Shown: piece after piece, positions 1-37,733 of the stretch
Position numbering within the stretch: position 1 is the stretch's first letter
How the letters are laid out: the number at the start of each line of letters is the position of its first letter
NCBI GenBank assembly: GCA_038248245.1
Contig: JBBRUA010000001.1
Span: 1-37,733, forward strand
Length of the DNA stretch: 37,733 nt
Origin: Pyrinomonadales bacterium
Lineage (GTDB): Bacteria > Acidobacteriota > Blastocatellia > Pyrinomonadales > Pyrinomonadaceae
Reading direction: 5' to 3'
The notes under the pieces: model-generated
What the model saw: only the letters and a program-made list of their open reading frames with translations
Databases searched by the model: none
Told to the model about the DNA's origin: nothing
Program-made: the position numbers and the translations under genes

Positions 1-39
1 CATACATACATTTTAAACCACCTATCCCATTTTTGCGCC

Positions 40-78
40 AAAAAAGAGGCCGCCTTTTTAGACAGCCTCTTTTTTTGA
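40..78. terminator. Putative bidirectional rho-independent terminator downstream of the minus-strand rhodanese gene
   Basis: aaaaagaggc (41-50) and gcctcttttt (65-74) are perfect reverse complements. An A-tract and a T-tract flank the GC core. The loop is rather large (14 nt). Confidence 0.4.
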
Positions 79-144
79 AATGTGCGGCGGTCTAATTCTT
101 GCTTTCCCCTTTTTTCGAAAGTGTCCCGAAGAAATGTCGGATTT

Positions 145-522
145 TCATTTCGCCGCATCGACCCTCTCGATCGCGCCACCGGAATCTTCCCAGGCGTGCC
201 AGCCGCCGGTCATCGACCAGACGTTGGTGTAACCCATTTTCTGCAAATTGTCCGCCGCGAGTGCGGAGCGAAATCCGCCGCCGCAGTACAGGATCAGCTC
301 GGTATCTTTGTCGGGAAATGTCTGCACGATATCGCGCTCGATGATGCCACGGCCCATGTGCTTTGCTCCGGCGGCGTGCCCGGCGGCGAATTCATTGTCC
401 TCGCGAACATCGATCAGCACAGCTCCGGCGTCCGTTCTCTCGATCGCCTTGGAGACCGACACTTCGTTCACACGCGACGTGGCGTCGGCCGTTAGTTTTA
501 AGAATTCGTTTGAATGTTCCAT
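145..522 (-). CDS. Single-domain rhodanese (sulfurtransferase)
   Basis: ATG at 522 (MEHSNEF...). Contains 'VLIDVREDNEFAAGHAAGA' and the active-site loop 'LYCGGGFRSALAA' (C-X5-R). The longer ORF extending to 849 overlaps the lpdA start region and has no similarity to anything I recognise. Confidence 0.85.
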   Translation of the reverse strand: MEHSNEFLKLTADATSRVNEVSVSKAIERTDAGAVLIDVREDNEFAAGHAAGAKHMGRGIIERDIVQTFPDKDTELILYCGGGFRSALAADNLQKMGYTNVWSMTGGWHAWEDSGGAIERVDAAK

Positions 523-688
523 GGTTTCTTCTATTTTTAGCAGAAAAATTAACCGTCCGCGATGCCTGAAGCGGGAAACTACAATTTTGGGAACGGACCG
601 ATACGGCAATTTCACGGCGTTTTTGTTTGTTCCGCCGCAACTCGTTATAATTATCGTTTGGATTAGATTAGATAAGAGGATAAAACTT

Positions 689-2098
689 GTGGCAGAACAA
701 TTTGACTTAACAATTATCGGTTCAGGACCCGGCGGATATGTCGCGGCGGTGCGTGCCGGACAGCTCGGTTTGAAAGTGGCGATCATCGAAAAGGAAAAAG
801 ATGCACGTCTCGGCGGCACCTGCGGCCTGCGGGGTTGCATCCCGACCAAGGCGTTGCTTAACGCAGCTCATTTGTATGAGAAAGCCGGACATTTTGAGAA
901 TTTTGGCCTGAAGGTTACAGGACTCGACTTCGACTGGACAGGAGTTCAAAAATACAAATCCGACGTCGTCGCCAAAAACTCAGCCGGCGTGACCTACCTG
1001 ATGAAAAAGAACAAAGCTACTATCTTCAACGGCTTTGGCAAGATCGTCGGGAAAGGTAAGGTCGAGGTCGCCCTCGCGGACGGTAAGACAGAGACGATCG
1101 AATCGAAGAACATCATCATTGCCACCGGTTCCGTCGTTCGTCCGATCCCTGGATTCGAAACAGACGGCAAGCAGGTCGTCAATTCCGATCACATCCTTGA
1201 GCTGACGAAGATGCCGAAATCATTGATCGTCATGGGCGCTGGTGCCGTCGGCGTGGAATTCGCGAGCGTTTATCACCGCTTCGGTTGCGATACCACGGTC
1301 GTTGAACTGATGGACCGCATCGTTCCGATCGAGGACGCCGACGTTTCGAAGGAACTCGCCCGATCATTCAAAAAATCCGGCATCAAATGCGAGACGGGAA
1401 TCAAGCTGGATAATCTGACGAAAGACAAAAAAGGCGTCAAGGTTTCCGGCAAGAATGCGAAGGGCGATGACGTAGCGTTCGAAGCAGAAATGCTGCTCGT
1501 TGCCGTTGGCCGCATGCCGATGATCGAAGGCCTCGGCCTCGAAAACACCAAGGTCGTTGTCAATCCGCGCGGCACGATCAAGGTCAACGAATACTGCGAG
1601 ACCGACGAACCCAACGTTTTCGCTATCGGCGACGTGATCGACACCGCATGGCTCGCTCACCTCGCTTCGAAAGAAGGCATTCTGGTTGTTGAAAAGATCG
1701 CGGGTAAAAAAGTCGAGCCGATCAAGCAAAACCTCGTCCCGAATTGCACCTACTGTGACCCGGAGGTTGCGAGTGTCGGCCTCACCGAGGCAAAGGCCAA
1801 AGAGGCCGGTTATGACGTAAAGGTCGGTAAATTCCCGTTCTCAGCCTCCGGCAAGGCACGAATTCTCGGCGAGACTGATGGTTTCGTCAAGATCGTCAGT
1901 GAAACGAAATACGACGAGATCCTTGGCGTTCACATGATCGGCCCACACGCCACGGAACTCCTCGCCGAAGCCTGCGTCGCCATGGCGCTCGAATCCACCG
2001 CCGACGAACTAGGCCGCATCATCCACGCCCACCCAACAGTCTCCGAAGCCGTAATGGAAGCGGCGGAAGGTGTGCATGATCTGACCATTCATTTGTAG
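689..2098 (+). CDS. lpdA: Dihydrolipoyl dehydrogenase (E3 component)
   Basis: GTG at 689 preceded by AAGAGGA (674-680). Contains the FAD motif 'IIGSGPGGYVAA', the redox-active disulfide 'GGTCGLRGCIPTK', the NAD motif 'VMGAGAVGVEFA' and a C-terminal 'HAHPTVSEA'. Confidence 0.95.
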   Translation: MAEQFDLTIIGSGPGGYVAAVRAGQLGLKVAIIEKEKDARLGGTCGLRGCIPTKALLNAAHLYEKAGHFENFGLKVTGLDFDWTGVQKYKSDVVAKNSAGVTYLMKKNKATIFNGFGKIVGKGKVEVALADGKTETIESKNIIIATGSVVRPIPGFETDGKQVVNSDHILELTKMPKSLIVMGAGAVGVEFASVYHRFGCDTTVVELMDRIVPIEDADVSKELARSFKKSGIKCETGIKLDNLTKDKKGVKVSGKNAKGDDVAFEAEMLLVAVGRMPMIEGLGLENTKVVVNPRGTIKVNEYCETDEPNVFAIGDVIDTAWLAHLASKEGILVVEKIAGKKVEPIKQNLVPNCTYCDPEVASVGLTEAKAKEAGYDVKVGKFPFSASGKARILGETDGFVKIVSETKYDEILGVHMIGPHATELLAEACVAMALESTADELGRIIHAHPTVSEAVMEAAEGVHDLTIHL

Positions 2099-2119
2099 GT
2101 CTTGTAGCTAATGAGTCAA

Positions 2120-2163
2120 TGGCCGGTAGTCAGTGAAACTCTGACCGCCGGTCATTTTTATTC
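2120..2163 (+). terminator. Rho-independent terminator after lpdA
   Basis: tggccggtagtcag / ctgaccgccggtca form a 13-bp stem (1 mismatch, 2 wobbles) with loop tgaaact, followed by ttttta. Confidence 0.65.
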
Positions 2164-2250
2164 TGAATTGGACCGAAACTTATTTAATTAACCGGGCAGT
2201 TTTGGCCGTAAAGCTCAGGTATAATAACGTCTATTGTGGAGGGCAGGGGA

Positions 2251-2922
2251 ATGAGTGAGGACGAATACGATCCGAGGGCGAGGACGCGGGAATTGGCGGC
2301 GGAGTTTGGGACACGCGGTGATGCGACGGGTTGGTTTGAGGCTCTTTATAAAGAGTCGGCGGGCAACAACGAACTCATCCCGTGGGCAGACCTCGAACCT
2401 AATGCGTACTTTAGCAAATGGGCTAATTCGACCGAACTTAGAGGAAACGGCCGAACGGCTTTGGTCGTCGGGTGTGGCCTTGGCGACGATGCGAAATATT
2501 TGCACGACCTTGGGTTCAAGGTTACGGCTTTCGATATCTCACCGACAGCGATCGAATGGGCGAAACGGCTTTGCGGTGAAGCCGACATTCATTTCGAAAC
2601 TGTCGATCTATTTAAGTCTCCAAAAGAATGGCTCGGTGCGTTCGACTTTGTACTCGAGATCTACACGATCCAGCCTCTACCGCTTGAGATGAGGCCGAAT
2701 GTCGTTGATGCAATCGCCGCTTTCGTTGCTAAAGATGGGAAGTTGCTCGTGGTAACGCGTGGGCGCGAAGACGATGCCGAGCCGGACATTCTGCCTTGGC
2801 CGATGTCCCGGCGTGATCTATCCCGATTTGAGGCAAACGGCCTGACACAAACCGATTTTGTAATTCTGCCGTCTGTCGACGAAGGCGAGCCTCCGCGCTT
2901 TGTCGTCGAATACAAACGCTGA
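2251..2922 (+). CDS. Class I SAM-dependent methyltransferase
   Basis: ATG at 2251 follows GGAGGGCAGGGGA. Motif I is 'ALVVGCGLGDDAKYL', followed by 'VTAFDISPTAIEWA' and 'FDFVLEIYT'. Confidence 0.85.
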   Translation: MSEDEYDPRARTRELAAEFGTRGDATGWFEALYKESAGNNELIPWADLEPNAYFSKWANSTELRGNGRTALVVGCGLGDDAKYLHDLGFKVTAFDISPTAIEWAKRLCGEADIHFETVDLFKSPKEWLGAFDFVLEIYTIQPLPLEMRPNVVDAIAAFVAKDGKLLVVTRGREDDAEPDILPWPMSRRDLSRFEANGLTQTDFVILPSVDEGEPPRFVVEYKR

Positions 2923-3299
2923 CTCTCTTACCAATCGTTAATCGGGAAGAGCAGTAAAGACAAGATCTGTGATTTCGTCGCTAACAGAAATAATCTGCGG
3001 CTCATTGCCGAATTGATCGCGTTTGCTATTTATCCTGATTACATGAGTTTGCCTCGATTGTTGTCAGAACCCTGATCGCTAAACCGTCAACCGAAGTGAA
3101 AGTTTTTTATCGGAAACTGCGCCGATCCGCCGATTCTAGTATTCAGGGCCAAGGCTAAAAGGCCTTGAACAAAGCTATATTTAAGATTTTTCGATACAAA
3201 ATTCCGGCAGAAAAAATCTGATCCGATTTGGTTGGTTCGTTTCCTTTCGGCAGACCGAAAAGTAACTGCGGTTTTCTGATTTTTTAAAAACCCCTGCGC

Positions 3300-3788
3300 T
3301 TACTGCTTTTTTTCAGGGACTTTCAAATTAACGGTCGTATTTTCCGTTATCGAACCGGGATTTAGGGGAATTATATCTGCCGGAACTTCAAGCAATTTCG
3401 GCTCCTCGCTTGTAATTTGATTTACTTGCTTCGGATCAAACCGAATTTGTTCTTTCAAAGCATTAAGGGCGCGACCTGAGCGGACCGTACCAAGAACAAT
3501 CAACGGCAAACCGAATGTCAAACCGGGAATAAATACGGCTAACATTGCGGCGTTAAATGTGCCATTAACAAGAGCCGGCAAAATTATTATAAAAAAACTG
3601 AGAAGAGTGAACAGACTCAACAGAATCGAACCGACTTTGAGCGGTTTGCGACTCGTTTCAGCTTTGGCGATTGACTCTTGAATATTATTTCCTTGAAGTG
3701 AGGCTTGAATAAAAGTCAGAGAAAATCCGCACTGACGACAATAAATCGTGTCGGGCGAATTCTGCCTGCTGCATTTTGGACAAAACAT
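3300..3788 (-). CDS. Zinc-ribbon membrane protein (hypothetical)
   Basis: ATG at 3788 has GGGAG 7 nt upstream. The N-terminus 'MFCPKCSRQNSPDTIYCRQCG' carries CxxC...CxxC and is followed by 2-3 hydrophobic helices. The track's longer ORF starts at a TTG. Confidence 0.6.
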   Translation of the reverse strand: MFCPKCSRQNSPDTIYCRQCGFSLTFIQASLQGNNIQESIAKAETSRKPLKVGSILLSLFTLLSFFIIILPALVNGTFNAAMLAVFIPGLTFGLPLIVLGTVRSGRALNALKEQIRFDPKQVNQITSEEPKLLEVPADIIPLNPGSITENTTVNLKVPEKKQ

Positions 3789-3869
3789 AAAAACGCTCCC
3801 GTTGGTAATCATACTTTTTAGTGCTTGATGTGCAATAAAAAAGAGGGCAAAATTCAATTTACAAAATGT

Positions 3870-4400
3870 TTAAAAACTATCAACGGCAATAAAATCCACA
3901 TCGTCTCGGGCGTCGTTGAGCGAAACGACTTGGGTCGGAATGCTAAAAACAAAGCGTTTCGCCGTCGCTGTTAAAATATAAGTCGCGCCGACCTCAACAT
4001 CCTCAAAACGATAGTAGCCGAACGAGCCCGAGATCACGGTCCGCGTCGTGCCGTCCGGAATCATCAGCGTAACGCGGGCGTTTGTGATGCCGCGGCCGTC
4101 CGCCAATGTGATACGCCCGCCCAAATTAACCAAAGCCGCTGACGGAGCGAGTGGTGCGTCGGCGTTCCAGAAGCCCGGCTGAAACCGGAACGGCGAAGTT
4201 TGCTCCACCGCCCCGGCGGCATTTTGCCCGATCGTCCCTTCGACCTTATAGATCCCGTTCGTGCTCGCGTTCGCCCCGCTCGCCCCACCGTTCGCCGTGA
4301 CGGATTTCTCGATTCTGTAATTGCCGCCCACCGCGATCTGCGCGTGAGCACAACACGTCGCAGTGGCAAAAATGGCTAATACTAAAATTAAATGGTTCAT
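3870..4400 (-). CDS. Secreted protein with carboxypeptidase-regulatory-like (CarboxypepD_reg) domain
   Basis: ATG at 4400 follows GAGGAA. Signal peptide 'MNHLILVLAIFATATCCAHAQ'. C-terminal 'GRITLADGRGITNARVTLMIPDGTTRTVISGSFGYYRFEDVEVGATYILTA' fits the CarboxypepD_reg pattern. Confidence 0.65.
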   Translation of the reverse strand: MNHLILVLAIFATATCCAHAQIAVGGNYRIEKSVTANGGASGANASTNGIYKVEGTIGQNAAGAVEQTSPFRFQPGFWNADAPLAPSAALVNLGGRITLADGRGITNARVTLMIPDGTTRTVISGSFGYYRFEDVEVGATYILTATAKRFVFSIPTQVVSLNDARDDVDFIAVDSF

Positions 4401-4476
4401 CGTATTCCTCTTCGGAGACCTTCGTCTGCGAATTTTAGACGGCAGATAATACTTCAAAAATCGCTTATTTATGTTT

Positions 4477-5049
4477 TTACCGCGGAGCGTCCCAGATGGC
4501 CGATATTTTGGAATCCGGCATGGTCATTTTCCAGTCCCCGTCCTCTTTGACAAAACCCATCAATTTCCACTTGCCGTCTTGGTCAAGGTATTCGAGTGCC
4601 GCCATATCCCCCACGATTCTTTCGCCACGCGATTCGGCTGTGGCGGCCTGCGGCTGCTCGACGAGTTCCTTTAATTGGTCATCCAAGCTTTTACTCTCAG
4701 ATTTCCCCATCTCAACTAAAAAATCAAGCATTTTCTTGGACAATACCTTCTTCAAGCCGTTAGCATCTTTTCCCTTACGGAGGGCGAAAGCCGTTTTGTA
4801 GGCATCGGTCGGCGAAGCCAGAGAATTGTCATTTGATTTATCAATGTCCATTTTGGTCTGTTTGTTAGTTTCCTCTGTAACGTCCGCCTTTTTTTCTGCT
4901 TTGTTCGCTAACGGCACGGACGGCTGATTTGCAGGGATGATCTTCGATTCGGTTTTTGTCTGACAAGCTGTCATCGCCCCAAGCGCGAACAAAAATGCCG
5001 CCGTGATGATCAATCTACCGTCAATTTTTAATCTATTAATTCTTTTCAT
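4477..5049 (-). CDS. Hypothetical lipoprotein
   Basis: ATG at 5049 follows GGAGAA. Signal peptide plus lipobox 'LGAMTAC'. I recognise no catalytic motif. Confidence 0.6.
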   Translation of the reverse strand: MKRINRLKIDGRLIITAAFLFALGAMTACQTKTESKIIPANQPSVPLANKAEKKADVTEETNKQTKMDIDKSNDNSLASPTDAYKTAFALRKGKDANGLKKVLSKKMLDFLVEMGKSESKSLDDQLKELVEQPQAATAESRGERIVGDMAALEYLDQDGKWKLMGFVKEDGDWKMTMPDSKISAIWDAPR

Positions 5050-5138
5050 TTTATTTTCTCCATCGCTCATAAAAGTCGAGCATTTATTTTGTCCCTTTGG
5101 CGAAACTGTGGAAGCGCGTGTTTCCGGTTTCGCCATAT

Positions 5139-5420
5139 TCAATCCGCGATAGCTTGAATCGGTTCAATTTTCTTCCAATTGTCGCAATCGTCCAACTTTT
5201 CCAACACATCAAGATTCCGCACAAACATCTCAAGATATCCGCAGCTTTGGCATACATAGGAACTCATTTGAGAACTGTGAATGTCGGGGATCCACTTATT
5301 TTCCTTGTAAATAGCCAAAAATGGATAACCGCTATCGGTTTTTAGGCCGCTTTTTGGATATTTATCGTCTGAATAGTAAACAGTTTTGGCACTACATTTA
5401 TTACACGAACCATTTTTCAA
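5139..5420 (-). CDS. Small zinc-ribbon-like protein (hypothetical)
   Basis: TTG start at 5420 has a strong SD (GAGAGGAGA, 8-nt spacer). Cysteine pairs 'CNKC' and 'CQSC' sit about 50 residues apart. Confidence 0.5.
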   Translation of the reverse strand: MKNGSCNKCSAKTVYYSDDKYPKSGLKTDSGYPFLAIYKENKWIPDIHSSQMSSYVCQSCGYLEMFVRNLDVLEKLDDCDNWKKIEPIQAIAD

Positions 5421-5511
5421 TTTAATTTCTCCTCTCGAAAGTCATCACGAAAGCTGAACATTGTACTGTTCGCGCTAGCCGAAACGCCCGGCTAACTCCA
5501 TTGGCCGAAAC

Positions 5512-6087
5512 CTAATCTTCGAGATCCGACACTTTTTCGACACGCATCACGCGAATCTGATATTTTCCGCTGCCCATGTTGTTGATGTCCCGCGTACCGT
5601 AGAATCTGCCGATGACCGTTACGTCTATTCGCTCGCCCGATTTGACGGCGTGGTATTGCTTCGCCTCGTCTGAATCGTCTTTGCGGGAGTAATCCGCGTC
5701 CCATTGAATCCATGTTTCCGCAGGGATATCTTTTCCGGCAGTTGGCGGCTCATTTTTGACGCAGTGTTCGTCGTAGAAAAACATTCGCTCGAAACCGTTA
5801 AAATAAACTCCGCGTACGCGAACGATCTTCCGGTCGTAATCGGCGGCGTTTTTTATTAGCTCGCAGTACGTTACGGTCGGAATCTTCGACACATCAAAAG
5901 TCGGCAGTTCAGCTTTCGGGCTGACATCCTTCGGTGTCGACGCAACGGTTCGTCGCTGATCCGTTGAATTGTCGTTTGAAAATTTCATTCGATTTATTTC
6001 GGGTGCTTTTGTTCCGCAAGCCGTCGATGCGAGAGTCAGGAAGACGGCCACAATCATAATTTGAAAAGTAGTTATATATCTGGTCAT
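5512..6087 (-). CDS. Hypothetical lipoprotein
   Basis: ATG at 6087. Signal peptide plus lipobox 'LASTAC'. No recognisable domain. Confidence 0.6.
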   Translation of the reverse strand: MTRYITTFQIMIVAVFLTLASTACGTKAPEINRMKFSNDNSTDQRRTVASTPKDVSPKAELPTFDVSKIPTVTYCELIKNAADYDRKIVRVRGVYFNGFERMFFYDEHCVKNEPPTAGKDIPAETWIQWDADYSRKDDSDEAKQYHAVKSGERIDVTVIGRFYGTRDINNMGSGKYQIRVMRVEKVSDLED

Positions 6088-6114
6088 AATTTTAAGAACA
6101 GCGTTATCTTTGAT

Positions 6115-6555
6115 TTATTTCGACAAAAACGCTGCAAATCCTGCGGCAAGAAAGCCCAATGCCAGAATCGTCATAGTTATCATCAACGGCTTGCTTCGTT
6201 TGCCGAAAACGATCTGCCAGATTCCGGCGGCGGTCGCGTTCAGGCTGATCAAAATTAACAATGCGAAGATAAAGACGATAAAAGTCGTTTGTCCCGGACT
6301 GCCGTGGTATGCGGATTTACCGTTTTGCGTGGTGTTCAGCATCCACACGGCGAGCCAGCCAATGAAAGCTAGTAGCGCGATGCCCACGACGACGAGAAAA
6401 ATGCCGATCGCCCGGATATGTCCGACCGACTGCAAAGTTTCTCCGCACACCGGACAGATCACTTCCGATGTTTCGCGGACGTCTTGGCATTTCGCACAAG
6501 TCCGGCGAACTATTTTCGCGGACGAATCAGTCAAAGTTTGAGTTGGATTATTCAT
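6115..6555 (-). CDS. Zinc-ribbon membrane protein (hypothetical)
   Basis: N-terminal 'CAKC...CPVC', followed by three predicted TM helices. Confidence 0.6.
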   Translation of the reverse strand: MNNPTQTLTDSSAKIVRRTCAKCQDVRETSEVICPVCGETLQSVGHIRAIGIFLVVVGIALLAFIGWLAVWMLNTTQNGKSAYHGSPGQTTFIVFIFALLILISLNATAAGIWQIVFGKRSKPLMITMTILALGFLAAGFAAFLSK

Positions 6556-6602
6556 AATTTTGAGTCTCGGAATTCACCGCTCGATGGCGAAACAGATAAA
6601 TT

Positions 6603-9149
6603 TTACTTCTGACAAACGGTGGCGGTCGAATTTGTCGCGCAGACGAGCTTTCGCAGGTTTTCGATTAAAAATTGCTGCTGCTGTAATTGTTTTTGCTGTG
6701 CTTCGATGCTCTTTTTTTGATCGTTGATTTCTTTGAGCATCGTTGTGATGTCGCCTTGTGCAAAATTTCCAGCCGTGCAGATCGAGATTTCGTTTGAAGC
6801 GTTTCGGCAGAGCGAGGTCGAGCCGGGCGAGCCTAGCGTCGCCGCTGTAATTTTTCCGTTGACGGAAAACGAGCCGGGAATTTTTGTCGTCTCCTGTGAA
6901 GTGCCGAGAACGATTGTGTTGTTGGTTGTAACAACGGCATCCGCGCCGATGGCGGTCGAATGACTGACACTTACCGCATTGGTTCCGGCGACACTGTTTT
7001 CGCCGATAGTTGTATTTGAGGTTCCATAAGATTGGGACAAATAGCCGATGTTGGTGTTAAAATCTTGCGTCCCGAAGGCGAACGCGCCGACGGCGGTATT
7101 TTGGCTGCCGGTTCCGCCCGTATTAAAACCGATTAAAGTGTTCTGCGATTGAGTCGTAATCTGAAATCCGCTGCTGCTGCCGATAAAAGTATTTCTGATG
7201 CCGGTCGTGTTGGCAAGGCCGCTCGAAGAGCCGAAAAATGCGTTGTAGCTGCCCGTGCCGTTGACGACTCCCGCCGAACTGCCGAAAAATGAATTGTTAC
7301 TGCCGCTGCTGTTGACGATTCCCGACGAGCTGCCGAAAAACGAATTCTTGTCGCCCGAGAAATTGACTTTTCCGGCTTCATAACCGAAAAACGAGTTGTC
7401 ACTGACATTTTGCATCGTTTGTCCGGCTTGAAAACCGAGAATCGAGTTACGCAAACCGGTGTTGCTCAAATATCCGGCGCGATAACCGAAAAAAGAATTG
7501 CCGTCAACATTATTGTTGTATCCTGCGCCGCTGCCGAAAAATGAATTGAACGAGCCAACCAGATTAACGTAGCCCGCGCCTCTGCCAACAAATGAATTAT
7601 CGTCGCCGCTCGTGTTTTGCCTTCCCGCCGCGCTGCCGATAAAACTGTTCCCCTGACTCGTATTGTTAGAAGATTCTCCGGCTTTGTAACCGAAAAACGC
7701 GCTGTCCGCGCCGAGCAGTGCGAAATTGGTTGATTGTCCGGCGACCACGTTCGTCACATTCGGCGTACCGAAAACCGACGTGTTGGCAATTCTGAAATTC
7801 GTCGTGCTGTTGACGATGTTTGCCGACAAAGTTCCGCCCAAAGTTCCGCCGCCGCTGATGTTAAAGTCGGAGGACGGTTGCAAAACGGTTGAATTTTGAA
7901 TAAAATTGCCGCCGCCGCTCGTGCAGGTAGATATTTGATTAACCGCGTTGCGGCACAGTGAAATCGAGCCAGCCGCACCCAAAGCTCCTATTTGCAGGAG
8001 ATTCGGAGCGACGACCGTATCCAATGTTCTGCCTAAAACAACCGTGTTGCTGTTCGACGCAATCGCGCCCGAACCGAGAGCGGTAGCAAAACTGAGACTG
8101 TTCGACGCGACGTTCGCATTGTGACCGAGCATCGTATTGAAGCTGCCCGTTGTGTTGCTGACTCCGGCTTGATAGCCGAAAAATGAATTGCTGTCCGATA
8201 GATTGTTTGCTCCCGAACCGTAGCCGAAAAATGCGTTATTATTGCCGGAAAGATTGAACCTTCCCGCATCAAGTCCGAAAAACGAATTATTTGTTCCGCC
8301 GATATTGGCAAAACCGCTCGAACGCCCGAAGAAAGAATTGTTGTTTGCCTGGTTGTTTCGGCCGGAATCAGTTCCGACAAACGCGTTATTGAAGCCATTG
8401 GTATTGGCATTTCCCGAAAAATTCCCAATAAATGTGTTTGAATTTCCGCCTGTATTTGCGGTTCCGGCACTCACACCCGCGAAAAGATTTAACGAACCTT
8501 GAACACTTAAAACACGATTGCCGGCAATGTTAAATTGCGTTGCCGAATTAAAAAGATTCGCCGAACCGTTGCCGGAGATGTTGAAATCGGTCGACGCTTG
8601 CGGCGTTGTATTTTGATTTTGGACATACTTTGCACTTCCCGCAGTCGGATTTCGGTCGTCGGTAAGTCTCGCGTCGGTTTGCTGCACATAATCGCTTGCC
8701 GGCAAGCCGCCGAGATTATTTGAATCGTTTGCAATCACCGCATTTCTCGAATTAAAACTCTGAATCGCGAACGGTGCCGATGTAACTTGCTGACGCGGTG
8801 CGAGCGTTGTGAACGCTACCGCACTGCCGACCGGTCTGACGCTGATCTCCAAATATCGATCTTCGCCGCGAAACGTCGCCGCTCCGAAATCAAGCTGGAC
8901 GTTGAAAATTCCGTTCACAACCTGAACAGCCGAAAGTTGAGCAGTCGGGCCGAATTGAATGCCGGCCGCCGCCGTGTCAAACGCCTTGAACTGCATTTCG
9001 TATGTTCCGTTGGTTGGCGACACAACGGTCGAGTCATTGAATCGTCCCTGATAAGTGAACTGCGTGGTTTGGGCAAACGCCGTCGCCGCACAGATAAAGA
9101 CGATTACAAGGATGAACGTAATTTTTATTTTATTTCGTAACTTATACAT
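6603..9149 (-). CDS. Large secreted fibre/adhesin-like repeat protein (YadA-head/tail-fibre-like 'NSFFG' repeats, C-terminal coiled coil)
   Basis: ATG at 9149 with signal peptide '...AATAFAQ'. It has an N-terminal 'TTQFTYQGRFND' module and more than 20 degenerate ~14-aa repeats (G-x-x-NSFFG-x-x-AG). Two 'SLCRNAxNxISxCT' neck motifs are present, and the C-terminus is a Q-rich coiled coil 'KSIEAQQKQLQQQQFLIENLRKL'. Confidence 0.8.
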   Translation of the reverse strand: MYKLRNKIKITFILVIVFICAATAFAQTTQFTYQGRFNDSTVVSPTNGTYEMQFKAFDTAAAGIQFGPTAQLSAVQVVNGIFNVQLDFGAATFRGEDRYLEISVRPVGSAVAFTTLAPRQQVTSAPFAIQSFNSRNAVIANDSNNLGGLPASDYVQQTDARLTDDRNPTAGSAKYVQNQNTTPQASTDFNISGNGSANLFNSATQFNIAGNRVLSVQGSLNLFAGVSAGTANTGGNSNTFIGNFSGNANTNGFNNAFVGTDSGRNNQANNNSFFGRSSGFANIGGTNNSFFGLDAGRFNLSGNNNAFFGYGSGANNLSDSNSFFGYQAGVSNTTGSFNTMLGHNANVASNSLSFATALGSGAIASNSNTVVLGRTLDTVVAPNLLQIGALGAAGSISLCRNAVNQISTCTSGGGNFIQNSTVLQPSSDFNISGGGTLGGTLSANIVNSTTNFRIANTSVFGTPNVTNVVAGQSTNFALLGADSAFFGYKAGESSNNTSQGNSFIGSAAGRQNTSGDDNSFVGRGAGYVNLVGSFNSFFGSGAGYNNNVDGNSFFGYRAGYLSNTGLRNSILGFQAGQTMQNVSDNSFFGYEAGKVNFSGDKNSFFGSSSGIVNSSGSNNSFFGSSAGVVNGTGSYNAFFGSSSGLANTTGIRNTFIGSSSGFQITTQSQNTLIGFNTGGTGSQNTAVGAFAFGTQDFNTNIGYLSQSYGTSNTTIGENSVAGTNAVSVSHSTAIGADAVVTTNNTIVLGTSQETTKIPGSFSVNGKITAATLGSPGSTSLCRNASNEISICTAGNFAQGDITTMLKEINDQKKSIEAQQKQLQQQQFLIENLRKLVCATNSTATVCQK

Positions 9150-9219
9150 AATTTTGCCGTGTACTAAAAAATGAATTTCAGACAAAACAACATTTTTGTT
9201 TCGTCACTCTTTTATGGAA

Positions 9220-10608
9220 TTAAAACGTGCGGTTTGCCGTAACGGGAATATCGCCACTTTGGCCGAATTGTTTGATCTGTGCCTCACCGTCTGAACTTCG
9301 CAATACATACCAAAATCCAGTTGACGGGCGGAAAACAGCAAAGTCGAATTTGCCGTCACCGTCGTAATCGCCCGTTGTAGGAATATCTTCAGTGATTCCC
9401 CACTGGATTACTTTAGTTTGTCCGTTCGAGCTTTGCAGAACCCACCACGTGCCTGTTGACGGGCGATAAATAGCGACATCGAGAATGCCGTCGCCGTCGT
9501 AATCCGCCGGAACGGGTTTGTCGCCCTGCTGACCGAATTTAACCGCGTTGAATGTGTCACTAGCCCTATTGTTGGATATGCGCTTGATGAAATACCAAAC
9601 CCCATTTGACGGTCGAAAAATAGCGACGTCCGCATTACTGTCGGGACTATAATGACCGGGAGCGGGAATATCGCCTGCTTGTCCGAATCTGTAATAATCG
9701 TAAAGATCTTCGGAATAGCGGATATACCAGATACCGTCTGACGGGCGGAAAGTAGCAATTTCAGTATTTTCTCCGCCGCCGAAATTTGCCGGAACTGGAA
9801 TGTCGGATGATGTCCCCCAGTTTGTATATCTTTCGAAACAACAGGTTTGTTGATACCAGATTCCGGTTGACGGGCGAAAGACCGCAAGATCATTAACTCC
9901 GCTTCCCTGAGTGGCAGAGACGAGCGGAATGTCGCCACTAGTTCCCCAAAAATTCTTTCTTAAAATGCCGCTTGATGTTTCGATGTAATTCCAACTACCG
10001 TCGGACGGGCGAAAATATGCAAGATCCGTCATTCCGTCCGAGTCATAATCCGCACCCTGAAAATTAAAAGAAGGCTGAATATCGAGCAAAAATGTACCTT
10101 CGGCGGCGCTTTGACCACTATCCGAAAAACCGTCAATGGCGATGTAGTAAGTCGTGCCTTGGGTTACAGCAGTTCTGGCAAAACTTCGCAGATTTTCTGT
10201 CCCAATGTCGTTGTTGAATGTTACGGATTGGAGATTGGACTGTGCGTTAAGCGTATAAAAATGAAGCAACGTATTTATGTTTCCCGCGCTTCGATTGGTC
10301 GTAAATGACATCACACGCGACATCGGCGCAGTCCATTTGAACCAGACGCTCTTGCCGCCCGGATTCTGTGCGTGATTTAATTCTCCCGCTTCTTTAGTCG
10401 CGCCCACATTCGAACGCGTGACGTGAACCTGTATGCCGTTTACTACTTCAGCGTTAGCAAGATTGTCGTTTGGCGGCTGAGCAGCACTTGTGTCGCTAAG
10501 ATTGCCTTGATACGTAAGGGTCGTGGTTTGTGCCGAGACCGATATTGCAAGTATCAGACCTATAAATGAAATGAATAGAATCTTTTTTGTATTAGATAAT
10601 TTAAACAT
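9220..10608 (-). CDS. Secreted FG-GAP/VCBS-like repeat protein with N-terminal jelly-roll-like domain
   Basis: ATG at 10608 follows GGGAGA, with a signal peptide. Six repeats of 'D(Y)DGDG..D.A.FRPS.G.WY' are each followed by 'WG/FG..GDIPV'. Confidence 0.8.
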   Translation of the reverse strand: MFKLSNTKKILFISFIGLILAISVSAQTTTLTYQGNLSDTSAAQPPNDNLANAEVVNGIQVHVTRSNVGATKEAGELNHAQNPGGKSVWFKWTAPMSRVMSFTTNRSAGNINTLLHFYTLNAQSNLQSVTFNNDIGTENLRSFARTAVTQGTTYYIAIDGFSDSGQSAAEGTFLLDIQPSFNFQGADYDSDGMTDLAYFRPSDGSWNYIETSSGILRKNFWGTSGDIPLVSATQGSGVNDLAVFRPSTGIWYQQTCCFERYTNWGTSSDIPVPANFGGGENTEIATFRPSDGIWYIRYSEDLYDYYRFGQAGDIPAPGHYSPDSNADVAIFRPSNGVWYFIKRISNNRASDTFNAVKFGQQGDKPVPADYDGDGILDVAIYRPSTGTWWVLQSSNGQTKVIQWGITEDIPTTGDYDGDGKFDFAVFRPSTGFWYVLRSSDGEAQIKQFGQSGDIPVTANRTF

Positions 10609-10633
10609 GAACTGTCTCCCAAATTTATTAGTG

Positions 10634-10870
10634 TTAAATCTTATTTTCCTTCGAATTCAAACAAACCGGCGATGCGCCATCCGAACCAAGAAGGTGCGTT
10701 TTGCTTGTTTTTGAGGATGGCGTCAACAACGCTGCTGTGACCGGTTGAAACTCTGCGATCACTGCCTTGCACCGTTCGCAATATAAGACGGGTTGGCTTT
10801 TGCGTGAACGAAGAATCGTGACTTCGTGCGTTTCAATTTGAATTTCGATTCGTCGTGTTTTTTCTGACAT
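10634..10870 (-). CDS. Small hypothetical protein
   Basis: ATG-initiated 78-aa ORF at the head of the minus-strand block. It contains 'CERC' and a C-terminal '...SPVCLNS'. I recognise no domain. Confidence 0.4.
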   Translation of the reverse strand: MSEKTRRIEIQIETHEVTILRSRKSQPVLYCERCKAVIAEFQPVTAALLTPSSKTSKTHLLGSDGASPVCLNSKENKI

Positions 10871-11009
10871 AATAAGTAACGTTTTGACCGTCGATTGTTT
10901 TCTTTTCTCGGGCGACGGTTATTCCCTCGAATGCCGAGCAGTATGGAATCCGACGATATTAAAAGTCCTAAAATTGGTGGTTAAAGAATCTAAAATAATC
11001 CGAAACGCG

Positions 11010-11537
11010 ATGAGAGAGCCATTGACAGACAACTTTCGGTTTGCAGAATTCGAACTGGACCCGGCGAAACGCCTGCTTTTCAAGAGCGGCGAGACCGTTC
11101 CCTTAAATTCGAAAACATTTGATCTGCTTGAAACTTTGATCGAGAGTCGCGGCCGGGTTCTAAGTCGCGAGGAACTGCTGACGAAGATCTGGCCCGATCA
11201 ATTTGTCGAGGAAAGTAATTTAACGGTTCATGTCTCGACGTTGAGGAAAACGTTAGGTGAGGCACTCGGAGAAAATAAATTCATCGTTACCGTTCCCGGC
11301 AAGGGCTATAAGTTTGTCGGCGAACCGAGTGTGGACGAAGCTGAATTTACGATCGAGAAGCATAGTTATTCTCGAATGATTGTCTCCGACGAAATTACCG
11401 AGAGCGAGCCTGAACCGGCCCGACTCTTACCGCCAAAGGAGCGACCGATTCAAGTGATGCTTTTGGCTGGCATATTCCTCGCTTTATTAGTGGGAGGTTT
11501 TCTGTTTTATCGGAAGCTATTGCGACCCGAGATCTAG
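11010..11537 (+). CDS. CadC/OmpR-type winged-helix DNA-binding domain plus one TM helix (N-terminal part of a split regulator)
   Basis: 'FRFAEFELDPAKRLLFKSGETVPLNSKTFDLLETLIESRGRVLSREELLTKIWPDQFVEESNLTVHVSTLRKTLG' is a Trans_reg_C-type domain. The TM segment is 'VMLLAGIFLALLVGGFLFY'. The ORF ends at TAG 11535-11537, in frame with the next ORF. Confidence 0.8.
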   Translation: MREPLTDNFRFAEFELDPAKRLLFKSGETVPLNSKTFDLLETLIESRGRVLSREELLTKIWPDQFVEESNLTVHVSTLRKTLGEALGENKFIVTVPGKGYKFVGEPSVDEAEFTIEKHSYSRMIVSDEITESEPEPARLLPPKERPIQVMLLAGIFLALLVGGFLFYRKLLRPEI

Positions 11538-11597
11538 CCGTTTTCTCAAATTCAAGTTCGGCAATTAACGAACAATGGAAAGGTCGAGATCGCGGCA

Positions 11598-13175
11598 ATG
11601 TCGCCCGATGGCAAAGTATTTGCTTTTGTGACTAACGATTTAGGGACGAAGAGTCTTTGGCTCGGGCATATCGATGGCGGCAGCGATGTACTACTTCGCC
11701 CGCCAAGCGAATCATCGTTTGGTAATGTCGACTTTTCGCCCGACAGCACCAAGATCTATTATTCAATTTTAGACGACGCCAATCCGAAATGGACGATCTA
11801 TCGCCTGCCGACATTTGGCGGTGTGGCGGAAAAGATTCGCGAAGATATTGGCGGCTTTTCACTCGCACCCGACGGTGACCAGCTTGCCTACTTTAGACGG
11901 GACAAAAGCGAAAAAAATACGGAACTGATCCTCAGCGATCTGACGGGGACGACAGAAAGAGTTTTGGCCACGCTACCGGGAACAGTCACCTTTGGATACA
12001 ACGCACTCTCATTTTCACCGGATGGCAAAACGGTCGCATTCGGCGGTGCATATTCCGAAAGCGATACCTCGGCGGTCGTTTATATTGCGAATATCGGGAC
12101 TGGCGAGGTTAGGGTGTTGACCAATAAGCATTTCAGCAACATTAGCCTTAGCTCCTGGCTACCTGATGGCAGCGGACTTATCATTACGGCATTCGAAAAA
12201 GAAAGTCGTGCGGCAGTGCCTCAGTATCATGTCTGGTACGTCGGATTATCCAACGGTGAGGCCAGAATGATCACGTCCGACCTGAGCAGCTACAGTGATG
12301 CATTGGGAGTTTCTGGCAATAATATATTGAGCATTGAGTATCGGCAGTTAAATAACGTGTGGGTTGCGCCGTCGGATAATATCGGAGCCGCAAAGCAGAT
12401 CACGAATGGATCTTTTGGCAAGTATGACGGATACTGGGGATTAGATTGGCTGCCGGATGGCCGTATTGTTTTTGATTCCTCCGATCAGAAGAGCCAGGCG
12501 ATCTCAATAATGGACGCCGACGGCGCCAATCGGCGCCAGCTAACCGCGCCAGGAAATGTTGACAGCGCTTTGGCAGCCTCCCCGGACGGTCGATATATCA
12601 TTTTCCACTCGACACGGAGTGGCGGATCGGACATTTGGCGGATCGATGCCGACGGATCAAACGCAAAACAATTAACATTTACGCAAAAAAGCTACCAACC
12701 ATTTGTCTCGGCCGATAGCAGGTATATTTATTACAAATCCTGGCAAGACGGCGTCGGCGAAATGCGCCGCGTCCCGATCGACGGCGGCGAATCGACAGCC
12801 TTGACCGACAAAGAAACGTCGTGGACCGCCGCCTCGCCTGACGGCCGATTTATCGCAGCATCATACCGCACGGACAAAAGGCGGCTCGCGATCTTTGGGC
12901 TTGACGGCGGTGCTCCAATAAAGCAATTTGACCTGCCGAAAACTGGCACGTTGCAGGGCGGCGCCCGCTGGACAACGGATAACGCCGCAGTTGTTTATGG
13001 CGACGCGGCATATGGCTATTGGCAGCAATCGATCAACGGCGGAAAACCGCGACGGGTCGAAAATCTGCCAAAAGAAAAACTGTATAATTTTGCCTGGTCG
13101 CACGACGGAAAACAGTTTGCATTTGTCCGCGGCATTGAGTTGCGAGACGTCGTATTGATCACCAACCAAAAGTAG
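11598..13175 (+). CDS. TolB-like PD40 beta-propeller domain protein (C-terminal part of the split regulator)
   Basis: About 10 PD40-type repeats are present (SPDGKVFAFV, APDGDQLAYF, SPDGKTVAFG, SPDGRYIIFHS, SPDGRFIAAS, SHDGKQFAFV...). It is in the same reading frame as 11010-11537, and there are no further stops between 11538 and 11597. Confidence 0.8.
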   Translation: MSPDGKVFAFVTNDLGTKSLWLGHIDGGSDVLLRPPSESSFGNVDFSPDSTKIYYSILDDANPKWTIYRLPTFGGVAEKIREDIGGFSLAPDGDQLAYFRRDKSEKNTELILSDLTGTTERVLATLPGTVTFGYNALSFSPDGKTVAFGGAYSESDTSAVVYIANIGTGEVRVLTNKHFSNISLSSWLPDGSGLIITAFEKESRAAVPQYHVWYVGLSNGEARMITSDLSSYSDALGVSGNNILSIEYRQLNNVWVAPSDNIGAAKQITNGSFGKYDGYWGLDWLPDGRIVFDSSDQKSQAISIMDADGANRRQLTAPGNVDSALAASPDGRYIIFHSTRSGGSDIWRIDADGSNAKQLTFTQKSYQPFVSADSRYIYYKSWQDGVGEMRRVPIDGGESTALTDKETSWTAASPDGRFIAASYRTDKRRLAIFGLDGGAPIKQFDLPKTGTLQGGARWTTDNAAVVYGDAAYGYWQQSINGGKPRRVENLPKEKLYNFAWSHDGKQFAFVRGIELRDVVLITNQK

Positions 13176-13308
13176 AATTGCGCGGGCAATGAAAATCTAA
13201 ACTTCGAGGAATTCTATCAAAGATGTCTTTCGCGACAGAGACACTATTTCATCTCCGAAGACGATTCGCTGCTGCTTGTTAAGGAATTCGGTCGCACCTC
13301 CGCTCGAA

Positions 13309-13644
13309 TTAACTGAACATAGCGCTTCGCTCAGAGAACTTCTCCTTAAGGCTTCCGCAAACCACCTCGCATAATTCGAACACAGATTCGTCTGCGATCT
13401 TGTAATAGACGGTATTTCCCTCTTGCCGCTTTGACACAAGTCCCGCGTCCTGGAGCATTTTCAAGTGTTTGCTTACGTTTGGTTGGGTCGAGCCGACCGA
13501 TAAGGTAATGTTTGTGACACTCGCTTCGCCTTCTTCGAGGGTCTGAAGTATCAGCAGACGAAGCGGTTCGGCCAGGATTTTAAACCTCGCAGCTACCAGT
13601 CCGATCGCCTCCGGCGACATATCTTTGTGTTTCTTATTACTCAT
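13309..13644 (-). CDS. ArsR/SmtB-family transcriptional repressor (BigR-like context)
   Basis: 'FKILAEPLRLLILQTLEEGEASVTNITLSVGSTQPNVSKHLKMLQDAGLVSKRQEGNTVYYKI' is a wHTH. It is divergent from the sulfur operon. ATG at 13644; the ATG at 13620 is an alternative start. Confidence 0.85.
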   Translation of the reverse strand: MSNKKHKDMSPEAIGLVAARFKILAEPLRLLILQTLEEGEASVTNITLSVGSTQPNVSKHLKMLQDAGLVSKRQEGNTVYYKIADESVFELCEVVCGSLKEKFSERSAMFS

Positions 13645-13646
13645 AC

Positions 13647-13675
13647 TTGACAATATAACTATCTAGTTATATGCT
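13647..13675 (+). promoter_or_regulatory. Sigma70-like promoter (TTGACA-17-TATGCT) with an embedded 9-2-9 perfect palindrome operator
   Basis: TTGACA lies at 13647-13652 and TATGCT at 13670-13675. The palindrome ATATAACTA-TC-TAGTTATAT at 13653-13672 fills the spacer and overlaps the -10 element. Confidence 0.7.
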
Positions 13676-13722
13676 CATCTACAGATAGAGTATATTACTT
13701 AGTGAGGGAATTTTCAAGAACA

Positions 13723-14265
13723 ATGATCAAACAAGCATCAGTACACGAAATTAATGAGCTTTTAGATGGCGGCGGCGAATGTCAGGTGATAGACGTCCGC
13801 GAGTTTTCCGAATTCAATAGCGAGCGGATCGCGGACGCACAATTCATGCCGCTTTCAAATTTTGAAAAGCACGCGGAGGAGATTGACCACGCAAAACCTG
13901 TATATCTTATGTGCCGTTCCGGGAACCGCGCAAAGACGGCTGCCGAGAAACTAGCGAGCAAAGGTTTCACGGATATTCACGTTATCCAAGGCGGAATGGT
14001 CGCTTGGTCTGAAGCCGCTCTACCGGTCATTCAGGGCAGTTCCAAGGTCTGGTCGCTCGAACGTCAAGTTCGCTTTACGGCCGGATTAATTGTTTTGATC
14101 GGAGTAATATTGGGCTTTGCGGTTAATCAGTTTCTATTTTTGATCAGTGGGGCGATCGGTGCGGGTCTGGTATTTTCGTCCGTTACCGACACTTGTGGAA
14201 TGGGTATGATACTGGCTCGAATGCCGTGGAATAAAGAGCCCGCGACCTGTCAAACGAATAGCTAA
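13723..14265 (+). CDS. YgaP-like membrane rhodanese (rhodanese + DUF2892 TM domain)
   Basis: The rhodanese loop is 'LMCRSGNRAKTAA'. The C-terminus has two TM helices and 'SSVTDTCGMGMILARMPWN'. Confidence 0.85.
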   Translation: MIKQASVHEINELLDGGGECQVIDVREFSEFNSERIADAQFMPLSNFEKHAEEIDHAKPVYLMCRSGNRAKTAAEKLASKGFTDIHVIQGGMVAWSEAALPVIQGSSKVWSLERQVRFTAGLIVLIGVILGFAVNQFLFLISGAIGAGLVFSSVTDTCGMGMILARMPWNKEPATCQTNS

Positions 14266-14281
14266 AAGGAGTGATTGACCA

Positions 14282-15043
14282 ATGTCGGCGATTTTTATCA
14301 TAGGTCTTTTGCTAAGCGCGGGTATCGGGTTGTCGTTGGGACTCATCGGCGGCGGCGGATCGATACTCACGGTTCCTATACTTGTCTATTTGCTTGCAGT
14401 TTCTCCGCACGATGCGGTCGGTATGTCTCTAGCCGTTGTCGGCGGAACGAGTATATTCGGAGCTGCACTTCACTGGAAACGGGGAAATGTCGATCTAAAC
14501 AGCGGCCTGCTTTTCGGTATATCGGGCATCGTCGGAGCACTATTAGGGTCGCCACTTACGAAATTGGTTTCGGCAAATTTGTTGTTGCTGATCTTTGGCT
14601 TGCTGATGCTGGTCGTCGCCGCAACGATGATCTTGCGCAAACGAGGTGCCGTTGACGAAACCGAACACAAACCGCATCCGGTACAAGGCATTTTGTCCGG
14701 TCTCGGGGTCGGCGTGTTGACGGGCTTTCTAGGGGTCGGCGGCGGATTTCTGATCGTTCCCGCGTTGGTGTTTTTCGGAGGGCTTTCGATGAAAAAGGCG
14801 ATCGGCACCTCCCTTTTCGTGATCTTTCTAAACTGCGTGGCCGGTCTTGTTGGTCACATTAGTCAGAGTTCTCTTGACTGGACGCTTACTGCCCAGGTAA
14901 CCGCTCTCGCCGTTTCGGGGGCTCTCGTTGGCACAATTCTTTCGCATCGGATCGCGGCAGATCGCCTACAAAGTATGTTTGCGGTCCTAGTCTTAGGTGT
15001 TGGTGCATTTCTGATCGTAAAAAATTACGCGATCGTCTTCTGA
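14282..15043 (+). CDS. TauE/SafE-family sulfite/anion exporter
   Basis: This polytopic membrane protein has duplicated 'GGGGSILTVPILV' / 'GVGGGFLIVPALV' motifs. Confidence 0.9.
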   Translation: MSAIFIIGLLLSAGIGLSLGLIGGGGSILTVPILVYLLAVSPHDAVGMSLAVVGGTSIFGAALHWKRGNVDLNSGLLFGISGIVGALLGSPLTKLVSANLLLLIFGLLMLVVAATMILRKRGAVDETEHKPHPVQGILSGLGVGVLTGFLGVGGGFLIVPALVFFGGLSMKKAIGTSLFVIFLNCVAGLVGHISQSSLDWTLTAQVTALAVSGALVGTILSHRIAADRLQSMFAVLVLGVGAFLIVKNYAIVF

Positions 15044-15081
15044 AATTGGTAGAGTATAGATATAAATTGGAGTACAAAAAT

Positions 15082-16476
15082 ATGCAGTTCAAGCAATTTT
15101 ATTTAGGGTGTCTTTCACACGCCTCATATTACATTGGATCTGAGGGCGAAGCGGCGATAATTGATCCGCAGCGTGATGTACAGCAGTACATAAATGAAGC
15201 AACGTCGCACAACCAAAAGATCAAGTACGTTATCGAAACACATTCGCACGCGGATTTTGTGAGTGGCCACGTCGAGCTTGCCGCCAAAACCGGAGCTGAG
15301 ATCATTTACGGACAAAAAGCCCAAACACATTTCCCGACGCATAAAGTTTCGGATGGCGATGAGCTGTCCGTCGGTTCGGTAAAGTTAAAATTCCTAGAAA
15401 CGCCCGGCCACACGCCCGAGGGCATAACGATCATTGCAGAAGACACATTGGACAAAGCTGCGCCGCTCAAGATGTTTACCGGCGACACACTTTTTATTGG
15501 CGATGTCGGACGGCCTGATCTGATCGGTTCGAAGGGACATACTGCGGGGGAAATGGGCTCAATGCTCTACGATTCGCTACATGAAAAAATCCTGCCCCTC
15601 CCCGACGAAACCGAGATCTATCCGGCACACGGAGCGGGCAGCCTGTGCGGCAAGTCGCTTTCCAAGGAGACGTGGTCAACGCTAGGCAATCAACGCAAGT
15701 TTAACTACGCCCTGCAGCCGATGTCGAAGGAAGAATTTGTTAAGATCGTCGCCGCCGATCAACCGGAGGTGCCGATGTACTTTTCCAAAAGTGCAGCGAA
15801 AAATCTCGAAGGTTCATCCGCTCTCGCCGATGTCGCTAAACCGCTCGAATTAAACTCCGCCGAGATCGCGGCCTTCGACGGCGTCGTGATCGATGTCCGG
15901 CAACCAGTCGATTACGGCGAACGCCACGTTCCGAATTCGATCAACATCGGCCTCGGCGGCCAGTTCGCGTCGTGGGCCGGCACACTTATCCCGATCGGGA
16001 CAAAGATCGCCGTCGTCGCCGACAACGAAACGCAGGTCGAAGAAGCTTTCACCCGAGCCTCGCGCGTCGGCCACGAATCGGTCACCGGCTTTATCCTCAT
16101 CCACAATTACGAAGGGGCGACAAAAAGCATCGAACAGGTCTCGGTCGAGCAACTCAGCGAGCTGACCAAGACTGAGAATTTGCTCCAGTTCGTCGATGTC
16201 CGGCGGGCGGCAGAACATGCCGCCGGTCATGTGTTTGGGACAGTCAACTTGCCGCTCGACAAACTCGCCGCTGACTTCGACAAACTAGATCCGACGGCAC
16301 CGACATACGTCATATGCCAAGGCGGCTATCGTTCGAGCATTGGAACCGGCATCCTCGAAAATGCCGGATTTACAAAGATTTCTAATGTCACCGGTGGAAC
16401 CACGGCGTGGATCGCTGGCGGACTCGATACGAAAATATCAGCAACAGCTTGTGCGGTGTCAAAGCAAGCCAAGTAA
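15082..16476 (+). CDS. MBL-fold persulfide-dioxygenase-like domain fused to two rhodanese domains (CstB/Blh-like)
   Basis: ATG at 15082. Contains the metallo-beta-lactamase motif 'ETHSHADFVSGH' and 'TPGHTPEG'. The rhodanese modules end with the active loop 'ICQGGYRSSIG'. Confidence 0.9.
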   Translation: MQFKQFYLGCLSHASYYIGSEGEAAIIDPQRDVQQYINEATSHNQKIKYVIETHSHADFVSGHVELAAKTGAEIIYGQKAQTHFPTHKVSDGDELSVGSVKLKFLETPGHTPEGITIIAEDTLDKAAPLKMFTGDTLFIGDVGRPDLIGSKGHTAGEMGSMLYDSLHEKILPLPDETEIYPAHGAGSLCGKSLSKETWSTLGNQRKFNYALQPMSKEEFVKIVAADQPEVPMYFSKSAAKNLEGSSALADVAKPLELNSAEIAAFDGVVIDVRQPVDYGERHVPNSINIGLGGQFASWAGTLIPIGTKIAVVADNETQVEEAFTRASRVGHESVTGFILIHNYEGATKSIEQVSVEQLSELTKTENLLQFVDVRRAAEHAAGHVFGTVNLPLDKLAADFDKLDPTAPTYVICQGGYRSSIGTGILENAGFTKISNVTGGTTAWIAGGLDTKISATACAVSKQAK

Positions 16477-16486
16477 GGAGGCAATC

Positions 16487-17371
16487 ATGAAATTCATTTT
16501 GATCTACATTACTTTAATAGTTGGATTTGGAAGTGTGGCCTGTCAGCCGGCTACTGTTCGAAATATTGATTCGCCTGCATCGGTAAAGCCGGGGATCAGC
16601 GAGATGAAACCCTCAGAAGCGCAGCCATTGGTGGCGGCTGCGTATTCGCAATTCATTGACGTACGTACACCCGAAGAGTATGCGTCGGGACATGCTGATC
16701 GAACGAAGAATATGCCGCTCGATACGCTTGCCGCGAATCTGGATAAGCTTGAGAAAAGTGAGCCTGTTTATATAATCTGCCGAACTGACAACCGGTCAAG
16801 ACAGGCCGCCAAGGTCCTGACTGACGCGGGTTTCAAGCAGGCTGTCGTTATTACGGGAGGAACCGAGGCTTGGCAGGCGGGGGGCTTACCTATGGGGACC
16901 GCCGGGCCCGTAGCCAATTCGACCAAGTTGGATGAGAAAACGCAAAACGCCCTGCTCGCGGCCCTTCAGGATGAGCGACTAGCTCAGGCGACCTATCAGG
17001 CGGTTCTGGGCAAATTTCCGAACGCACGACCGTTCGTAAACGTCATCGAGGCCGAAAAGAAACACGAGGCATTCCTGCTCCCGCTTTTTGCCAAGTATGG
17101 TGTCACGTTACCCAAGAACGAGTTTGACCCGTCGAAGGTCGAGGTGCCCGCTTCGCTTTTGGAAGCGTGCAAGGTGGGCGTGTCGGCAGAGAATGAGAAT
17201 ATCCTGCTCTATGACGGGTTTATGCAGTTCGTGAAGGAGGCTGACATCAAGGAGGTTTTTGCTCGTCTGCAGAGTGCCTCGCGTGACAATCATCTACCGG
17301 CATTCACGCGGTGCAGCGAAGGCGGGGGCAACGGCAACGGCCGCGGAAATGGTAAAGGCCGTCCATTCTAG
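16487..17371 (+). CDS. Lipoprotein: rhodanese domain fused to a DUF2202/ferritin-like domain, with a GNG-rich tail
   Basis: ATG at 16487 follows TAAGGAGG. The signal peptide ends at the cysteine in 'GSVAC'. The rhodanese loop is 'ICRTDNRSRQAA'. 'LQDERLAQATYQAVL...VIEAEKKHEAFL' and '...SRDNHLPAF' look ferritin-like. The tail is 'GGGNGNGRGNGKGRPF'. Confidence 0.8.
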   Translation: MKFILIYITLIVGFGSVACQPATVRNIDSPASVKPGISEMKPSEAQPLVAAAYSQFIDVRTPEEYASGHADRTKNMPLDTLAANLDKLEKSEPVYIICRTDNRSRQAAKVLTDAGFKQAVVITGGTEAWQAGGLPMGTAGPVANSTKLDEKTQNALLAALQDERLAQATYQAVLGKFPNARPFVNVIEAEKKHEAFLLPLFAKYGVTLPKNEFDPSKVEVPASLLEACKVGVSAENENILLYDGFMQFVKEADIKEVFARLQSASRDNHLPAFTRCSEGGGNGNGRGNGKGRPF

Positions 17372-17383
17372 AAGTTGATTATT

Positions 17384-17539
17384 ATGTACGAATTATTTGC
17401 AGTGATCGGTATTTTTGGCTTTTGGCTTCTTTTGCAGCTTGTCATCCTGCCGCGGCTCGGCTACAGCACCTGCGTGAGCGGAGCTTGTGCCCTCGGGTCC
17501 CGACGTGAGAATGAGAAGGCAAATGAAGATAACTTTTAG
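17384..17539 (+). CDS. Possible 51-aa single-TM Cys-containing peptide (below the ORF-track cutoff)
   Basis: I translated this by hand: MYELFAVIGIFGFWLLLQLVILPRLGYSTCVSGACALGSRRENEKANEDNF. It starts 12 nt after the preceding stop and has no clear SD. Confidence 0.25.
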   Translation: MYELFAVIGIFGFWLLLQLVILPRLGYSTCVSGACALGSRRENEKANEDNF

Positions 17540-17640
17540 GCGGATGGGGAGGTAGTAATGCAAGACGCAATAGCAACGCATGCTGAACAAACAAAAGACG
17601 TAGATTCCGAAGGTTCAAAAGCCATATCATCCGGATCAAG

Positions 17641-17907
17641 CCATGGTTATGGCTACCGCCGGGATCTGAGTTTTCCGTTTCGAGACGCTCTCGAGGCCAC
17701 AGCACATCGTCTGAAATACCGATCGAGGAACGCGAAGCAATGGGACTTAGCGAGGGTCTCATACGGTTTTCCGTTGGCCTCGACAACGATATAGAACTCT
17801 CTTTCGAGCGGATAAAACGCGGCCTTTCTGATATCGGCGTTATTCAGAATAGGCCGTTAACCATTGCTTTTCTTGTTTTGCCGCCTCAAGTCTTTTTGCG
17901 TTTGTAA
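17641..17907 (+). pseudogene. Relic of the C-terminus of a Cys/Met-metabolism PLP-dependent enzyme (MetB/MetC/MetY family)
   Basis: The frame starting at 17701 reads 'STSSEIPIEEREAMGLSEGLIRFSVGLDNDIELSFERIKRGLSD'. This matches the family's C-terminal signature (...GI..gLIRLSVGlEd.dDL..DL..AL). No upstream ~350-aa body is present, and the frame is broken upstream. Confidence 0.4.
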
Positions 17908-17946
17908 AACTGATGTAAAATTAGCATTCGTAGGTATATAAATTTT

Positions 17947-19353
17947 ATGTCAGAAGCAATAGAAAAAGCAATTAACACGCGTATTGAGACCGACTCGATG
18001 GGCGAGATCGTGGTCAAGTCGGAGGCGTATTGGGGAGCGCAGACGCAGCGGTCGTTGAAGCATTTTGACATCGGGTTTGATGTGATGCCGCGCGAGGTCA
18101 TTCGGGCGCTTGGGATATTGAAGAAGGCGGCGGCGATCGTTAATTTCGATTTGGGAAAACTGCCTGAAAATACGAAAGACCTGATCGTGCAGGCGGCCGA
18201 CGAGGTGATCGAGGGCAAGCTCGACGCCCATTTTCCGCTTCGTGTGTGGCAGACCGGTTCCGGAACGCAGACGAATATGAACGCCAACGAGGTCATCTCA
18301 AACCGAGCGATCGAGATCGCGGGCGGCGAGATGGGGTCGAAAACGCCGGTGCATCCAAACGACGACGTCAACAAATCGCAGTCGTCGAACGACACATTCC
18401 CGACCGCGATGTACATCGCCGCCGCCGAGCAGATGACGGCGCTCGTTCCCGAAGTCCAAAAGGTCCACGACGCGATCCACGCTAAGGCTGTCGAGTTTGC
18501 TGACGTAGTAAAGATCGGCCGCACGCATTTGCAGGACGCGACACCGATGACGGTCGGGCAGGAATTCGGCGGCTGGGCGTCGCTGGTGTCTCGTGACATT
18601 GACCGTTTAAGAATGGTAATGCCGGGGCTTTTCGATCTCGCGATCGGCGGCACGGCGGTCGGCACTGGCCTCAACGCTCATCCAGAATTCGCCCAGCGTG
18701 CAGCTGACAAGATCGCTGAATTGACAGGCTTGCCGTTCAAATCGCACCCCGACAAATTCGCTGCTCTCTCGGCACATGACGAAGTCGTCTTCGCATCGGG
18801 TGGCCTCAAAACCTTGTCCGGATCACTGATGAAGATCGCGAACGACATCCGCTGGCTCGCTTCCGGCCCGCGTTGCGGTATCGGCGAAATCTCGCTGCCT
18901 GAAAACGAGCCGGGAAGTTCGATCATGCCCGGCAAGGTCAACCCGACGCAGAGTGAGGCGATGACGATGGTCTCGGTGCAGGTCTTCGGCAATGACGCGG
19001 CGATCAGCTTTGCGGGTTCGCAGGGCAACTTCGAGCTGAATGTCTTCAAACCGGTGATGATCCACAATTTTCTGCATTCCGTGCGGCTTATCAAAGACGC
19101 GTGCCACGGCTTTGTCGATTATTGCATTAACGGCATCGAACTCAACCGCGATCAGATCGAGCATTACGTGCAAGACTCTTTAATGCTCGTCACGGCGCTC
19201 AATCAGCACATCGGTTATGACAACGCTGCCAAATTAGCAAAATACGCGCATAAAAAGGGCATCTCGCTCAAAGAATCAGCCGTCCAACTGGAGCTTTTGA
19301 CAGCGGAGAAATTCGACGAACTCGTGATCGCCGCGGATATGACACACCCGTAG
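17947..19353 (+). CDS. fumC: Class II fumarate hydratase
   Basis: The signature '[16 protein letters not shown]' is present, with '[10 protein letters not shown]' and 'SSNDTFPTA'. Length is 468 aa. Confidence 0.95.
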
Positions 19354-19392
19354 GCAGTAGTGAGAAATAAGAAGACGGAAAGCAGGAATTCT

Positions 19393-20064
19393 ATGAAAAC
19401 ATTAGTCATCACACTGGTTTTGTTATTTAGCTCGTCGGCATTTGCTCAGCGTTCGTTCGACCTGAAGGACGCTTCTCCGTACTTTGACATCAAGGTCAAG
19501 GTCGCAAAATGCGACGATATGTACTGCTCCGGCAAGGCGACATTCTCGTTCTATAAGAAGGACGGGACTACGCCTTATCAGGTGATCAGCTTGCCCGACA
19601 CGTCGATTCAGTTAGACGAGGGCGGCGACGCTCTGGTTAATACGACAATGCTGTATGACAAACAGAGCGTCGTAAATATCGGCGATTATAATTTTGACGG
19701 CATGGACGATGTCGCACTTTGTAACGGTAATAATGGCCCGTATGGCGGCCCGTCTTACTCCGTCTATCTATCGTCAAAGGCCGCTAAGAAATTTGTTTAT
19801 AACCCGGCCTTTTCCAAATCGCTTGTGAGTTTAGGTATGTTCGAAGTCGATAAAGACAAAGAGCAGCTCACGACATTCAACAAAAGCGGCTGCTGCTGGC
19901 ACATCACGGAAAAATACTCTGTCGTCGCCGGGAGGCCTGTGAAAGTTTGGGAAGAGATCGAAGACGCCACGATCGCGGACGAGACAAAGGTCAAAATAAC
20001 AACCAAAACCCTCGTTGGCGGTAAGTGGAAAACGACAAGCAAATTCGTCAAACGTGAGCAGTAG
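19393..20064 (+). CDS. Secreted hypothetical protein with FG-GAP-like Ca-binding loop and 'SGCCWH' motif
   Basis: ATG at 19393. Signal peptide 'MKTLVITLVLLFSSSAFAQ'. Contains 'GDYNFDGMDDVALCNG' and 'FNKSGCCWHITEKY'. Confidence 0.7.
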   Translation: MKTLVITLVLLFSSSAFAQRSFDLKDASPYFDIKVKVAKCDDMYCSGKATFSFYKKDGTTPYQVISLPDTSIQLDEGGDALVNTTMLYDKQSVVNIGDYNFDGMDDVALCNGNNGPYGGPSYSVYLSSKAAKKFVYNPAFSKSLVSLGMFEVDKDKEQLTTFNKSGCCWHITEKYSVVAGRPVKVWEEIEDATIADETKVKITTKTLVGGKWKTTSKFVKREQ

Positions 20065-20091
20065 TAACGAACTTTTTGACTGAATTGCAAA

Positions 20092-20136
20092 GGTCCCGGG
20101 ATCGCCTATTTTGGCAATTCCGGGATCTTTTGTTTT
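20092..20136. terminator. Terminator hairpin between convergent genes (19393-20064 on + and PAAR on -)
   Basis: ggtcccgg (20092-20099) pairs with ccgggatc (20120-20127) for 8 bp including 1 G.U, and is followed by ttttgtttt on the + strand. Confidence 0.55.
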
Positions 20137-20632
20137 AGCCACCGATAAGAACCGTCATTTCGCCTTTCGTAATTGAATTTGGCGGGCCGATCGCCTCGAG
20201 TATCGTGTCTCCCATGCGTCCAGCGGGCAGATTATTAATCATTACTGTCGCCGAACCGGAAATATCGACGCCCGGGCCGTGAGGCGGAACGGGCGAAGGC
20301 ACGGCGCATGTATGAATATCAGCTCCGGCTGAGGCCGCCGTAATTGCACTCGACATCGCGGAAAGAGCGGCGGCTTTCGCGGCTTGTTCGGCAGCGACGG
20401 CGGCAGGTGCTCCCGGCGTACCGGCAGCGGCAACCGTTGCGGCGACCGCCGTTTGGATGGCAGCGTCCGCGGTCGACTTTGCCGCTTGCAACGCCGCCGC
20501 CGCCGCCAACGGTATACCACGCCACGCAGTCGCAAAACCGATCAGTACATTCGGGCTACCCGGCCCCACCGACAACGTCGGCGGCAAAGGATGTGCGGTC
20601 GTATCAACTAAAGCTCGTGCGGCTGGCGGCAT
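20135..20632 (-). CDS. PAAR-domain spike-tip protein with Ala-rich internal insertion
   Basis: The N-terminus is 'MPPAARALVDTTAHP...GSPNVLIG' and the C-terminus is 'HTCAVPSPVPPHGPG...VMINNLPAGRMGDTILEAIGPPNSITKGEMTVLIGG'. SD GAGGAA lies upstream. Confidence 0.85.
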   Translation of the reverse strand: MPPAARALVDTTAHPLPPTLSVGPGSPNVLIGFATAWRGIPLAAAAALQAAKSTADAAIQTAVAATVAAAGTPGAPAAVAAEQAAKAAALSAMSSAITAASAGADIHTCAVPSPVPPHGPGVDISGSATVMINNLPAGRMGDTILEAIGPPNSITKGEMTVLIGG

Positions 20633-20688
20633 AATATTCCTCTAACTAAAAATAACAATAAAGACGATCTTATCGATTCATCGTCCTA

Positions 20689-21378
20689 CTAGAATCGTTC
20701 GAACGAATCCGTGCGTCTCAGGATTTTCAAGCTTCCGAATTTTGGTCCGGACGAAAGTAGCTGTACGTCTTGCAAAAGAGTCGGTTTCCACAAACTGAGT
20801 GCTCCTGGGAGTGCAGCTTCCTTAACCTCAAGGTCTTCGGCTGCGTTGATGTAATGCATTGAGAACAGAATGTTTTGCGAGGTAGAGGGTTCCGTCTTAC
20901 TTGATGCATCCTTGACGAAATAGGGATTGTATTCGTCGACGGGCTCCGGTAGTTCGAATTTTCCCGACAACTCTCCTCCGGGCTCGACTTTAGTGGCAAA
21001 CGGAATGAGCCGCATCTCGACGCGGCGCGTTCGCGGCAGTGCGGCGAGGCCTTTGACGATGTGAAGCGTCCTGTCGTCCCGGAGCAATATATACACCGGC
21101 ATTGGAGCCTCTGCATAGCTGCCGTCCGCCGCAAACTCCCACAGCCGGTCAAAAACGTATATCGGACTTTTTGTAGTATTTTTGAGTTTATAGTTTACGG
21201 ACAGTCGCCCATTCTCAACACCTATGTCGGCGTTCAGCGAAACTCTGCCATTTTCTCCGTCTCGTTCTTCCATCATGGTAATGTTCCTTGTGCCGACTTC
21301 GGCGACGTTGGCGCGGCAGCCCGCGAATTCCCCTATAAGGCAGATCGTAATCAGTATCGTACTAACTTTCTCGTACAT
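20689..21378 (-). CDS. Hypothetical lipoprotein (candidate immunity protein for the VgrG toxin domain)
   Basis: The ATG lies 2 nt after the vgrG stop (TAATTATG). Signal peptide plus lipobox 'EFAGC'. No recognisable domain. Confidence 0.7.
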   Translation of the reverse strand: MYEKVSTILITICLIGEFAGCRANVAEVGTRNITMMEERDGENGRVSLNADIGVENGRLSVNYKLKNTTKSPIYVFDRLWEFAADGSYAEAPMPVYILLRDDRTLHIVKGLAALPRTRRVEMRLIPFATKVEPGGELSGKFELPEPVDEYNPYFVKDASSKTEPSTSQNILFSMHYINAAEDLEVKEAALPGALSLWKPTLLQDVQLLSSGPKFGSLKILRRTDSFERF

Positions 21379-21380
21379 AA

Positions 21381-24044
21381 TTACAATGTCGTATGGTCTC
21401 TTCGACGTGGAATGCCACGGTCGTCTCGATACTCATTGTCGCGATCAATAACATTGCTCTCAGCAATGGCCTGTCCCGGATGGGCTGGATCGGGCGTGTC
21501 ATCATCGCGTGCGTGAGCCCCGTCATCTGCGTGGGCCATCTCGTGATGCAGGCCAACGTCGGCCGGACGATCAATGCTCGGATTTGCAGATGTCGGTAGC
21601 GGCGTGCGATTATAACCGATCTCGCTATCCGTGCCGTTGCCTGTTCCTGTGCCACCGCCTAATGCCGGCTGGCCACTAGCAGCTGCGTCTTGATTATTAG
21701 CGAAATTCGTCACGTTGCCGCCCGTCGTTTCGCTGATGCCGACGGTGTGGCCGCTGTTATTTATGCTGTTCAGCGTGTTCATGCCTGTCGGATGGTTTGC
21801 CATCTCCGTCAAGTCAGCAAGCACCTGATCCTGGAAATCCGGGTTCGCCGGGTTTGGGCGGATCACTATGCCGTTTCCAACAGTGACGCTTCCATCTGCG
21901 TTTCTGGTAGTTGCAAATGGAGGTGCGTGTTGACCTGTTAGGTTACGTCGTCTGCGGCCACCACCACCACCACTTCGCGGACGATCTAGATAACCCGGCT
22001 CTCCGGTGTCCGCCACTTCCGCATCCAGTGGATCATCGATCGCGGCTGGTGCGGTACCCGCTGCGGCCCCGCCCGAATTGATCTTCACAATCGGGCCAGA
22101 GATCGTCACGCCTGAAAGATCGACCGTAATAAAACTGCCGCCGACCTTTAGACTGATATTTGTCAGTGCCTCAAGCGTGATCGACTGAGCATTGACCTCG
22201 TTCTTACCGGTAACGACGATCTGTCGGCCGCCTTTGACCTCTTCGACTAGATCGCCTTTGATTCCTTCGTTGAGTTTGCCGTCAATTCCAATATACTTAT
22301 CGCCTTTCACATGTAGGTCGTAGTTACCGCCGACGGAGATTGCGAGGTTGCCGCCTGGCTGATTGTCGCTCCGCATGCCGATCGATTCCTGGCGATTGCC
22401 GCCGCAGGTTTCGTACATCGAGCCTTTCACTCTGAGGTCATATCGCTTTTGCGATCGGATGAAAACCTGCTCTTTGCCTGCCTTGTCCTCGAAACGCAGT
22501 TCGTTGAATCCTTTGCCGTCGTCGGGTGAGGTTCGCGTTTTGATGTACGTCAGCGTTTTGAATTTCGGCAGTTCGTAGTGCGGCATCGTCTCGGGGTTGT
22601 ATGCCGAACCGATGATGATCGGCTGATCGGGGTCGCCGCCGAGAAAATCGACGATGACCTCTTGCCCTACACGCGGAATGAACATCGTGCCCCATTTATT
22701 GCCCGCGATGTTGGTCGCGACGCGCAGCCAGCATGACGAGGTCGCATCGAGCTGACCGAGTCGGTCCCAGTGGAAATGCACCTTCACGCGGCCATATTTG
22801 TCGACAAAGATCTCTTCGCCGGACGGACCGGTGACGGTCGCAGTCTGGCTGCCGTAAACGATCGGCTTTTCGGTCCGGCGCAACGGACGGAACGGAGCCT
22901 GTCCTTCGCCCTGCGGAATACTGGTGAAACTCACGGAGTAAGCATTCGAGATCGCGTCATCGGAAACGTAACCGGGCGATTGGACGGCCTCGGTCCTGAC
23001 GGTAACAAGGACATGATTGCGGTTATTCGCGGCGATCGGATGCGTGGTCAACTGAAAACGATATCCGGCGGTTATCGCACAGCAATCGGCACTGCCGGGA
23101 CTACTTTTATAGGCAACATCGATCTCCTCCTGACGGATCCCCACCGTCCGTGTGCGGTCGTCAAAAACTTTCTGCAAAACGCTTGGCTGTTCGCCTCCGC
23201 CGGAGTCTATTCCGTCAAAGCGTTTCGCATATTCGCCCGGATGATCGTAAACCTCGATGTCCTGATTACCGCCGATATTAAAGCGGCTCATCTGGACGGC
23301 CTCAAGCGAATTCGTCGGGAGCTGGAAGTTATAATCGCGAAGCGTAAATTTACCGGCCCGCACCTTGTTCGCGACCCGCCACGAAGTCACACGTCCCGAC
23401 CATTCTTCCTGATCTGCCGCAATGTCTTCGGCGAAAGGTATCTCCGCTTTCGTCGGACATGGACGATGCGATCCCGGCGTATTGCCAATCACCAGCCGGT
23501 GCGAATCGGCGGTGTGTTCGAAATAATAGTAGATTCCTTCTTCTTCCATCAGCCGCGAGGCGAAGTTGAAGTCGGATTCGCGATACTGAACGCAGTAATT
23601 TCGCGGTTCGAATGTTCCCTGGATCTCATCGTCGTACTCGTAACCGTCAAAAACCCGGCGCAAGATCTCCGGCACCGATTGATTCTGAAAGATGCGGCTT
23701 TGCGAGTTTTGTGAGAGTAGCCAGAATTCCGGTACGAGTTCTGCCTTGTACTTTGAGAAGCGCTCGTTGCGATTGCCCTGCGTGAAATCGACGCAGATGC
23801 CATTAAAAAAGCGTTCGGCACCGTCGGCCTGCGTCACGCTGACGGTCATTTTTTGTCCCAGCAATTGCTGCGGATCGATGAGCGTCGGTTCGTTGCCGGC
23901 CTCCTCTTCCTCGTGCAGCATCTCAAGCTCAAAACGAAAAAGCTGCGAAATACCCTCGGCCGCACGGATCCGTTTGATCAGCAAAAAATCCGCCGCCAGC
24001 GGCGTCGCCAAACTTAATAATCTACCTTCTTGCGTCGTTGACAT
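21381..24044 (-). CDS. vgrG: T6SS spike protein VgrG (TssI) with C-terminal HExxH metallopeptidase-like extension
   Basis: The gp27/gp5-like core includes 'WGTMFIPRVGQEVIVDFLGGDPDQPIIIGSAYN' and beta-helix repeats ending at 'PIVKINSGG'. About 235 extra residues follow and contain 'GLHHEMAHADDGAH'. Confidence 0.95.
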   Translation of the reverse strand: MSTTQEGRLLSLATPLAADFLLIKRIRAAEGISQLFRFELEMLHEEEEAGNEPTLIDPQQLLGQKMTVSVTQADGAERFFNGICVDFTQGNRNERFSKYKAELVPEFWLLSQNSQSRIFQNQSVPEILRRVFDGYEYDDEIQGTFEPRNYCVQYRESDFNFASRLMEEEGIYYYFEHTADSHRLVIGNTPGSHRPCPTKAEIPFAEDIAADQEEWSGRVTSWRVANKVRAGKFTLRDYNFQLPTNSLEAVQMSRFNIGGNQDIEVYDHPGEYAKRFDGIDSGGGEQPSVLQKVFDDRTRTVGIRQEEIDVAYKSSPGSADCCAITAGYRFQLTTHPIAANNRNHVLVTVRTEAVQSPGYVSDDAISNAYSVSFTSIPQGEGQAPFRPLRRTEKPIVYGSQTATVTGPSGEEIFVDKYGRVKVHFHWDRLGQLDATSSCWLRVATNIAGNKWGTMFIPRVGQEVIVDFLGGDPDQPIIIGSAYNPETMPHYELPKFKTLTYIKTRTSPDDGKGFNELRFEDKAGKEQVFIRSQKRYDLRVKGSMYETCGGNRQESIGMRSDNQPGGNLAISVGGNYDLHVKGDKYIGIDGKLNEGIKGDLVEEVKGGRQIVVTGKNEVNAQSITLEALTNISLKVGGSFITVDLSGVTISGPIVKINSGGAAAGTAPAAIDDPLDAEVADTGEPGYLDRPRSGGGGGRRRRNLTGQHAPPFATTRNADGSVTVGNGIVIRPNPANPDFQDQVLADLTEMANHPTGMNTLNSINNSGHTVGISETTGGNVTNFANNQDAAASGQPALGGGTGTGNGTDSEIGYNRTPLPTSANPSIDRPADVGLHHEMAHADDGAHARDDDTPDPAHPGQAIAESNVIDRDNEYRDDRGIPRRRDHTTL

Positions 24045-24115
24045 ATCTTTTTAGCAACAAACCGGTTGCAAAGTATAGACGTTATTTCCTTTATTTTTTG
24101 CTGAGGGATTTAACC

Positions 24116-24757
24116 TCAATGTCTCGTCGCATGCGTTGCACCCTCACCATCACGGTACGGATGTGGATTCGGATCGACCCGCGGATCATGAACGACGCCG
24201 TCCGCGTCACGCCACGAACTTGGATTGTTGTATTGGGCTATGATCATCCCTTCTCGGTTGTAAACGACAACCGGACCTTCCCACTCGCCAAATTCGATCG
24301 CCGATTCTTCGCAGGAGAATAGTTGGCACGATTCGACCGTGAGATACGCCTGAACTTCGCGGGCAGCGGTCACCTCGGCGTGAGCATTCATAGCCATTTG
24401 CCGGCAAAGTTCGTCGCCGTCGCCGAATTCGGTCAGATCCGTCTCAGCGGCGTGGCATACGAACAGGATGATCCGGTCGATCTTGTCCCGCAACTGTTGG
24501 AACATATGAATCGTCCGGAAACTGATCATATCACCCGTAAATTGAATGGCCGACGTGCGCTCGTCGCGAACGGTGACGCCGTGAGCCATGATGTATAGAT
24601 TACGGATGCCGTTATGTTCATCGGCGATCGTGAGCGTACGGGCGATAAAATCACGCATACGCGTGTGCTCATCAACCTCGAATGCGATTGTCCCAGCGGT
24701 CGAAAGCGGAGTTCGGCCTATCAGGTTAGTGTCATGTGCGATCACGTTTATCGGCAT
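24116..24757 (-). CDS. Uncharacterised cytoplasmic protein with CHAT/DUF4347-like His...Cys arrangement
   Basis: ATG at 24757 follows GGAG. There is no signal peptide. 'NLYIMAHG' (H59) and 'RIILFVCHAAET' (C101) each sit at the end of a hydrophobic strand. Confidence 0.7.
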   Translation of the reverse strand: MPINVIAHDTNLIGRTPLSTAGTIAFEVDEHTRMRDFIARTLTIADEHNGIRNLYIMAHGVTVRDERTSAIQFTGDMISFRTIHMFQQLRDKIDRIILFVCHAAETDLTEFGDGDELCRQMAMNAHAEVTAAREVQAYLTVESCQLFSCEESAIEFGEWEGPVVVYNREGMIIAQYNNPSSWRDADGVVHDPRVDPNPHPYRDGEGATHATRH

Positions 24758-24929
24758 AATTTATGCTCCAATTATTTATCTCCCAGATATTCCATCGTTG
24801 AATTGCTGAACGCTCCCTCGCTTTGTTTTCGCAGTGAATCGATCATCGAGCAACCAACGCCGGAGAAGCAAAAAGATCCGATCATCGCGAGGTTCTTGCG
24901 ATATGGGGTATTCATAATTCGAAAAACAA

Positions 24930-27665
24930 CTAGACGATCTGATAACTAAAATTCCCGTCCTCGCCCGTCGCGACATGGACGCTTTGCAGTCCGTCACCCG
25001 TCGCCATCCGCGAAAGCACCTCGCCCGACATTTGCGGTAAAAGCGTTCCGGTCAGGATGTTATAAACGTTGCGGGCACCGCTGTCGACATCGGTGCAGCG
25101 TTTCGCCACTGTCTCGATGACTGAATCGTCGTAGGTGAATTTCGCTCCATGATTGTCCATAATACGGCGTTCGATCTTCTTGAGCTGGAGTTTTACGATC
25201 AGCCGCAGAATGTCATCGGAGATCGGGTAATAAGGAACTGTGACCATGCGGCCGAGCAACGCCGGTTTGAACGCCTGATTCAACTCCGGTTTGACCGCGT
25301 CGACGAGGCCGTCGGGCAAAGGTTTTGTATCCGGATCGGCACAGAGCTTCATGATCGTGTCGGTGCCGACATTCGACGTGAGCAAGATGATGCAGTTCTT
25401 GAAGTCGATCTCGCGACCCTCGCCGTCTTCGAGCACGCCTTTATCGAACACCTGAAAGAAAAGCTCCATCACGTCCGGGTGGGCCTTTTCAACTTCGTCG
25501 AGCAAAACGACGGAATACGGTTTGCGTCGCACTGCCTCGGTGAGAACTCCGCCTTCGCCATAGCCGACGTATCCCGGAGGCGAGCCTTTGAGACTCGAAA
25601 CCGTGTGTGCCTCCTGATACTCGCTCATGTTGATCGAGATCAGATTGCGTTCGCCGCCGTAGAGCGATTCGGCGAGGGCGAGGGCAGTTTCGGTTTTACC
25701 AACGCCGGACGTACCAACAAGTAGAAACACGCCGATCGGACGTTTCGGATCTGTTAATCCGGCTCGTGAGGTGCGAATTCGCTGCGCGATCGCCTCGAGT
25801 GCATGATCCTGGCCGAGAACGCGTTCCTGCAATGTCGCTGCAAGGTTCAACACCGCATTTATCTCGTCCGCGACCATTTTGCCGATCGGAATTCCGGTCC
25901 AGCCCGAGATCACCTCGGCCACTGTCTGCCCATTCACCACCGGTTGCATTAGCGGGTCATCGCCCTGAATTTGCTTCAATTCCGCATTAGCCTGCTTCAA
26001 TTCAGCCTTGAGAGCCTCGTTGTCGACCGGCTCGGCGACGGCCGTTGGAGCTTTGGTTTCAATCGCGGCCTCTTCACCTTCCGCCGGAGCCGTCGCCTCA
26101 GTTTTAGCATTTGAAGGCTGAGCATCGAGCCTTGTCATCTCGAGTTTGAGGCGAATGTTGCGAATTCTGTCCGTCAATTCACGCTCTTTCGCCCATTGTT
26201 CATTCAGTTTCGCAAGCTCTGCGTCCGTCTCCGTGCGTTTGGCGATCAGCTCGGCGAGCCGTGTGTCGTGACCGGCACCGGTGACCTGTTCGCGTTCAAG
26301 AGCTTCGATCTCGGATGTCAGATTCTGGATCCGGCGAGTTGCGTCCTCGACCGAAGCAGGTGTTGCACCCTGACCGATTGCGACTTTCGCACAGGCCGTA
26401 TCAAGGACCGACACACTTTTATCCGGCAACTGGCGGCCGGTAATGTAGCGAGCGGAAAGCTTAACGCTCTCGACGATCGCTTCGTCGAGGACGCGAACGT
26501 TGTGATGCTCTTCCATTTTCCCGGACAGGCCGCGCATCATTGCTATTGCCTTTTCTTCGTCAGGTTCTTCGATCTTGACGACCTGAAAGCGGCGGGCTAG
26601 GGCCGCGTCCTTCTCAAAATATTTTTTGTATTCCGCCCAGGTCGTTGCCGCGATCGTGCGAAGTTCGCCGCGTGCCAAGGCAGGTTTGAGCAGATTGGCG
26701 GCGTCGTTCTGTCCGGCCGCTCCGCCCGCACCGATCATCGTGTGGGCCTCGTCGATAAACATAATTATAGGCTGCGGCGAAGATTTAACCTCGTCGATCA
26801 CCGATTTCAAACGCTGTTCGAACTCGCCTTTGATTCCCGCACCGGCCTGCAAAAGCCCGAGATCCAAGGATCGCACCGAGCAATTCCTAAGCGGTTCCGG
26901 GACATCACCGATGGCGACACGTGCGGCAAATCCCTCAACTACCGCAGTTTTACCGACGCCGGCCTCACCTGTCAGGATCGGATTGTTTTGCCGGCGGCGG
27001 GTGAGAATATCGACGATCTGCCTGATCTCGCCGTCACGCCCGAGGATCGGATCGATCTTCCCGGCCCGAGCTTTCGCAGTCAGGTCTTCTGTGTATTGAT
27101 CAAGTGCCTTCGTTTTGCCCGCAACGCCGCTCGCGACCGGAGCTCCGTCGGATGTCGCGGCAGTTTCGCCGAGAGCGACCGCGTCACGTTCCTCGGCCGA
27201 ATCCGCTGTTATCTCAGCCAGCTTTGTCTGCAGAGATTCAGCGGAAATGTGTGCGAATTCGCGAGAGATCTCACGAGCTATCCGTGCGTAATTCTCATTC
27301 AGAACTAGCGCAAGGATCAAATGTCCGGAGCGGACGCGGGCTGCACCAAAATCGACGGAAGCCAGCAACCACGCGTCCTGTATCCATCGCGGCAGCCGGT
27401 CGCTGAGGCCGGGCGTACGCGAATTGCCACTCTTTAGCCGATCAAGCGCGTTACTGACATCTTTCGTGAGACGGTCAATATTGACCTCGTAATGATTACA
27501 GATCTTGTGCAGATCGGTGTCGTCTTGCTCGAGCAGTTTCGCCAAAATATGCTCGATCTCGACATCATAATTCGTCCGCGAAAGACAAAGCCCGGCCGCA
27601 CCCTCAAGTGCGTTTCGACTCGTGTCATTCAATCTACCGACCAAAGATTTAAGATTTACGTTCAT
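24930..27665 (-). CDS. clpV: T6SS AAA+ ATPase ClpV (TssH)
   Basis: The protein has a Clp N-domain and two Walker A motifs ('GEAGVGKTAV' and 'GTSGVGKTE'). The middle coiled coil and 'RPIGVFLLVG' are present. Length is 911 aa. Confidence 0.95.
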   Translation of the reverse strand: MNVNLKSLVGRLNDTSRNALEGAAGLCLSRTNYDVEIEHILAKLLEQDDTDLHKICNHYEVNIDRLTKDVSNALDRLKSGNSRTPGLSDRLPRWIQDAWLLASVDFGAARVRSGHLILALVLNENYARIAREISREFAHISAESLQTKLAEITADSAEERDAVALGETAATSDGAPVASGVAGKTKALDQYTEDLTAKARAGKIDPILGRDGEIRQIVDILTRRRQNNPILTGEAGVGKTAVVEGFAARVAIGDVPEPLRNCSVRSLDLGLLQAGAGIKGEFEQRLKSVIDEVKSSPQPIIMFIDEAHTMIGAGGAAGQNDAANLLKPALARGELRTIAATTWAEYKKYFEKDAALARRFQVVKIEEPDEEKAIAMMRGLSGKMEEHHNVRVLDEAIVESVKLSARYITGRQLPDKSVSVLDTACAKVAIGQGATPASVEDATRRIQNLTSEIEALEREQVTGAGHDTRLAELIAKRTETDAELAKLNEQWAKERELTDRIRNIRLKLEMTRLDAQPSNAKTEATAPAEGEEAAIETKAPTAVAEPVDNEALKAELKQANAELKQIQGDDPLMQPVVNGQTVAEVISGWTGIPIGKMVADEINAVLNLAATLQERVLGQDHALEAIAQRIRTSRAGLTDPKRPIGVFLLVGTSGVGKTETALALAESLYGGERNLISINMSEYQEAHTVSSLKGSPPGYVGYGEGGVLTEAVRRKPYSVVLLDEVEKAHPDVMELFFQVFDKGVLEDGEGREIDFKNCIILLTSNVGTDTIMKLCADPDTKPLPDGLVDAVKPELNQAFKPALLGRMVTVPYYPISDDILRLIVKLQLKKIERRIMDNHGAKFTYDDSVIETVAKRCTDVDSGARNVYNILTGTLLPQMSGEVLSRMATGDGLQSVHVATGEDGNFSYQIV

Positions 27666-27687
27666 TACTATTCTCCTAATAGGTTAT

Positions 27688-27714
27688 AACCACAGAGGCA
27701 CTGAGGCACAGAGA
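27688..27714. repeat. Left arm of the 27-nt inverted repeat flanking the GxxExxY gene
   Basis: aaccacagaggcactgaggcacagaga matches 24/27 with the reverse complement of 28083-28109. Confidence 0.85.
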
Positions 27715-27716
27715 GG

Positions 27717-28115
27717 TCAATTTCGCATTCTTTTTAAACCATTTTTCAATAGTGGCTCATGAAAATTCAACAACAATCCAAGAGGTAAATTCGCGAGCCG
27801 CAGGTATGAAAGTAGTTGTGCCTCGTGGACAGGAATAATTTTGGTCACCGCTTTTAGTTCGACGACGACAATACCTTCCACAACAATATCCATCCTATAC
27901 CCACAATCAAGTTTTACATCTTTGTAAACCACGGGCAGTGCAACCTGTCGAAGAAAACCTAAGCCTTTTTGAGACAGTTCGTAACATAGACACTCCTCAT
28001 AGGCAGATTCCAATAGGCCGGGACCGAGTACACGATGGACATCGATCGCACCACCGATGATGGCCTCTGTTATCTCATTTAATCTCTGTGTCTCCGTGTC
28101 TCTGTGGTTAAACAT
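27717..28115 (-). CDS. GxxExxY protein (PD-(D/E)XK nuclease-fold family)
   Basis: '[13 protein letters not shown]' carries the GxxExxY motif. '[17 protein letters not shown]' is a D...E-x-K-like core. The N-terminus is 'HRDTETQR'. The ATG abuts the tssG stop (TAAATG). Confidence 0.9.
28083..28109. repeat. Right arm of the 27-nt inverted repeat (inside the 5' end of the GxxExxY gene)
   Basis: The reverse complement reads aaccacagagacacggagacacagaga. This segment encodes the 'NHRDTETQR' N-terminus. Confidence 0.85.
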
Positions 28116-29117
28116 TTATTGGAGCACCACCTGACCATCGTCTTGTTTAAAAGGCTTCGTCTTTAAAAATGTTGTCCATCCGAGCGTTGGTTTTCTCAAA
28201 GCTCTTGTCGTTAAAATGGTCGCCGGCACCTGTTTTGCACCAAGTACGAGTTGAAGATCGAAATCGAACTCGAGACCGACCATAAATTTGCAGATCGAAC
28301 GCAACGCCGCGTTCGCCGTGCCGTTCGGCAGGAACGCCTGAAAAGTTTTAAGGTCGAGCGGGCCGAGCCGGACGCGCATTTTCGACTGCTGGTCCCATAC
28401 ACGCGAACCAACGATCGCACTTTGACCGAGACGACTGTTCTCTTTGCCAAGTTTTGTGAGATCTTCGTCACCGAGGCTTAACCATTGACCGTAAAACTGT
28501 TCGATTTTTGCCGTAGTTTGGAAATAATCGCTCAAAATATTTTCGAGAGCGTTCGCCGTGTGCGGCTTTTGGGCGATGAGGCCCGCGTATGGTAAAAGGG
28601 TTTCATCGTCAAGATCGAGCCGGCCGCGAAGGCCTTTCGTACCCAAACCCGCGAAGTCGAACAGGTACGACGTGAACTCGTCGTCGCCGCGTTCATACGC
28701 GACCGGAAAACGATATTTTGCCCAGGCACGATAGAACATCGAAACGGCCCGGTGCGTAAAAATATCGAGAAACGACCACATCGCCGTGTCGCGGTGACGG
28801 ATGCGGTCTAGAACGAGCTCGGTGTAATGGGTCGGCAAAACTCCGCTGACGCCGACGACGCCCATGAAATTAACGAGCATCTCCGTGCGTTTCGCGTCGC
28901 CATCCTTTGCCTCGATCTCATTTATCTCGTGGATCTCGCTGGACGGAAAATCAAGAGCGATGCGCGACCGGAACCGAACGACCTCATCCTTAGGCAAGGC
29001 CGTCCCGCCGACCGCCTGCCGGTCGGGAGCCATCTTCTCAAGCAACCGCACCGCCTGAAAAAATTCAAACGAGTACGGTTCCTCAAAAAGTTTTTTGTCC
29101 AGTTTCTTCTCAGCCAC
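28116..29117 (-). CDS. tssG: T6SS baseplate protein TssG
   Basis: The N-terminal 'YSFEFFQAVRLLEK' and the overall pattern are TssG-like. The GTG at 29117 is the first start codon after an in-frame TAG. Confidence 0.9.
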   Translation of the reverse strand: MAEKKLDKKLFEEPYSFEFFQAVRLLEKMAPDRQAVGGTALPKDEVVRFRSRIALDFPSSEIHEINEIEAKDGDAKRTEMLVNFMGVVGVSGVLPTHYTELVLDRIRHRDTAMWSFLDIFTHRAVSMFYRAWAKYRFPVAYERGDDEFTSYLFDFAGLGTKGLRGRLDLDDETLLPYAGLIAQKPHTANALENILSDYFQTTAKIEQFYGQWLSLGDEDLTKLGKENSRLGQSAIVGSRVWDQQSKMRVRLGPLDLKTFQAFLPNGTANAALRSICKFMVGLEFDFDLQLVLGAKQVPATILTTRALRKPTLGWTTFLKTKPFKQDDGQVVLQ

Positions 29118-29122
29118 GATGG

Positions 29123-29220
29123 TTTGGTTTCTGGTTTCTGGTTCCTAGTTTCTGAATTCTGAATTCTGAATTCTGAATTCTGAATTCTGAATTCTGGTTT
29201 CTGAATTCTAGCTTCTACCT
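29123..29220. repeat. Tandem heptanucleotide array (14 units, consensus TCTGRWT; 7x TCTGAAT) filling the tssF-tssG spacer
   Basis: Direct reading gives tttggtt, tctggtt x2, cctagtt, tctgaat x6, tctggtt, tctgaat, tctagct, tctacct. The array creates seven GAATTC sites. Confidence 0.9.
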
Positions 29221-29225
29221 TCCAA

Positions 29226-31109
29226 TCACAACAATTCCTGCTCTCCCGCTCTCGGCGGGAAGCGTTTGACGATCTCTTCTCTTTGCTGAGTTTTGAGGAC
29301 CATTTGGTTGAACGAATTGAGCGATGCGTACAAACCCAAAAATCGTTCGAGCACGCAGGAAAACAGGTACATTCCGCTGCCGACGTACTGCTCTTCGTCG
29401 AAGGTCAGCGTCGTTTCGAGGCCGCGGACGAAACCGGCACCGATGCGTCCGCCGATCTGCCGGACGACCTTTCGCGACTCGATGCCAGTAATACCAAGGA
29501 TCTGCTTTCGCGAAACATTCGAATCGTTAAAGTTGTACAGATGCAGGATCTCTTGCAATGCCTCGGGCGTTCCATTTTCTCCGCCGACTATCGAGAGATA
29601 ATTTAGATTGAGGTGCGAGATCAGACGCCAGTGGGCGCTTCGCCGCTGTGGCGGACGGATCGTTTCCGTCGGCTTGGTCAAACATTTCACACGCGACAAC
29701 AGTGCTGTTCCCTCGACTTCGAAATCGCCTTCTTTCCCGCCGAACGGCAATCTCGCCGGCAGATCGCGGTTCGTGCAGGTCGTTTTCACATTCAAAACTT
29801 CGACCGCCGGTATCAGCGGATCAAAATCCATATCGACGAGAGACATAAATATCTCGGTACCTTCGTCATCCGGCCTTTGCGAGGCCCGGCGGACGGTGTA
29901 CCAGAAAGATTTTTCCATCTGTTCACCGTAGGCGTGACGCATCGAGTAAAACGGCGAAAAATCGCGGGTCGTATTCGTTCGAGGATCGCTCGTTATAACT
30001 TCGTCAACGGAATAGATCTCGGTTGACGATTGCCGGTGAACATCGGGTATGACCTGATATTCGTATTTTTGCTGTGATAGATAAATTGGATCCGAGAGTT
30101 TAGAGAACAGGTTGACGATCGGCGTGCAGCCCATTCGAAAAGTCTCATTTGAAACCGGAGCGACCGGCGGCGTTATGTCCTTGAGATGGATCAGTATGTC
30201 AAAATGACTGCCAAATTTTTTCGCGATCGCCTGATCGAGCCCGTGAATATCAACGAACAAAAATTTATACGGAAACGAAAAATACTCCGTCAGCAGCCGA
30301 TAGCCCATGAACGAGCGTTTCGTGTACGGTAGTAGCGACTGGTCGTCGTTGAAACCGACCTGTTTTATCACATCGCTGGCCGGCAGAATTATCGGATCGG
30401 GCAATTTGGCTTGAAAATTCGTGATCGTCTTATTGCCGATCGGCTGCTCTTTGGCCCGAAATTCGACCGTCGTTGCGTGATTAAAAATGATCTCGTACAG
30501 CGGAAATACGAGTTGCGGGTCGCCGTCGAGGTAAAATCGAATAGATCCCGGCGGCTTTCCATTAGCTCCGGATCTCATTTCGTGCAGGTTCGCGTCGCCG
30601 AAACACCGCATACTGAGCCTGATGTGACTGTCGGCGAATTTCCCGCGGCCGTCTTTTGGAGCGGCTGATTCGAGAGCGGCGCTCTGGATCTCCATCGGCA
30701 TCAGATCGACATCGTAAGCGGTGCGAAATCGGCACGGGCTGCCGTCGATCGGACGGGAATTGAGTCGCGAACCGGCTTCCATTTTTTGCACGGCGGTCAG
30801 TTTATCGTTAGGCGAACCGTAAGAGAATTGGGCGATCGCCATCGACGGTATCGGCGAGAGATAGTGTGGGTAAAGGACGTTAAAAAACGCCTCGGTGATC
30901 TCCGGCAGTTCGTCGTCGAGCTTGAGTCCGATGCGGCCCGTGAGGTATGCGAAGGCCTCGATCATCCGCTCGACATGCGGGTCCTCGATCTTTTCCTCAT
31001 CGAGTTCGAGACGGGCGGCGATCTTCGGATAACGACGGGCGAACTCCGCACCCATCCGGCGCAGAAAAACGAGTTCCCGCTCATAATATCCTAAGAGTTC
31101 ATCGCGCAT
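29226..31109 (-). CDS. tssF: T6SS baseplate protein TssF
   Basis: The N-terminus 'LLGYYERELVFLRRMGAEFARRYPKIAARL' is the typical TssF start. Length is 627 aa. Confidence 0.95.
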   Translation of the reverse strand: MRDELLGYYERELVFLRRMGAEFARRYPKIAARLELDEEKIEDPHVERMIEAFAYLTGRIGLKLDDELPEITEAFFNVLYPHYLSPIPSMAIAQFSYGSPNDKLTAVQKMEAGSRLNSRPIDGSPCRFRTAYDVDLMPMEIQSAALESAAPKDGRGKFADSHIRLSMRCFGDANLHEMRSGANGKPPGSIRFYLDGDPQLVFPLYEIIFNHATTVEFRAKEQPIGNKTITNFQAKLPDPIILPASDVIKQVGFNDDQSLLPYTKRSFMGYRLLTEYFSFPYKFLFVDIHGLDQAIAKKFGSHFDILIHLKDITPPVAPVSNETFRMGCTPIVNLFSKLSDPIYLSQQKYEYQVIPDVHRQSSTEIYSVDEVITSDPRTNTTRDFSPFYSMRHAYGEQMEKSFWYTVRRASQRPDDEGTEIFMSLVDMDFDPLIPAVEVLNVKTTCTNRDLPARLPFGGKEGDFEVEGTALLSRVKCLTKPTETIRPPQRRSAHWRLISHLNLNYLSIVGGENGTPEALQEILHLYNFNDSNVSRKQILGITGIESRKVVRQIGGRIGAGFVRGLETTLTFDEEQYVGSGMYLFSCVLERFLGLYASLNSFNQMVLKTQQREEIVKRFPPRAGEQELL

Positions 31110-31153
31110 TTACGTCCGTATTATAGCTTAGATGAGAAATTTATTGAACCGAA

Positions 31154-31639
31154 TTATTTTTCGATTACGGCGAATTCGCCGCTGCCTGATTGCAGGATCG
31201 TGTCAAATACCACCGGTTCGGGCGTCGGATCAAGGTCGAGCCGGGCCTCGATCCTGAATCGGAGATGGCGGTCGATGTTTTCGACGGGATCGAGCGTTAC
31301 CTTGGCGTTAAGGAATCGTGGTTCGAAAGTCTTTATTGCCAGTTCGAGAGCCTTGGTTAGACGCTTTTGTTCCGCCGGACTTTTCGGGCTCATCCCCATA
31401 ATGTCGGGCAGGCCGTAGAATTCGACCGAACGCCTGACCTCCGAGTTTTCGTCACTGTCGAGATCTCCGTGGCACCGCGTATTTAATAGCCACTCAAGGT
31501 CGCGACGCACCGATGCCTTTAGTTCCTGCAGGCTGGTAGATCGGGATTTCGAAGCCTCGGTCGAGACCCTCGGTTCCAGATCGATCAGCCGGTCGAGAAC
31601 CGACGGCGTAACCCGCATTTCGAGATCGCTTCTGGCCAT
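31154..31639 (-). CDS. tssE: T6SS baseplate protein TssE (gp25-like)
   Basis: ATG at 31639 (MARSDLEMRVTPSVLDRLID...). 'LKASVRRDLEWLLNTR' and 'SVEFYGLPD' follow the GPW/gp25 pattern. The upstream ORF extension covers a hairpin. Confidence 0.85.
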   Translation of the reverse strand: MARSDLEMRVTPSVLDRLIDLEPRVSTEASKSRSTSLQELKASVRRDLEWLLNTRCHGDLDSDENSEVRRSVEFYGLPDIMGMSPKSPAEQKRLTKALELAIKTFEPRFLNAKVTLDPVENIDRHLRFRIEARLDLDPTPEPVVFDTILQSGSGEFAVIEK

Positions 31640-31649
31640 TGTCTGAATT

Positions 31650-31710
31650 TGAAAAGACGAGAAAAAATAAATTTTGCAGGGCTCGCGGCATTTCGCCGCA
31701 GAGCCCTGCA
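31650..31710 (-). terminator. Strong stem-loop (15 bp, 1 bulge) downstream of hcp; terminator/attenuator-like
   Basis: tgcagggctcgcggc-atttc-gccgcAgagccctgca spans 31675-31710. On the sense (minus) RNA it is followed by AAAAUUUAUUUUUU. Confidence 0.5.
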
Positions 31711-31734
31711 TTTTGTCGACAGATAAGGTAGAAG

Positions 31735-32223
31735 TTAAACCTTCTTGTTTGCCTTGACGTCGTATCCGGCCTTGATGGCACCACCTAGCGAACCGTCCAC
31801 CTTCTGTTCTTTATACTCAAACTCGACCTTTGCGAAGTTGAGCGAGATCTGATCGGTCGGCCCCGAACCGCCGCCTGCCGAAGCACCTGTCTGGTAGGAC
31901 GACACCAAAACATCGGTAAATGTTACCTTCAGGTATTCCTGTTGATCCGTACCTGCTTTGCGGCAGACCAGGGTTGCCTTCTTGATGTGTTCGCCGGTCG
32001 CACACGTGAGCATCAGTTTTGGCGATGCCTTGTTCATATTCATAACAAAGTGAAAGTCCTGCATCGAAACCTTACCCGATCCGCCGCCGCCGCCGGCACT
32101 AAATGAACCGGCATTCGATGCGCCCCATGAAAAGGACTGGAGATCGATGTCGCCCTTATGTTTGCTGTCTGCGCTTTCGCCGTCGATACCGTCTAACTTT
32201 AAGAAAAAATCTACTGATGCCAT
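31735..32223 (-). CDS. hcp: T6SS tube protein Hcp (TssD)
   Basis: ATG at 32223. 'MASVDFFLKLDGIDGESADSKHKGDIDLQSFSWG' is the canonical Hcp N-terminus. Length is 162 aa. Confidence 0.9.
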   Translation of the reverse strand: MASVDFFLKLDGIDGESADSKHKGDIDLQSFSWGASNAGSFSAGGGGGSGKVSMQDFHFVMNMNKASPKLMLTCATGEHIKKATLVCRKAGTDQQEYLKVTFTDVLVSSYQTGASAGGGSGPTDQISLNFAKVEFEYKEQKVDGSLGGAIKAGYDVKANKKV

Positions 32224-32293
32224 TTTTTTATGCTCCTTTAATATCAATCTATAAACTTGCTAATGACCGTTTCATCAGCCACATCATTAAGAC

Positions 32294-32342
32294 GCAAACG
32301 CGAAAAGTTTTTGCATACTTTTGAAAAACTTTTCGCATTTGC
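32294..32342. repeat. 19-nt-arm inverted repeat (11-nt loop) in the tssC-hcp intergenic region
   Basis: gcaaacgcgaaaagttttt (32294-32312) pairs with aaaaacttttcgcatttgc (32324-32342) at 18/19 positions. The single mismatch becomes a G.U pair on the sense (minus) transcript. Confidence 0.8.
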
Positions 32343-32352
32343 GAGGTAAAAG

Positions 32353-33843
32353 TTAGCCGTTGGCCGGCTGCGGCAGTTCGGCGACGAGCCGAAGCGACAC
32401 AGATAGTTCGTCTAATTGGAAATGCGGCTGCATAAAGGCAACTGCACGGTAACAGCCGGGTTTGCCCGGTATCTCGGCGACCTCGATCCGGCCCTCTCTC
32501 AGTGGATACTGAGCTTTGGTAGCGGGCGAAGCGTTGTCGTCGTCGGTCACGTAGTTATTGATCCATTGATTAAGGAACATCTCGCAATCTTTACGTGACA
32601 TGAACGAACCGATCTTGTCACGCATCATCGATTTTAGATAATGCGCGAATCGGGACATGGCGAAAATGTACTGCAATTGCGTCGAAAGCCGCGCGTTAGC
32701 ATTTGCGGAATCCGAATCGTACTTTCTCGCTTTGTTGGCGGATTGAGCACCGAAGAATGCGGCGTAATCCGTTCCTTTGCAATGCACGAGCGGGATAAAG
32801 CCGTTATCGGCGAATTCCTTCTCGCGGCGATCAGTGATGGCGACCTCGGTCGGGCACTTCATCGCGACCTCGCCTTCGTCGGTGGCGAAGGTATGGGTCG
32901 GCAGTCCGGCAACGAGCCCGCCGCCTTCAACTCCGCGGATAGCGACGCACCAGCCGTACATCGAGAATGCCTCGGTCAGGCGAGTTCCCAATGCGTAAGC
33001 GGCATTGCCCCACAGATATTTTTTGTTATCAGTGCCATCGACATCTTCTTCAAAGCGAAACGTCTCGGTCGGTTTTGTCGCCGCTCCGTATGGTTCACGC
33101 ATCAGGACGTGCGGAATGGTCAGGCCGACATAGCGTGAATCCTCCGACTCGCGGAAGCTGCGCCATTTCATATACTCGGTGCGGTCAAAGATCTTAGCTA
33201 CATCTCGAACCTCAGACATTTCCGAATACGAATCCCAGCCGAACATACCCGACGACGCGGCGCTCAAGAATGGAGCGTGAGCCGCGGCGGCAACCTGCGA
33301 AATGCTCTCGAGCAAAGCCATATCCTGCGGATGGTTGCCGAACTCGAAATCGCCGATCAGAGCACCGAATGGAGCTCCGCCGAATGTGCCGTACTCTTCC
33401 TCATAGATCTTTTTGAACATCGCCGACTGGTCAAATTCTAAAGCGCGTTCAAAATCCTTGAGCATGTCCTTTTTAGTGACGCTCATTACTTTGATCTTCA
33501 GTTGGGGGCCGGTGATGCTGTTTTTGATCAAATGATGCAGACCGCGCCACGAGCCTTCCAGTTTCTGGAAATCTTCCTGGTGCATGATCTCATTCATCTG
33601 AGCGGAAACGAGACGGTCGATCTCGGCGATGCGTGAATTGATCGCGACGTCCATATTCTTGGACATCGTAAGTTCGCCGCTCATCACCTGAGAGACGAAT
33701 TCGCCGATCATATCCTTGGCGCGTTCCTTTTGAAAATCGTCGCGGGCCATTCGGCCGTCGGTCAAGATCTTGTCGAGCAGGCCTCCGCCCGCTTCGGCCT
33801 CAACCGTTTCGACGGCAGCAGTTTCTTCTTTTGTCTTTGCCAT
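32353..33843 (-). CDS. tssC: T6SS contractile sheath large subunit TssC (VipB)
   Basis: The 496-aa protein shows blocks typical of TssC as I recall the family, including 'PFGALIGDFEF' and 'PLREGRIEV'. It lies immediately downstream of tssB. Confidence 0.95.
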   Translation of the reverse strand: MAKTKEETAAVETVEAEAGGGLLDKILTDGRMARDDFQKERAKDMIGEFVSQVMSGELTMSKNMDVAINSRIAEIDRLVSAQMNEIMHQEDFQKLEGSWRGLHHLIKNSITGPQLKIKVMSVTKKDMLKDFERALEFDQSAMFKKIYEEEYGTFGGAPFGALIGDFEFGNHPQDMALLESISQVAAAAHAPFLSAASSGMFGWDSYSEMSEVRDVAKIFDRTEYMKWRSFRESEDSRYVGLTIPHVLMREPYGAATKPTETFRFEEDVDGTDNKKYLWGNAAYALGTRLTEAFSMYGWCVAIRGVEGGGLVAGLPTHTFATDEGEVAMKCPTEVAITDRREKEFADNGFIPLVHCKGTDYAAFFGAQSANKARKYDSDSANANARLSTQLQYIFAMSRFAHYLKSMMRDKIGSFMSRKDCEMFLNQWINNYVTDDDNASPATKAQYPLREGRIEVAEIPGKPGCYRAVAFMQPHFQLDELSVSLRLVAELPQPANG

Positions 33844-33849
33844 TTTGTC

Positions 33850-34362
33850 TTAGTCCTCCTTCGCGATGCCCAACTGATCGCTCAATTCTTTCTGCTGCGA
33901 TGCATTGGAAATAATATCCTCCAGCATTGATTCCAGTTTGTCGTTGCCGTCCATCTTCGAGCGAAGATCGGCCAGTTTCTGCCGTGCCTCGACGAGTTTA
34001 CGGAGCGGTTCGACCTGGTTGACGATGTTGTCGGGTTCGAAATCTTCGATGCTGTTAAATTTAAGCTCGACGCCCATCTTGCCGCCGTCGTCGGCTAACT
34101 TGTTGTCGACGGTGTAGGCGAGCCGCGGAGCCATGCCGGAAAGGACCTGATTGAAATTATCAGGATCGATCTCGACGAACTTCCGGTTTTTAAGTGCCGG
34201 CAGGGCAACTTCGGGTTTACCGACGAAATCGCCCATCACGCCGATGACGAATGGCAATTCTTTTAACTCGATCGCTCCGCCGACCTCGACATCGTAGGTG
34301 ATCTGGACTCGCGGCGGGCGAACCCGGTCGATCTTATGCTGCAAACTTTCTTTTTTTGGCAT
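33850..34362 (-). CDS. tssB: T6SS contractile sheath small subunit TssB (VipA)
   Basis: 'RPPRVQITYDVEVGGAIELKELPFVIGVMGDF' is the typical TssB core. Length is 170 aa. Confidence 0.95.
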   Translation of the reverse strand: MPKKESLQHKIDRVRPPRVQITYDVEVGGAIELKELPFVIGVMGDFVGKPEVALPALKNRKFVEIDPDNFNQVLSGMAPRLAYTVDNKLADDGGKMGVELKFNSIEDFEPDNIVNQVEPLRKLVEARQKLADLRSKMDGNDKLESMLEDIISNASQQKELSDQLGIAKED

Positions 34363-34467
34363 TCTAATTATCTCCTTTGGGTTGAACTTTTAAATTTTTG
34401 AACGATCAATACAAACCTGTGGCGATCGCGGGTTTTCCGAATTTCGGGTCCGCAACCGTCGAGAAAT

Positions 34468-35667
34468 TTACCATTCGTCACTGCTCGACTCGGTCGATGT
34501 TTCGGTCGATTCGGTGTCGTCAGAGCTGCTCCAGTCGCCGGATGAGGCCGGCGATCCGGCGTCCAGGCCGAGCGTTTCACGAAGCTGAAACAAGACATTT
34601 TCATCCTTGATCACATCGCGGAGCCAAGTTTCGAGCGGCATATTGCCCCACTTGACGGCCCGCTGAATAAGATAGGCGACCGGGCTGTGCGGTTCGGTAC
34701 GCTGAAAATAGGTGGCGATCTCGGCCAGACGTTTGAGCGCTTCGGGCCGACTTTTTACCGGGCCGCCGCCGCCGGTTGCTGTTGCCACGACCTCGCCATC
34801 ATCGGATACCTCTTCCGTGTAAGTTTCCTCGACGTCATTTTCGTTCGGCTCCTCTAGTCGTTTCTTATCGAGCAACTTCTTGACTTGACCGTGGACCTCG
34901 TCGATCGCCTTTTTAAGATTAGAGAGCCCGGGCGTTTGATTGCGATCGTAATTGTTATCGATTACGCGATTCAGATCGTCGAGAGCTGTCCAGCATTCGT
35001 CGATCGTATAATTGAGCGTTTCGAAAAACGCCCGCCGCGATTGTGCCATTGCCGACTTCCACATATCGGCGGTCACCCGGCGTTCGGCCTCGGCCTGAGC
35101 TTTCAGTTCGCTGAATTTTGCCTGAGCGTCCGGGTCGAGCGTGTCGAGATTAGACGGAATGTCGAATCGTTTCGCATCCTGCCAGTCGGTGTAGCCATAT
35201 CCGGCACCGGCCGTGATCGGACACGACCTGACAGCCTTGGCACCTTGTAGATCGAGCCACGCGATCGCATTCGCCCGGCCTTCCATATCGCCTTCGTCGA
35301 TCTCGGGATGGAGAGTTTCCCAAAAATTTTCCTGCAATCCCGCGACCAGTTTCAGACTGTCGCGCAGTCCGGAGAAACTATGTATCTTGATGAGTGCTTC
35401 GGAGAGCCAAACCGCGATCTGCAGGTCTTTTGAGGTGGCTGTCAGAGCAGGAACGGCCAGCTCGACCACCTTTCGGAAATCCGCGACCTTTAGTTCTGTC
35501 TGCCAATCGCCCTGATTCGCATCAACATCTGCCCGCCGAGCGTCGGATATCTCATCGTAAAGGCCCGAATAGCGCAGGGTCTCGCCCGCCGGATTTTCCT
35601 CGGAAACCGGCTGCAAGAGTGCGTCGAGATCGACCACCGGCGGTTGTTGAAGTTCGTCGCTCATCAA
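34468..35667 (-). CDS. tssA: T6SS protein TssA (ImpA N-terminal domain family)
   Basis: 'LLQPVSEENPAGETLRYSGLYDEISDARR' is the ImpA_N motif. The C-terminal region contains 'HSPVAYLIQRAVKWGNMPLETWL', followed by an acidic Ser/Thr tail. Confidence 0.85.
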   Translation of the reverse strand: MMSDELQQPPVVDLDALLQPVSEENPAGETLRYSGLYDEISDARRADVDANQGDWQTELKVADFRKVVELAVPALTATSKDLQIAVWLSEALIKIHSFSGLRDSLKLVAGLQENFWETLHPEIDEGDMEGRANAIAWLDLQGAKAVRSCPITAGAGYGYTDWQDAKRFDIPSNLDTLDPDAQAKFSELKAQAEAERRVTADMWKSAMAQSRRAFFETLNYTIDECWTALDDLNRVIDNNYDRNQTPGLSNLKKAIDEVHGQVKKLLDKKRLEEPNENDVEETYTEEVSDDGEVVATATGGGGPVKSRPEALKRLAEIATYFQRTEPHSPVAYLIQRAVKWGNMPLETWLRDVIKDENVLFQLRETLGLDAGSPASSGDWSSSDDTESTETSTESSSDEW

Positions 35668-35768
35668 AAAAAGACTCCTTGCTGAATAAACAAAGACGGA
35701 TGAAGATCAGTAATTTGCCGAAAACGAGATAATAATACCCGAATTTACAAAATAAGGGAATAAATTTT

Positions 35769-36575
35769 TTACGCGTCAGTTTCTTCGTGGTTGAATTCGA
35801 TCGTTTGGATATCGAGTATCGATCGCTCTTTGCCGTCCATCCAAAAAAGCTTCACGCCTTCGCCGGTGAACAGATCATCGCCGAGATCGTGCCAATCGAC
35901 CATTCGCCCGAGACGCACCTGATCGTTTTCGTGCTTCCACGAACCGGAATAAAGAGCCGGGAAAAACATCTCGCCGTTCGTACCGTTCGTCATCTCAACC
36001 TGAGCTTGTAACCAGTAGAGATCACGCAGCGATTTGGGTGCGAAAAACTCAACCTTATTCACATTCTCAAACGGGAGCCACGTGTATGTGTCTTTGAAAA
36101 TGATCTCAAATAGACACATCGTCGCGTCGTTAAAATCGCGAAAATCTTCGACCTCCGTTCCGTTTACAGTACACGCGAACGCCGGACGCTCTTCCTCGAC
36201 CGTATCGAGGATGGTGCGGGCCTCGCCGATATTGCCCTCGCGGATACGGTTGTTGGCGGCGAGCATGTCTTCAATGTAGGACGGCGGCGGAGCCAGAATG
36301 CCGGGTTTGAGACCATCGCCAAAAAAACTCAAACGATCGCCCTCGGCCTTTAGGCATTGTCGAAAGATCATCGACCCGATCAACGCGTTGGCGTCCTGAT
36401 GGCCGATAACGTCAAGCTGTTTTTCCGCCCGATCCCAATTGCCTGAGAACAGCGACAATTCGAACAAAAATATGCGTGCCGGAATATTCGTCGGGTTTGC
36501 CCGAACCAAATCCAAAGCCGCCGCAACGGCTCCGGTTAAGTCGCCTGCATCAAGAAGTTTTTTGGCTGTTTCCAT
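35769..36575 (-). CDS. tagJ: T6SS accessory protein TagJ (ImpE/SciE family)
   Basis: The N-terminus is TPR-like: 'AKKLLDAGDLTGAVAAALDLVRANPTNIPARIFLFELSLFSGNWDRAEKQL'. The size (268 aa) and the position between tssM and tssA fit ImpE. Confidence 0.8.
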   Translation of the reverse strand: METAKKLLDAGDLTGAVAAALDLVRANPTNIPARIFLFELSLFSGNWDRAEKQLDVIGHQDANALIGSMIFRQCLKAEGDRLSFFGDGLKPGILAPPPSYIEDMLAANNRIREGNIGEARTILDTVEEERPAFACTVNGTEVEDFRDFNDATMCLFEIIFKDTYTWLPFENVNKVEFFAPKSLRDLYWLQAQVEMTNGTNGEMFFPALYSGSWKHENDQVRLGRMVDWHDLGDDLFTGEGVKLFWMDGKERSILDIQTIEFNHEETDA

Positions 36576-36585
36576 AGTCCCTCGC

Positions 36586-37733
36586 CTATTGAAGTAAGTT
36601 TTGCGGTGCTTTCACCTGACGGAAAATATTCTTGTCGAAAAGGTCTCCGCCGCTCGGTTTGATCGTCGCCGAAATTCCTTTGCCGCCGATGCTGTAGCCC
36701 AACGCGTACTCGCCGCCCGGCTGTTTCGAAGCCTTTCCGGCATCGACGAAGCGGAACAGTCCCCAGTTGCCGGGGAACTTAAGCGTTCCGGGAGCATCCG
36801 GCACCGACGATTTCGTTGCCGGTGCGGGAGAATTTGTGTTCGTCGCCGGAGGCGGAGCTGTTGTGGTTGTCGCCGGTGCCGACGATGCCGAGCTCATGAT
36901 CACACCGGTCTCTGCAGATGCCGCCGCCGGGAAAGTTCCCTTGATCGAGGAAGTTCCCTCGGATGTGATCTTTTGGCCGTCGATGACGACCTCGATGATC
37001 GCTTCTTTGCCCGGTTTGAAGCTGAACTCGTATTCAAATTTCGGAGTTGGACTCGTTCCGAATAGCGCCTTTCTGAGCGCGAATGCATTATTCAGATACG
37101 CGACAAACTCGTCGCTAAATTTCACGTCGGCAGTGTCCTTCATCTTGAGCTGACCATTCGATTCTTCGAAATATTTCTTCAGCCGCTCGTCGTAGAATTT
37201 GGAAAGTTTGCCGTCCACCGGATTGAGATATGCAGTCAATTTCGTGAGATCGGACTCGGCCTGGCCATCTTCGAACGGGTAGCCTTTCTCGATCTCTTTC
37301 GCCGCCGGGAGGATCTGTTCCGTCCACGCTTTCGATATCTGCGTTTTGGCATCGGCGCCGAGCAGGCCTTTCAGATTGCCGAGCGGCTCTTGGATCAAAA
37401 CCGCCAACTCCTGCGACGACGGCGTTTCGCCAAATCCTTGGATAAGGTTTGAAACCGCAGTTTCGCCGGCCCGCAATTTGAGTTTGTCGTCCTTGTCGTT
37501 CGCCAGATCCTGAGCGATCTCTTTCAGCTGATCGGCGGAGATGCCGCTGAAACGATTCGATATCTTGCCGATCTCGGCACGATATTTTTCGATCGCAGCG
37601 TTCTCTTTTTCTTCTTTCTTACCAACGAAGGTGAACAGTGGGCGGAATTCCTTTTCGGTTTGCGTTGAGCCGCCAGTTTCTTTGTTCTCCGCTGTAAATA
37701 TGAAACTCTTGATCCATTCCCACCAGCCTTGAA
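36586..37733 (-). CDS. tssM: T6SS membrane-complex protein TssM (IcmF), C-terminal part; the gene continues beyond the window edge
   Basis: I checked by hand that the frame stays open from 37733 down to TAG 36586-36588. The track's 'M' at 37476 is an internal TTG/Leu. The C-terminus 'LNPVDGKLSKFYDERL...ALRKALFG...GNWGLFRFVD' is IcmF-like. Confidence 0.85.
   Translation of the reverse strand, partial: QGWWEWIKSFIFTAENKETGGSTQTEKEFRPLFTFVGKKEEKENAAIEKYRAEIGKISNRFSGISADQLKEIAQDLANDKDDKLKLRAGETAVSNLIQGFGETPSSQELAVLIQEPLGNLKGLLGADAKTQISKAWTEQILPAAKEIEKGYPFEDGQAESDLTKLTAYLNPVDGKLSKFYDERLKKYFEESNGQLKMKDTADVKFSDEFVAYLNNAFALRKALFGTSPTPKFEYEFSFKPGKEAIIEVVIDGQKITSEGTSSIKGTFPAAASAETGVIMSSASSAPATTTTAPPPATNTNSPAPATKSSVPDAPGTLKFPGNWGLFRFVDAGKASKQPGGEYALGYSIGGKGISATIKPSGGDLFDKNIFRQVKAPQNLLQ

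Follow-up and report, generated by a model that had tools for sequence, protein, structure and literature searches.

A VgrG spike protein with a C-terminal M91 metallopeptidase domain and a predicted immunity gene in an acidobacterial T6SS locus

Peptidases of MEROPS family M91 (PF14891) include NleD and HopH1. The domain was listed as 'Tox-HopH1' by Zhang et al. 2012, with 'HExxH, [DE]N' as its signature (PMC3482391). The characterised M91 proteins all have eukaryotic targets or are found in settings that face eukaryotes. NleD has JNK and p38 as substrates, and for TepB translocation into HeLa cells has been described (PMC9846239, PMC10442045). Their nearest published structural relatives are the BoNT light chains (M27), whose SNARE-binding insertions are absent from M91 peptidases (PMC6367388). 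M91 (Tox-HopH1) domains on T6SS carriers have already been published (PMC3482391, PMC9846239, PMC10442045, PMC8867033). TepB is a VgrG3-binding protein secreted by the H3-T6SS (PMC10442045, PMC9846239), and a PAAR-Rhs-M91 protein was reported in SPI-19 (PMC8867033). For VgrG2b from P. aeruginosa, antibacterial action in the periplasm has been demonstrated. Its immunity protein, PA0261, is periplasmic, and the mode of envelope targeting varies between signal peptide, lipoprotein and TM helix (PMC6899460). Immunity that is linked to the toxin domain and not to the carrier is a hallmark of polymorphic toxins (PMC3482391).

Here we describe a vgrG gene with a C-terminal M91 domain and a conserved partner gene from a Blastocatellia/Pyrinomonadaceae acidobacterium. 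Acidobacteriota are a dominant, poorly cultured soil phylum, and to our knowledge their T6SS biology is essentially unexplored. The window, i.e. the whole stretch of DNA analysed, comprises 37,733 nucleotides, and all features given below lie on its minus strand.

The VgrG carrier and its M91 domain

The open reading frame of vgrG (tssI) occupies positions 21381–24044, with the stop codon at 21381–21383, and encodes a specialised ('evolved') spike protein of 887 aa. That this is an evolved VgrG, as claimed in the original prediction, is borne out by TIGR03361, which scores 543.7 bits (cut-off 186), and by three VgrG domains from Pfam, namely Phage_GPD (residues 30–355), Phage_base_V (415–482) and Gp5_trimer_C (501–609), with Peptidase_M91 (734–850) in the tail. 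Judged by these profiles, the first ~650 residues form a genuine VgrG with a gp27-like hub, an OB fold and a gp5-like beta-helix. The motif PIVKINSGG, proposed as the end of the beta-helix around residue 650, is found at residues 651–659. An exact-sequence look-up of the whole VgrG returned no match.

The beta-helix is followed by a linker (approximately residues 660–707, positions 21924–22067), AAAGTAPAAIDDPLDAEVADTGEPGYLDRPRSGGGGGRRRRNLTGQH, which is conserved in homologues and predicted to be disordered. In the AlphaFold model VgrG residues 679–706 (model residues 1–28) have pLDDT values below 50. The predicted G5R4 stretch is present as GGGGGRRRR at residues 692–700, the codon of G692 being located at 21969–21971. 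The linker motif also occurs on VgrGs with a different cargo, DUF6782 (P0117 and P0169).

From about residue 708 to the C-terminus at residue 887 (positions 21384–21923), Pfam, AlphaFold2 and Foldseek point to a zinc-metallopeptidase domain of the M91 type, related to NleD/HopH1 and resembling BoNT light chains. Within this domain VTVGNG begins at residue 720, and NEYRDDRG (870–877) and RRRDH (880–884) lie at the C-terminal end. Peptidase_M91 (PF14891) matches the whole VgrG with 50.9 bits (E = 3e-13) and the tail alone with 54.0 bits (E = 3e-14), the alignment being partial and covering profile positions 10–114 of 176. At the level of sequence this match is far beyond chance. The Pfam gathering score is 25, and with 51–54 bits the expected family was therefore returned above the curated threshold. 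The AlphaFold2 model of the domain is confident (pLDDT >90) and yields a zincin fold in Foldseek: the top PDB matches are the light chains of BoNT/X, /E and /A and PG1 (E = 1e-5 to 1e-3, TMq 0.4–0.5), and each of the best 50 matches is the catalytic domain of a BoNT or BoNT-like protein (best E = 1.4e-5, TMq up to 0.51). These matches agree with the M91/M27 relationship described previously (PMC6367388). Searching PDB sequences with the domain alone or with a profile gave no meaningful match, matches to an aldehyde dehydrogenase and pARN4 being regarded as noise. No match was obtained by tblastn of the domain against plasmid and phage collections.

The zinc-binding/catalytic motif HEMAH is located exactly at the predicted positions 21531–21545 (residues 834–838, codons 21545..21531), so that E835 is assigned as the catalytic Glu. 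In an alignment of the M91 tail with its 20 closest homologues (A1), the columns of H834, E835 and H838 (H156, E157 and H160) are nearly invariant; the motif lies on model helix 150–165. A second catalytic helix (positions 21417–21461, model helix 182–198) contains E862, D869-N870, Y872, R873 and R876. Here A1 columns E184, N192, Y194, R195 and R198 are also nearly invariant, D869-N870 fits the downstream [DE]N of the Tox-HopH1 signature, and E862 is a candidate third zinc ligand. HExxH is found in 139 of the best 150 cluster representatives and in most VgrG-length relatives. Four related VgrGs (P0031, P0107, P0119 and P0126) have lost it and retain the N-terminal half of the domain. HEMAH as a chance motif was considered and rejected. 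Taken together, profile score, fold and motif conservation uphold the proposed M91/NleD-like HExxH domain.

The fusion had been regarded as unusual, which holds in part. No characterised VgrG::M91 was found in the literature, but M91 on T6SS carriers is published (see above) and VgrG::M91 proteins are numerous in metagenomes, with ~30 of the best 150 cluster representatives being of VgrG length. In addition, the M91 domain takes the place of the toxin in PAAR, Rhs and RTX proteins (cf. PMC8867033).

The downstream partner gene

The T6SS core cluster (positions 24930–37476, assigned by Pfam) is located upstream of vgrG in the same orientation and comprises clpV, tssG, tssF, tssE, hcp, tssC, tssB, tssA, tagJ(impE) and the C-terminus of tssM. 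Downstream of vgrG, a gene for a protein of 229 aa (20689–21378) starts 2 nt past the vgrG stop. A PAAR spike-tip protein of 165 aa with an Ala-rich insertion is encoded at 20135–20632 (PF05488, 36.5 bits in 2 stretches). Ten Acidobacteriota (Blastocatellia/Pyrinomonadaceae) genomes show synteny for the order clpV - vgrG::M91 - 229-aa gene - PAAR - fumC, with 48–90% identity for the M91 domain and 31–57% for the partner protein. PAAR is conserved 3' of the vgrG::M91-partner pair in 8 loci, and it also follows in L012, L014, L015 and L016. A promoter/terminator scan of positions 19900–25000 detected sites no more commonly than in shuffled sequence.

The 229-aa protein begins with a hydrophobic signal that terminates in FAGC, after which come a disordered linker and an all-beta domain (residues ~45–229). 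Its AlphaFold2 model, built on 9 sequences, is all-beta with a pLDDT of 80. The sequence has no match in Pfam (including the known T6SS adaptor families), NCBIfam, PADLOC or PDB sequences, and Foldseek with the model returned no significant PDB match, known protease inhibitors and immunity proteins included. Sub-threshold Ig-like/beta-sandwich matches comprised ApaG, MSP, the B. subtilis intracellular proteinase inhibitor (pdb entry 3isy) and the AsaP1 propeptide; the inhibitor-like ones were discounted as evidence. The all-beta partner family is thus previously unannotated.

In all related M91 loci examined, i.e. L001–L012, L014–L016 and JGI sample 3300047160, the gene immediately 3' of the M91 domain encodes a homologue of the partner. 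L013, a 922-bp fragment ending with the M91 gene, was left out of this count. Partner homologues are found 3' of M91 in P0027 and P0029. The family follows M91 on a different carrier, PAAR::M91 (L011, E = 3e-25), in Pirellulales (L012, E = 3e-12) and, by profile, behind more distant VgrG::M91 genes (L015, E = 1e-33; L016, E = 4e-31). A hydrophobic N-terminus ending in Cys is present in 13 of 16 partner homologues, several of the lipobox-like sequences having a non-canonical D, N or E at position -1. Three homologues have no called signal peptide (L012 and L014, DNA checked; P0029, gene call only). Since the partner follows M91 on VgrG as well as on PAAR and usually carries a signal peptide and Cys, an effector-immunity pair is indicated, with the 229-aa gene as the predicted immunity gene. 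Such a pair in turn suggests an antibacterial, probably envelope-acting protease. The original prediction did not consider the partner gene, and its conservation moves the likely role from an NleD-type anti-eukaryotic to an antibacterial one.

Met35/Met36 of the candidate immunity gene (positions 21271–21276) is preceded by AAGGAA and may represent a second start, which would give rise to a cytoplasmic isoform. The internal Met is kept in 11/11 loci. The SD-like purine run in front of it exceeds the gene background (median rank 0.1) and is weak in 3/11 loci. The orthologues of L012 and L014 start at this position and have no signal peptide, the partner of P0029 is called at 192 aa, beginning ~40 nt past its vgrG::M91 stop (gene call only), and gene callers chose a 195-aa form for P0023 and P0024. 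The in-frame extension upstream of the internal Met is open in 11/11 loci despite very low identity, and in every case it codes for a run of hydrophobic residues and then Cys, likewise in L015 and L016.

Proposed mode of action and alternative explanations

We propose, with a probability of roughly 65%, that the locus encodes a specialised VgrG spike bearing an M91 protease together with a cognate immunity protein, and that it is antibacterial and acts in the envelope or periplasm. The spike would belong to the main T6SS of this acidobacterium. The downstream PAAR protein would cap the VgrG trimer, which would carry three copies of a compact M91 gluzincin endopeptidase on its conserved flexible linkers. 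Contraction of the sheath would drive the spike into a neighbouring cell, where the protease presumably cleaves a protein substrate. Zinc would be bound by H834 and H838, possibly together with E862, E835 would act as general base, and N870, Y872 and R873 would contribute to the shape of the active site. The all-beta protein is predicted to bind and block the protease. Because its export signal and lipobox-like Cys suggest export in this lineage, the target is most likely a protein in the envelope or periplasm of rival Gram-negative bacteria, much as for VgrG2b-PA0261. The isoform from the internal start could protect the producer before secretion. A wider proposal is put forward tentatively: one branch of the M91/BoNT-like clade, so far known only from anti-eukaryotic effectors, may be antibacterial and widespread and have a previously undescribed all-beta immunity family, and the two starts in Blastocatellia may serve different tasks, the exported lipoprotein guarding the periplasm against sister cells and the cytoplasmic isoform keeping the protease inactive before firing.

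Points against the proposal are the partial Pfam alignment, the loss of HExxH in a few related VgrG extensions, the lack of a significant structural match between the partner and protease inhibitors or immunity proteins, and the non-canonical position -1 of several lipobox-like sequences. The eukaryotic links of the characterised M91 proteins and the three partner homologues without a called signal also count against a periplasmic antibacterial function. Both would fit an effector that is delivered by injection to cells of protists, fungi, nematodes or plants and cleaves a eukaryotic signalling protein there, with the partner as a producer-side inhibitor or chaperone. For every M91 studied functionally, eukaryotic cells are the site of action or of delivery (PMC9846239, PMC10442045), the BoNT light chains as nearest fold relatives cleave eukaryotic SNAREs, and predicted cytoplasmic partners (L012 and L014; P0029 by gene call) are consistent with self-protection before secretion. 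However, T6SS effectors against eukaryotes are not normally accompanied by an immunity gene of their own, and none was predicted for Tpe2 (PMC9846239), whereas the partner described here is invariably linked and predicted to be exported in most lineages. A protein that leaves the cytoplasm could not serve as a chaperone there, whereas export is what protection from attacking sister cells would call for. Hence, we consider an anti-eukaryotic role unlikely.

A toxin acting in the bacterial cytoplasm, for which the short form from the internal Met is the functional immunity protein and the N-terminal signal in Blastocatellia is secondary or non-functional, appears even less probable. It would explain the conserved internal Met with its SD-like run above background, the signal-less starts in L012 and L014, the similar length in P0029 and the 195-aa calls for P0023 and P0024. 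It does not account for the upstream extension, since an open frame with a hydrophobic stretch and Cys in all 11 loci, and again in L015 and L016, is unexpected for non-coding DNA, and the SD signal is weak in three loci. The loss of HExxH in four VgrGs that retain the first half of the domain, and the polybasic GGGGGRRRR immediately upstream of M91, could point to a non-toxic accessory, such as a peptidase for autoprocessing or release or an adaptor with a structural role, with a T6SS accessory protein or chaperone as partner. Such a function is highly improbable given that the catalytic motifs are kept in most relatives, that M91 is found where PAAR, Rhs and RTX proteins carry their toxins (PMC8867033) and that Pfam places the partner in no known T6SS adaptor family.

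If the proposed antibacterial, envelope-acting function is correct, the locus provides a conserved, cluster-encoded T6SS effector in Acidobacteriota. An M91 protease with a dedicated immunity protein would place the NleD/BoNT-like scaffold in bacterial warfare too, and the bacterial substrate of this protease-inhibitor pair could point to a new vulnerable envelope target. With M91 already recorded on T6SS carriers, this would be an incremental step and not a conceptual one. The locus probably represents a familiar general type of antibacterial toxin module.

Comparison with known systems

The BoNT and tetanus light chains (M27) are the best structural matches and share HExxH and the downstream Glu on the next helix. 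With ~10–13% identity and about half their size, the domain described here is not a member of M27. NleD and HopH1 share with it the Pfam match, HExxH and [DE]N, the small BoNT-LC-like zincin fold (PMC6367388) and, in the Tox-HopH1 family, the C-terminal toxin position on a secretion-system carrier (PMC3482391). In contrast to these free T3SS effectors, the present domain is a covalent VgrG extension for delivery by the T6SS. Furthermore, Tox-HopH1 was listed without an immunity family (PMC3482391) and its published phyletic list does not contain Acidobacteriota, whereas a dedicated partner gene and an acidobacterial host are found here.

TepB/Tpe2 (PA14_33970) and the Rhs-M91 proteins of Salmonella and STEC are likewise M91 toxins delivered by the T6SS. 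They are cargo or Rhs-encapsulated toxins and not VgrG fusions. For Tpe2 no immunity protein was predicted (PMC9846239), unlike the linked partner here, and the candidate immunity protein of Salmonella Rhs-M91 is a TM protein of 110 aa, unrelated to the all-beta family.

The VgrG2b domain was termed 'M91' (PMC8867033), which is not supported by our sequence or Foldseek searches. Homology to VgrG2b was not detected among PDB sequences by profile or single-sequence search (the solved VgrG2b C-terminal domain should be included), and no VgrG2b entry is among the best 50 Foldseek matches of the M91 model. Both protein families of VgrG2b-PA0261 (Tpe-Tpi) differ from those described here, where the fold is BoNT-LC-like. 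The relation is one of functional analogy only: in both systems an evolved VgrG carries an HExxH metallopeptidase, with the known or predicted immunity gene, whose product is envelope-targeted or predicted to be so, immediately 3'.

VgrG protein and its peptidase domain

The vgrG::M91 gene (21381..24044, minus strand) encodes a protein of 887 aa. Residues 1–650 are unambiguously VgrG (TIGR03361 with 543.7 bits, plus Phage_GPD, Phage_base_V and Gp5_trimer_C matches), and all landmarks named in the original prediction lie where it placed them: PIVKINSGG at residues 651–659, G5R4 at 692–700 (the G692 codon, 21969–21971, is the upper limit of that finding), VTVGNG from residue 720, HEMAH at 834–838 (codons 21545..21531, minus strand), NEYRDDRG at 870–877 and RRRDH at 880–884. 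The extension had been read as an M91/NleD-like HExxH domain, an interpretation supported by Pfam, residue conservation and a BoNT-like fold. Pfam assigns residues 734–850 to Peptidase_M91 (PF14891), scoring 50.9 bits with the full-length protein and 54.0 with just the tail (gathering score 25; E = 3e-13 to 3e-14), the alignment spanning profile positions 10–114 of 176. A C-terminal helix with E862 and D869-N870-x-Y872-R873 lies beyond this stretch, yet it bears the "[DE]N" signature given by Zhang et al. for the HopH1/NleD toxin domain (PMC3482391). Among the 20 closest database homologues H834, E835 and H838 of the HExxH motif are invariant or nearly so, as are E862, I866, N870, Y872, R873, R876, R881 and H884.

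The AlphaFold2 model built on the alignment of these 20 homologues is confident in the domain (mean pLDDT 84, domain blocks 91–98), with disorder confined to the linker. HEMAH is located on one helix and E862 to R876 on the next. In a Foldseek search of the PDB the top 50 matches are exclusively botulinum or BoNT-like light chains, including BoNT/X, PG1, the Enterococcus BoNT homologue and BoNT/E, /A, /B, /F and /G (E-values 1.4e-5 to about 3e-3, TMq 0.4–0.5). This is the structural relationship already published for M91 and M27 (PMC6367388). No PDB chain matched the domain by sequence.

Among 1.84 billion cluster representatives, all scanned with HMMER, 960 relatives score E <= 1e-3, of which 203 reach E <= 1e-10. 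A VgrG core is present in 42 of the 150 best relatives, and 30 of the 150 are VgrG-length. Nine relatives were scanned against Pfam. Four (P0030, P0044, P0048, P0067) combine VgrG domains with Peptidase_M91, P0121 and P0134 are RTX::M91 proteins, P0031 has VgrG domains only and has lost the HExxH motif, and P0117 and P0169 carry DUF6782 cargo, sharing the linker alone with our VgrG. A further carrier type, PAAR::M91, occurs in locus L011. P0031, P0107, P0119 and P0126 are VgrG-length and retain the N-terminal half of the M91 domain without the HExxH helix; YQGLT replaces the motif in P0031, and the other three end in Pro-rich tails. These extensions appear degenerate or repurposed. The linker (residues ~660–707, ~21924–22067, minus strand) reads DPLDAxxADTGEPGYLDRPRxGGG plus a basic run; it recurs in P0117 and P0169 before a different HExxH cargo and looks like a modular junction for exchanging C-terminal toxins.

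Locus and partner gene

vgrG::M91 ends a complete T6SS cluster (tssM C-terminus, tagJ, tssA, tssB, tssC, hcp, tssE, tssF, tssG, clpV). Two same-strand genes follow, namely the candidate immunity gene (20689..21378, minus strand, 229 aa), whose ATG lies 2 nt past the vgrG stop, and a PAAR gene (20135..20632, minus strand, 165 aa). Scanning genomes at one per species turned up ten related loci. All belong to Acidobacteriota MAGs (Pyrinomonadaceae, Blastocatellaceae) and have in common the order clpV – vgrG::M91 – 229-aa homologue – PAAR – (XAC2610-like) – fumC. The window therefore derives from a member of this group, in whose main T6SS the fusion is old and has been inherited vertically.

The 229-aa protein has no match in Pfam, NCBIfam or PADLOC, and its family comprises only 9 clusters among 5.8 billion proteins. 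Every placeable homologue has an M91 domain immediately upstream, which is part of a VgrG in L001–L010, L014, L015, L016 and JGI sample 3300047160, of a Pirellulales VgrG in L012, and of the PAAR::M91 protein in L011; profile E-values of these homologues are 3e-12 to 1e-33. A gene that stays with the toxin domain, whichever protein carries that domain, is by established knowledge the classic mark of polymorphic-toxin immunity (PMC3482391). In the AF2 model (pLDDT 80) a disordered 43-residue N-terminus precedes an all-beta sandwich, and there is no significant PDB match by fold or sequence.

Several neighbouring genes deserve mention. In the PAAR protein an Ala-rich segment of ~70 residues separates the PAAR motifs. 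The Blastocatellia loci keep this insertion, but L012 and L014, with PAARs of 96 and 114 aa, lack it. Convergent with the PAAR gene, 19360–20064 (plus strand) encodes a secreted 234-aa protein matching the NCBIfam XAC2610-related family (97 bits, cut-off 35), that of a Xanthomonas T4SS-effector immunity protein; the gene is kept in L003, L005 and L006 and may be an orphan immunity gene. A 213-aa ORF between clpV and vgrG (24116–24757, minus strand; weak DUF4347 match, E = 0.02, no PDB match) is a variable accessory or possibly a second effector, as only three related loci (L002, L007, L010) have it. An 860-aa ORF (6603–9185, minus strand) without Pfam match at E <= 1e-3 adjoins an FG-GAP repeat protein (9220–10608).

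Export signal and internal start of the partner

A hydrophobic N-terminal stretch ending in Cys is found in 13 of 16 partner homologues (FAGC here; VSGC, MFGC, FVGC, LTAC or ILGC elsewhere); in some, the residue at -1 of the Cys is D, N or E, which is atypical. The partner is therefore predicted to be exported and probably lipidated, from which we infer that the toxin acts in the envelope. In the three remaining homologues (L012, L014, P0029) the gene is called from where the beta domain begins. The upstream DNA of L012 and L014 encodes no signal extension; for P0029 the evidence is the gene call, 40 nt past the vgrG::M91 stop and of similar length. All 11 signal-bearing loci examined keep a Met exactly where the L012 and L014 orthologues start (here 21271–21276, minus strand, within 20689–21378; also in L001–L011), preceded by a purine-rich SD-like run. 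The anti-SD hybridisation energy before it averages -5.9 kcal/mol, and the gene backgrounds lie between about -1.4 and -2.4 (median within-gene rank 0.1; 3 of 11 loci unremarkable). Because Met and SD-like run are kept and two orthologues start there without signal peptide, the partner may be made as two isoforms, one exported and a second cytoplasmic, a reasonable if unproven hypothesis.

Taken together, we favour, with a probability of about 0.65, an antibacterial module made up of a toxin borne on the spike, putatively a zinc endopeptidase of the M91 family, and its cognate immunity protein, which would be exported. The main rival, an NleD-like anti-eukaryotic effector for which the partner would serve as self-protection factor, is considered rather unlikely.

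Comparison with known systems

Tox-HopH1 is known from T6SS polymorphic toxins (PMC3482391), and M91-related T6SS items include TepB/Tpe2 of P. aeruginosa PA14 (PMC10442045, PMC9846239), PAAR-Rhs-M91 of Salmonella and Rhs-M91 of STEC (PMC8867033; bioRxiv 10.1101/2024.03.05.583533). In our literature search no paper turned up that describes a VgrG::M91 protein, the family of its partner, or a T6SS effector from Acidobacteria. VgrG2b-PA0261 of P. aeruginosa (PMC6899460) is a functional analogue of VgrG::M91 and its 229-aa partner; PDB sequence and fold searches with the M91 domain detected no homology. The VgrG2b C-terminal domain was called an M91 peptidase in PMC8867033, an assignment that appears inaccurate because VgrG2b was not among the hits of these searches, whose query was a genuine M91 domain. 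What the present locus adds to the published M91 carriers is a candidate immunity family without earlier annotation.

Follow-up and report, generated by a model that had tools for sequence, protein, structure and literature searches.

Gene organization of the locus

The window, that is, the whole 37,733-nucleotide stretch of DNA that was analysed, carries a T6SS cluster, and the features given with coordinates below lie on its minus strand. At positions 24116–24757 we identified an ORF with an ATG start codon whose translation gave a protein of 213 aa, with a computed molecular weight of 24.0 kDa and a pI of 5.0. A GGAG ribosome-binding site was read from the sequence at 24766–24769, with the ATG 8 nt downstream. 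The N-terminus of the protein, MPINVIAHDTNLIGRTPLST, contained no hydrophobic signal-like stretch, in agreement with the original prediction that a signal peptide is absent. Based on the ORF, its homologues, the AF2 models and an hhalign comparison, the product was assigned as a putative Tce2-like clan-CD cysteine protease.

The gene is located between clpV (tssH; 24930–27665) as the upstream neighbour and vgrG (21381–24044) as the downstream neighbour. The clpV product was recognized by the Pfam domains AAA_2, AAA_lid_9 and ClpB_D2-small, while the vgrG product matched TIGR03361 and the Pfam domains Phage_GPD, Phage_base_V, Gp5_trimer_C and, at the C-terminus, Peptidase_M91, and also carries a GGGGGRRRR linker. 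The sequence and the Pfam results thus bore out the earlier description of a gene between clpV and a VgrG-M91 with this linker. The presumed carrier of the 213-aa protein, Hcp, is encoded at 31735–32247 (Pfam T6SS_HCP, E 7.5e-41). Its closest solved relative was Hcp1/PA0085 (E 6.8e-42), with Hcp3 at E 1e-10, and a valine occupies the position of Hcp1 Thr59, which has been linked to the binding of cargo. The cluster also holds a lipoprotein-like ORF with VgrG-M91, a PAAR protein and an XAC2610-type immunity-like gene.

The spacers flanking the gene measured 172 bp to clpV and 71 bp to vgrG in the window, and 17–76 bp in relatives. They are too short on both sides to accommodate an adjacent immunity gene, and neither the window nor any of the syntenic loci examined showed a flanking ORF for an immunity protein. 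A scan of the 172-bp spacer returned no promoter or terminator consensus; its counts did not exceed the shuffle expectation, and it was uninformative.

The gene order tssB-tssC-hcp-tssE-tssF-tssG-clpV-X-vgrG, where X denotes the gene under study, was shared by the window, seven related acidobacterial loci and the Tce2 locus (L077, in which clpV3 is PA2371). The clpV-X-vgrG arrangement was kept in all eight loci sampled. The synteny was strict from 100% down to ~34% identity of the protein, while the VgrG C-termini and the downstream effector and adaptor genes varied, and the trio was intact in one locus (L076) even though it was detached from tssG there. The earlier statement that adaptors normally occupy the position upstream of vgrG did not hold in this group, as the DUF4123 genes of related loci are separate and lie downstream of vgrG.

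Conserved motifs and family of the 213-aa protein

The original prediction had placed His59 in the motif NLYIMAHG and Cys101 in the motif RIILFVCHAAET, and both positions proved correct. The His59 codon lies at 24581–24583 and the Cys101 codon at 24455–24457, which puts the two residues 42 residues apart. In the AF2 models each motif ends a hydrophobic strand, as had been proposed, with strand 51–57 followed by His59 and strand 93–99 followed by Cys101. Based on conservation and on the alignment with His65 and Cys115 of Tce2, His59 (LYIMA-H-G) is the predicted catalytic histidine and Cys101 (IILFV-C-HAA) the predicted catalytic nucleophile.

We assessed conservation in 265 family sequences. 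His59 was kept in 257/265 sequences and Cys101 in 261/265, and the neighbouring G60 in 251/265. Both dyad residues were invariant in a 72-sequence family alignment (A3), and their context matched the clan-CD pattern HG...(A/V/S)C. Conservation of the dyad in >97% of sequences speaks for an enzymatic role, and the His-Cys feature is well beyond chance. The histidine was lost in a few in-slot homologues (P0237, P0084, P0085 and P0063).

Two further motifs were identified from conservation. The N-terminal H-D-x-R-L-x-G motif (residues 8–14; 24716–24736) serves as a family signature, with D9 present in 253/265 sequences, R11 in 251/265 and G14 in 245/265. The C-terminal W-R-D-x-x-G-x-x-H-D-P-R motif (residues 182–193; 24179–24214) was confined to the in-slot clade: D-P-R occurred in ~87 of the 265 sequences, every one of them from the clpV/vgrG clade, and was absent from the orphan remote members in this set.

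The family comprises 81 close homologues of the 213-aa protein and at least 450 cluster representatives at 50% identity. The named relatives were Pyrinomonadaceae MAGs and Acidobacteria OLB17. Both in-cluster and orphan copies were found, and the wider family is mostly orphan, with many members located away from any T6SS genes. Some copies reach ~300 aa through N-terminal extensions, among which a PG_binding_1 domain was detected in P0220 (Pfam E 1.5e-10) and a LysM-like extension also occurs.

Predicted fold and domain-family matches

Two independent AF2 models of the 213-aa protein were obtained, with pLDDT values of 76 and 89.5. The top PDB match of both models was the Tce1 chain (9qpe_G) of the Hcp3-Tce1 cryo-EM complex from the P. 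aeruginosa H3-T6SS (E 4e-4 and 1.8e-4; TM 0.54–0.67; rmsd 5–6 Å). The matches that followed were all clan-CD proteases, namely the CHAT domain of Csx29/Craspase, DdvA, caspase-9 and the MARTX CPD, with Foldseek probabilities of 0.9–1.0 and TM values of 0.3–0.4. The likeness to the Csx29 CHAT domain is purely structural, as seen in the models.

DUF4347 (PF14252) was the sole recurrent Pfam signal of the family. In the window protein it covered residues 33–133 and spanned both dyad residues, but its score of 15.1 bits (E 0.02) falls below the gathering threshold of 24.6 bits, so the protein is not a DUF4347 member by the Pfam criterion. DUF4347 matches were obtained in 8/35 and 7/42 relatives tested (best E 4e-7), and two relatives carry a precomputed PF14252 annotation. 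The CHAT model (PF12770) did not match the window protein and matched 1/35 relatives at E 0.025. Together, the AF2 models, the Foldseek neighbours and the DUF4347 signal upheld the original proposal of a clan-CD/CHAT/DUF4347-like fold with a His-Cys dyad.

Clan-CD proteins, including the C80 CPD of MARTX/TcdB, CHAT proteins and caspases, share an alpha/beta fold in which the histidine and the cysteine end adjacent hydrophobic strands. The window protein differs from them in lacking TPR or other partner domains. Membership of Peptidase C80 was rejected on architecture: the C80 CPD is an autoprocessing domain within a large toxin, where InsP6 activates it via a basic pocket, whereas the window protein is a stand-alone, acidic polypeptide of 213 aa (pI 5.0) with a TM of ~0.4. 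Other assignments were also considered. No adaptor family (DUF4123, DUF1795/Eag or DUF2169) matched at E<=1, and a T6SS adaptor was therefore rejected. NCBIfam and PADLOC gave no match for the 213-aa protein, which leaves a defence-system function without support. A weak single-blade match of the A3 profile to designed beta-propellers, at the FGEWEG hairpin, was judged to reflect shared secondary structure only.

Relationship to Tce2 and Tce1

Tce1 and Tce2 were described in P. aeruginosa (Howard et al., mBio 2021, PMC8262886; Paracuellos et al., Nat Microbiol 2026, PMC13323088). We found PA2372 with a tag-plus-X query and recovered the Tce2 sequence as P0266, which fitted all published descriptors (190 aa, H65, C115 and both termini). 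BLASTP between the window protein and Tce2 was not significant (E 0.15), with the His and Cys motifs as the two best segments. We then aligned the 72-sequence window family alignment (A3) with an alignment of Tce2 orthologues (A4) by hhalign. The results showed a probability of 78.7% and an E value of 1.7e-5, with H59/H65 and C101/C115 in register. These results suggest that the 213-aa protein is probably a distant acidobacterial homologue of Tce2 (PA2372), a putative cysteine-protease effector of the P. aeruginosa H3-T6SS.

The two proteins resemble each other in several respects. Both are small and stand alone (Tce2, 190 aa and 21 kDa; window protein, 213 aa and 24.0 kDa), both carry comparable dyad motifs (LYVIAHG and KLYVCNSG in Tce2, LYIMAHG and ILFVCHAA in the window protein), and both genes occupy the same slot, tssG-clpV-X-vgrG, with no adjoining immunity gene. 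In contrast, Tce2, whose N-terminus reads MNYLFVPFTS, lacks the HD-R-L-G N-terminal and WRD...DPR C-terminal motifs of the window family. The host of Tce2 is P. aeruginosa with Hcp3, whereas the window host is a Pyrinomonadaceae-like acidobacterium with an Hcp1-like Hcp, and the neighbour of Tce2 is a plain VgrG3 of 668 aa, whereas that of the window gene carries an M91 toxin.

Tce1 (PA0256) is a 310-aa protein encoded as an orphan outside the T6SS cluster, with a 100-residue N-terminal extension, and the ~300-aa family members are similar to it. PDB sequences, entry 9qpe among them, were searched with the 213-aa protein and with the HMMER family profiles A2 and A3, and the Tce1 chain was undetected, in the case of the profiles at E<=10. 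As Tce1/PA0256 was reported to contain DUF4347 (PMC8262886), the sequence link of the window family to Tce1 appears to be indirect and to run via this domain. A search for native PA2372 DNA with the primers of Supplementary Table 6 (PMC13323088) found nothing in genome contigs; the Tce2 primers probably derive from a synthetic gene with optimised codons. When metagenomes were scanned with the flanking primer of native clpV3, 57 ClpV-type loci came up that were unrelated, and neither a Tce tag nor a member of the family was present in any of them.

Published data on the two effectors bear on the function of the window protein. Both Tce proteins co-purify with Hcp3, and two Hcp3 rings enclose Tce1 (PMC13323088). 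Tce2 was toxic in yeast, and this toxicity was gone in the C115S mutant (PMC13323088). In E. coli neither protein was markedly toxic, and candidate immunity genes were not found (PMC13323088). The earlier study reported that PA0256/Tce1, a protein described as almost species-restricted, lowered the survival of E. coli by 2 logs (PMC8262886). The tce1, tce2 and double mutants formed sheaths at wild-type numbers, and the hcp3 and vgrG3 mutants formed none; an in vitro demonstration of H3-T6SS-dependent secretion of Tce1 and Tce2 is absent (PMC13323088).

Discussion

In this analysis we observed an ORF between clpV and vgrG, the conservation of its dyad, its fold, its remote homology to Tce2 and its conserved synteny. 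The explanation that we favour, and consider somewhat better than even, is an Hcp-loaded cysteine-protease effector that has H59 and C101 as its catalytic dyad and is distantly homologous to the Tce2 encoded in the same gene slot. The protein would then probably be a small cytoplasmic cysteine protease with a caspase-like fold (clan CD; CPD/CHAT/DUF4347-related). By analogy with Tce1 and Tce2, from which we infer its Hcp loading, secretion, protease activity and target, it would probably be co-expressed with the T6SS core operon and enclosed as cargo in the lumen of hexameric Hcp rings, with which its size of 24 kDa is compatible. The cargo would be fired into target cells, where the His59-Cys101 dyad would cleave its substrate. 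A sister bacterium is a less likely target than a non-self cell, which could be a eukaryotic microbe, because no immunity gene adjoins the gene and Tce2 is toxic to yeast and not to E. coli. Counting against a cargo function are the remote Tce2 homology (79%), the moderate TM values, the Hcp1-like Hcp and the loss of the histidine in some homologues. The original prediction had offered a novel cargo effector as its fallback; the cargo effector is now the best reading, but the novelty did not stand, since papers of 2021 and 2026 had already described the Tce1/Tce2 class.

It is unlikely that the protein serves the T6SS as an accessory or regulatory component, a protease or pseudo-protease working inside the producer rather than a delivered toxin, which might chaperone or gate Hcp or VgrG loading or process a T6SS component, with the WRD...DPR motif as its docking element. 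Conserved synteny beside variable effector modules is a pattern seen more typically with accessory components than with effectors that vary between strains, and the eight loci show strict clpV-X-vgrG synteny from 100% to 34% identity with variable VgrG C-termini. The cohesion of the trio in L076 apart from tssG, the similar gene in the same slot of a phylogenetically distant H3-T6SS, the restriction of the C-terminal motif to the in-slot clade and the lack of an immunity gene point in the same direction, as does the repeated loss of the histidine with gene and slot kept (P0237, P0084 and P0085). However, the P. aeruginosa tce mutants form sheaths at wild-type numbers and the yeast toxicity of Tce2 depends on its cysteine (PMC13323088), the dyad is conserved in the great majority of the family (>97%), and many orphan members are found away from T6SS genes. 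A broader proposal, which we regard as quite improbable, is that a Tce2-like clan-CD protease in the clpV-vgrG slot would be an ancient, near-core T6SS component of distant phyla, covering the Pseudomonadota H3-T6SS and the Acidobacteriota Hcp1-like systems and acting mainly in the producer. Such a protease might license or proof-read the loading of the Hcp tube or the spike, or process a T6SS protein, for instance at the Gly/Arg linker of toxin-bearing VgrGs, and the clade-specific WRD...DPR tail might then be a docking motif.

An antibacterial effector acting, for example, on peptidoglycan peptides or a conserved bacterial protein, with the immunity determinant elsewhere or unneeded in the producer, seems very doubtful to us. 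The 2-log reduction of E. coli survival by PA0256/Tce1 (PMC8262886), the PG_binding_1 (P0220) or LysM-like N-terminal extensions of some family members, and the antibacterial-type modules with which the cluster is otherwise armed (VgrG-M91 plus the lipoprotein-like ORF, PAAR and the XAC2610-type immunity-like gene) would fit such a function. However, Tce1 and Tce2 lacked marked toxicity in E. coli and candidate immunity genes (PMC13323088), and neither the window nor any syntenic locus has a flanking immunity ORF.

The least probable explanation, to which we give very little credence, is the one proposed in the original prediction, namely a dedicated protease that would cut the neighbouring VgrG at GGGGG-RRRR and free the M91 toxin domain. 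Cleavage after basic residues is known for some clan-CD proteases, and three toxin-bearing VgrGs that adjoin family members, those of the window, L001 and L007, share the conserved linker GEPGYLDRPR-S-GGGGG-RRRR. The VgrG of L068 has GGGGGGRKWG in its linker, without RRRR, and the neighbouring P0237 lacks the catalytic histidine, a single anecdotal co-variation. However, intact-dyad homologues adjoin plain VgrGs without a linker or toxin domain: P0081 (L004) lies next to a plain 713-aa VgrG followed by DUF4123, and P0014 (L076), which is 66% identical to the window protein, lies next to a plain VgrG ending ...GVLVKIN. In addition, the VgrG of L001 carries a different, non-M91 extension, Tce2 adjoins the plain 668-aa VgrG3, the wider family consists mostly of orphan genes, and the closest characterised relatives, Tce1 and Tce2, bind Hcp and not VgrG. 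Because slot and dyad persist beside linker-less, toxin-less VgrGs, VgrG maturation is unsupported and can be dropped.

Under the favoured Hcp-cargo explanation, the annotation of the gene would change from "hypothetical protein" to "putative Hcp-loaded cysteine-protease effector". Tce1 and Tce2 had been described from P. aeruginosa only, and a related His-Cys protein is now found in the same slot across a clade of Acidobacteria from soil, whose T6SS has another type of Hcp than the system of Tce2. With at least 450 sequence clusters, both in-cluster and orphan, the family would considerably widen the Tce class, and the signature HD-R-L-G ... HG ... C ... FGxWEG can be used to find more members. 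These results raise the question of why a Tce2-like cargo would be so stably wired into the core operon.

Genomic position and conservation of the target protein

The target gene (24116-24757, minus strand), read from the sequence with an ATG start, encodes a 213-aa protein, and inspection revealed a GGAG ribosome-binding site 8 nt 5' of the ATG. The original prediction had located the dyad correctly, with His59 (codon 24581-24583) in 'NLYIMAHG' and Cys101 (codon 24455-24457) in 'RIILFVCHAAET', and had rightly described a protein without a signal peptide, as the N-terminus shows no signal-peptide-like segment. The minus-strand block is a T6SS cluster throughout, in the order tssM (C-terminal part), tagJ/ImpE, tssA, tssB, tssC, hcp, tssE, tssF, tssG, a PDDEXK_3 insert, clpV, the target gene, vgrG-M91, a 229-aa ORF and a PAAR gene. 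clpV (24930-27665, minus strand) ends 172 bp upstream of the target gene, and vgrG (21381-24044, minus strand), encoding a GGGGGRRRR linker ahead of a Peptidase_M91 domain, starts 71 bp downstream. A promoter and terminator scan found no consensus site in either flanking spacer; region-wide counts did not exceed those in shuffled sequence, so this result speaks neither for nor against such sites.

The insert between tssG and clpV (27717-28115, minus strand) encodes a 132-aa PD-(D/E)XK protein (PDDEXK_3, Pfam E 1e-42) with a weak Cas4-like PADLOC match; it is missing at this junction in the related loci L001, L004, L007 and L068, where clpV directly follows tssG. Directly 3' of vgrG-M91, the 229-aa ORF (20689-21378, minus strand) has a lipoprotein-signal-like N-terminus (…LIGEFAGC) and no family match, and probably acts in the periplasm as the immunity protein to the M91 toxin; syntenic loci have ORFs of 196-270 aa, likewise unannotated, at this position. 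The 165-aa PAAR protein (20135-20632, minus strand) has a long Ala-rich N-terminal region followed by the PAAR motif at residues 117-165, and scores above the Pfam PAAR_motif threshold (36.5 vs 27 bits) but far under the NCBIfam T6SS PAAR cut-off (20.9 vs 124 bits). Just past the PAAR gene, a convergent gene (19360-20064, plus strand) encodes an XAC2610-related protein with a signal peptide (NCBIfam NF047539, E 5e-28); XAC2610, the family's namesake, is presumably a Xanthomonas T4SS immunity protein, and this gene may be an orphan immunity gene.

We identified 81 close homologues of the target protein, none of which carries a functional name; those with an organism name belong to MAGs of Pyrinomonadaceae or other Acidobacteria. 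An exhaustive profile search returned 450 cluster representatives at E<=1e-3, 197 of them at E<=1e-10, and the majority of these representatives were stand-alone proteins of 170-200 aa. His59 was conserved in 257/265 and Cys101 in 261/265 sequences, with similar conservation of Gly60, Asp9, Arg11, Gly114, Ala122, Gln136, Trp159 and Gly161, and both dyad residues were invariant in the 72-sequence family alignment (A3). In the family pattern, one hydrophobic strand leads into HG and a later one into (A/V/S)C, which is the classical MEROPS clan-CD signature. The feature thus exceeds chance.

The C-terminal motif W-R-D-x-x-G-x-x-H-D-P-R (residues 182-193; 24179-24214, minus strand) was conserved only in the clade occupying the clpV-vgrG slot, being absent from Tce2 and orphan family members, and may serve in docking or recognition. 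Some members reach ~300 aa with an N-terminal extension (PG_binding_1, LysM-like or a recurrent 'MIKESVGN' domain); the relatives with an N-terminal domain before the His-Cys domain, all outside the window, are P0220, P0186, P0210, P0130, P0133, P0135, P0145 and P0211. These extensions hint that some branches of the family work on or close to peptidoglycan, or load via these domains.

The predicted fold resembles Tce1 and clan-CD proteases

DUF4347 was the sole recurrent Pfam signal of the family, matched by 8/35 and 7/42 members (best E 4e-7); the target protein itself scored 15.1 bits (E 0.02), under the gathering score of 24.6. AF2 models from 35 sequences (pLDDT 76) and 72 sequences (pLDDT 89.5, pTM 0.85) both showed an alpha/beta fold, with His59 directly after strand 51-57 and Cys101 directly after strand 93-99. 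In Foldseek searches of the PDB, both models had 9qpe chain G as their best match, which is Tce1 of the P. aeruginosa T6SS Hcp3-Tce1 complex (first model: E 4.1e-4, TM 0.57/0.67; second: E 1.8e-4, TM 0.54/0.64), followed by the Csx29 CHAT protease (Craspase), the CHAT anti-sigma factor DdvA, caspase-9 and MARTX cysteine protease domains. These results support the fold originally proposed, and the dyad interpretation is likewise supported. HMMER family profiles missed the Tce1 chain among the PDB sequences, which include 9qpe; it is therefore structure, along with the shared DUF4347 signal, that ties the family to Tce1.

Remote sequence similarity and shared synteny with Tce2

Tce1 (PA0256) and Tce2 (PA2372) were pulled down with Hcp3 in vivo, and a DUF4347 domain was noted in PA0256 (Howard et al. 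2021, PMC8262886). They were named by Paracuellos et al. 2026 (PMC13323088): Tce1 has 310 aa, an N-terminal extension and H186/C240, and Tce2 has 190 aa and H65/C115. In that study, Hcp3 co-purified with each protein, two Hcp3 hexamers enclosed one Tce1 monomer, Tce2 inhibited yeast growth unless mutated at C115S, neither protein was markedly toxic to E. coli, and no evident immunity genes lay near tce1 or tce2.

We searched for Tce2 with a 190-residue query in which three peptide tags, taken from the primers listed in that study, stood at their published positions, the remainder being X. Six proteins of 186-190 aa were recovered, of which P0266 fits every published Tce2 descriptor (N-terminal MNYLFVPFTS, His65 in 'LYVIAHG', Cys115 in 'KLYVCNSG', C-terminal EARQRVP). 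Pairwise BLASTP between the target protein and P0266 was not significant, yet its top two segments coincided with the two dyad motifs, that of the His (LYIMAHG / LYVIAHG) and that of the Cys. Profile-profile comparison of A3 with the Tce2 orthologue alignment (A4) gave 78.7% probability (E 1.7e-5, 104 columns), in register at His59/His65, Cys101/Cys115 and the C-terminal beta-hairpin. At the Tce2 locus (L077) the genes run tssB-tssC-hcp-tssE-tssF-tssG-clpV-[Tce2]-62 aa-vgrG, the same gene order as in the window. clpV3 is PA2371 and vgrG3 is PA2373, and PA2372 therefore lies between them.

All in-clade homologues sampled (loci L001-L003, L004-L006, L007-L008, L068, L075 and L076; 100% to 34% identity) lay between clpV and vgrG; at L076, the clpV-X-vgrG trio stands apart from tssG, with a PAAR-Rhs effector after it. 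Remoter members (~22-28% identity) were orphan genes in unrelated neighbourhoods, one with an orphan hcp ~9 kb off. The division of the family into in-cluster copies on one side and orphan or extended ones on the other parallels that between Tce2 and Tce1. The gene order around the target is like that of the H3-T6SS, whereas the Hcp type is not: the window Hcp (31735-32247, minus strand) is far more Hcp1/PA0085-like (E 6.8e-42) than Hcp3-like (E 1e-10), with Val at the position of Hcp1 Thr59, which has been linked to cargo binding or contact.

Candidate functions of the target protein

The target protein appears to be a new, distant member of the recently described Tce class. In the reading that we favour, this clan-CD cysteine protease is Tce2-like and probably travels as Hcp-loaded cargo of the T6SS, an effector whose target is probably non-self, and we hold the fold and dyad assignment with greater confidence than this functional reading. 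The cargo-effector role that had been proposed as a fallback is supported. The main rival, an accessory, producer-side role, appears unlikely: strict synteny across deep divergence, the C-terminal motif specific to in-slot copies and the retention of occasional in-slot copies that have lost the His would fit it too, but sheath assembly is normal in tce mutants of P. aeruginosa (PMC13323088) and Tce2 toxicity is Cys-dependent. An antibacterial role is less probable still; the 2021 study (PMC8262886) found PA0256 toxic to E. coli, and some relatives carry peptidoglycan-binding domains, yet no immunity-sized ORF adjoined the target gene in any locus examined.

The original prediction had favoured a maturation protease for the neighbouring VgrG-M91, cleaving at RRRR, which we now consider very improbable. 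The Gly/Arg linker is indeed kept in three toxin-bearing VgrGs (window, L001 and L007) as 'GEPGYLDRPR-S/T-GGGGG-RRRR' (VgrG residues ~686-700), preceding differing C-terminal toxin domains, and a single anecdote, L068, pairs a VgrG linker without RRRR (GGGGGGRKWG) with a homologue lacking the catalytic His (P0237). However, homologues with an intact dyad adjoin plain VgrGs: that of P0081 (L004) has 713 aa, with a DUF4123 adaptor gene next in line, and that of P0014 (L076), a protein 66% identical to the target, ends '...GVLVKIN'. Moreover, the L001 extension is not M91, in contrast to those of the window and L007, and Tce2 itself lies beside a plain 668-aa VgrG. Placing the target protein among the Tce proteins brings Acidobacteria into this class, together with a large family that had no annotation before, and prompts one to ask why this cargo is so firmly built into the T6SS core operon.
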